Shown here in pieces: positions 1 to 64,000 of a stretch of 64,000 nt of DNA (its first letter is position 1; each line of letters opens with the position of its first letter). Below the pieces are notes generated by a model. The model ran no database searches. It was not told the DNA's origin and saw nothing but the letters and a program-made list of their open reading frames with translations. The translations under genes were made by a program, and so were the position numbers. This stretch comes from Bugula neritina. Lineage: Eukaryota; Animalia; Bryozoa. Location of the stretch: the NCBI GenBank assembly GCA_964035545.1, contig OZ037769.1, positions 7,855,929 through 7,919,928 of the forward strand, given 5' to 3'.

Positions 1-127
1 CGATATAGTGCAAAGAAGAACAGCTGTAAAAATATAGGTTTTAAAATTGTGTTTTATTCATAAAATAACCACTTTCAAAGTTATTCACAGTCACTACTAC
101 TAATAGTAATACTCTACTAGTGCTACA

Positions 128-1897
128 ATGGATCTTTTTCAAGGTAAGCAAAAAACTACTAAGTCTGTCTAGTGTTAGAAGAAGAAATAAATAACGTAGA
201 AGTAGCAAAGATTAACTCATTATTTCAGACCAAGTATTGGCAATTGCTCAACTATTGTTAACTATATGACAAATGATTGAGTTTCAATAAACTCATAAAG
301 CCAGAAGACAGTAATAGAATAAGAGTAATTTATGGACATTGGACAGTGTTATACTCTTTAGGCTCTGAAGCCTTTAAAATTTTAATCATATTTGTGATGT
401 GTCTAGGCCCTAGAATATAGTTATATAGACAAATAATTATGTTTAAACCTAACCAAGTTACTTCAGTCCTAGAGCTCAACTTTCTATTTATTGTTAACAA
501 ATTAATACATATACAGTTAATGATATATGACCAACTCAATTCAAATATATATTTTTTAATGTGAGACGTATAAATTTATTTTGTTGCAATAATATTCTAA
601 CATTTCTCATAACATATAATTTTGATTGTGTAGTCAAATAATGTAGATATGTTTTTACTACACACAAAATAATATAACAAGTTGGTTTTATCTACATATG
701 TAAAACACAAACTGTAAAGCAACTGTAAAGTAGTTTATTATTCCAACTTCTTTTAGAAAAACCAAATTATGTGTCGTTTGGAACGACTGAGTCGAGGCCT
801 ATATTCCCAATGGCTATGCCTCCAACAAGATTTGGCAATGAAATAAAACCTATACGGGGTCTACCAAACACTGGCCCAGGAGCCTATGAGAATGAGACAA
901 AAACTAACTTTCAATACCAGACTGATAATTACCTTACGAGCAAAAAGGGATATACAATGGGTGCTAGAACTGGACCAAGGTTTGTGTTAAACAAGTTTTA
1001 TGTCAAACAGCAAGTTGTAGTACTGTGTAGAGTAAATTTATATTGCAGTTTAAATATTTGAAACATCAACTAAAATGCTAATTTCCTCAAAATTTTCTAT
1101 GCATTGAGACTTTTCCGTATTATGTTTCAAGGAAATGGCATAAAAATTATAAATGCATTATTTTACCCAAAAACAAAAATTTGTAATTTGAGCTGCTAAC
1201 TTTGCTTTACAAAACTATTGGATTACAAACTAGGTTTAGAAAAGAATTTATAGAAGAAACTCCAGCTCCAGATTGTTACCAAACCAAGTGCACAGAACCT
1301 ATGGAATTTGAGACGGCATATAAACCATTCAACTATGCTTCAGAAAGGTTTCCTGTCACCAGAAGAGATGTTGAAGAAGCTACACCTGGGTATGTCAGTT
1401 TATTTGTCAACATCACGAATAAACAAACATTGACACCAACAATCCTAAAGAATAATGGAATGTGGGTATATCTGGAGTTATGTGTTCTAGACACACAAGT
1501 CCAACAGAAATTCATTTCCACTTTCTGCTGCATTAGCTTATTTCCCAGATTACTTTTAAATTACTTTAGAAAATTAACTTTTAAATTGTAATGAAAACAG
1601 CATTCTTAATTTAACATTGTTCATCACAGAATAATGAAGAAATTATCAAATTAAAAATACATAAACTGTTCACTAACTCAAGGTCACTAAATTTCTTTTA
1701 GAGCTGGAAGCTATGTATTTGGTGTAAAACAAAATAGGAAAGTTCAATGGCACCAGAGTTTCGGAGGTGCTCCTATCAAGTTACCAGATGTTCACATTAA
1801 AAGCACAATTGGTTCTAATACAGCAAAACTATTAAGCACCAGAGACGCTAAAAAACATCATCGGAAGTTGGCATATCTCAAGCTGTATTGGGAATAA
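128..1897 (+). CDS. PIFO: Protein pitchfork / CIMAP3-like ciliary protein (STPG-type PGP repeats), 4 exons
   Basis: Exons 128-143, 757-979, 1234-1389, 1702-1897 join in frame via GT-AG introns. The product has SFGTTESR, PGAYE, TPAPDCY and TPGAGSY repeat motifs and a C-terminal RKLAYLKLYWE* resembling the pitchfork C-terminus. AATAAA near 2202. Confidence 0.8.
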
Positions 1898-2370
1898 GAT
1901 ATCATTACTAGACCGGAAGTGACACGTTATCTCCAACACTTTCATTATTATATTTCTTCTACCTGCTACAGAACTATTTCTAGTTTTTCATGTGAAAACT
2001 GTGCTATATTTTTTATCATTAAAATGTGTTCATATGTTTAACATATTGGACACTTATTAGATCATTTGAACTTTTCGTTTATAGATTTCGTTTAGTTGAT
2101 TTAAAAACACTTTCTGGCATTGAGCAAGTTCAGGTGAAATGCTAATACTGTACTAGGTGTTTTTGTATATAAATATTTGACTCACATAAGCTTACGGTTT
2201 TAATAAAATATGCCTAAACTATTATAAAATTTGAAAAAAAGCATTGCATAGGAACATAGCACAAAAATAAAACTGTAATCTAGAAAATAATTTAAAAGAA
2301 CTGAGCCTACATTTGAATGCAATCAATTTACAGGAGTTGAAAGTAGTTTTTGTTACTCTATCATCAGAGT

Positions 2371-5251
2371 TTAGAGTTTAGACTTTCGACTAAAAAACTT
2401 CATGACCGCTTCTATAGCCTCAGGGGAGGTATACAAATCATCTAACACTCGAGACTCACGCTCATTAACTCTGTGCAGTGTCTCTCTAAACTCTTTGTAA
2501 CGTATCAGAGCTTTGCCTTCAACTAATGCCTACAAGCAACACAGAAAGTTATCAAAGTAGTCACTGAATTTGACATGATAAGGTTCAATCAACTAACCCC
2601 TAAAGCAAACACAAAAACAGCAAAATATAATTATTGATCAAGGTAGTCATAGGGCTGCAGTAAATATAACAGAACGAGTAATTCTTGTTATATTAAATGA
2701 CTTGTTATTGGATCCTTCCAGAATGTAATTAAGCAACAGTTTGAACATACCCTCGAGCCAAGCTGTGCATATTCTCTAATAAGAGCTTTAGATTGAGCTT
2801 CAAATGATGAATGTGGAAAAACTCTGGAAACAAAACCACAGTCCAACAGTTCTTGAGCACTAAACTTCCTATTAAACATCAGCATCTCTGCAGCCTGAAA
2901 TGATTTTATCTAAATTATTACCTAATAATTTGCAATTGCTTACAGTGTTCACATTGACTATAAGTCATCAACAGTTTACATTATTTACGCACTGAATATA
3001 GGAAAGAATGAGTTTATATAAAATTATAAATGCAGGATTTCGAACACACTGAAAAATTAAAATTGTCATAAAAATTCATGAAATTCAAGTGTTACAAATA
3101 TTGTTTGTCATGTTTACCTTACTGTAGCCCATGATTCTTGGGAACATGTATGATGAAGTACCCTCGGCGCATAAACCAAGGTTAGTAAATGGTGTAGAGA
3201 AAGTAGCCTAAAGTAAACAGAGAAATGAGAGTAAGGGTAATCAAAATCCCAAAGAAAAAATCTTACTCTGACAATTGACAGTTGCTAGCCAAATAATTCA
3301 AATGCACAGCTTGAAGCTCATGTATAGAAGAGCCATATGCTATACTTTATAAGAATGCATGTCAGTGAGAATGGAGTTAAGCTTTAACAAAATCGTTCAG
3401 TTTATTGACTGATTAGATAATACATTGTAAATTAGCACGGAGAATAACTATAATACGTAGCTATTTTCAACTAAACTATCTATATCTAAAATTTAAAAAA
3501 TAATAAAGCAGCTTTATCAATAAAATTTGTAGTTATTACTATTATACGTTACAAAAATTACTGTAGTGAAAAATTTTCAAGGCACATTCTAAAATATTTT
3601 ACAATGAGTATATTTGACTGGTTCATTTTCTAGGAGTTACTGAAATAAAGTATAGCAACTGTGGAAATAAATAAAGTGTATAATTCAAACAAAAAGAACA
3701 ATATAACTGTTCAGCCAAGTGTTAGCAAATACCAACTTACTTATAGGCTGCATAAAAATTAAGACATTTGGACTAGTAGTCAGCCAGCATGCCTGTACAG
3801 TACCAAGTATGTGTTTGGCTAAATGCAGCACATCAGTTGCCAATACTCACAGCATCTGACGCAAAGACCAGGTCGAAGTGAATGAGCATAGTGACTCCCA
3901 TGCCCACAGCTGGTCCGTTCACCAAAGCTATCAGTGGTTTCTTTATTTCTATGAGAATGTCGACCAGTTTACTGGAATAGGCAAAGATAAAATTGAGAAA
4001 AATTTGCTGCTACAGCAAAGTAATTCTGGGTTTCACTTTTATCTTGATTTTTACTAAGAAAAACTGCTTTAAATAGCATTAGTTGTCAATGCTTGACAGA
4101 CTGAGGGGAAGCAATATAATAATACTCAAATCACACGACACATGATTCAAAGTTGATATGAAAGCGTGGAAATTAAATAGCAAGTCATAGAATCAGACGG
4201 AAATAACTAATTTCGTTGGCTATGCAGAACCCCGTAAGGATTAAAACAGTTACGGTGAGAAACGGTGAGAGGATGATGTATGACTCACCTGAAAGCATTT
4301 CTCCTATCCATGCTCTCAGGATCTGTAATATTATTTTGATCATTTCCACTTGTGAAGTAACGTCCATTACCTAAAAATTTAGTAAATACAGCAACTAGTG
4401 TTAAATAACACAATCTTAGAGAACAATTGTGTCTCTTTTCTCAAACAACCGTAAAATAGATTTAAAAAACACAAACTACTTGACTCAACTAAGTTCATAC
4501 CTCTACCATAACACAGTGCAGAAAATTGAAACAGTAGCACACAACAGAGCATAGACCTTGCCACTGCATTGTGGGGGTTCAGCTACAAAGCTAGAGTAAC
4601 TACACTTTGCAACAATAACGTGATCAAGTTAATTAATAAATATTATACCTTTTAGCTGCACATTTGACGACCTTCTCCTATTATTGAAAATCAGAGATGA
4701 AAACTAAGCATACTAAATCTATCTAGAATTTAAATTCACACTCAAAACTGTAAATATATCCATAACCAAGTAGTACTAACCACACGAGAGCCTTTTACTA
4801 GTCTACAGTGAAAGACTGTACCTGTAAAAACTATCAACTTAGTCTGTGGGTCTCCATCAGCCAACTCCAGTGCGAGGTACAACTCATCATACATCTAAGA
4901 ACACATACAGACTGAGTCATTGGACGGTGACAAAGTTAGGTAACACAAAACTTAAAATAAAGTAGCAGATATGACCCTTTCCAAATAATAAAAATCTTAC
5001 ATTTATTATAGCCAGCATTTGCACTGAATTTTGAAATGTGTTTTCATGTCTGTGATATGTAATAAATCATGCAAATAAAATAGCGGATATGACCCTTACC
5101 AATTTTATAAATCTTAGAGCATTGCAAATCAATCAAATATCTCCATACATACCCTGAAGCTAACGGCGTTGTACTTTTGTGGTCTGTTAAATTTAATCCA
5201 ACGAACACCATCTTGGTCGTTTTCAACTTGCAAAGTAGAAAAATCTTTCAT
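2371..5251 (-). CDS. ECI2: Peroxisomal enoyl-CoA delta-isomerase (ECI2-like, crotonase fold), 7 exons, ~255 aa, PTS1
   Basis: Exons 5251-5153, 4894-4822, 4370-4289, 3971-3851, 3207-3118, 2894-2751, 2529-2371 have consistent phases. Motifs [36 protein letters not shown] and [23 protein letters not shown]. Ends FFSRKSKL*. Confidence 0.88.
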
Positions 5252-8200
5252 GCTAGATTTAAATTAAAAGCACATATATAACGTATAATATAGTACACTA
5301 TTACATTCCTATATTCTAAAGCATGGCCATTTTCATTGCACTGTAAGTGATAAATGAAGCCAATGACAAAAACTATCTTTTATTGGTACTGACTACTGTG
5401 ATATGACAGCATGTCTGAAAATTATACAGATGTGGTACAAATTGATAACAAATTCACAAGATACTGAAGAGAGATTTTGATTCAAAAGTACAGTTCAAAA
5501 AATAGCATTTATCTTTACGACTCATACTGCTTATTTGAGTATACATTAAATAGAATGAGTGTGAGTGATCACCTATTTTATATTTCCATGAACATCACAC
5601 TAAGCTACTAGGCTAATAGCCCACAAGACAAGTGAAAATATCTATATCACTATTAGCATTTGCATTGTGCCTAACACCTTGGTCTTTTCAATTGAACCAG
5701 AGTAGTGTAAATTGAAACTCAAAACAATATGCGTTTGTATTGATGAAGTCTGAAGTCTTTTTGGCTCAAGACTACGAAGAACTGAGCAGTACAAGAAGAG
5801 ACTCCCAAAATGATTTAAAAAAACAATAATATCATAACCTATGTTGAATTTCAATACCCCTTAGTCTGTATGTAAAATATTTATGCATATTAAGTACAAC
5901 AACCAGCAGTCCACAAGCTTTGTAAAAACATGCTGTTAAACTTTTTATTACTGTTATTGTGGCATACCTACAAACTCATAGTCAATCATAGTGTACCATA
6001 ATTTGCCCAAAGCCAATTAGGAAGCTAAATACTTGCAATACTGATGGTGATACTCAAAGCCATACTCATACTGATGTTCTTGCCTAGTCTCATAGTCAAA
6101 GAGTGATAGACTTACAGGAATGGCTATAGTTACACTTAGTTTTACCGATAATTATTTTTGATACCCATACTGAGTTACACTAATATATTTGATTGCTATA
6201 CTTTTGAACAGCAGTATAGTCTAGACTCTAGAGGCACAGCATTAAACTATTAGTAATTTGATATTAATATTTATAGTACTGGTCATAGTTAGTGTCATAA
6301 TAATAATAAATAAATATTATTCTTTGTTATACCATCACCATGACCATCTTATTTACAATTTAAGTTTATTATACTTATAGCATAGTTTAGTTGCAGAGAT
6401 AGTCATACTCATAGTGATCTGGGTACCCTAGTGATACTGATAGGGAATTAAATTTAATAAAACCATCAAATTCTACTTATGCTTCAAAGCCACTGACTTC
6501 ATCACTTAAACGTTTAATCTTACAGTTGTTAATATTATCTATGCCTACTCAGTCCAAATCTTGCGGCTGAGACTCGTTAACCATACAGTAGAATTTGAAA
6601 TTCAAATTGATTTGCACAACCAGTATGAGTATGACTCAAGTATCAGTATGACTATGAGTATCACTATCAGGATCACATTCACAATCACTGCCAGTGTGAC
6701 TGTGAGTGTCTTAAATCATCTACAGACTACATATTTCAATGATTGTTGTCATGAGTTGCATTGTTCAACAGCATGGTGCTTTTCTATTTTTCCTAACATT
6801 GAAATTACGTAAATCTTTAAGAACTACCGTACGATGATAAGAAATTACGCAAAATCAAAGGCTGTAGTGACTGCCGAGGAAAACAGGGGCGTGTACTTGC
6901 ACAATGTCAAGGCCAGTGTGAATTGTCACGATAGCTATGACGATGACGGTCCAATCATAGATGTGGTTTAAAATGTCAATGGTAATTTGATGCGAGGAAT
7001 TGGAATACCACCAGTTTTATTCCTGCTCAATGCCTGGATGCACATGACTAATTCTACCTATTAGATGTAGTGTGTAATAAAACATCAACTTGCTCAAATC
7101 TACATAGAATTTATGTTTTGCTGCTACAAACACAGTCATATGTTGGGCAAATTAAATAACTTGTTGCATGCCATCAGTGGTTTTGATTTGTTGCCTTTTT
7201 ACTATTAATACTGTTAAACTGAAAAACTTGCAAAACTGTGTTGGTATATTTTACTTCATTCATTTTAACATCAAATAATTAAATGCATTAGTATATCTGC
7301 ATATAAATGCATATTATAGTTTGTCTGCAACAAAACACTAGTTTTAAACCTGCATGATACTTATCACAATTATATGTGATATAATTCAAAATTATACCAG
7401 CATATCTGTTATAATTACATTCATTTTTGCAAGGAAAGAATCAAACTGCTATTGCCTCAATTTTTTGCATCGAAAGTTTGATTTTTGTAGCCAGAAAACA
7501 TAAAACCACTTTAGTAAAGTGTACAGGCATGTGCATGAAGCACTGTACAAAGAGGCTTTGTCAACTATTACAATTATAGTAAGAAACAGTGTTAGATTCA
7601 TCTGCTCAGTCTACAATCCCTGTGGCATTAAAGGAGAAAATTTGTCTAATGAAGGTACAAAATAAGTCTGTTTCCACTCCTCTGCCATAGCCTTTATTCA
7701 CAGAGTGCATATAATGTAGCCTCAATAAATGTTAGACAGGGTATGCCGAAACATATATAATGGTCATAAAAGTATTGTCATGTTTATTTGTTACAGAGAA
7801 ACTCTTGAAGGCCTATCATTTATTCATATATAGCATGCAAGAAGTAGGATAACATCTAGATCCTAGGCCATTTTAGCACTGTTTTACCGCATGCTCATTT
7901 ATATCAGCTGACACTATTTATTACATAAATTTTAAAACAAAACTGTGAGTATACTATAAAAAGAGTTAGCAGCAAAATAACTCAATATTACATGCATGTA
8001 AAATACAAAAAGAGAAGACAACTCAGAGTCACAATTATATAAAATGGTAAACAAAGAAGATGACAAGATACTCTCAACTTTTTAGTAACAACAACATTGA
8101 GCTATTGGCAAGCATGAAGACAAAGTATAGCACCACATAATATCTAAAACAAACTTTATATTATCAGAGAAAAAGTTTTACGCAGCAAATAAATAACGCA

Positions 8201-8377
8201 GGCTAGAAAATATCAAAATAAATTTGACTATTTTAAAGATATAAAGAGATTATCAACTTCCTTTGGCTAAATGTCAAAAATGAGCGTTGTTTTAACTTTG
8301 GGATTAAATAATGCAACCAAAAGATGGTTGGCTTCATACCATTAAGTGAGTGATGTTGTATGACTGAGTGTCAGACA

Positions 8378-11300
8378 CTAAATAGAGGGGGGACGATCAT
8401 CACGGTGACTAGGAGACTGATCAGCGTGTCCAGTTTTACGCCGAGAATTATACTTTTTTGACTTTTTACTAGTATATTTCCGGGGTTTGCCTCCATAGTA
8501 TATCTTTCCATCGGAAGTCTCATATTTACCTCCATATCTCGTGGCTTTTTCCTCAATAGATGCTGATACATTGTGCTCAGGTGTATCTTCCTTGTTTCTC
8601 AGGCTGAGTTGTGGTTTGGAGTATGTTTGAGGTTGAGGTTTAGACTCAACTACAGCAGGTTTAGTGTCAGCATAATGTGGCTGTAACTTAGTGGAGGAAG
8701 TGTAAGGTCGACCAGAGACGGGCTGGTAGTAGGAGACAGATGAACCGTAGGCTGGTGTGTAAGAGGGTGTGGACTCATACCCACTGTTACCACTGTATCT
8801 ATTATAGTCTGAGGGGTGTGACACACCGTAGGTATTGTATCCGTGTGAAGCAGTACCTCCATAGCCATGTGAACCATACCCGGCATGTCCTCTGTAAGAA
8901 GGGTGAGTTTGCTGACTCCCATAAGACGTAGGGTTTACATTATAGCTAGTACTTGCACCAGCGTACTTGGATGGTCCATATCTTGAATCAGAAGTATTAT
9001 AGTTGGGTTTTTTATACCTGTCCGGCTCTTTGTATGAGAGAGCATAGCTACTAGAACTTGGATCACCGTATGATGTCTTGGCACCTGCATATCTTTTAAA
9101 CCTGGATTTTGTTTTCTTTTCAGGTTTAGAACTACGAGATGGTTCATATTTGGTGTAGGATGAATCGTACTTATTTGTTGGTTCACTGGGTTGATAAATG
9201 CTATGCTTGCTAGCAGCTGGATAGTATGAGAAATTGCCTCCACTTTGTTGTCGAGGAGCCGGATAAGTCTGGGATGGATAATCGAATTGTGAAGTTTTGC
9301 TACCACTGTATGTTTTCTTTGCAGGATTTTTCACATTTGGGTCATCCTCAACGACAAATATATAGGTACCTGTAACAGACACATGGACATGCATCAGCAC
9401 ACCTACAAGTTTTAGCCTTTATAATCTTAAATACTATTTATCAAAGCAGGTGAATTTATTTATTGGAAAGAATTGGGTAAGTAAAAAAACCTCCATAGAT
9501 TTTGAAGAAATATAGATAGGTTGCATTAATTACAAACAGCCATCATTTCTTGTGTGACGATTTAGTGCAAAACCAACAAGAAAAACCCTGACAGTAGTCT
9601 ATTGCTCCGGGTGTACAATTACTTTGTACTATATAAATGTTGTATTGGGAGTTAACTTACCTGTCTCATAATCCCACTTAGGTACACACCTCTGTCTCGG
9701 CTGTTCACTCTCTTTCTCTGCGATATCTGATGAAGAACGTGTGGCGCTATCAAATTCCAGCATCTCTACACGCTTTGTGGTATTTTGCGGAGTTTTATTT
9801 GCAGTAATGTGACCTGTGTCTGCAGGTTTATTGAGTTCAACAGTAGATGTAACATTATCATACACTGACGGTTCCTTGTGGACAGGTGCAGGGGGCAACT
9901 GTTCTTCACTACTAGCTAAACTCAGATTAGATTTATTATCTTCATTTGCAACATCAGGTGGAGGTAACCCTGCAAATGTAGCCCTTCTAGATAATTCTCT
10001 ACGCTCTTGCCGTGACAATTGTTGGTTATTATCTTGATGATTGTTGCTTCCACCAAGCTTCTTGTCTACCGCCACCCTGCCACCAAAGGTAGCCTGTCTG
10101 TGCAGTTTTCGAATGTTAGAGTCATTGACGGGCGTCTCCTCATGCTCACAAGCTAAAGAAGAATTGTTTGGCATTAGATTAGTTCTGACTATTTGAGTTG
10201 GGTTTTCAGTCTCTCTTTGGTTAGAAGGCTGAGTGAGCTCTACTGCAGGCAAGACAGAGAAAGTGGCGTTACGATGTAATTCCTTAACTTCCTTCTTATC
10301 GTCACACGTTGGACTAGGTTGCAGCTGTAGAAATTCTTTATAAGAGATACCTGCAAATGTCTTCTGCTTGCGCAATTTCTTCTTTGGTAATCCGGTTTCA
10401 TTGTCGCCGTATCCTTGTCTCTGTTCGTGAGATGAGCTGATATCAACACCGTCCAGGTTGCTTTCGCTAGTCTTACTAGAGTTATCAGATAATTCAGCGT
10501 GTGGTTTAATTGTTAAACTTCTTGTAGGTTTATTGTTGAGTGTCTCTAAGCTACTGTTAGAAAGAGATAAGGACAGCACGGATTCATGTAACTCACTTCC
10601 ACCCTCCGCCAGGGCTGGTGAGAGCTGAGAAACTGAAGTATTCTGTACATGAGATTCATTTAGAGTAGGTGCAGGTGAAGGCATGTCTTCTTGCAAACTT
10701 TTCTCCACTCCTGAAAAAAAAATGACATTCAACATTTATAAAACTCAAGTAAGTTTATAGTCACCATCCCTGTGAGAACCTTTGATGGAAAAAGTTTTTG
10801 TTAAATCGGGCTAAGGACTTATTCAGATGGGACAGAGGAGCAATTATGACTGGATACTTTTTTTTAACATCACCAATGGCCTTTGTCAGGGTTCGAACCG
10901 ATGACTTCGTGCTTACTAGGCAAACGCTCTAACCCCTAGGGCCTAGAGCCCTAGACCATCGCTGCCCCCTGACATTCACCATTTATATAATTTATTAATT
11001 AATTTATTGAGCACGTAGCAGCATGCAATGATAAATTAATTGGTTAAAATAACTATTTCAATATAATACGCAATTATCACAACAAATAATATTATTATAA
11101 CGTATAATACCTCACAACAATCAGGACATTTTCTAATGATAACTTATTCAACAAAAGTGGGAAATTTCTTTTGCAACGGTATTTCTAGTTTAAAATAGTC
11201 GCAGTGTGATGTAAAATGCTTAATTTCAGTCCTTGTGTCATTCCAGTTCATTTATTACATGCCCTTTTTAATACAGGCACAAATATGTAATATGGCATAA

Positions 11301-14300
11301 TAAAACATAATATACTATACAAGCCATCAAGTCAACTGAAAATCAAGGAGTGGCACACCCCAAGACTTACCCAAGGCTGGTTCAATACTAATAGAGTCAT
11401 TTTGCTGTGCATCCACGAAATTATCATCATCAACTTGATTTTCCTCAGGGTAAATATACTCCTGTGCATCATGAAAAACTGGAGTAGCTAAGCTGTCGGA
11501 GTCCGGGGTGTTGATACTAACGCCCTCCCATCCAGAGCTTGACAGCTTCGTCTCACTAGGTTTTTGGGCATTAGTGACAGCATTGCTGGCTGGTACAGAT
11601 GGAACTACAATGCTTTCTGCAGGCTTCTCTTCAACTCTTTCTTCTACGTTTTGTGCTTGCTTCTTCAACCTTTTCTCCCGCCTCTTTCTCCGGGCCTCCT
11701 GTTCCCTTTCTTCCACCTCCTGAAAATAAAACAGAAAGATATTATCTTTATTGCTATTTTATAAAAGCATAGTTTTTGTTTAATTGCTGTCCATACAAAC
11801 CTTGAAACATTCAGCAAAGTAGGTTTAGTTTGTTAGTGCTAAGCAAACTTTACTAACTGATAAGCTACACACTGCATGCCTTATGAGGCATATAGCAAGT
11901 TATAGTTTATAAAGTAGCAATGTTGAACATGGCCTGGGGCAGGCTGCACTGTATTTATCACTGGTGAAGTTCAACCAACAACATAGCCTATTAATGGTAT
12001 TTTATAAGTTACAGCTGGGGCACAGCAAGATTGCTTGAGCTGTTATGTGATTTTTTATCTGATGCTTTAGGAAAGGGACTCAATGTAACACTTATAACCA
12101 TGAGTTCTAACATAAACTAAAATTATATTATTTCCATCTCCTTCTAATTAAGAACGTTAAAATATAACTATATTTGAACTAGGGATTAAATTTCTTAAAA
12201 CCTTACAATTGTTTTTAAACAACAAACGACATGTTACTGCTCAGAATGTATATATGTTATTAATTTATGATCATTTTAACTTTTAAATTAAGAAATGTTG
12301 CATGTTTTGGAACAAGTGGTAATTTTAACGCAATAGTAATAATATTATACATGATGCAAGATGCAGACACGCATGAATGATTCTTACACGTTAAGTTGTG
12401 ATTTCATTGCTATGATGCAACAATTATTTTATTATTGACTTCCAGTTAATAGGAATTAAATACAGGCATGGGATTTGATATCGATATTGTATTTTGTATA
12501 TTTGCCTTGATTCAGCATCAGGGGGTATAGCTCAGTGGTAGAGCAATCGGCTGCAGTCCGATAGGCCCTGGGTTCAACTCCCAGTGCCCCCTCTTTTTTT
12601 TGTGACTCACCAAATTACCAATCACATTTTCTGAGTTTTTATATTTGTCAAAACACTATGAGTGAAATGAAATTAATTTGTAATGATGTACAAGTTCTAA
12701 AAGCATTTCGTTTGAACTAAGATTGAAATGTTCAACTAATAACAAATTACTGAGCTAGCTTTACTTCCATATGACAAAGTGCATAGAATAAAATGCATAA
12801 TTGAGCTTTCATTTAGAGTAACTGATGCCTGATGGCAGCAAACCTAGAAATTGTAGTTAAATAAGCGCAACTCCTAGTTTGAATTTAAAAAGATTTTGCT
12901 GACCAAGCTCTTAAGACTTAAACTGTAACTCGGGATATTATACAATAATCACTCACTGCAGGTTCAACAATCTTAGACTTGATTGTTCTCATCCCGTCCT
13001 CCATGTTGTGAACAGGAAGGTCATGGTCACAACTCTTCTCTGGAGCATGTTTTTCTCTCCCTCCAAAACCTCTAAGTAACTGATCCACCGCTGGAGAGCT
13101 GATCTCTGCAACAAGAAAATTAACGAATGAAACAACATGGCACAACAGAAACTTTGGAAGAGTTAAACAAATATATTTTATATAAATATTGAAATAAATC
13201 TGCCTTTGTAGCCCTTGCCTATTCCATAAATATTAAATATTTGATTTAGGCAGTTTGAAGAATAAGCAATGTGTTAATACATTTATCTCTATACTAACTC
13301 ACTTCATTTCAAACAAAAAATTGTGGCAAGAAATTTCGGCAAAACAATTTTTACAAAATGCTTTATTCTGTTGAATTTAAAGTTAAAGTAATATTCTCTA
13401 AATACAGCCAAGAGTTCAATTTCATAGAAAAATTACCATCAGCTAAATATTATTTTTTACAAACATCAAGCAGCCTAACAGCAGGAGAAGTAAAAGCGTA
13501 TTCTAAGAACTTTTCCAATTCAGAGCAATGAGTTTTCACAGTACAACACAGCTGGACACACCTTTCAACCACAGTTTAATTGCTAACTCCTTATAGAGTT
13601 AGAGCAAAAACACACCATAGCCTCACAGCAGAATTTTAAAACATGTTCCTTTCTGTATTCTATGCCAATGAGGAAAATAAGTTGAACATTTGTTTTCCAT
13701 CCGATCTTTAAACCGGAACAACACGAAAAATACATTTCCACATTTCATAAGCTGCATACTAATGCAGTAGATCATCTTAGTGTCCAAGAATAACTAATAA
13801 TTACCAAGACCACACCATATTACAACTATTTGTGAATCCAGGAACTCAAAATTTAAGCTGCATTTTTCTGTATCTAAGGTTATTTTTAGATGAAGAGTAG
13901 GCCTATATTTAGTTGAAGCTTGTGTTAGTCTTTCTTAGCATTAATATAGAATAAAAACACATACTGCTCCAGTAGTGTTGGCACACCTGCTCTGCTATAT
14001 TCTGTGAGAAACTTACCTGAATATATTCTGTCGACGTCCAGAGGAAAAGGGGAGGAGCCTGCAGATTTGGCTCCGGCCAGAGCAGCTACCTTACTCAGGG
14101 GTGTAACCAGATCATCCTTAGAGGGGGGCAGGTCTGGTGACTTCACCTGGTGTATATGCGGTATGTACAGATGTCATGCAACAAACACTATGGGTTGGCA
14201 TATTGCAGAGGGTTAACGTAAAGCTATTGAGAACATGGATATTCAACATTTTCATAGTATGGCTCAAATAAACTAAATTGGAGAATTAGAAATATTTTAC

Positions 14301-17300
14301 AACTTTTATTGTAGTTATACTCACTGTGTGTATAGTCAACACGGCACTTACTGTGTGTATAGTGAATATAACTATACTTACGGTATGTATAGTGAATATA
14401 ACTACACTCACTGTATGTATAGTGAATATAACTAAACTCACTGTTTCTACAGGAGAAACTCTCGGAGGCTTAGATACGGCTGGTTTCCTGTCAGCTAGAA
14501 TTTCTCTTAGAGTTGCATTCATGTCATCATTGTCAAGATTTAATGCAGCAGCCTGAAACCACACAAAATCAGCAATAGAGTAGCAAATATTCGAAGTATT
14601 TTAGTAGGTTACGATTTCAATAACAAGAAAATGTTCATTTAAATACTGGTTTCTATTACTGCATGTAAATGGATTTTTCATTCAATACTTGGAAACAGTT
14701 GCATCAAATGAAACCATAACCATAAGTTAGTGCAAACGACAATGAAGAAATGGAAATGCAGTGAATAATGCATCAAAAGTTGATAGACTCCCACAATTAC
14801 GTAACTAAGGAATCAGTCTCCAACTTGATGTATTATGTGTACTTTCAGCAGTAACTATAGGTGTGGCATGAATGTACTTTCAGCAGTAAGTATAGTTGCT
14901 AAATGAATACCAACTCTTTTAGCAATTCTCTCTTCAAGGGATTCCAGCGGTGGACTCTCACTGAGAGTAATCTTCTCATCTCCTGCAGCTTCTTCTGGTA
15001 ATTCCTGAGCAGAGGAAACCTGTTCCCCTGTCGCCTCAGGTGCTTGTGGGACTTCTGGTGGTAAATCTGGTTTAGTATTCTGAGTCACACACTCTTGGGC
15101 ACTAGACTGGCTGTCAACTGTAATATAATTATACTCTTCTTGTTAACCCAGAAACCATTACCTATACCCAAAATGTAGATGTATAAAATGGAGGAATAGC
15201 AATACCAGCCTGCTACATGTTTTATGTGCAACCTATACAAGTTCACATTGGAAATTTTTTGAACAAAATTTGAATCTGAATTTGAAGTAGTGCAATAGAC
15301 ATGTGGATACTAAGTGATTAATTTTATACTTGATAACCAAACACAACGAAATGACGTACTCAACTGCATTAATCATTTTTACCATTCCTAATAGTTGCTT
15401 CAGTGTATTCATAAAATAATATGGTCATATGGCTACATCTATAGAGAGATGAATAGAATTTTTTTGGCATTTAAAACTGGGTAGTTCAAACATGAAAAAG
15501 CAGCATGTCACTGTGAACAACAAAATGAAATTATCCATCTTAGAACAGGCTTTTTCTTACCAGGTGGTTTGCTGTCATTTGTCTTTGTTAAATTTTTTGC
15601 GGCATCCATCTCTAACAGTTTGGTGGCAGCAGCATCTGCGGTGATTTCCATCTCGACGACAACGGCAATTTGAGAAATGGTGAACTGTGGGAAGGCATGA
15701 TGTAACTCATTTGCCACCCTCAATGTGCGACGATCATCTAATGAAATAAACAAGTAAGAGAAGTATATAATTGTTATATAAAAGCCATACAATTTTTATA
15801 ATCAACAAATAAGGGTTATACGAAGGCATAAAAGACAGCTTATGACCATAACATTTTGAGCATTTTATCCTTAAACAATCAGAAACAAGATATTTTTATA
15901 TGAAATTAAATTTTTTAGCTGAGTCATAACTTAATCACTTCCCAATTTTAGACAATTTTAAGCTTTCGATTTTTAAGCTGTTTTGTTAAATGCTTACCTA
16001 AAGCCATGTTATTCTGAAAGACTTACGGATAGATGATTTCTTCTCTTGCTCAGTTTCAGCATCAACATTGGTAAAGAAAGAATGTTGCAAGGCTTGTTCA
16101 AGAGTTATCCTATCGGCAGGGTCATATTCCAACATTTTCATAATGAGGTCAAATAATGACCTAGAAGCTTCATCGTCATGTCTGATGTACCTCTACAGAA
16201 TAAATAAATGGTAGATGTTACACAAAATTATATAGTGAAAAGTGGAAACATATAATAAGGTTAATCGAATTAGCATATATAACCTAATCAACATTGTACA
16301 AAATTTAAATAATTAAAAATTGTAAAATATTATCAATGAGCACTGAGTTTATAAGTATAAAATATATTTCATTAGAATATAAGTGACCAATGAGACGTCA
16401 ACCTAGCTGCTGTACGCTGCCAGTAAGAGGACAGCCTTGCCATAGATTTTGAGCAACACTGAGAAAGTAAGTCAAAGGAACCCAATTAAAGGGGTTGGGT
16501 GAACAGAATTTGTAACATTAGCCCACATAACAAAATGCACAGACATACAGTAGAAATAATGTATTGTGTTAGAAACCATAGCAGCAAGTTAAATTTCATC
16601 CATACTTCATGCTCAATGTGCAGAGAACATGCTGCAGAAACTAAGCATTGCCAAAATAAAAGTAGTTGAAAGTATTTTAATATTCAGCCACTGATTCAGC
16701 AATTTCTCATGCCTCCACGACAAAACAGTAGTAATAAACTTACAGCTAGTAATAATAGCCAGCTGAAAGTTCAACCTAGATCAGACCCTTTTAAAATATT
16801 TCAATAAAAAAGTTTACCTTTGACCTGGGAGGAGGGATGTTTTTTCTTTAAAACAGCAGCAAAAGGCAAAACAGGTAGCTGTGTATGAATCTTACCAAAA
16901 TTAAAAAAAATTAAAGAAAACCTGGCAGGGGTTCATGCTAAAAGATTGATATGCTTTGCATGTATATAAATTATGTTTATATGACTTACATATGACCTAT
17001 ATATTGACCTATATATGTCATTGTAAGATCTGATATTTGGTAGATGTGCACTGAGCCACCCAAAACATAAAATATTTAGCATTCTTAGCAGCAAAAAAGG
17101 AGGGGGCTCATGCGTTTTTGTAACATGGAATCGATAACATGTTTACTCAATTATGGTCGCACAAGCAATGAAAGGCAGCCAATTCAAGGTGCAACAGCTA
17201 AGGCCACGAGATTTACACACACTTGGTCATTCTACAGACAGCAAACTTTGCAAATTGATTTAGGATTTCACATGCCTACACTTACAAATATCGGCTTGCA

Positions 17301-20300
17301 CATTTCCCGAACATAACGACCCGATGTACTATTAGCATCCCAGTCCAATCGGCCGTGATAGAAAAAAGGCATCCTGTGAGAACCAAAATTGAGTTTAAAT
17401 AAAGTTGTTTACCAAAAGCTAAATTAATTTTGTTTGACTAATGATTGTAAAAGAAATTATGCAACCAATGACAAATATATATTTTATGTGTTATGAAGAG
17501 TTATCATGACCCTGGTGGATAGTAATGGCTGCCTAAATGAATTTGGAGTTTCGACAGCGCCAAGAGAGACATCATACCACAAGTGCCTGTTTAGAATTTT
17601 ATGGTAAAATATTATTAAAGTTTAAAAAGACAGGATTTCAAATGCCTGTGTCAGTCATCACTAAATTGCTGTAAAATTATAGTGAGAGTTTTTTTTCCAT
17701 GATAGTAAAACATGAAATGTAAAAATGCTGACAGCTTAGCATTGCCATACAGGTGTATCACCTTTAGTTGAATGCGATAGAGTTCTACCAAACTTTGGTA
17801 GTAAGAAAAGCTTGTATGATATGCTTTTGGAGAAATTTCTGCAAAATCTTCAACTTTTAAAAATTTAGCATCTCATTGGGGTGGAAGAAATTAATTCAAA
17901 TGAGAGATTTTAAAAACATGGTTTCGGATTTTTGTAAAATTTTAATGTGCATTTTAAACAAATACCTACTTAGAAAAAGATCAATTCATGATATCTACCA
18001 AGTTTTAAATTTAGACGCATTTATAGAACTTTACTGCAATAAAATTGACACACATACCAAACAAACAGTCATTAAAGCTACCCGTATTTTTGTCAATTAA
18101 CTTTCAATAGTCAATAAACTATTTGAATATTTCAAACATTGAATGACAGCTGAAAATTTTCAGAAAGAAAGACAGCAAATATGAAACATACAAAATGTTT
18201 AATAACTGGTTGTTGCAGCAGAATATTGTTGAACCCTGCAGTTTTGAAATGATCAAATTCTCAGTGATTTACCTACTTGCTTCAGCAAAATTAACACTGA
18301 TACTTCTTTCAAGTTCATCAGTGATTGTAGCCCATGCAACACGTTTTGTACTTGAACATATATAAAAGTTTAATTTAATTTCAACGTTCTAAACATGAGT
18401 TCTCCTATCACAATAGTACGCTACAAAGCAACTACCTCATTGAATATTTTCTGATATCAACCAGAGACAGTTGAAGAATGCTGAAGATGACCTGAACTTG
18501 AACATGCAGGCGGAAGTCTAACTAAGAGGATATCAACATCATTTCACTTTGACAAAAGTACATTAATCTCAGATTGTGACAGCTATAATAATTCAAGGAT
18601 GTAGTTTTGTACTATCAAATAGGACTAATTGTATTAGTGGTCATCACATTTTACATGAGCAAAGCAGCCCCGGTTGATAAGGAAGAAAGTGCATTACATT
18701 CGCAGAATACTAACTTGGTCCTTCTGGCCATGCGATATGGAAACTGGCCTAGCACACGCTCCATCATTGCCAAATGTTCCAAATCATCATGTGTCTGACA
18801 AAATATAATGATTTCACTACCATAACTTTACAACACTCTCAAGCTATCTGATTACCAACAACTGTAACTTCGAGGAATATCAATAAATTATATAATGATT
18901 TAATCAGCTATACAACAATCAATCAATTTATTAAAGATATAACAATTACACAGTAAAAATAACTCATAATTTATAGCTGAAATGTGAATTCATAACATAA
19001 GATAGGCAACAAGAAATTAGGTTGTAGTTTGTTGTTAACTTGTTGAGTTTTCTATGTACTAACCAGAAACCTGCAGGCTAGATATATACTAAAGTTGTAA
19101 CCTATTCCTTTGTTATACATAAACACCTTAGAAGCAGTTCATTTTATGTTGCCATGTTGTACACTTTACACCTCGTAATATTTAATAATACTAATATTTA
19201 AATCCTAACTATTAACATGTGTATACAAAACACAAAATTCTTGCATGATTTTATAAGAAATCTAAGTTTACCTGAAACAGTGTATATCCAGTATATAATT
19301 CAAACATTATACATCCAATACTCCACACATCACAGGGATGAGACCAACCCAGCTCTGTAACATAACAGTATCAAAGGTGGAGGTTTAGTCCATTCCATAT
19401 CATAAGGTGATGGCATTGAAAAATCCACTAAGTTAATCTTAAAAAAACACTAAACTAAAGGCTGATAGAATGCTATTGCTTGTCACTTGCTCTGCAATAG
19501 TCCCAAATTCTAGCTTCAAGGCCAGCACTATTTTTTATTAAAATATTGTACAGCCATCAATAGAGTTTTAAAAACAAACTTATACCAATGAGACGTTTTT
19601 ACTATACTTGGAAATGGCTAGATACTTCAACAAAGTCGCCCAATAAAGCACTGTTAAGAACTAAACCCACTTGACAGTGACTCAAAAATACGAGTAGTTA
19701 AAGCAGGTGATTTAGCTTGCAAAACAACAATAAAATGGAATAGCTCAGTTCGTTTCTATTGGATAAAACAGTGTTGGGCTAAAAACTGCACAAAAATTTA
19801 TTGCATGGAAATAATCAAATAACAATCTAAACTCAGTGCAATGTATATAGCACAGCTGCAATAATAGCATAATAGTCTAGGATTGACCTGAGTCGAGTTT
19901 GTACAACATTCTCAATATATTTTGAGCCTAGTATGCTTGCACATTTGTACAAACACCCACTCTCTTGCAACATTCACTAAGGTCAGTTTCACTGATGTGT
20001 TCAACCCTTTAAAATTTAGTAAAATTGAGTGATACCACAACAGATAACTCCAGATGCTCTGCAGTGCCAGCAGATACTATGGTACTATATATAGCTAACT
20101 CGGGGTGATACCAGGTTAAGTATAGGACACTGTGTTACTAAGACGACACTGTGTTACTAAGAGGTGTGTTACTGACCTAAGATGACCTCAGGTGCCCTGT
20201 AGTGCCTCGTAGATACTATAGTACTGTGATGTTCATCATCGAAAGTAGCAGAGCCAAAGTCAATCAATCTACAGTCACTACTCTTAACAATCTTCTCTTT

Positions 20301-23300
20301 TTTATGCTAAACCAACATGTAAACATACAAAATATTGTCATTGAAATATTATAGTAATTATTACGATGAAATTTTTCACTGTAAAAATTATATCCACTCA
20401 GCTTTTCTTAGCAATATCCAAGTTTACAGTAAACTAGGCAAAAGTTAAAAGTGCATGATACGGAGAGAGAGAGCTGAAGCTTAACACTTCAATACTGTAT
20501 CAAGAGTTATTCTTATTGCAAAGAAATACTAGTCAAGCAAGTTATATCCGTCTTCCAACAAACTATTCACTGATTTAATAAGTAAATAAATCAATGATTT
20601 ACTACTGGAGTAAGCACTGTTTATGTGTACTAATTCCCTGAAGCCTCTGTACCTAGCAGATCTGTACTATGTACAATTAAAGTTATAAAGCCTCAGCAAC
20701 GAGGGCCAGTGCTATAGAATGATTGAGCATAAAAAGTTGTCTGCTCCATGATTAGAACAGCCTCGAAATATCTAACTTATTATAACTAATTGGAATGTCT
20801 AAGCTAAGCACAGCATAGCATTCCTCACACATAACTAGTATAATTACAGACATGAACTGCCTAATGGATGGTTCAGCAAAGAACCCTTAAAAGGTATCCT
20901 AAGCTAAACCCAATTTTTGCTTAGTTTGAAAAGCTAACGTGTTACTCAAAGCTGCAATAATTATCAATCACAAAAATGCAGATAAAACATTAAAAACCCC
21001 ATAAGTTACAAAACACCAAATATGCTATGACAATAATATCACGTTTAAATATTATATGGAGTTATTGTCTCCTCTATTTTGTTATTGCATCATGTTAGTT
21101 TAATACTCACCCTCTTCTCGTTGTATAGGAGATCATAGTCTGAGTTGACGAACAACATATTCTCTGGTTTGAGATCAGTATGAGTCAGGTGATTATCATG
21201 TAGAACTAAGAATACAATATCATATTATATTATGATATTACTTTCTATTCCACTTCATTATAATATCACATTTATCACTATACATTACTGCATGCTTCCT
21301 AAAACACTTTGAAAAACTCATTACCACATTTGAGGTATAAACTACATACACTATATTGAGTTTTAACTCAGTTAGTGTAAAAAGGTCCAGTGTTAGTAAA
21401 TCTGAATGGTGAGATGAACCAACATATGCAGAGAAAGTTCTGCACAAAAACAAGTGTTATCCCTGCAAGCTGACTGAAACAAGTGTTATTTCAGGTAAAT
21501 TTCAATTTCTTGTTCATTAAGTTTAAGCACCTCTGTATAAGCTATACAGAGGTATACTAGGCAAGATGAGTAGGAACATGAAAGACCTTATGATGCTAAC
21601 AACAAACTCTACAGTAGTAATTAACTAATTAGGCACTTCATAATCAGATCTTCAACATCTACATAGTGATGCTAGGATAATGCTGTGTAGTATATTACTG
21701 GCTGCATTAAGTAACCAGTGATAGTAGTTCAACAGCTACTAGAGGCATCACTTTACGGCAGCGGCTGCCAGCTAAAAATAGCGCTACTCTTTACTTACAC
21801 TTGACAGATTCACACATTTGCCGACTGATATCCCGCACATGCTTCATAGGGTATGGGAAATAATGGTTCTCTTTCTACAAATATAAGATGTTCAAAATAA
21901 CATTACTTACAGCGCTTTGAGCAGAAGTTGAACTATTGATCCTTACAGAATCAACACCAGTTCAAAACATCCTTGTAAATCTGTTAACTCAATATCCTTA
22001 AAGTATTAGAATTTAGATCATTACTTATAATACTTCAACAGGTCTGCGGTTATGTTTCATCACCGTATGCAGCAGCATTGACTACTATAAATAACATGCT
22101 TTCTGCTATTCCATTTTGCTGATAATCATCTATACAATATTTTATAAAATTCCTTCAATGATCATTCTAAATGGAATTGCATTTGACATTATCTCCCTGC
22201 ATTGACCATACACATTTATTTATTAAAGAAAATAGTAAGAACGTAAACTGAAAGACTGTAGTCTACCTGTTTACAATATTATAAAGTCCCACACTAGAAC
22301 TCTTTGTATATCAATTTAATTGCAAATGTTTTGATAAATGTTTTATCTCATAGGAACGCAAAATGTTAAGCCTATAGTACTGTGCTTAATAAGTATATTT
22401 TTTACCATAAAGTCAAAAACGCTTAATCCAAGGCTCTCAAAGGCTATACACATATGTCCATAATAGTTGAACCAATCTACCATCTGAACACATAGACTGT
22501 AACAAATAAGCATATTGGTTTAATACAATAGCAAAATTTGACTCAAATCTAATTACAAAGTTCATAAACAGCATGTCCTGTGTGGCCAGTAAACTTCTGG
22601 TATACAAACCGCCACACATTATTGCTGATAGCCTTAAGTTGCGTTTATACCTCTACTGAGAAAAGTACCTAGTTTCAGTTAATTTCACTCGTCCGGGTAC
22701 CGGTTTACAGCTTTACTGAAACTCTTTGCCTAATTAACGTATATTGATGCAGTAGTTCACTTTCTAATAGTGAAACATGACTTGCTTAGTCGCTATTTGA
22801 TGCCCTTTGAAAACTTAATGAATTAGTTAAGTTGACAGTATAAAAAGCAGTAATTGAGAAACTGCAGGCCAATCAAAGGGTTAAAGTTCGTACTGAACCT
22901 AATATAATTATAAATATGAAGCTTTTTCTTGAATCGCTGAAGCTTTATTTACCGATGTTCAAGTAGTCATCTAGTCACCAAAGTCATAATTGAATACCAA
23001 TATCTACAGGGAGACATTATTCATTTTGATTGTTATTCTGAAATCGAAATTAAGTAATCATTGGACAAACATCTTGATGTGTGGCTTTTACAATGCAATG
23101 CAACGTGCTGAAATTTCAACTCGGCCAAATTGAATTTCTGAACGAAAATCGTGGAAGTATAAACGCAATGCTAGTTTTTTGTAAAAGAAATGACTACTCT
23201 TACATAATATTATATACTCTCAAACTAACATAGTACATATATACTCTTATACTAACATAGTACATATATACTCTTATACTAACATAGTACATATGTACTC

Positions 23301-26300
23301 TTATACTAACATAGTAAACACTGGTAGCTATTCCTACACTCAATACTCACAACTTTCCTTCAGGGTCCATCCTATTGATCTTCTCCAGAACGTTTATTTC
23401 CAACATGGCTGCTTCCCTGTACTTGGCAACATTCTTTATAACTTTTAAAGCCAAGGGCGGATGCTGATCATTTCTAAAGAATAAAATACATTCTATATGC
23501 TAAACATAGTGGGCGCAGCTATGGTCTAGGGGTTAGAGCACTGGCTTAGTAAACACGACAGCATGGGTTCAATCCAGAGTAAAGGCTATTGGTGATATTA
23601 GGAAGAGCATCCAGCCATAATTGTTCCGTTGCCTCATTTAAATAAGTTCGTAGTCCGTTTTAAAAAACCCCGTTCCACCAGGGTTTCTCACAGGGAGTAA
23701 CTATAAACTTGTGTGAGTTTTTATATACTAAATATAGTGTAGGCATACTGATTGGTCTACAAGAAGCTGCTACTTGCACCGTGCAACAACTTGTTGCCTT
23801 TCAGCCCAGACAAATTTTGCCGTAACGTCGATAGCCATTTTTCAAGTGTCCGGGTTGAAGTTCTCAAAGCCCGCTATTGGGTAAGATTTATGACACGCCA
23901 TTGGACATTTGTATCCAATGTCTCCCTGTCCAATAGGAGCTAGACGTAATTTTTTTAATCAAGCAGTGTTTGATCCTCGACGTACAGTAAAGTCGTACGG
24001 TTCAGTGCCAGACATTTTTAAAAATGGCTGACGTTTGCTGTTACGGTCGATGTTGTGGCAACATCTGTCTGGGCTGTTTTGTCTCCTAGGAGAATTAGTA
24101 TGAGTAATGTTACTTACCCAACTAAATACTTCACTTGTAATACTCTCCCAAATGTACCTTCACCAAGACAGTCCACCACTTCATCTACTCATATAAACAA
24201 ACTCTGTACAGGTTACACATTGTGCACATATTAAGAGTTATAATGTTGACTGGCATAAATACAGGAGAGTTTAATAATTTTAATTATTTTAGTGGCTGGC
24301 AACTATAATTATTGCTCAAGACTGTTAACAAAGAGCTAATCTTCGCATCAAAATCTTAGAAACAATTAATTGCTAGAAATTAGATTATGAAAGGAATTTA
24401 GTTAAAATAAACAACACACATCAACTAATCTACTGTTTGATGTACTGCTTGTGTAGCTTTAATTCATTACTATTTTCTACAACTGCAATTCATGATGTTT
24501 TCATGAACCAAACCATGTGATTAGGTAAAGGCTGTATAGAGCCTCCTAGACTAATTGTTATTAGTTTTTCTACATGTCAGAATGATGTATACCCACATCT
24601 TTCATCAAGTATGTCTCCAGACTTGTAGAGCAGATGTCCTTCTGAGTCATTCAACACATGAGCAGGTCTGGAGTCCGCAGGAGAAATCTTATCTTCTTTC
24701 TGTAATATAAAATTGTAATAATATAATAATAACAATAATATAACAGAAAAAATAATATAATATAGTAATATGTAATTGCAATAATATATAATATTATAAT
24801 AGTAATAATAATATATAATAGTTAAAATAATATATAATAGTTTAATAACAATATATAATAGCAATTATAATAGCAAGAATATATTATAGTAATAATATAC
24901 AATAGTAATAACATATAATAGTAATAATATAATATACAATAGTAAAATATCATATGCCATAGTACTAGCAGACATTCTAAAATAAGTGCTTGTAAGACTG
25001 AAAACATATAATCTACACAAACTATGCACAAGCACTATGGTATCCCAGCAGAGCACAGACCTATGTAGCTTACTATGCTATGAATATGCCCAACAGGTAT
25101 TTCTACCACCATTACTGTGAGAGTACATTTGTTCACTTTCACATACTATGAAAGTAAACAAATGGGTAAAACGATTAGCAAGTTGCAACTTTACAAAGCA
25201 GGAAACTGTTAGTATTATCAATTCCTGGTATTTGATATAAATGTACATTTTGGGCAATGTTTTATAGTCCAAAATAAATACACAACACGTAAACATGCAA
25301 CAAAACTACAATACTGCATCTACCTTGAAATGCAGTGAAAACCACTGCAAACCCAAGCATTTCAGAAACCTCTGCAATAATTAAACCAATAAATTAGTCA
25401 GCTGAGATTGGAAAGACATTTTTAAAATATAAGGCAAAAGAGCTAGAGTTGATTCGGGTATAGTAAAGTGGTTAATTCACTTAGCAAAACACATAGGAAA
25501 GTTGAGTCGAATGTAGCAACAATTTCACTCAAGCTTTTAAAAAAGAGATAGAATTGCTTGCGGAAATGCAATTGACCAAGGTAGGTTTTGAGTTTGGTAG
25601 AATATGTTAAAATACCATTCTTTAAAACGCTGTTAATCACAGAATTTAATTTAACAGAACTGTGCTATATTGTGCAGAGTAATGCTAATTAAATTATCAA
25701 AGTCTATTGATCAGTTACATAGGTGATCACCCGATAAGGGAATTGTATTAGTTTTGTTTTAATGTTTTCTCAATCTTTAGTTTAAATGCCTACTTTGGCA
25801 CGTCAGCTTTTTCAACCTATATAGTGTTTCCCAGGAGTTGGTAGGAAGGGATGTGTAGTTGAATAAGTTGAACAATTTGAAGTTGAATAATAATGTATGT
25901 ATTATTATATGTATCTACTGGTGAATGTAAACAAAATGTATGGAACCAGATTGTATTTTATTCTGAATTTATTGATATATGTTTCCAGACAGTTTGAAGA
26001 GTGAAGTGAGGCTTACTGGTCACAAGTGAATTTAAGATAAATACCCCCTCTCCCCCTCCATGCACACACTCTTACACAGGTTGCCAAGTGGGACTAGCAT
26101 TAATAATCAACAAACTGGTTTGCTGTACTGATAGTTTTATAACCCTTTGGTATTAGCAGGGTTGATTATTGCTATATTAGTTGTGTAGTATAACTGATCT
26201 AATTACAGAAACATAATGTGTAGTACAGTTCTAGTAGAAAAAGCAATACATGGTAATGTTGCATATATTATTATAGATCACAATATCGTCATTCTACGAT

Positions 26301-29300
26301 GTATCACATCAAAACTTTAAGAGGAATTTTTTAAAACACTTTGAAGCAATAACTTTTATTAGAGTCACTAAACTTGACCACCTGTATAATGTTAAAATTT
26401 GTATAATTCTATTCTCACAATATTAAGAAATCAAACTATTTACTAAAAGGCCTTAGTTTTTTTTATTTCATGAAATTTCAATGCCTGGTCCAGACTTTGG
26501 AAATGTCAGCAGCACTTGATGTAGTATCATCAGTGTGAAAATTCCTTCAGCCTTACCAGTCCGTTACAGTTACTACATGTATTCTTTCTTGTATCACCCG
26601 TAAAGTTAGTTGATTTAGAAATAAATGTTCAACTGGTGACAGTAATTCTAGAGAATTTTAATATCACTCTCAATCATGTGCTGCTTTTCCTCCACAACAA
26701 TATGCATCACATGCTACAGCAGTTACTGTTGGCAGAGTTGAACAGCACTACTGATGGCAATAAAAAGAGATCATATTGTAATCTGCATCAAGCTGATAAT
26801 ATGTCATCAGTGTAGATATGGCAGCAGTGTAGATATGGCAGCAGTGTAGATATGTCATCAGTGTAGATATGGCAGCAGTGTAGATATGGCAGCAGTGTAG
26901 ATATGGCAGCAGTGTAGATATGTCAGCAGTGTAGATATAGCAGCAGTGTAGATATGGCAGCAGTGTAGATATGGCAGCAGTGTAGATATGGCAGCAGTGT
27001 AGATATGGCAGCAGTGTAGATATGGCAGCAGTGTAGATATGTCAGCAGTGTAGATATGGCAGCAGTGTAGATATGGCAGCAGTGTAGATATGGCAGCAGT
27101 GTAGATATGGCAGCAGTGTAGATATGGCAGCAGTGTAGATATGTCAGCAGTGTAGATATGGCAGCAGTGTAGATATGGCAGCAGTGTAGATATGTCATCA
27201 GGGTAGATATGGCAGCAGTGTAGATATGGCAGCAGTGTAGATATGGCAGCAGTGTAGATATGGCAGCAGTGTAGATATGTCATCAGTGTAGATATGGCAG
27301 CAGTGTAGATATGGCAGCAGTGTAGATATGGCAGCAGTGTAGATATGGCAGCAGTGTAGATATGGCAGCAGTGTAGATATGACAGCAGTGTAGATATGGC
27401 AGCAGTGTAGATATGGCAGCAGTGTAGATATGGCAGCAGTGTAGATATGGCAGCAGTGTAGATATGGCAGCAGTGTAGATATGGCAGCAGTGTAAATATG
27501 GCAGCAGTGTAGATATGGCAGCAGTGTAGATATGTCATCAGTGTAGATATGGCAGCAGTGTAGATATGGCAGCAGTGTAGATATGGCAGCAGTGTAGATA
27601 TGGCAGCAGTGTAGATATGGCAGCAGTGTAGATATGTCAGCAGTATTGAGAAGGCCTGTACCAGGTATAGCACTGCTCCAGAGGTTAGTGCAGAGGGGAG
27701 AGGTAGGCAACACTCCACCTCAGCCACACATATTATATTATTCTGTATAGACGGCACTATTTCTTAAATGTACAACTCTTCATAGTTTCACTGTTCAGGT
27801 GGTGGGGAATTACAAAAGATAAACTTTTTCAGATAAAGCAAACAATTGAGAGGGTTAATAATGAACAGTTGAAGCTTCCAGTTTTATATATAATTATGGA
27901 ATAGAATCACCTCATGTTGATTAACTGTATGAACAGCTGACACACTTACACACACTTACACACACTTACACAACTCTGATGAATTGAGGATTGCTTTCCT
28001 ATGAGGTAATTACCTCATACATAGCAGCTCCAGTTATTTATGGTAAAAGCTTAAGTTGTGCAAAACATGATATAATTAGTGCATAATATTTTATGAGCAG
28101 ACTGTGAAAGCCAAGCCAAGGTTGGCAGAACATTAATTAGTGCTCTCTGGGATTATTTTTGTTGATTACTAATATACTCTATATGGTATAAATAAAATAT
28201 ATATACTATGTAATGAATAATCAATTGTTGGGTAATGATTCATGTAGTAAGACTACTATAAGTGTATGACTAGGTCAGTACACCTAGTATTGCCTACGCC
28301 CTACATCAATAGAATTCAGAGAAAATACATTCAAGCTGACTTTATTCTAAGAAAAGATGTTCCTGTTGTTATTTAGTTGGTTTTAGCACATTGTGTCTGC
28401 GTAGCTTAGACTAAGTTATTAGACAAACAAACAGTTTTTTTTCTGGAGGCTAAACTGTACTGACATGAGAGTGCTCCCTCTATATCTCACTAAGCTACAG
28501 GTCCCAAAACCTCAATTTGTGACATAGTAGAATACCATGTTTAACTCACGGATCTGTCCCTATACACACATACATGAGCCACAAAACAGGGGTCCAAGCC
28601 TTTCTCGTAACCTTTTCGTGAGGAATGAATCCGTGAGATGTGGAGGGAGCACTGCACTACATGTTGGTTGTTAGTCTATACAACATACAAAGCTGTAACA
28701 TTCTGCTACACTCTACAGTTTGAAAATAATTTTACATGTCTATTTGTTTGTTATTTAGACTCAACATTTTGATAATTCCTCGGAATGGTCTAGAAATTAA
28801 AAATATATCAGATTTTATATAATCCAGCCAGGGTTATTTCTGCATTAATGAGCTGAGACCAAACAGTCAACAAATAGACTGCTCTCTATTAGCAGTAATT
28901 GTTATCAGCAAATGACCCATTATTGTCTATCAATTATAGGTAGGAAGTCAACAAAATCTTTATAAGTTTCAGGCTAGACTCTGTTACAGCCATACTGAGT
29001 TTTCAGTTGGATAAAAGGCCTCTGTGTCTACTTGAAGATCACATCAACTGGCCGCCTAGGGGCAACCACTCAACCCAAACACAGTGTAGTAGCCACTGAT
29101 TGGCTGAGAAGTTAGGCCAGATAGTAGGAGTGTGCTAGGCTGTCCAGCAGGTGAGAGTGAGACAGGTAGGCTAGTTACAGCATGCCATAAGCATTTACAT
29201 TACAGATTAGCCTGAATTTCTGACCTGGAGTAATCAGCACACAGCACAACTATTGCCATCATATTCAAGCAACACAGGTGTTCAAACAAATTTACAATAA

Positions 29301-29632
29301 GTTAGTGGAGTATTTCTATAAGCAGCCAGAGTCGGAGGTGACTGAGTGCAGTAGTTTGGGGTTCACAATCCCAACTCCAAACTCAAGATCACAAACCACT
29401 GCACTCATCCACACCCAACTCGAAGTTGCTTATAGACAATTTCAAGTTAGTGAGCTGACACAGTATCGTTTACTTTTTCCCACTGTATTTTATACTGCTG
29501 GAAGGTGTAACTACAAACCTTGGTTTTGGCTTTTCCTTTAGCCTTAGTTTTAGAAGAGCCATTACTGGAGTTAGCAGAAGGGGGGCCTGATGAGGCCTCG
29601 CTAGATGGAGGGCTGGACAATTTGTTCACCAT
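8378..29632 (-). CDS. CLK: CDC2-like (LAMMER/CLK/Doa family) dual-specificity kinase with a long C-terminal extension
   Basis: Kinase-region exons: 24699-24597, 24184-24118, 23473-23351, 22496-22406, 21874-21799, 21205-21111, 20306-20177, 19354-19272, 18794-18715, 17373-17286, 16192-16027. They encode [37 protein letters not shown] and [11 protein letters not shown]. Putative first coding exon 29632-29519 is less certain. Tail exons 15737-15561, 15117-14915, 14552-14442, 14146-14017, 13105-12957, 11719-11371, 10710-9661, 9369-8378 are all phase-compatible. Kinase identity is high confidence; attachment of the tail is moderate. Confidence 0.8.
10741..10969 (-). mobile_element. tRNA-derived SINE (family A), copy 1
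   Basis: The minus strand starts with a tRNA-like head (TGGTCTAGG...GGTTCGAACCC). The body is homologous to 23512-23721. It is flanked by an 18-bp TSD, TGACATTCA(A/C)CATTTATA, at 10723-10740 and 10970-10987. Confidence 0.8.
12521..12592 (+). tRNA. trnC-GCA: tRNA-Cys (anticodon GCA)
   Basis: GGGGGTATAGCTCAGTGGTAGAGC... Anticodon arm ATCGG-CTGCAGT-CCGAT, T arm CTGGG-TTCAACT-CCCAG, acceptor stem GGGGGTA/TGCCCCC, followed by an oligo-T Pol III terminator. Confidence 0.95.
14319..14445. repeat. ~30-bp tandem repeat (4 units) built on a splice donor
   Basis: Minus-strand unit ACAGTGAGT-TAGTTATATTCACTATACA(T/C), spaced 30, 30, 30 and 27 nt. Confidence 0.85.
14665..14745 (-). repeat. Short dispersed repeat (family B)
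   Basis: Reverse complement of TATGGTT..GGTTTCATT.GATGCAACTGTTTC.AA..ATTGA.TGAAAA.TCCATT, also seen at ~36240, ~49855 and ~52310. Confidence 0.65.
20127..20173. repeat. Short 18-bp tandem repeat
   Basis: GACACTGTGTTACTAAGA, about 2.5 copies, next to a CLK splice donor. Confidence 0.7.
23211..23316. repeat. 27-bp minisatellite, ~4 copies
   Basis: ACTAACATAGTACATATATACTCTTAT repeated. Confidence 0.85.
23512..23721 (+). mobile_element. tRNA-derived SINE (family A), copy 2
   Basis: Head GGCGCAGCTATGGTCTAGGGGTTAGAGC...GGTTCAATCC. The body matches 10741-10969 in reverse. TSD-like TATAT(G/A)CTAAA(C/T)ATAGTG at 23494-23511 and 23722-23739. Confidence 0.8.
23802..24075. mobile_element. MITE / non-autonomous DNA transposon related to 38708-39008
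   Basis: Terminal inverted repeats CAGCCCAGACA...TGTCTGGGCTG, with subterminal inverted CCGTAAC/AGCCATTTTT. The interior is homologous in reverse to the element at 38708-39008. Confidence 0.7.
24703..24950. repeat. AT-rich low-complexity (AAT/ATA)n tract
   Basis: Degenerate ATA/AAT/AGT triplet runs. Confidence 0.8.
26801..27644. repeat. 17-bp minisatellite, ~49 copies
   Basis: Unit GTGTAGATATGGCAGCA with interspersed GTCATCA/GTCAGCA variants. It explains the repetitive ORFs at 26858-27757. Confidence 0.97.
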
Positions 29633-32600
29633 GTTCAATCAGGTAATCCATTGAGTAAAACTGATTTTACATCCATGGCAAATGGTCTAAGAACTGTAAA
29701 GACATAATTTACCATTACTGTGTATGTACTTATATCTTCAGCTTTCACAGAGGACCTCACCTGTCCCTGGTTTGTCAGCAGCTACCTGTTGAGTCACAAC
29801 TCAACGTATAACTCCACTCCAACATTAATTCAATACTGAGTAGCTGTTTTACAGCTGACAGCAAGTTACCAATCTATGCCAACTTTTACACTCATGCAAC
29901 AAGGCAATAAATTCTGACACATTAAAATTTACTTTGCCCTCCAGTAATATGCCACTCAAATACCTCTTCTGCAGTTATACATTATGGGAGAGTCTATTAA
30001 CTTTTTGAGTCAGTAGTAGTAAACACCAGGAGCACACACGCAACTAATTGTTTTAGTTATAAAGACTAGACTAGAAGATAAGGTGAAGAACTTGGAAGAG
30101 ACATTTTAAAGATCTTTTAAGTTGGTAACATGAAAAAGGATACCTATATTTGAAACTATCTTAGAATATGTCAGTAACGGAACACATCTCAGAATGTGGC
30201 AGTAACAGAACATAGTTAAGATATTTTGATATACTTTTTTGTTTGTTGAACTCATATTCCGCACTGCATTGCATTGTAGTTTAAATAATAACAATGCTTT
30301 CATAATTATTAGAAATTATTAAAAATTTCACATTGTAAATTAGGTACAAAGTAAAATATGCTTTAGTATTAAAAATACTGTATTTCTACTGTTAGCAAAT
30401 TGATCTGCAATCAATATAATATACCTTGATGTAGTTTATTACAATATTGTCTAGCAGCTCCTGCTACTAACAATGGAGTTTAGACCTGAGATATATTACG
30501 CAGGTACCACTATAAATCCTAGATTATTATAGCTTGGGCTATAACCATCAGAGCTTTATAATTATTTCAGAGCAGTTATACCAACACCCTAAATTAACAA
30601 GGTGTGAATACTACTTTAGTGCATTTTTAACAGAAATAGAAAGGAAACCAAATTATAAGTAATAAGAGATTTTTAATTAACCCTACATGGTAAATGTGAA
30701 CTGCATCAAACCTTTACAACTATTGTCTATAAACTAAGACTAGGAGTTAGAATGTCTGCTAACTAAAAATTTAACATGTTTTGTCAAACTTTAAGCAAAC
30801 TGTTTAAAAAGTAAGCTATGAGTATAGTTAGTGTAAAGTAAACCTCAATTAAATACGTTATATTTTAGCCTAATAATCTGATAAATCTGTCCTTTTCTCC
30901 TACTTTGTGACTAATTTCATGTAGCATTTCAATTATAATATTCTGTTTTGTGAAGGCTAAATTACTCTTCAGGTAAGCTCATTCAGGGCATTAGAAAAAA
31001 ATCCAGGAGTTGAGGCACATAAAGCAGTATGCCTTAATCCAACAGGGATATATTTTGTTTGGGGAAGTTGTTTAGGGATATTTGCAACCTTAGGCTTACG
31101 AAACAACAAAAATATATATATTATAGCATATTTAGAATGCTATCATAACTTCAACTGGAACTAATGTTGCTGGACTGCTCTTATAACAATCTAGAAATGA
31201 TTGCCAGAATACATATATAACAATTATTATGGATAAAGATAACCGTTTGACTATTACTAGTCTTTTTGTGAATGTCTATTAAAAATTAAATAATGTGTAA
31301 GAGTAACTGTAAGTGTAATAAATGACAAGATTGACAATTAACAGAACTTTAATTATAAGCCTAAAGTATCTGAATCTGAGACTGATAGATAGGCATAGAC
31401 TGATGACAAAAATGAATATTACCATGTACTAATATAAAAATGACTAAAAAATTGAATAATTATTATTTATTGAATATCAAGGTAGTTTTCAGAGAACCAC
31501 AGACTTGGTGAATGCATTTGTATAGAGCCTACCTATATATACTTGTTAATAATATTAATTTGATGACTATTACTATTAGCATACCTTATACCTATAAGTA
31601 TAACTGTAAGCTTAAAATAAACAAATTAAAATAAACTATGGCTCTGGTCTCTGAGTCTGTTTAACTATCAGTATCACTATTACTATAATCAGTTCAGTCT
31701 GAGTATCACTACCAGCATCACTATCACTATCAGTATCAGTATAACTATAACTATAAGTATAAGTATGCACAAACTCAAACTGAAACTGACAAAGAGAAAA
31801 TCAGCAGAATCAGAATGAAAATTTAAAGATTTACCTTTTCATCAACTTAAATTATTCCTTTAAAAACTATTAGTATTTGTATATTGTGGTAAGTTATTAC
31901 GATTCCATGTCTCTGTGAGTGTAAGTAAAATCCCTCCTTTGTAATTTGAGCAGCCTCATATTGCCGGAAATGCTAATGAGTAATGCATGATCTGAAAGCA
32001 GACTAGATACTAGCTACATTCTCCAACTATAATAATAATAAATAAAGTAGGATAAGAGAAGGTTAAAGGTCATCTAACATCATTCTAACGATAAGAACAT
32101 GCTGCATATTGCCTGTGTTGCATTTGTTAGCAAAGCCACATTAGCCTGAACATATTGCAGTGAACAGTTCACTGAACTGCGTGTTATAAGGGCTACCAAT
32201 AGCATCATTCCACAGCTTGTCATTTTGTTACAGAATGTAGAAGCTGACATGGGCAGTGAATTGTTGAATAGGGTAAAAAGTGCACACAGTGAGCAAATTT
32301 TTACCCAGGCTAAAAAAGTATCTTTTACTACCTAGCCTACTTGTAGGCTATAAAGGTGCAATAAGCAATAATTTAATACAATTTTAAACCTTCAATCTTT
32401 AATTTTTCAAGTATTGTTTGATTATATATAATATATATAAATTTGTAACAACATGCAACCGCCTGAATTTATAAATCCCTGCAGAATATATTACAAAAGC
32501 TGTCTGCTTCATAAATGGATGGATACCATCAACACTATTCTCCTCCAACATGCAGTGTGAATTGAAATGGATGAAGGAATGAAGCAATGAAATACCCATA

Positions 32601-34402
32601 GCTCCCATTTACTTAGTTCATGGTTAAAATTGCTTATGCCTGATAGCAAATGAAATGTGAAACACAGTTCAAGCCATCAAAGCAGCTAAAGAATGTTGCA
32701 CCTACAACCCAAACCAACGTTCTTATTCTATTACTCTTGCTAACTTTAAGGCTACATGACTATCAAGTTGAAAAATAGTGAAACCCAAGTGCCTATAAAA
32801 GATTAACAACAGTCTTTCTGCATCTCCCATGACTATCCATTTACAACGGTAGTGCATATACGCCCTACATTAACATCCTTCGTAACTGAGTCTTATAATA
32901 AGGTATTATTTTATTTACACTCTACGGTGTATAGCATAAAGGAAGAATCATGTATGAAAGTGCAATGCTTTAGTGTATGTTGTGTGTACCATGACTGGTC
33001 TATACTCAAACTATCAATACGCGTCTAGTTAATCATTCTATCAACAAATGAAATATTTTGCTCACATCTTCTAGTATAATGTATTTATTTGAAAATGTTT
33101 CTAAACAGAGCAGCACATTTATTCATAGTAAAAATTTATTATGTATTGAATATAATATTTTGATTGAAATAATTTTTTTGTCAATTTTGACAAAAAAGTT
33201 AATAGAAATTAACAGCTACATCCAATTACTAAATTTGTAAGTTTCATTCGAGACAAATTATTCTTTTTAACTCAAAAACAATTATAGCAAATTGACAAAG
33301 CTTGTCACGGTAACTGCATATATAGTAAATATAATAATCTTGCAGTATATGACTCATGCAGCCATTTTTTGGTGTTAGTTAGGCTTGCCTGAACCTATAC
33401 AATTATATAGTTTCATCACACTTTGCTGCATGCTTGCATAAGAAAAAGTAGCACTGATGGAGCTTTTTATTTTCACAGCTTCAATAGGCTGAGAATCGCT
33501 GGGTTAGAGATATTTAAAAGTTGTTTCTTAAACCAAGAGTAGGCAACTTCTCATAAGTCAACATAATTATTAATGGGACAATAACTTTAACATCTTTTAT
33601 AATGAAACTTTTTCACTGCTGCTGTTTCAATCAACTCATTGTTTAAAGTTTATAAGTGATGCAATATATCGTAATGCTATAGTTTCAATAAAGATGGCAG
33701 CATACTACATCTGGCATAATTTGCCCAGGTATGTGCATTCCAAGCGAAGACACTGCAAACTCAACATATAAGCAATAAAACAATGTTATGTATGATGATA
33801 GCCTAGTTGCAACTGCTCTTAAATACCCACCAATAACCACCAGCCATGAACAACACTGCGTTGTGTATAGAAACTAAGCTAAGTATGTAGGTAGTTAAAA
33901 ACCCATAGCTCACTTTTTGTTTTGATTTGTGCTAAAAACTCAATATCTATCAAGACCCTTCACTTTGTTGCCAAAAATTAAATTGCACGACCTTGACGTG
34001 CATGGTGCATAAAATTGCCAACTTGAAACTTTGCAGTGTGTAAAAAATATTTGCAAGAGTTTGTAGCTCTTGAGAGCTGAGTACATATGTACTAATGTTG
34101 TTTAAGCTGCGTGTAGGTTCGGCAATTTTCGAGCAAGCCTAAAACATAAGAATGATAACTCCAAATTGAAGAAATGAAGCAAAGCAAGAAATGCTTACAT
34201 TGTGTAATAATATGTTTTTAATGTCCGTTGTGGAACGAGGACCATTAGCTATTAGATAAGAACACTCATACTAACTAAATAACCACATTTACATGTTTGT
34301 GGCTAGCAGATAATACTTTAACTAGTGTTGGCAGAGAAATCCAGTAGTTACCAGCCAGCTGACAGTAGCTAGTAGAGAGTACAAATACATTGGTTGCCAA
34401 TC

Positions 34403-37400
34403 ATGTCCGACTTATTCCAGATAACGGCTGAACAAGTTGCAGAATTTCAGCAAAATGGAGCTGTTTGCTTGAGACAAGTGTTTTCTCCAGATTGGGTCAA
34501 GAGAGTAGAGAAGGGAGTTGAAAAGGTGGTTCAGAGTCCAAGGTAAGTGACTGTATGTTCCATGTAATACTTGGATCTTATGATTATAAACTTGTAGTAT
34601 AATCTAAATAACATTATTGGACAACCTCTTGAGTTGAGAACCAGTTTTAGGTGAGACATAGTAATTTTTACTATACCTAATGTACATATTATATGCAGCC
34701 ACTTTTTCTCAAATTATTGTGAATTTTCACTGCATGTTTTTTAACATTGCCTTTATTATTATTGCAAAATTTCATAGATTGGATATATTTGTAGAAATTG
34801 AAAAAGCACAACTTTGGCCAAATATGTCATTGATTGTTTGATTCACATTCAAGTATAGTAAATGCAAACCATTGTATACTAAAATGTATGCTCTTAAGTT
34901 GCACAGCCCCAAAAATTTAAAGGCTTGCCACCTGCTTCTTCTGTTAGCCCACTATCACTGTATTAGCGTGTCAAAAGAGACAAGTCCTGTTTCTGATGCC
35001 AAACTGACAATCTATTCTAGCTGCTTTTACATTAAAGCAGCAAAAAGATTAGAGGTCGCCTATAATAATATAGTTGACCTTATATAAACTGTCTGCGTTT
35101 TGACTTGTTGCATATGAATTAGGTCACTAATATCTTGCAAAAATTCTCTTAATTTGACCTAAGAAATTAACAATGAGGTGGTTTAATCAAATAATAAGCT
35201 TCCCTTTTTTTCGTTAAAAGCTCCAAAGAATTATGCTGCTTTTCAAAAAAAGCTTTGCTAGACTAGATTTGATATAATTATATAAGTGCTATTAGTTTTC
35301 CAACACACAACAAGTCGTCTGCCCATTGTATCCTGACTTCCAAACTACCAATAGTAAAAAGCGATTAGGCGAGAATAGTTTATCCTGTGCTCAATCAAAT
35401 CTAATATTTTATAAATTACTTCTTTCCACCTTCACACCTAATCATCTTCAACTCTCATTTGTTAATTTTGAGATGTACTTAGAAGAATTAGCTTGATGTG
35501 CAAAATCAGAGACTGTTCTTATTTCTGTATAGGAAACATGGTGTTGAGATTTGCCATTGCCAAACTATGGTATTATGTCTTACTAAAATCATGCTGACTC
35601 TCAACAGCATAGCCTTAGGACCTTTGAATCTGAAAAACAATAACTGTAGCTAAGTCATTTGCTTCATACTACCAACAGCAGCAGTCTAACATTCTGGGAG
35701 TCATCATTTCGATCTGTTGATTGAATCATAATACTTTTGTATCTCTTGTAGAATTTACTATTTTTTCACTTACACAGTTAATGGTCTGTTGAAGTGCGGT
35801 TGTACTCTTTAGCGCATGGGGCGAAAGCCTCTCAGCAGAAGGTGGGTCAGGAAAGTATTTCAATGACTACTGCCAATGGAGGAGAATACCTGAGTTTGAA
35901 GATTATGTGCTCAACTCTGAGGCGGCAGCCATTGTAGGTCAGCTGATGCAATCCGAGGTATGTGATGGAGAATGGAGCAAGTAATGCCATATACAAGTAG
36001 TACTGCTGTGTAGTCAACATTCACTGTGGTGTAGTCAACATTCACTGTGGTGTAGTCAACATTCACTGTGGTGTAGTCAACACTCACTGTGGTTTAGTCA
36101 ACATTCGCTGTGGTGTAGTCAACATTCACTGTGGTATAGTCAACATTCACTGCGGTATAGTCAACATTCACTGCGGTGTAGTCAACATTCACTGGGTATC
36201 TATTGTTTGGAATGGATGGATTGGTAGCTTTGGTTGCACTTGTGGTTTCATTTGATGCAGTTGTTTCTAAACACCAATAGAAAATTCATTCTGGTAAGCA
36301 ATGGAAGTGTAGCAATTGTATTATGTTAGACCTAGCTTTATTCTTTAGATTCACAAGTATATGTATTTCTACCATTTACCTTTAAAGTCTGATCAATTAA
36401 TTTTTGGATATAGTTTCATTGTTATAACAATAAAAGGATCTCTGAGCGGCGACATATTATTATATAAGTAGAATAAAGATCTATTTGAGTAAGAAAGCTT
36501 CAGGGAAAATACAATAAATTAATTTTTGGTCATCACCATTTTTAAAGCTTGTAACATTTAAGAAGGTGTGTTGTGTATGTTTAAAAACATTTGAATAAAC
36601 AGACTAGTTTTTAAACCTAGTGTGCTTTGATAAGCCGAGCATATTTACAGAATTTACAAATATACACACAACCATGAATATTCTTTGAAATGCTTGCAGC
36701 TATAAGTATAATAAGTATAACAATTTAAAAAAAATAGTGGAAAGTTTCTGTAATTGTATTGAATTTATACAAATAATTGTTGTATTCAGGAAACTTTTGT
36801 GGTAAATATGACATAGGTCTTTTGTGACAGCCATGATTTCCCAGTTTTTTCAGAAAAACTTTTCAATGTGCATGGATGGATAACTTTATGTCATTAATTA
36901 CTGTTATAATTATATATCATGCTTAATTTATCAGAAAACTGAAACAAATGAAGCTTGTTCAATCACATGAAATAATCAATGAAAAAAACTAAGCTGGTCG
37001 ATATAGGAAGTTATCTCCTTTATCCTACTGTATGAGAATCAAATTAAGAAAATTTAGATTTCCTAAAAGTATAACTTTAATCTTAAGCTGTAAAAATATG
37101 TGCTCGTTAGCAAAAGGAAATCAGATTTTATCATATATTTGTTTTAACAAAATCAATGAAATGATAGACCACTATAACAATACTACTTATGTTTAAAAAA
37201 TCTTCAAACTGAAAGGCAAACAAAAAGCTAATCACTGCTCGCATACACGTGTAAAATATAGGCAAAACTTTTTAAAAGTTTTATACTGCTTAGTTTATAG
37301 TCTTCAATATGTATAATAGTTTCTTGAACCAATGCATTAGTTTAAGAAATTAATTTGATAATATTTATAATAATATTTACAATATCTTATTAAGCTTTAT

Positions 37401-40400
37401 TTGTATGGTATGACTTGCAAAAACATTGTTTTATAGGAAGTTGCGTTCTATCATGAGCATGTGCTAATAAAAGAGGCAGGAACCAATAAGAAAACACCTT
37501 GGCATGTTGATCAAACCTACTATCCAATCAACGGAAACAAAGTATGTATGCTGATCACCCAATCATTGTGCTCATATCATTCTATTTGGTGCACTTAAAC
37601 ACGGAAGAAAAATTCAAGTAGCATTAATATAGTTTCCATATATATAGTTTTGTTCTGCCCATTAAAAAATATACCAACTAGGCTCATCAGAAATTATTTG
37701 GTCACAGCAATGCACACTTCAAGTAAAATAATTTATAGTGTATGTATTATTTTTTTTAAAATGCAGTGCATATATGATTGCTTATCAATTCATAGATATA
37801 CTAAGTTATCAATTCAAGCAGACTAGTATAAAATTGCTTATGGAAACATTGTGCAAAAACGATTATGCGTGTAATAGTGACATCTAATATTCCAAGAGGG
37901 TAAAAAATTTTAAACAGAAATTAGATAAGCACAAATAACATACTGCAAAAATCAACTAACGAAAGAATAATTCATCACAAGTAATGTGTTGGATTAAAAT
38001 CTAAAATAATATCATAGAGGCTTGATTGTTGGCCGCTATTAATAGAAACAAAGCAATTGGTCATTATGAGTTGGCAGTTTAGCTGGTAAGGTAGATTTTT
38101 TAGGTCACAAGCTTTGCTGCAGTTGATAAAAAGAATACAAACTCTTTACTGCAAGTTTGAGTTGATAAAATAAAAACAATCAAAGATTTCTAGACTTCCT
38201 GCATGTTTTCACCTTCTTTCACTGACGTGCTACATTTAGGTCCATCAGTGTTACTTAATTTCTCATATTTGCTTTGGAAAAGCTCTGAATAACAACACTG
38301 AAAAAATATATCACAAAAAATGGTAGCAACAGTGAGTATGCCAAGTCCACTGCCTATGTTCAGAAAAATAGGAACAATATTGGCGGCTGCAGCCCGAGCA
38401 TCTGTAGCTATAATAAACAGAATGCCATAAGCTTTTATCAGTTGCCTCTTCTGTACACTGTTTTGGAAATAGTTGTGACTGAACCTGTAGTTGTAGCCTT
38501 TGGCAATCAAACTGTCTTCCCCTAAGGCCTAAAGCATATGATATTGTACACACTGATAGGCTACGGTTTTGAATATCTATTTACTCAACTAATTAGACAG
38601 AATTCATAACTGCTGTTAATTTTAATTTTTTTTCTTTATCTTTCAGCAAAAATTAGAAAGCTATAACTTTTCAGCTACCTATATCATACCTCAAGTTGCC
38701 TAACTGACCCCCTATTCACACTTACCGTATCATACGCCGTAACAGCAAAGATTAGCCATTTTTACAAATGTCTGAGCTTCCTGTACGGTGTTGCGGTACG
38801 GTAGGATCAAGCACTGCTTGATTGAAATAAGTTGCGGCGGACTCCTATTGGACAGAAAAACTTTTGCGTTAATTCATTGGATAAAATTGTCCAATGAAGT
38901 GTCATATATCGTACCTAATAGCGGACTTTGAAAACTTCAGCCCGGACACATTAAAAATGGCTGATATTTTACGTTACGATGTACGTTACGGTAAGTGGGA
39001 ATGAGGGGTGAAAAATAAAGTTTTCGTTACTGTTCTAGAAATCATAGGCCAGTATGAATGGTTAAACAATTATAAACAAGTTCCCTATAATTTACACACC
39101 TGAGAACAACAATATGAAAACTTAGAAAACTTTGTATAACAAATAAACTGTTACATAATGATGAACCTGTTAATTAGAATAAAGACAATTATAAAGATAA
39201 TTATATAAAAAGTCATTACTTGGAATTTTAATTTATTATGTAAGTCAATACCTACATAAATAAATAATTGCATAAAAACAGACACTCTGAGACATCAGTC
39301 TTGTGAACAGAGCTGATCTGTACAGTAGTATTATTCAATAGTGAAAGTAACCAAGATGAGTCCAGCTAATGCTGACTTGGATACTTACTAACTCAAGCAT
39401 TTAAGACTCCTTAGCTGACTTGCTTAGACTGCTGACTACTTGGTCTAATCAAGTAATTAAATAACATGCTGCAAGTCTTTGAAAATTTGGAAAGTTAAAT
39501 GTTTGCCTAATTTAGATTAATTAGCACTGATTAATTTGCTAAAACTAATAATAATTTATTAGTATTTTAATAAGAATTCCTACAATTCATATGCATGTTG
39601 TTAGAAGATCTGATAGTTATTATGAAGTAATAATGATCACATAAGTCATGAAATTTACACATGTTTCTTGTTTTCGGCCAATTATCTATCATTTATGTGT
39701 CTTCCAAAATGGCTAAACTGTTTTTTGTATATATATCAACATTTTGTTGCTCCTGTCTATGTGTTTCTTATTTTTATTTTGGTGTACTTTCTGGTCTATA
39801 CTTCTACCCCTTTATCATTGGCTACGAAGTCTTGCCAAAACATTTTAATTGCAATTTTAAAGATTCAATTGGAAAAATTTGAAAAATGAGCGAGATGCGA
39901 GTAATTTTCAAAGTAATAAATTTTGCTATTAATTAACTTGCGTAATTATATTATATAGTTAAAACTATTAGAATGGAATGAGTACACACCTCTATTATTG
40001 ACCTGGAGGTACCCAACTAAAACCTACATAGTCTATTGTTTAGATAATTTCACTATATTGTCTCACAAAAAATATCAGCCAATAACCTTGTGCTTCTGTT
40101 CTCCATTTTAATTTAGTGTTGCAGTTCCTTGATTAATCTCTATAGTCATTTTTTTGATGAGTCCATAGATATAAGGATCAGTTAGACCATATTATGTATC
40201 CAAATATCTAACATCTTAAGTAGAAAAAGACATGCAGTGTAACCATTGTTGTTAAAAACATCCAATTAATATTGTCTGATCATACTGTTAATCTCAATTC
40301 AATGTGTGAATAGCTATTTATCACAATATATATATATATATTTGTGTTTTGCTTTTACATTTTATGTTATGTAAATTGTTTATGAATGCCTATATTAAGC

Positions 40401-43400
40401 CTTGTGTGAGTGTGTGTGCATGGGTGTGTTTTCGCATGTGAATGTGCGTGTGACATGCTATACTAATTGTATAACAATTCAATGAATTAAAAAACAATTG
40501 AGGATTTTTAGACTTCCTGCATGTTTTTATTCTCTCTAATGTTCTACAGACCTGACATCGACAATATCCAAGGCAAACATCATCAAATATTTTACCGACA
40601 ATTGTACAATCTAATTCATACTATTTCGAGGGAGGACCCTTAGCACTAAAATATGTAAACACATATTTATCATAAGTCGTATATGTGTATATGCGTATAT
40701 GTGTATATGTGTATATGCGTATATGTGTATATGTGTAAATGTGTAAATACTAAATATCTGTATGTGTATATGTGTAGATATGTGTATGTGTATGTGTATA
40801 TATGTATATGTGTAGGTATGTGTATGTGTGTAGGTATGTGTATGTGTATATGTATATGTGTACATGTGTATATGTGCATATAACTTATTGTAAATAAAGG
40901 ATAGAATTGGCAAAGAACTTTTTAAATGTCTTATTTATATACAGATCACAGAACCTAGTCTTTGGTAATTACAATACATGCAGCCTGCAATAGTTATGTA
41001 AATTTCTTGGTTTATATTTAAAAAAATTACTTTTGCTTTGGCCTTCCACTCAAGCTAAATTTTCCACAGTGGCCTTTCGTCTCCAAAGTTTGGTTCTAGG
41101 TGCATCAGTGTTAATAACTTCTTCATATTTGTGACTTCGAAAAATCTTCTTTCTCTTATGACAACACTGAATAATTACATCACACACAATGGTAGCAACA
41201 GTGAGTGTGCCAAGTCCACTGCCTATATTTTGAAAAGTGGGAATAACATTGAAAGCTGCAGCTCTCGCATCTGTAGCTATAATAAACAGAATGCCATAAG
41301 CTTTTATCAGTTGCCTCTTCTGTACACCATTTTGGAAATAGTTGTGACTGAACCTGTAGTTGTAGCCTTTGGCAATCAAACTGTCTTCCCCTGAAGCATA
41401 TATTGTGCACACTGATAGGCTACGGTTTTGAATATCTATTTACTCAACTAATTAGACAGAATTTATAGCTGCTATTATTTTTAATTTTTTTTCTTTATCC
41501 TTCAGCAAAAATTAGAAAGCTATAACTTTTCAGCTATATCATACCTCAAGTTGCCTAACTAAAAAGTAAAGTTTTTGTTACTGTTCTAGAAATTATTTTC
41601 AGTAGAAATTTTGCTGTTGCTAGTAAAGTAACCAAAATGTTTCTTCATCTATCGTACTAAATGGCGTTCTGTAAAAGTCTTTTATAATTAAAACTTGTCA
41701 AAATTAGGACTGTGTGAAGTGGCTAGCTGCAGTATATTTAGCTTGGCAGGTCTTTTCAACTTTAAGTTAATAAATAACAATCAAACCATGTCAGCAGGAG
41801 CAACTATATTAGTGCATGCATGACCATTGTCAATCACCAACCTAGCATAACTTAGCCCAAGTGCTAAAGTTATTTTTGATGCATAAAAACAAGGTAATTA
41901 TAAGAGCATGTACTTACCCTTATCTAATCTGTCAAAAGTATACTTTGGTTTACATTTTGAGGGATTATGATCAAAATTACAATCCCAAGATATCCTTATG
42001 GAAACCACACCACCTGTATGACATAAACCAAGTCACATGAAATATTTGAGGCTCATTGAATTGGGTTCTGTGACTACTAGTAGCTTATGTAAATATTAGT
42101 ATTAATTTTTGAGTAGTTTACATAAAACAGGGTAATGAAGAAATTCTAACTGGAACCCAAAAACTAAGCATTCCAATCTTTTATTATTGTAGTTGTATGA
42201 ACAAAGTTTTTGCTTTTCAGGTCCTTATACATTAACCAACTAGTTGGAAATACAACTCCAGTATTCTGTCTAGTCTGCTTCCCTCTAGATAGAATGTATA
42301 TGTTTTGGTATAAAATAGATTAGTAGAATGCTCACTACCACAGAATTGATAGTTTTGTTTATAGATTTTTTTAGCCTCTATAAGAAGGGGGACAGATGTG
42401 ACACATTACATAAGCCAGTATTAATCATTGAACAACCCAAATACAATTATAAACAAGTTCACTATAATTTACACACTTGAGAACAACAATATGGTAACTT
42501 AGAAAACTTGGTATAACGAATAAACTGTTACATAACTATAAACTTGTTAATAATAATAAAAACAATTATAGGGAGTTATATAAAAATAATTACATGGAAT
42601 TTTAATTTATTATGTGAGTCAATACCTACATAAATAAATAACTACATAAGAACATCAGTCCTGTGAACAGAGCTGATAGTTACAGTAGTATTATTCAATA
42701 GTGAAGGTCACCAAGATGAGTCCAGATCAGTCTGACCTGGATACTTGCTAACTCAAGCACTTGGGATTCCTTGATTCTAGCTGGCTTGCTTAGACTACTA
42801 ATAGTTTAGTCAAGTAATTTTAATAACATGCTGCCAGTCTTTGAAATTTCAGAAAGTTAATCGATTGCCTAAATTAGGTTAATTAGCACTTATATAGCAA
42901 CTGTTCTGATGAATTTGTTAAACTATAAAGAGTTAGTTGTACTTTCATAAGAGCTTCAACAATTTGTATGCATTTTGTTAGAAGATCTGATGATGGTTAT
43001 TACGAATTAGTAGAATTAAACATTAACCACATGAGTTATTTTGGATTTTACTGTTTAAATTTGCAAATAAAATCCTACAATTGTAATTATTGATATCAGA
43101 TGACTTGGTAGATAGAAACACATAATATGATAACTAAGTGATGAGATTTTAATCATATTAAATAAAAAATACAAGTTACAATTCAGCTCTAATTATGTGG
43201 TGCTTACAGTCAAATACATAAGAATGACAGAGTTATTTTAAAATTAACTTCAATTAGCTCACACGAATAAAGCCATACTGGTTACTACTCACCCTTATAT
43301 GCAATCTCATCGTAGGTCTGCTTGTGTTTCATATGATGTTGAGCATGGTCGACAATGTAACCTAATTGAAACACTGGACAGAATGGGTCACTGTTGGCAT

Positions 43401-46400
43401 CATAGTTGCAGTGTCGAAGATAGCTTGCATTTGAGGATTCAATTATGTTACTTACACTTTTCTTATACAATGGAAAATACACATGATTCTTAATTAAAAC
43501 AGTAAAGGTTTTAGTGGCATTTAAAACTGGGTACCTAGTTGAAAGTTTCTCCTTTTCAATCGGACACCATGCTTTAACCATACACGTTTTTGTTGTTGCG
43601 TTACAAACTCCAGTGGTGACACCATGACCTGAGGGAAATTGTTTGTGGATTGGAAGGCAATCGCCATCTTGCATACAGTTGGCTTCAGGTACAGTCGAAC
43701 TCTCAGCACACTCTGATGGACTTTGATCATTTGTAATTATCATATTTGTCATTACAAAAAATGCATTGTTCTCTTCGGCTGGCACCACGATATCCGTTGA
43801 ATCCCACACCTTTTGATTGCCAACCCTAGGATCTTCTGTATACACAATACCTTTGACTTTTGTTGTTGTCCCGGGAAGACCAACATCTTCTCTCTGATAG
43901 CCTTTTTTGTAAATGAGGACATATCCAATAATATAGCCAATAATAAATCCGAGTTGCAAAACTCTGTGGAATCCCGCTATCCATATAGGCTTTATACTAA
44001 CTGCTTTAGCAGTACTGTACTCACAAAAGAAGTCACTGATTGCCATTTTTATGATTTCTTTTTTTTTCATTTTCATTTATCATTCAAAAATCTCCTCGAT
44101 TTAGTTGTAAATCCAGAATGCTACTGAAATACACATTAAATGATCATGGGGTGAGCATGTAGGATGGCCTGTTATATATAATAGACTATGCAAAACTTAA
44201 CCAATCAGAGATGTGTGCCAAAAACCATGCAAAACTTAGCCAATCATAGGTATGTAATAATTCTAATATCTCACCGTCTCAACTCAAAAATGTTCTGTAT
44301 GCTCAGTGTGATCTCTTAACTCTATCTATTAGCTCTTTGTGTAAGCTTAATAGCAAAATTCGTACTAGCTTTTGAAAAGTAGTCGTGTAACTTTTGCTAC
44401 GTATGCATTATTTTATGAGCCTTGAGTTGAGGCTTTAAAATTTCTGAATGAAATGTTTCAAAATTGCAATCGAAATTCTATGCCTGTGAATATACCCTGG
44501 GCAAGGTTTACCACAAATTCACTTTTGCTGTGTAGCATATATACCTTGTGGTTTTGTATTTATATAACATGCTCTTTAATTAAGTTTGGCTTGAAGTGCA
44601 GGTTTGAAATTTTAGAAAAGCACTCCTTCTTTAGCAATCTCTTTTATCTAGAACAGAGCCCTTTTTCAACACTTTTCCATTGCTGCACTTGCATTGCTAT
44701 TTGCAAATTTGCCTGTATTATCTTATTCTCGAGCCACATTGTAGACAGCGGTGATCTCACTTGAACTACTTTTGGTAATTTCTCTATATTGTTTACATTG
44801 GCTACTGCAGATACTTCAATTAGTCTTTACTAGGCAGTTTTAGAGTTTTGAGCTTTTAATAGGCACTTGTAGTATTATAAAATATAAATAGAAAGTCTTA
44901 GTCTTATAATATTTTATTATTTCATTATAATAAAAAATGTCTTCCGTTAGTCTACACCCGACTACAATTTTTAACATCTCAACTTCTCAATCAATCCGAA
45001 ATAACCTACTTAAGCAAAGAGATTGCAGTGTTTATAACCTGGGTTTTTTTTATAAATAAACATGTCTTGTATGCTTATTTTATCATGTCAATTTGGTATG
45101 TCCTGTTTATTATAATCCCTTTATACTGCAAGGGTGTCCAACCTTTTCAGACCGAGTGCTACTAAAAGAGGATATTCTGGTGGCGAAGTCCACACTGTAA
45201 ACCTAAGCATGAGCTGGGGGCCACAGCATTAGCATTTTCAAACTACTTTATTCCAAATTCCTAGGAATCATTACACAATCAAGCTCCAGTAGTTGCTGCA
45301 GGCTGCATATTTTATAGTATGTATATAAACAAGATATTCAAAATGTGGTCTTTCACTCTATTTCATATGCTGTAAAAGTAGTTTTAGTTTTATGCCTTTG
45401 AAGGCCACATAAATGTAGGCTGGGGGCTGCATCCGGCCTAGGGGCTGCCTGTTGAACAGCCTTGCTTTATAGCATGCTTGTTTTGCATTCTTTAAACTAT
45501 CTAACTACTCAGTGAGAGTTGAAAATACAGGCAGCAGAAAAATACCTTTTGTAAGGCCAGCATAATTTATAATTATTAGTTCATATTGTTTGCACACATA
45601 AAACCAATATTTATACTAATCAGATAATGGCATCGATGGGTAACATGCAGGTCAAAATTTGAAATCATTTATCACCGTGAAGTGAACATCCACATTTCTC
45701 TTTTCCTTGCGTGAGCTATGAATGTGTATAATGCCAGAATGTGCATTTTAAATAAAGTTTCAGCCAACTGTAAATGTTTGTAAACTAAACACAAATTTAG
45801 CCATATGTTTGTAATGACAGCACAAAGCTAAATGCAGTCTTGTACTTCAATTATTTCGAGAGTATAATTTCTTATGATTCAAATTAAAAAAGATACACTA
45901 CACTCTACAGGCTTTTAGCTGCTTTGAAGCTCTTCCATCAACATTGTTTCGGTAAAACCTTTACCCCTGATTCGAACCTGAGACCTCTGGCTTGCAAGCA
46001 GGCGAACTAACCATTACACCACATGAACCACTTGGTAAACTAAGCATTACATCTCACCTATTTCTCTTCACTCCACTGGCCTCAGAAAGAAAAATTCATT
46101 AACCCATTACATCACATTGTATTAAATGTAATTTGCACATGTTTCTCGCATTGGGTTAATCACTTACCATTTATGTGGCCTTCTAAAATGGCCAAACTGT
46201 GCTTTGTATGTATCAACATTTTGTTGCTCCTGAACTTTATGTTGTCTATGTGCTTCTTGTTTTATTTTTGTGTACTTTCACGTGTACACTTTTTTTTCTG
46301 TATATTTTTTGTTACAAAGTTTTACCAATGAACTTTCAATTGTAATTTTCAAACATTTAATTTAAAAAGAAAATTGAAAAATGAACTGATCTGACCATGG

Positions 46401-48513
46401 CTCAAAAATTTAAGATTAAAATAATAATGGTAATAACAAATAAGAGGACAACTGGCTTAGTTTTCCATAGCCTATTATTTATAATTAACTTGAATGCCAG
46501 CAGCTAAAGCCTATAGCCTGATGCTTAGACAATCTCATCAGTATCCGGTAAAATAGCACAAATGAAAAAGTGGGTATAAATAGCACATTTTTAATATTGG
46601 GGTTTGGGGTTAGAAGTGTGGATTTAAGGTAGGGGGAGGGGGGGTTGGGGTTAAGGTCTAGGGTGGAGGGTTGGAGGTTTGGGTTTAGGAGTTTAGAATG
46701 AAGGTTTGGGGTGGGGGATGGTTGGGGTGAGGGTTTGAGCAAGTTTAACATTAGTGTGCTATTTCTACCTATACTTAAGGAGCAGTAGTGAAAAAATTGA
46801 GATAGCCTAAGTTATTTAGAGTTCTTAATAGATTTTGGTTTGGGGCGAATGTTGAAAATCTTGTAAGAACATAACTTCTTTTGCTACATTTCTAATCTAG
46901 AATGCAGGCTTTTCTCAATTTCTTCATTACTGCACCTACCTCTTTCTACCTAAAATTGTCCAACAAAAGAAAACATAAGCTAATAATAACCTTGTGTTTC
47001 TGTTCTCCATTTTAATCAAAATGAACTTATATTGCCGCAGCAGTTCCTTGCTTAATGTCTAGTCATTTCTCTGATGGTAATTATAAATAATTACAAGTTA
47101 TACATCTGAAGTGGAAGAAGACATGCAGTGTAACTGTTGTTGTTAAAAACATTCAATTAATGTTGTCCGACACTGTTAATCTTGATTCAATGTGTGAATA
47201 GTTTATTAATAATGTGTATATTTTTAAATATTGCTTTTACACTTAACACTATGTAAATTGTTTGTAGAAGACTATATTAAGCTCTGAGTGTGTGTGTGTG
47301 TGTGCGCGCGCGCACATATAGCAGTTATAGTAGTAGTATAGCAACTATTCTTTCACCGCAGGCATGCTCAATCTGGATGCCACTTGACCCTGTGAGCCTG
47401 GAATCTACCATTGAGTTTGTGGCAGGCTCACAGCATGCCCCGGCTTTGTACCGCCCTCGAAAGTTTGCTACTAGCAACAACTACCCCTTGGTTGAAGATG
47501 CTATGGATGGGCAGTATGAAGATGTGCCTGATATAGAGAATGATCGCGATAAATACAAGATTATAAAGTGGGCTGTGGAGGTAAAGCTACCATCTCAACT
47601 TATTTTTAGATCATTGGAAGGAATCAAATTTCTGTTATTTACATGTTTATATGTTGATATTAAACATTTAAAAAGATGCCTTACAACTTTATAAGCATTT
47701 AAAGAAATGCTGTATAACTGTCTTCAGTATATAATTATTACAAAGTTGTTGATGTAATTTGAGCTCTGCGACCAGCCATGCAATATAAAGTAGTGAATGG
47801 CCACAGTGCTATAATATTATGATATATGGCTTAGCACATGTACTATAAGTTTATATTAGTATTGTTTCATCACTAGCCAGGAGATGTGATTGTGTTCCAC
47901 ATGAGGTGTTTACATGGAGCCCCTGAGAACCTGCAACCAATACAGAGACGTGTTCTATCTACCAGATGGTTAGGTGAGTACTTCTATGGAAACAATAATG
48001 TTTTAAATATATTATATTTTAGTATACGTAAAAAATAGTTTTACATAACATTAGATGACATCGTGACATTTTAGAACACACAAACATGGTTTCCACTTCC
48101 TCGTAATATACCATCGCAAGTCAATACAGTTTCGCTAACTGTTCTCAGAGAATTCCTCATCTAGCTGCAAGTTTAAATTGGAGTTATGAAATTTAATTCC
48201 TTTACAACCTCCAATAATTTGTGTCATAAAAATATATGTTGGAAATCTAAACTTGTCATGGGTCCGGCTATTTTTACAAACAGCCAGTATTGATAAGCCT
48301 CATGACAATTTGGCGACACAAAGATGTCTCATGTATCAGCCAGAGAGAATGAATTGCAAGATTCACAGATGACTTATTTCTGTAGGAGATGACTGCGTCA
48401 TTGCTAAGAGACCATGGGTCACATCTCCACCAATAAATGGTGGGCTACAACCTGGAGACAAGGCAATGTGTGAAGAGTTTCCAAGGGTTTGGAGCAAATC
48501 CAACCAGCGCTGA
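34403..48513 (+). CDS. PhyH-family (phytanoyl-CoA dioxygenase-like) 2OG-Fe(II) oxygenase, 6 exons
   Basis: Exons 34403-34542, 35813-35957, 37437-37541, 47362-47580, 47877-47973, 48386-48513 are in frame. Motifs EFQQNGAVCLR, TPWHVD (HxD), SIWMPLD, FVAGS, PGDVIVFH, LHGA (distal His) and RRVLSTRW. Confidence 0.9.
36008..36193. repeat. 21-bp minisatellite, ~9 copies
   Basis: Unit GTAGTCAACATTCACTGTGGT. Confidence 0.93.
36238..36315 (+). repeat. Short dispersed repeat (family B)
   Basis: TGTGGTTTCATTTGATGCAGTTGTTTCTAAACA...GAAAATTCATTC, matching ~49855 and ~52310. Confidence 0.6.
38190..38521 (-). CDS. Duplicated P2X terminal exon (alternative last exon or paralog remnant): end of ectodomain, TM2 and C-tail
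   Basis: Intact acceptor TTAG|GG GAA GAC in phase 1, the same as at 41390. Open frame GEDSLIAKGYNYRF...NIGSGLGILTVATIFCD...ENMQEV*. Confidence 0.7.
38708..39008. mobile_element. MITE, PIF/Harbinger-like (3-bp TSD)
   Basis: Long imperfect TIRs CCCCCTATTCACACTTACCGTA...TACGGTAAGTGGGAATGAGGGG, with TGA on both sides. The empty site is visible in the paralogous sequence at ~41560. Confidence 0.8.
39045..39655. repeat. Duplicated segment of P2X intron 1 (paralog at ~42412-43035)
   Basis: Colinear matches such as ACAATTATAAACAAGTTC, GAGAACAACAATATG, GTCAATACCTACATAAATAAATAA and GTTAGAAGATCTGAT. Confidence 0.85.
39705..40450. repeat. Duplicated segment (paralog at ~46185-47310)
   Basis: AAAATGGC.AAACTG, TCAACATTTTGTTGCTCCTG, AATAACCTTGTG.TTCTGTTCTCCATTTTAA, AAGACATGCAGTGTAAC and a terminal (TG)n are shared in the same orientation. 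Confidence 0.85.
40680..40880. repeat. (TG/TA)n compound microsatellite
   Basis: ATATGTGTATATG-type alternating purine-pyrimidine tract. Confidence 0.9.
41050..44076 (-). CDS. P2RX: P2X purinoceptor (ATP-gated cation channel), 3 coding exons, nested in intron 3 of the PhyH gene
   Basis: Exons 44076-43293, 42013-41918, 41390-41050 (phase 1/1). Motifs EYSTAK (YxTxK), TM1, KKGYQ, TTKVKG, VWDSTD, FFVMTN, AWCPIE, FTVLIKN, PFCPVF, GGVVSIRISWDCNFD, GYNYRF, KAYGI and TM2 NIGSGLG...CD. Confidence 0.93.
45129..45464. mobile_element. Degenerate hAT-like MITE
   Basis: The ends CAAGGGTGTCCAAC...GTTGAACAGCCTTG are imperfect inverted repeats resembling hAT/Charlie TIRs. The TSD is not clean. Confidence 0.5.
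45958..46030 (-). mobile_element. tRNA-Ala(TGC)-like SINE head or tRNA pseudogene
   Basis: Minus strand GGTTCATGTGGTGTAATGGTTAG...CTTGCAAGCCAGAGG...GGTTCGAATC. The acceptor stem is poorly paired. Homologous to 49644-49714. Confidence 0.6.
46568..46776. repeat. G-rich telomere-like degenerate tract between inverted repeats
   Basis: GGGGTT/GGGTTT hexamer-like runs flanked by AAGTGGGTATAAATAGCACA and TGTGCTATTTCTACCTATACTT. Confidence 0.6.
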
Positions 48514-49308
48514 AACTTACTATACATGATAATTTTGTTATATTACCTTAGAAATGATTTTGTATCTTGTAGTCCATAGCTGTACCAAATACACATTCTA
48601 TGCAAAAGCATGCTAGCATTAAACATTAATACTTTTACTAAACACGTAGTTGCCTGGCAGAAAAATGATCTTCTGTCTACTCTACACAGTACTCTATACT
48701 ATAGTCAGTTGATCACACCTGCATAGCCCATGCAAGTAGGCATCAGCTATTGGCAATGTGTAAGCTTTATTGTCAACAGGTGAAAGTTTTACAGACTGGA
48801 ATTTAAAAATATACAACAAGCTTTCTCATGCAGCTGACACAACTGAAATAGTGGATAGGCAAGAAATGCAGTATATAGTTGTACTCTACTACATAAATTT
48901 TGCAGCTGAATATTTCAGGAATAAAAATACTTCTCAACCTGAATAGCATTGAAACACAAATGAAGAGAAAATGTTCAAAAATAGAAAGTAAGCTTTCAAG
49001 TTATGCATATTGAAACAGGAAATGAAATCTTGTATTTAAAATGAAACATTATAATAGAAAATATATCTGATATGGATGGATAGATAAAATGGAATGCAGT
49101 ATAAAGTTACTAAAAACCTTTAGCATTTTTCAGCTTTCTAGCACATGTAACACATAACAGGGGAGTACTTAAAAGAAAAAAAACTTTAAAAAAGTTGAAT
49201 AAATATGAAATAAATTAAATTAGGAATGTTTTGTAGCATTAAAATGTATTTCTAGATATCACAAATAAAAAGAGTCAGTTTGTAACTATTGAAACTTAAA
49301 CAGAATAA

Positions 49309-52300
49309 TTAACCCTGAAAATAGTTCTTCCATTTAGTCAGAGTTGCCTTTCCTTGAGTCAGCCAATCATCTCTCGATATGCATGACTGGTAAAAGTTGG
49401 GTAATCTGGCCAGTATGCAAGCTCCAATATATGCAGCATGATGTCTGTGGACACTAGCATGCACCTGCAACCACAAGCAGATCGTGTCACCATGTGTCAA
49501 CAGCAGTGAGATTAAACGACACCGGCACTTTATTTAATGAAGAGTATAGCTATCTTAATAAACTGTGTTATCCTCTATTATGAGTCATCACCATAATGAG
49601 TCATTTAAAAGCTGTTTAGCCAGTAAAATCTGAAAAATAATTTTGCTCCCACTGGGACTCGAACCAAGTCCTCTGGCTTGCAAGCAAGTGTGCTACCATT
49701 ACACCACAGGGGCCACTGGGTAAACTCAACACTAGAAAATCGATTAATAACCAACAAATACTATAACTATTACAGAGAAGACATTCACTGCGTTCCTATT
49801 CCATTTATGTGGTTATGGTTTGCATTAACTTATGGTTGCAATTTGCATTACCCTATGGTTGCGGTTTCATTCGATGCAACTGTTTCTAAACATTGACTGA
49901 AAAATCCATTCCCGTAACGAGAAGCTTAGAAATGTAGTATATGGCTGCCAGAGTTGAAGTCTAAACCTGACTAGATATGAGCAATGATAAAAGTTTAATG
50001 ATACAAACAAGCTGCAAGAGTTCTAACAAATTGTAATCATATAAAGAAGACAAGTTGTGGCTGTGATGTGAATTTGAGAGTATTGCATTATTCTGAACTG
50101 CAGTGAAATATCATTTCGGAATCACATAATCTAGAAAACATACGTTCGTATGCCAATATTTGCAATATCATGCTATTGGACAGTTATTATGCTATTTTAA
50201 AGCTTGCTTGTATTTATTTAACTCCTCTGCTTTAAAGGTGGAATCTGAAATTAACAGTATATTATATTACACCCAATTGTTATTACCTGCACAGTGACAG
50301 AGGGAGGAGCTATCTCTTTGAGTTCCGCCTCCAGCCTCTCAGAAAAACCGTCAATGAGAGTTGTTCCCCCACTTAAATATATACTTTGCCACATTTCCCG
50401 CCTTAAGTCCATAGGACATTTAGTTATGACTTCCTTAATCAGCTGAGGGAGGGTTTGACTATCTACTCCAAGTAACTCACTTTTTAGTAACCCTTCAGGA
50501 GCCTTAAACCGGGCAGAATCGACTGTGATAAGCCTGAAAAGGTACAGAGCAAGAATAATATTATTCACCTTTATATAATTAAAAACATTAAAACCCCTAA
50601 AATTATTGTTATATGACACCTTAAAGTTGAAATTTAATTTTTAGTTATGTGCTGTAAGCTTATTAAAAACATTTTACACATAATTATAAAGTTTATATAG
50701 ATGCTTTTAATTATTTATTTTTGAAAATAAGTGCCATATTACTTGAAGAACTTAGCCTGCTTGAGACTTGAACATCACACAGCAATCAACCTGACTGCTG
50801 ACAGAGTTTACCTTAAATGAGCACCTTCAGGAAAATCAAACTGTTCCAGATCAACAGTGGCTTCACACAAGGAGTTATCTCCCATACATTCAAGTAAATC
50901 GTCTTCATAGTCTTGTGATACGAAGCAAGTCTGAAATATTTGCAGTTTACTAGACATCTTATGTGATACCACTTTATTTTATTCCTATATATGTGATAGA
51001 ATTGGTCTAATTAAGCTTTCTACCGCACTAAAATATTATTTTAAAGCCATTTTGCATCATACTGCTTAAACCTGGGGTTATCAATCAGCAAAAGAACCTA
51101 AAAGAATGTAATACGAAACCTAAGAATGCTTTTTTAATCTTTAGTAGATATTGAAAAAGTCGAACTGCATGCTGCAGTAATCTAATTAAATCGGAATGAA
51201 TATTTTTTAGATACTTCAATGTAGTTTTTCGTTTGTTAGAAAAATTGCATAAACTGATAAAAAAGCAATCACGCACAACGTAAGCTTAGCGAGATTTTTT
51301 TTACATCAAAATAGAAGCATGTAAAAATGCTATTCCAGTGTGTTTCAGGCTGGTTGGATAATAGGCTTTCTCATAATTAAAAATACTAAGTATTGGCAAT
51401 GGCCCGTGGAACTCATAACGTTGCTTTTAAAAGCTGGTTAGAAGTTAAAAGATGATTGTAACTTTCTTCCAGTCGTTTTAAAGAAACAGCAAAAGATTAA
51501 ATAACCATATCGTGTATTGAACTCTAATCTCCAGCTCTTATGTACCACTTCAGGTATCAGTAACACAAAACTAGATGATGCAATATCTAACTAACGTTCT
51601 CCTTGATGAGTCTAGCCACCAGATGCTCAACTGGAGTAAACAATCTGTACTCCATGAGAGAAGAGTTCAGATTGTCTGTAATTCTCGAGCCTCCGAAAGA
51701 CCTGCGGATACTCCCACCATCCACCAGGTATCCTGTAAAGTCAGAAACACAAATAGTATAAACAGTTTCTACCATTTACACAAGAATTGTGGAGATTTAC
51801 TGATAATAACCAACATAGTGTAATACTTTTACACATTAAAATATGTGATACCATGCAAAGGAATAAAAATCTTCATACAGAAGGCATCATTTAACCCAAC
51901 ATAATGCATATAATGGGCACTTCTGCTATCCTAAATTACGGAATTCTTATTCCGCCGCAGATCTCTACTAAGCGACTCAACCAAACTCTTGGTTTCTAGT
52001 GGCATAAACAAGTAATAAGTAAGATGCCTTTTATTTGTAGTCAGATATGGCATATGAAATTTGTGAACTTCAACTTAAAAGTTTTCTGCACATTAAACCT
52101 AAAATTGCACTTTGATGGAAACTAGTCAGCGCAAGGAGAACTACACAATATTCATACTCTCATCTACGCTATTTTTGAACAACTAAACTATTTGCTTGAG
52201 AGGTAACATTAAAACCTCCAGGTTTAACTATTACTGTGTTTTCTTTCCTTTGTATAATGTGAATGGATGTTCGTACAAGTGATTTTGTGATTGAGGTTTG

Positions 52301-55300
52301 CATGAACTTATGGCTGTGGTTTCATTAAATGCAACTGTTTCTAAATATTGAGTGAAAAATCCATTCCCATAATGCAAAGCTTAGAAACGTGGTGTATATT
52401 ATGTACATTTGTCTTGAGTCTTGACCATGAGACAAAAGTAACTACAACTTTCCTTATCTCTAACAAGCAACTATTATTACTTGTTTATATTCCTACTTTG
52501 AAGTTTATTAAAACTAACTTTAATGTTTCATATTGTCAACATTTAGATTAAAGTATGTTCTCCAATGCAATAAATATCAATAAATAATCATTATTATCAT
52601 TTAGCAGTTACTTGTATGGAAACATGGCCTAAACTAGTTAATAGGAGAGAAAAACATATATAAATAAGAAACTGTTCAATACAGACCATCAGTAATGGCA
52701 ACAATGTCAATTCTCTCTCCAATATCAACCACAATACCAGATGTTGCACTGTAAATGTATGGAGTCAAAAGAGATTGGTTGACAATATTAGCAGCTTTGA
52801 CTTTCATCTGGATGAAGAGAACACGCAATAATTCCTCTTTGAGCCGAGAACTGAAGTTGTGAGGAGTCGACAACATTACCTGAAAGTAAAAAAATAAATA
52901 ACTACAATTCAACTCAACTACAAGTAGTGAAGAGAAAAGGAAGACATTTTAAAGGCAAAACTTTTATTGTTGAAATCAAATTTAGAAGGTATAATAAAGA
53001 TGAAGTAAACAAAATAAATATTATAAGATGTTTACAAAATAGAATACATTTTAAATGGGAAAATACTTAAACAAAATAAATATGAACATTAAAATAAGGC
53101 ACATTGTGTTGGAATAACACAAACGTAACAAAATGCAATTATATGTTGCACTGGCCACGTTATTACTACTCTATTTAATTCTTGAACTTAAGGTAGAACT
53201 TGTTAAAATTACTATATATTTTTTTCTTTTTTTTTCCTGCTTGATAAATACAACTGTCGGTCATACTCACAGTGTACTCAGATGACACAACGTCAAGTCT
53301 GTTGAAGATGTCTGTGAATAAGTCATATAAAATCTTTACATTTATTCGATACTAAAAGAGACAAATAAACAACGTTCCTTACAAAAAAGATAAAGTCTGC
53401 CAATACAATAGATTGAAAAAAATCTGACTATACCAAATTCATCCTGAACAGTAAAAATCCATGTTTATAACTTGTACGGAATACATATCATGGTTGCGCA
53501 CTTAAATAATGTAATTAAAATTATATGTTTGATGAAGTGGGTAAATGACAATTAGGGAATATGCAAACTATAAAGACAGTCATATCAGCATATAGAAAAG
53601 AATACATTGTAAGCCTACACTCTTTCATAATGCATCATAACACAACAGAAAACATTCTACAATAGACTAACCTTGTCTACTTTTTTAGTAGCAGTCACCG
53701 GGTGATGGAGGCCACTAGCCCTGTTACTAGGTATGTAGGAGTCAAAGCCAAACACTCTTCTACCCTCAGGAGTCAGAGCAGTTACACAGGGATAAAATAA
53801 TTGAGGATAAGTGGCTACAAAATATAACAAACACACGTGAGTAGATGTATGCGAGCATGTATTAAAATATTCCAGCTACGTAAAGATAATTATGAGAATG
53901 CCAATTGGCTGAAATACAATACCATGAATCAAACAACCAATGAAATTGATTAAAATTTCTAAAAAACTATAGTAAAAACAGCAGTAAAGGCCTGGCCTCA
54001 CGATCGTGAGAATCACACGAAGTTGTCTATTTGACACGAAAAAACATTCGTACGAGAAAATTTGAGGGAATTCAAACGAAATCGTCTTCGTTGGGTATAC
54101 ACAACTATGACGATGGACGAAAAATAATAATCAACGATAAGCACCATTTGATTGGTCAATAGAATTTTAGCGGCAGTAATTATTTCATTTCTACTATGTT
54201 TCTCTATTTGGCAATTTTCTGTTTGTATCTCGTGCAAGACTCATTCATGGACTATTATATGTTTCGTCTGACGATTGTGTGGCTGGTCATAACGCGAGGA
54301 TAACTCACAAAAATCGTCACACGATTTCGTGTGATTCTCACGATCGTGAGGTCAGGCCTTAAACAAGAGCCTTACAAAGTATGCTCTATAATAGAATTAT
54401 CAGCACACAGTGATAGTATAATCATTTTGATAAGAGTAACTCTTCAACTAAATAGAGCATTGTGTGTAACATATACCTGTGTTACTCAGAACACCAGCCC
54501 TTATAGAACAGCTACCCAAGTCTACCACTACTACATTTGAGGGATGGGACTTGTCTGCAAGACTTGGTCTAACGTAGTTAATAGCTGGTGAACACTTTAT
54601 TTGAGTATATAGACTTCTCAGCCAATCACGGTAATCCGAATCACTCGCACACCGCACCATCATGTAGTGACCTCTCTGAAATTACAACAAAGGGAATCAT
54701 GTCATACACTGAGATTCAAAAACACAGTATAAATCTGTGAAAACACACCTCAACAGTGTGGAGGTATGGAAATCAGTTTATTACCATGTCATGTGACCAG
54801 TTGAATCAGTAAACTAGTAACAAAACTAATGTTTAAACTTTTTAAATAGCAACGACATGGCTTAAAGTTTCCACTTATTTTACAAGGTTGACAATGTAAA
54901 AATTTTTCATAAATTATAAAACTTTTTTAAAAAATATGAAAACTTTTTCAGTTTAAAACTACTATTGGTGAAAATTATAAGAAAGTTGTGTAATCGGTCA
55001 CCTTGTCATCTATGCCAATCATCTTATTGGACAAATCTTCTACAACTCCGCCCATTATTGAAAGGTAAGAAGAAGAACCAGACTCTTTGTTCTTAGACTA
55101 GAAAAATAGAAAGAAAATTAAAAATTAATTGATATAAAAGTGGAGAAAATACTTCATAAAAAAGTCATTATATTATAAAATCAGAAGGGAGGGATAATAA
55201 AAATTTGAAATATTGTTGCTAACAACATGGTCACCTAAAAATTGTTCGTAAAACTTAAAGTAAAATACGTTTGGGCTACGAATTTTTAGAGAAACTTATT

Positions 55301-58300
55301 TAAACAAATAATGAAAATGCACTGCAGTAACAGTGAAAATATGCATTAGGTATTTTATTAGTTTAAAGTGACATGACTATTAGAAGAAAACATAAAGCTG
55401 GAGATAATCTGAGTAGGAGTATAACAGTACAAGTGTAACCACACAGTAGTGATTTTAATTACACATCCCAAGGTTTACTGAATGCTTCACAAACAAGGAG
55501 CATACATATTTGATCTCAACAGTTACTAAATTCAGCAGTATTGAGCAGCCATATTACCAATGTATACAAAATAAATAGACTAACACAACAAAACTTTCTA
55601 AATATATTATTCCCCTGACAGCAAAAATAGTCACAAAATTTAAATATTTTTCCAACTTTAAGTAGCTCTATATTTAGTGGTTTAGTAACTATTGTGAAGC
55701 TAAAATATAATTTATCAGAATTGCATTATGCATATTGTTATATAAAAGTCAAGAGCAGATAATTTCATGCAGTGAAGAATGCAAAATTAAAATAAAAATA
55801 TTGCTATGAAAAATATACTTTCAACCTTTTTAAATATGCATTAACATGTCTGATTTCAACGGAGTAGGCTAGTAACTCTGAGAGTGTGTAGACGGACTAG
55901 GGTAGAGATCAATGTTATACCACAAGAAGCTGATAATGAAGGCTATTTGTGAATTCCTATCGTTTAGTTTGTGGTGAGAAACATTCTACAAATGAGTTGC
56001 CTGCCCACCTTGTACATATACAATATACCGTCTTTAGCCACACAGTATATGCGCTTCCAAGTCTTGAGTAGAGTTGTCTTCTTTTTCCCAATTGGCAGTT
56101 GCTCTAAATAGCTTTCCATATTAACAACATTGTTACTGTGTAAGGGAGTTGTCTAAAAGCATAAGTAACCGGTTTATTCAGTGACCGCTCATTTAATAGC
56201 ATGACATTCAACTTCAAACAGTGCAGTTTTTACAAACCAGGAGAAAATAAAAGCAGAATGTGCAATTTTTCATATAGATAAATGAGACACTATTATAATC
56301 ATGTGATGTTGTGAACATAATGATAGACCAAAAGTCCACAAGTTAACACAGAATTGCATAAAGATTAAGTTTTCAGGGTAATAAACTTGGCCTATTTCTG
56401 ATTTATTAATAATTCATTATCAACTTTTATAAGTTTATAAGTCTTTTGCATATATTTCTACTGGAAAGATGACTGGGTAAAACTTCTACACAAAATAATA
56501 CATCACGCTGAACTCATGTCAAAATATGCCTTACAGATTCCTATACTTGAGCTAGCATAGCGAAATAGCATGCCATTAATAGCTAAATACCTCTTTAGCA
56601 AGCTTGACTGAGTATAATTCTTTTAGGACCTTTATCTAAAACATACGGGTGAATACAGCAATTATTGAATGACAAAGGAAAGGCTTGTCATTCTGAAATG
56701 CATAAACAACACCAAACAAAACATATCATTCATAATCATTGGCTTGTGAGAACTTTCATAGCTTATGGTTGTCATAAACTTCAAAAAGTGAGAGTAAGAA
56801 ATGAAGGCCTGTTACTACAGGCACCCAGTAAAGTATAGTATGTTTCCAACATGTTTATGTACTTCATTTACTGATTTAAGTTGTTGACTAATTATGATCT
56901 ACTATTTTCTAATTCTTGTCAAAATAATTTTAATCCTACAAATCACCCATATTTGATTGAAAATTCACAGATGCTATTTTTAGTCTCTTACTGATTAGTT
57001 AAGTAGCTGCCAAACACAAATGCTCCACTGAAAGTTTAGAGCAAGAAATGGTAGAAAGTTATTTTGTATGAAACACAATTTTCTTTTATGCAGTCATATT
57101 ATCCATAAGCTGGTGGTAAGAGCGTGATTCCCCTAGTAGAGCTGCGACTATGAAAGCATATCTGCATATTTTGCACAGAGAGCAATAATCATTATAACAT
57201 AAAATAGATAGAGCTCTGTTGCACGCAGCATGAAAGATAACTTTCTAATCTCACAAGATAAAAACTTATCACATAGCGAACAGGATTTCATAGATATAGA
57301 CTGAGAGTAATCAGAGGCACAAACAGAGAGAGAATAACTCACTGGATCCCAGTCTCTCATAAACACTCTCTCCTTCACCTTCTCCGACTCAAAGTCCACC
57401 GAGTGGAAGTCAAAAGTGTAATCTGGTGAAGAAATATTAGCTATATCAAATAATATAGGCTCTACAGTCTAAACTTAACACAAATCTAATACAATATAAT
57501 ATAATATATGTAATGTAATATAGTATACACTAGTATATATAACACAATAGCAGCTTCAAAATATGTTGAACTGCATCTTGTGATAACATTGTTATGTAAC
57601 TAGTAGTATCTATTTCATACATGTGTTCATCTACATTCTACATGGTGCATATACTGCACAATGTAACTTGAAGTGTCATGCCATAAACACAGCTACCAAT
57701 AAAGCTGTTTGTATGCAGGTAGTCTACAATTCCTCAACAGCAACAACACCATAACCATTGAGGTAGTATAATCCTTAGATACAGTGATATTAGTATGACT
57801 GTATGAGGAAAATAACATGCATATAGTGGGGTACTGTGTGTAGCATGAAGTTTTTAGTAAAAGCTGGTTATTTAGCCATTTTATAGTGGGGGGTGGGAGG
57901 AGGGCTGATAGAATAGTAGTAGACGAGAGTGCATTCAACTCTGCTAATAGAAATGATGTAAGAAGTAAAACTTCACCACCAGCATCACTGTTGTGTTCTG
58001 AATTAGGTGTGTAATATATAAAATACATATAAAAAAGGCCAGGTTTAAATACCATCCTATAAAGAAAATATGTTAACAGAAAGCACATGTTAATAACTAT
58101 TTGGTCAACAGATGCTGTTCCTCATTGATAAGAAAACACAATAAATGTAAATATACGTTGCTTGGCTTGTATATGGACTTACACATTATTATGTTACAGT
58201 GATGTATGTATATTTGCACTGTGTATGCGATTATGCTTGTATAAACACATCTATTCCGGTCACTGTAATTCAACAAAGCTACTTTTTGATATCATATTTT

Positions 58301-58405
58301 ATTATTACTAGCTAAAAAGAGTAGAAGAAGTAGCAGTAGTTAGTAGCAGTAGTAGTAGTAGTGGTGGTGGTGGTTGTGGTGGTGGTGGTGGTGGTAGTAG
58401 TAGTG

Positions 58406-58445
<40 letters not shown>

Positions 58446-61034
58446 AAGTGGTGGTGGTGGTGGTAGTAGTAGCCTAGTAGTATTAGAAGTAGTAGTACTA
58501 TTAGTGGAGGCAGTGGTAGCAGTGCTAGTAGAAACATGTCACTCTTACCAAGACCACCAGCTGATGACACAGTGTCAGTATCAGAAGAGCCCTCAATCTC
58601 CAAACCGTCTGCAGTATGTGCTAGTATGACATCATCAACACTGGAGACTGGTAACGCAGTCTGTACAGAGTTAACTGAGGTTGTGGACGTGTTGGATTTA
58701 TTAACATGCCCATTAGCAGTTGATAAGGTAACTTTACTAGTAGCAGAGTTAGACGCAGGCGCTGCCCCATAAGCATTGCCACTTTTACTTGCACTACTCA
58801 AAGGTTCATCAGCTTCTTTATTAGCATCTGAAGTCTTGCCATAATCTTTAATCATCTTTTTCCGAGACTCCATGATGCTTTTCAACTGAGGATCCAAACC
58901 CTCTGAATTAACATCAACTTTTCTAGTAACAACTTTGCGTGTCACTTTAACCACTTTCTTCTTTGCTGTCACAGTAGTAGAGTCATGAGGTTGAGATTCA
59001 GTAAGAGCACTCATTGGCTTGGTATCCTTGGTCACTATTGATGGAGCTTTAACTGATTCTTTCCCATGTTTATGCTGAAAGATTATAAAATATCTAAGGA
59101 AAAAACCTATACATTTTCCTTAGCTACATATGCACTGTGAGGCCTTTAATTCCAATATAATAATGACGTTACACAAATGCTGCCTTACATTATAAAGCTA
59201 TAGTAGAATTGAGGTGTAAAACTGAGAAGGTATAATAAATTTGTTGACACAACTACATCTAGGTAAAAGATCTATATTTTGCAAGACATTGTAGCTATCT
59301 AGCAAAAACAGATATTTCTTAAACCATCTGTATTTATTAAGGAAGATTAAAAAAAAACACTACTCTGTTCATTGATTGTATAAGACTAAAAGCCTATAAA
59401 TGGTAGCTCCATGAATCAGTAATGAGCATTGGGTTATAGTATCACTGAATACTTGCGCAGTACCATTCATACCTTACCACCTGAGCATAACAATATCTTG
59501 GCTTATCAATATGAAGTAATAAAGTCAATATATGACACTTGGGAAAATCACTTAATAAGTTGTAAAGGCACTACTAAGTACATATTATATGCAAGGGTTG
59601 ACTGCACTTTTCAGACTTTAGTGAAGCTAGCAGACTGCAATGTCGCTACTTATATTCATGTGTATACAATCATAAGTGAAAGTAGAACCAGACAAATCAG
59701 CAGACGTACAGTAAGAAAAGCTAGCTAGTGATACCAACAGCTGCTGCACAATGAACCAACACTTGAGATTTCAGTAAGCATGCATAGAAATTTAGTTCAG
59801 TTTATTTTATAGATTGTGTTGCCATAGAAACTTCGAAGTCCTTAAACCACCACCACCTGGTGTTTAGATTACCATTATACTGAGAATATTTTCAAATTGT
59901 GAGACAAAATGGGTGCAGTAAATGAAACTCCTGATTTGATTATTTCTTATCTTACTAAGCAGGTTTCATTATTCACTGGCAATCCATGAGCTACGATAGT
60001 TTTAGTTTACATGTAGTATCAATGTAAAAGCTAACAGCTTCCAACATTGAGAATGAATATTTCCCTTTACTTAGGCAAAGTCATAACATAAATAGCCAAC
60101 ACCCACTTGAATATTTCTAACAAGGACAAAAGTTGCTATGCTCAAGTTTCGATCTTTTGGATGACTCATTTCAATAAATAACTAGAATGTAGTTGTGCAA
60201 AATATCATATATAATCATTTACAACTAGACTTTACTAACCACATTGAAGCAGAACATATTTCGATCCAGTAAAGTAGAAAGTCGGTTTTGACTTTTAATG
60301 AGCTCAGTTGAAATCTGTTTGAATTCGGCAGAAGATTGATCAGTCAGTAAATTGAGTTGAGAAGAGAGAGAATCGAACTGAGCTTGTTCTCTGTCCATTT
60401 CAGCTATTATGCTTGCCATGACATTGGGCAATTCCTTAAAGTTAATACATATTTATAACAGTATATGCTATAAATACTATAATATAATTGATATCATTGT
60501 ATTACTTACTATTTAATGTCTAAGTTTAAAATAATTATCTGAAAGAATAGTCATCAATGCATATAAATTAATCTAAGACAAGTTTGTTTGTAAGAAAATA
60601 TAATAGTTTTTCCAAACATATGCTGTGACATCAAAATAAACGTTGATGCTTTAAGTTACTTAAACAACATATGTAAGTAATTGTAGTTATCATGAAAATA
60701 TTATAATGTTACGCAGAAAAGGAATTGAGAGTGTTTGTAGGCTATTTAAATTTTTACTGGCACTACCCCCTGTCAAAGTTTTGATCTAAATAAATTTCAC
60801 TACTGAAACTATTTCAGTGCAAACACACACTAAATTATACAATATGATGCTTTTTATAAAAACTATGCTACAATTTAAAATACAAGGCCCTACATTTTAG
60901 AGTTTTATTTTGGAATCGCACAACAAATATGATGCACTATGACTATAGGTAGGGAAACTCACCTGGGGATCCATTCTCTCGATTTGATTTTCAAACTCAT
61001 TTTTAGAGCAGCTCAAGAGGCCCAGCGAACTCAT
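49309..61034 (-). CDS. Uncharacterised protein: N-terminal coiled coil, Ser/Thr/Lys-rich linker, PH domain and divergent actin fold
   Basis: Exons 61034-60963, 60434-60240, 59074-58549, 57422-57343, 56152-56009, 55097-55002, 54675-54477, 53814-53672, 53351-53271, 52879-52687, 51732-51596, 50930-50812, 50533-50287, 49464-49309 are phase-consistent. PH motifs MESYLEQ..KTWKRIY...DYRDWLRSL. Actin motifs VVVDLGSCSIRAG, SGIVVDIG, RFKAPEGL, IYLSGGTT and AYIGACILA. Confidence 0.85.
49644..49714 (-). mobile_element. tRNA-Ala(TGC)-like SINE head or tRNA pseudogene
   Basis: Minus strand GGCCCCTGTGGTGTAATGGTAGCAC...CTTGCAAGCCAGAGGACTTGGTTCGAGTCCC. Stems are imperfect. Confidence 0.6.
49853..49942 (+). 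repeat. Short dispersed repeat (family B)
   Basis: TATGGTTGCGGTTTCATTCGATGCAACTGTTTCTAAACATTGACTGAAAATCCATTCCC...AAGCTTAGAAA. Confidence 0.7.
52309..52400 (+). repeat. Short dispersed repeat (family B)
   Basis: TATGGCTGTGGTTTCATTAAATGCAACTGTTTCTAAATATTGAGTGAAAAATCCATTCCC...AAGCTTAGAAA. Confidence 0.7.
53988..54359. mobile_element. PIF/Harbinger (Tourist-like) MITE, 372 bp
   Basis: ~34-bp near-perfect TIRs AGGCCTG(G/A)CCTCACGATCGTGAGAATCACACGAA, with a TAA target duplication at 53985-53987 and 54360-54362. Confidence 0.9.
58320..58532. repeat. (TAG)n/(TGG)n compound trinucleotide microsatellite (intronic)
   Basis: Runs of AGT and GGT. It lies after the donor at 58548, so the poly-His/Tyr ORF tail is not coding. 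Confidence 0.9.
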
Positions 61035-61974
61035 TTGTGCAGAGTTAGTTTTACTATTTACAGTCAATTAATACTTCATAGGGCAATTTGTTGCGGCTAA
61101 AATGAATTAAACCAATTAAGTGTTAAAATGAACAGAATGAGAAAAGAATGAGTCAACAAATTATTATTAAAATATACTAGAAGTATTAGTAGTAGTAGAT
61201 AATACTACTGATTGTTATACTTGTTGCACACACATAATATTAAAATATAAATTATCAGCAACAAAACAATGATTGCACTTTAAATCTGACTATAGTTCTA
61301 ATAAACAATTATATATCAATAATCACAACCATAGCACTTGCCCTTACCAAGGGCAAGTGCTATCGTTGTGATTATTAATATTTAATAATAATATTAATTG
61401 GCCCTTAGACTTGAGTTGGGCCTTGGGCTTGGCCTCACCTGTTACCATCAGGGTCATAATCATAAAGTAAAATAGAATGAATATCAATATGATAAATTCA
61501 ATAACTGTCAGTAAGAATGCATACTTACTAAACCAATGCAACCAAATAACATAGCTGATGTGCTACAAACTACAATAAGCCAAATAAAAAGTTTGTTATA
61601 ACTGTAGGTTAAAAAGATCAATTTTCTCCACCCATCTGTTTATCCAAAACGAAACAACGAAATACTTGCTGTTCATTGGTGGGCCGGTAGGCGTATCAGA
61701 AACAAGCACCTAACTATATTACTTGTTCAAGAAAAGACAACTCTAGAAGCACGGACCTACACGAGGCTCGGACTTGACATATTCAGGGGCGATAACAAGC
61801 AAACCCGACCCCCCAACAAGGACAGCTAAAGAAAGTGATCGAACTAAATGCATTTTTAAAATAATAATGAGTGACGATTGATCAGCGATCATGTTAGTTT
61901 TATGGGATTAATGCTATTTACAAGATTTAAATAACATTAAATATAAATATAGCGCTATAAGACATTTTAGTTAT

Positions 61975-63140
61975 TACTGTTGCAATCACCATCACCATAT
62001 CCATCATCACTATGACTGGTAAAAATAAAATTGAAAGTGTTTTGTCAGCCTTACAAGGTTAGTATTACTATCAACTATGTCTATTACTATTAGTATTAGA
62101 TTTAGTATTATTAGTATTAGTATTAGTATTACTATTAGTATTACTCTATTACTATTAGAGTATTAGTATTACTATTGCTATTAGTATAAGTATAACATTA
62201 ACTTATAACTATAAGTATAACAATGCAATAACAATAACTATTACTATAGTATAAGTATAAGTACAAGTCACTTATTAAGTGTAAGACTAAGAGTAAGTGT
62301 TACTGTTAGTGTTAGTGTAACTGTAAGTATTAGTATAATTAAATTTCCAATTTATTAACTATAATCTAAATATTACAATAAAATTAAATATTATTATTAA
62401 TTATAAGAATCCTATGAGTATGTCATAGTTTACTTTGATTATCAGTATCAGTATGACTATGAGTCTGACTATTTAGTTTTACTATGCAATAAACTTATTT
62501 AATTTTTATTTTATAATCATAATATTATAATTAATACCCAATCATTCATGAGTCAGATTGAGATTAAGTCAAGCTCAATAATAATAATAATAATAATAAT
62601 GACTATGAGCAATCAGGAAAACTTAACAGTAAAATTAAATCTAATTGAATTTATCTTAAATTTATGACATTGACATTCAGTTTCACATTAAGTTTAGGTG
62701 TTTATCATTATTACTATAAATGTTATTAAAATTATTATGATTAAATTAAAGCAATAATCATAATGATAATAATAATAATAAATTTATAATGTTAATTATC
62801 AGCTCCAGTTATCTGATTGCGATTATGATAATGACTCATTATCATTATGATTAGGCTTATAACATCAACTATCACTATTAAAATAAAAGAACATTAAAGT
62901 GTAGAAATACTCTTACTATTAGTATAACTATAAGGCTAGATATTTAAATTTACTTTTACTTTTAGCTTTACTATTAGTATTAGTGTTTTATATTGTTTTC
63001 TATGCTCATAGTCATACTGACACTGTATAGTGTATAGTGTAGTATAACTAAATCAGCTTTATAGCAAATTATTATAATTTTAAGTATAAAACTAAATATT
63101 AAGATAAATGTAATATGTTGGCCTTAAGCCTATAACTATT
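61975..63140. repeat. Degenerate hexamer/triplet low-complexity tract
   Basis: TATTAG, ACTATT, AGTATA and AAT runs. Confidence 0.7.
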
Positions 63141-63339
63141 GTATTGTTGTGCGGAGCACAATGTTTGTGTGGGGTTTTAGTGAGCAATATGCATCTAGTC
63201 ACAAGCAGTTCACTGATATTTTCGTGTGTAAGACTTTATTATAAAACTATACAATATGGCGTAAAAATCTCTATAAGTATTAGCACAGGGTTACTTATCA
63301 TCATGGCAAGTATACGCTAACTAACTAAGAATAAATTGT

Positions 63340-64000
63340 CTACTTGGCTTCATCCAATAACTGCCAATCACTCTCTGATTGGCAGGGGGGATACGCATGA
63401 GGCGTAAGCCACGCCCCATTACACCGCCCCCCCCAGCAGGAAGCATACCTTCCTGATATACACCCAAAAAATAAAATCAAAAAAAAATAAAACTTTGCTA
63501 CATAAAACAAAACCAAAAAAATATAAGATTCGAATGGCAGGTATGGCAAATATTTCCAAAGGGGTTTACACACTATTGAGCAGACTTATTTTGGCATAAG
63601 AAAAATATAATAGTAATACAACAGGACAATATAATCACAGGTACGGAGATTGTGCAACACCAACTAGAGACAGTCCAAGGAGGGGAGAGGAACGGAGAGG
63701 GAGAGGTTGTTACCACCTGCAGGTGTGGATAGTCAGAGGAGTGAAGAGGGAGGGTACTGCTACTATCAGTCATGGTCGCCCCGTTTAAGGAGGGCCAGGG
63801 AAGCTTTAAGGGTCTTCATCTCGGAGGCGGCTGCGGCAACTCTGGGGCTTAGCCGTTGAATCCCCGCTTCTAAATCGTACATGCGGAGCTCGACTTCTTT
63901 TATATTGCGAGCTGTAGGGGCCTGCCGTTTTGGGGAGGAGGGTTTCCATCGCCGTTTAGAAGAGGGTTGCATAGGAGTGGGGGAAGGGGAACGTCGTTTC
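63340..64000 (-). other. Unidentified GC-rich element truncated by the window edge (possible mobile element or endogenous viral sequence)
   Basis: Abrupt rise in GC and CpG content, a short basic/coiled-coil ORF at 63766-63972, and the hairpin CTGCCAATCA-CTCTC-TGATTGGCAG at 63361-63385. Confidence 0.35.

Follow-up and report, generated by a model that had tools for sequence, protein, structure and literature searches.

A CLK/LAMMER kinase gene of Bugula neritina spliced to a long C-terminal tail that begins with a CUE-like domain

The window analysed here is a stretch of 64,000 nucleotides from Bugula neritina (assembly GCA_964035545.1, contig OZ037769.1), and all positions given below refer to it. 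Its minus strand carries a gene of 20 exons, from 29632 to 8378, which yields a single reading frame of 1458 amino acids (approximately 163 kDa), of which 405 form the N-terminus and the kinase and 1053 the tail. This gene is referred to as type B and its paralog as type A. The frame was obtained by joining 12 upstream exons to eight tail exons with a phase check on the sequence; all introns are GT-AG and the sole stop is located at 8378 (8378-8380). The probable first coding exon (29519-29632), with an in-frame stop upstream of its ATG, is rich in serine, lysine and proline and has no RS domain. The kinase is encoded by 11 exons on the same strand within 16027-24699 (24699-24597, 24184-24118, 23473-23351, 22496-22406, 21874-21799, 21205-21111, 20306-20177, 19354-19272, 18794-18715, 17373-17286 and 16192-16027), which are supported by the catalytic motifs, the LAMMER motif and in part by RNA joints. 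The intron between kinase and tail (15738-16026) has the phase-1 donor C/GTAAGT. The eight tail exons that follow sum to 3161 nt with agreeing splice phases, as had been proposed in an earlier reading made from the sequence alone (approximately 3160 nt from 15737 to 8378, GT-AG sites and matching phases), and the first junction given there, ATC C/AT GAT, is the same in our reconstruction. For the 350-codon tail exon (10710-9661) taken alone, the probability of encountering no stop by chance is about 3e-12, so that an open frame of such length is not a chance product.

The splicing of this gene is supported by contigs of four RNA-type runs (X1-X4) from four studies, which were aligned over positions 12850-18820. 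The run type is recorded as a guess; the introns are cut exactly at their CT..AC ends, which identifies the contigs as spliced RNA. The joint between kinase and tail (16027/15737), for which the sequence-only reading had suggested junction reads as a check, occurs in the joint tables of X1, X2 and X4 and as matching loose ends in X3, and one X1 contig covers the last two kinase exons together with the first tail exon. Contig depth gives a rough estimate only; by this measure, the joint in X4 (237.5) lies about as deep as the exon (239.8), and the listed piece across the 16026 intron lies at the background depth of the other introns. The joints 15561/15117, 14915/14552, 14442/14146 and 14017/13105 are likewise present in spliced contigs, including the predicted weak donor AGA/GTTGGT at 14915, which is used in three of the runs, and so are the kinase joints 18715/17373 and 17286/16192. 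Loose RNA ends at 12956 match the exon at 11719 exactly (11689-11718). The junctions 11371/10710 and 9661/9369, beyond the aligned stretch, are supported by their splice signals, by an X3 contig of 2942 nt, whose length corresponds to the remaining exons plus approximately 290 nt of UTR, and by the same exon order in the orthologs L013 and L018. No single contig of X1-X4 over 12850-18820 spans the whole type B mRNA. Between the RNA and the window, the tail exons show differences of up to approximately 10%, indicating that the RNA originates from another haplotype or a sibling lineage. Among the best-supported 40 differences listed, all six in tail exon 1 are synonymous, and about half of those in tail exon 2 change the residue.

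The kinase domain of type B is complete, with the glycine loop GEGTFG, the VIK lysine, the catalytic motifs and the activation segment up to APE all intact, and it carries the LAMMER signature of 11 residues at residue 300. The best PDB matches of the LAMMER exon are CLK2, CLK4, CLK1 and CLK3, and the best match of the type A kinase, which is 71% identical to type B over the compared exons, is CLK2 with an E-value of 2e-162. The closest solved relatives of both genes, based on the paralog and the type B LAMMER exon, are therefore CLKs and not DYRK or SRPK, in agreement with the LAMMER/CLK identity assigned previously. Type B is probably an active CLK/LAMMER kinase. Its N-terminus comprises 52 residues in the gene model, is S/K/P-rich and contains one RS/SR dipeptide. 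A search for an RS-rich exon in the region 24700-41000 upstream of the kinase found none, using a scan that does detect the RS exons of the paralog. Type B thus deviates from metazoan CLKs in two respects, as it has no long RS-rich N-terminus and does not end shortly after the kinase domain.

The first tail exon (15561-15737) encodes a CUE-like three-helix domain. It matches the Pfam family CUE (PF02845) with an E-value of 0.15 and 12.2 bits, below the gathering score of 21.1 bits; the paralog reaches 16.1 bits, five of 12 relatives match weakly, and the best member of the family has an E-value of 0.0078. A profile comparison gives a match to the CUE domain of Tollip (E 0.008). The structural model consists of three helices with a pLDDT of 83, and its top fold matches are of the CUE/UBA type, with an rmsd of approximately 1 Å over 40 residues; CUE/UBA chains take the top ranks, and none individually reaches an E-value of 0.001. 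The hFP motif (here AFP) follows helix 1 and the LL motif lies in helix 3; F, P and the first L do not vary among 11 sequences. Both motifs have been named as required for ubiquitin binding by CUE domains (PMC6688830). The exon therefore shares the three-helix bundle and the two motifs with the CUE domains of Tollip, gp78/AMFR, CUEDC1 and SMARCAD1, but its scores remain below the Pfam gathering score. Taken as a model, this suggests a CUE-like domain of the ubiquitin-binding type, with ubiquitin as the putative ligand.

Beyond this domain, three blocks of the tail are conserved, namely the GGREK motif, a stretch rich in R, K and E and, at the C-terminus, a basic module of approximately 75 residues, and the exons between the blocks are of low complexity. 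Tail exons 2 to 4 (15117-14915, 14552-14442 and 14146-14017), confirmed by RNA joints, form an acidic linker rich in A, P, S and E, in which exon 4 is conserved at its end in L013 and L015. Tail exon 5 (12957-13105) contains a conserved motif of 15 residues common to the paralog and matches the paralog-type profile with an E-value of 1e-14. In tail exon 6 (11371-11719), a short R/K/E-rich stretch, probably a helix, matches the block ARRKARxERRERQQ of the paralog family and is followed by a low-complexity region; by sequence comparison, the 350 residues of tail exon 7 (9661-10710) are likewise of low complexity and show little conservation. This exon contains four RxxTF-like repeats, which were considered as autophosphorylation or autoinhibition sites; as the orthologs L013 and L018 lack them, they were discarded as a conserved feature. 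The terminal exon (8378-9369) combines a Y/S/G-rich region, predicted to be disordered, with the basic module, has 12 relatives at 35-49% identity and is homologous to the end of the paralog (profile match against the paralog tail, E 8.5e-12). Tyr makes up 14% of its residues, Ser 18% and Gly 8%; its end is rich in K and R and conserved, and it is modelled mostly with a pLDDT below 50, apart from a small helix and a hairpin at residues 269-291. A PDZ-binding C-terminus was also considered; it fits type A (T/S-S-hydrophobic) and not type B. Searches of Pfam, the PDB sequences and the ESM Atlas, exon by exon, returned no known family for the tail beyond the CUE part. The inverted architecture described in the sequence-only reading is real and spliced, although its tail, whose regulatory role proposed there is putative, is not featureless, as it contains the CUE-like domain and three conserved motifs.

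Exactly two CLK loci are present in the 216-Mb B. neritina assembly, type B in the window (contig C5) and type A on contig C4, and the CUE exon follows the kinase in both. A protein filed under B. neritina, a cheilostome bryozoan, is about 95% identical to one that this genome encodes. Type A consists of RS-rich N-terminal exons, the kinase and a single tail exon of approximately 385 residues, which contains the same four modules as type B in the same order. A paralog with the conventional RS-rich N-terminus thus does exist, but it is tailed as well. GenBank contains models of type A with the tail (KAF6027785.1, 733 aa) and without it (KAF6017403.1 and KAF6038919.1, 353 aa). These proteins represent the paralog and not the window gene, and they are named only "hypothetical protein", with no CUE annotation or description found for them. 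The type A tail has approximately ten relatives at 31-47% identity. Both genes also occur in other assemblies. Four type A loci (L010, L012, L019 and L020) and four type B loci (L013, L014, L015 and L017) have CLK exons immediately before the tail, as do all retrieved contigs that extend far enough upstream. In an unrooted tree without an outgroup, a split with a support of 100 sets the two types apart, and three samples contain both. The source organisms are probably bryozoans, since their sequences are similar to the Bugula genes and share the synteny with a SAM_PNT gene. The presence of the tail in both types implies that it predates the gene duplication, unless it was copied between the paralogs. 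In the sequences compared, what is specific to type B is only that it has lost the RS N-terminus and that its tail has expanded.

The border between kinase and tail retains traces of how the tail may have been acquired. In all five type A loci, the donor lies within A/GT AAG AGT CGN TGA, which reads S-K-S-R-stop if it is not spliced. The arginine codon varies silently among these loci (CGC, CGG, CGA, CGA and AGA), the stop is TGA, and this ending falls approximately where human CLK2 ends (match to residue 496 of 499). Selection on codons past the donor consensus indicates that the short form of type A is translated, and type A probably yields a kinase of the classic form as well as a tailed one by a switch of the last exon. 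Retention of the 16026 intron of type B would add nine residues before the frame closes, and the read-through endings in L013, L014, L015 and L017 differ and are unrelated to one another. Because these ends are unrelated and the RNA favours the tail, type B looks as if it has lost the short ending and is tail-only. A new terminal exon, captured by way of a splice donor within the former C-terminal codons, is a better explanation than a fusion.

We favour the interpretation, with a probability of roughly 55%, that type B encodes, as a single gene, an active CLK/LAMMER kinase whose own tail serves to target it, with the history and mechanism proposed as follows. An ancestral CLK of the lineage would have begun to use a donor inside its last codons, adding a terminal exon that carried the CUE-like domain, the GGREK motif, the basic helix and the basic C-terminal module. 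After this capture, the gene would have duplicated, with type A keeping the RS N-terminus and both endings, and type B losing the RS region and the short ending while its tail grew to approximately 1050 residues in eight exons. A kinase without an RS domain would be unable to reach SR splicing factors by the usual route, and the tail of type B may take over the targeting in place of RS-based recruitment. Docking on ubiquitin or on complexes that carry it would fall to the CUE-like domain and the binding of partners to the short motifs, resulting in a non-splicing, probably cytoplasmic CLK. The long LAMMER isoforms of fly and worm, which are cytoplasmic and act outside splicing (PMC4849719), provide the functional precedent. 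Several points weigh against this interpretation: the CUE scores lie below the Pfam cut-off, and not every CUE domain has to bind ubiquitin, as SMARCAD1 CUE1 shows (PMC6688830); basic clusters of the tail could be nuclear signals; removal of the long region of MADD-3A does not abolish function (PMC4849719); the tree has no outgroup and no contig spans the whole mRNA. The more far-reaching proposal, that bryozoans evolved a ubiquitin-sensing CLK, first by a last-exon switch and then by an RS-less, tail-only paralog acting on ubiquitylated complexes outside splicing, is put forward tentatively.

With the same gene structure, the tail might instead confine the kinase to the nucleus, where it would act on splicing substrates. 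The basic and Y/S/G-rich regions would then replace RS as a low-complexity module for speckles or RNA binding, and the partner of the CUE-like domain would be something other than ubiquitin. The composition and the conserved K/R-rich end of the terminal exon are in line with this, judging from the sequence the R/K-rich helix and the basic clusters could serve as nuclear signals, and the CUE domain of SMARCAD1, with its known non-ubiquitin ligand (PMC6688830), is among the top fold matches. However, the tail contains only nine RS/SR dipeptides in 1053 residues, and type A has an RS domain in addition to the optional tail, which suggests that the tail adds something different; we consider nuclear retention a real rival, though the less likely of the two. 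Even less probable is a true fusion of a CLK with a pre-existing downstream CUE gene of the CUEDC, Tollip or TAB2 type that has diverged beyond recognition. The CUE domain needs some source, its best sequence match being Tollip, and the type A tail is one exon that begins at the domain boundary. Yet neither the B. neritina genome nor the protein searches contain a stand-alone tail gene, the genome has no third copy, all tails with enough upstream DNA follow CLK exons, and outside the CUE part the tail has no similarity to any known protein. A fusion of two genes, suggested previously as a possible lineage-specific event, is therefore not demonstrated. That the tail is a separate downstream gene, joined by occasional read-through or a modelling artefact, is largely refuted, for although no single molecule covers the whole transcript and the kinase could stop in the intron, the joint occurs in four studies, at about exon depth in X4, the tail exon opens at an acceptor whose phase agrees with that of the kinase, in the two paralogs as well as in further species, and upstream of the CUE domain there is no conserved start codon.

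Compared with known systems, the window gene shares its catalytic and LAMMER motifs with human CLK2 and with CLK1-4 in general, but differs from these in the absence of an RS-rich N-terminus and in its 1053-residue C-terminal tail with a CUE-like domain. The 105- and 225-kDa forms of Drosophila Doa and MADD-3A of C. elegans are likewise LAMMER kinases with a long non-catalytic region. In these, however, the extra region is N-terminal (PMC12795684), and that of MADD-3A has no recognised domain (PMC4849719), whereas the region in Bugula is C-terminal, is chosen by last-exon splicing and begins with a predicted folded CUE-like domain. A pan-eukaryote survey from 2025 describes all CLK homologs as a kinase domain plus an N-terminal region that is disordered, with no mention of bryozoans or of extensions at the C-terminus (PMC12795684). 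Single exons or stored protein identifiers were used as queries in the database searches. A profile search of 1.84 billion protein representatives gave 18 matches, all of them tail exons or pieces resembling these two genes; as clustering placed a tailed GenBank protein under a tail-only representative, further tailed proteins may be hidden under kinase-only ones. A literature search found no description of a tailed CLK, of a CLK/LAMMER kinase with a CUE domain or of a bryozoan CLK; GenBank contains the tailed type A protein as a "hypothetical protein" model.

The tailed CLK is a real, expressed and conserved variant of a known kinase family for which the literature search gave no earlier description. 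Few kinases are as constant in architecture as the CLKs, and the Bugula genes form a conserved and expressed exception. A plausible origin of the tail is still readable in the donor, which lies within the former C-terminal codons, and type A apparently still has both endings. This is a variant at the level of a lineage in a non-model phylum and not a new class of enzymes. The two paralogs offer a natural test of a LAMMER kinase without an RS domain and of steering by ubiquitin. The tail suggests a putative, undescribed way of aiming a CLK at new targets and, if the proposed mechanism is true, type B would be the first case of a CLK equipped with a folded targeting domain at its C-terminus.

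Several elements lie within the introns of the kinase gene. A tRNA-Cys(GCA) gene is found on the forward strand at 12521-12593, within a tail intron and antisense to the kinase gene, and a tRNA-like element near 10960-10860 is possibly a SINE. The first coding intron contains a long tandem repeat with a unit of roughly 21 nt (about 26800-27640), which gives rise to spurious ORFs there. In each of the four RNA-type runs, numerous unrelated contigs align at high depth to a short intronic element at about 14660-14735, which is probably a common repeat. Downstream of the kinase gene, an ECI2-like gene resembling enoyl-CoA delta-isomerase was recognised by eye on the reverse strand (about 5300-2370), its product apparently ending in a peroxisomal SKL signal. 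The end of a P2X receptor gene with a duplicated last exon lies upstream of the kinase gene (about 38190-43500, reverse strand).

Small contigs of the assembly (C66, C11, C204, C174, C256 and others) carry intronless kinases, whose reading frames cross many TAA/TAG codons and almost no TGA; this codon usage points to a probable ciliate (code 6) contamination of the assembly.

In several other assemblies, a SAM_PNT-domain gene is located directly downstream of the type-A CLK, the form with an RS N-terminus and a tail of about 385 aa (loci L008, at about 7470-7680, L010, L019 and L020), and this gene order is a conserved synteny. The tail module GGREK, common to both CLK types, occurs twice in the type-A tail of L010 (10001-11449, P0010), and this doubling suggests that it is a self-contained putative binding module.
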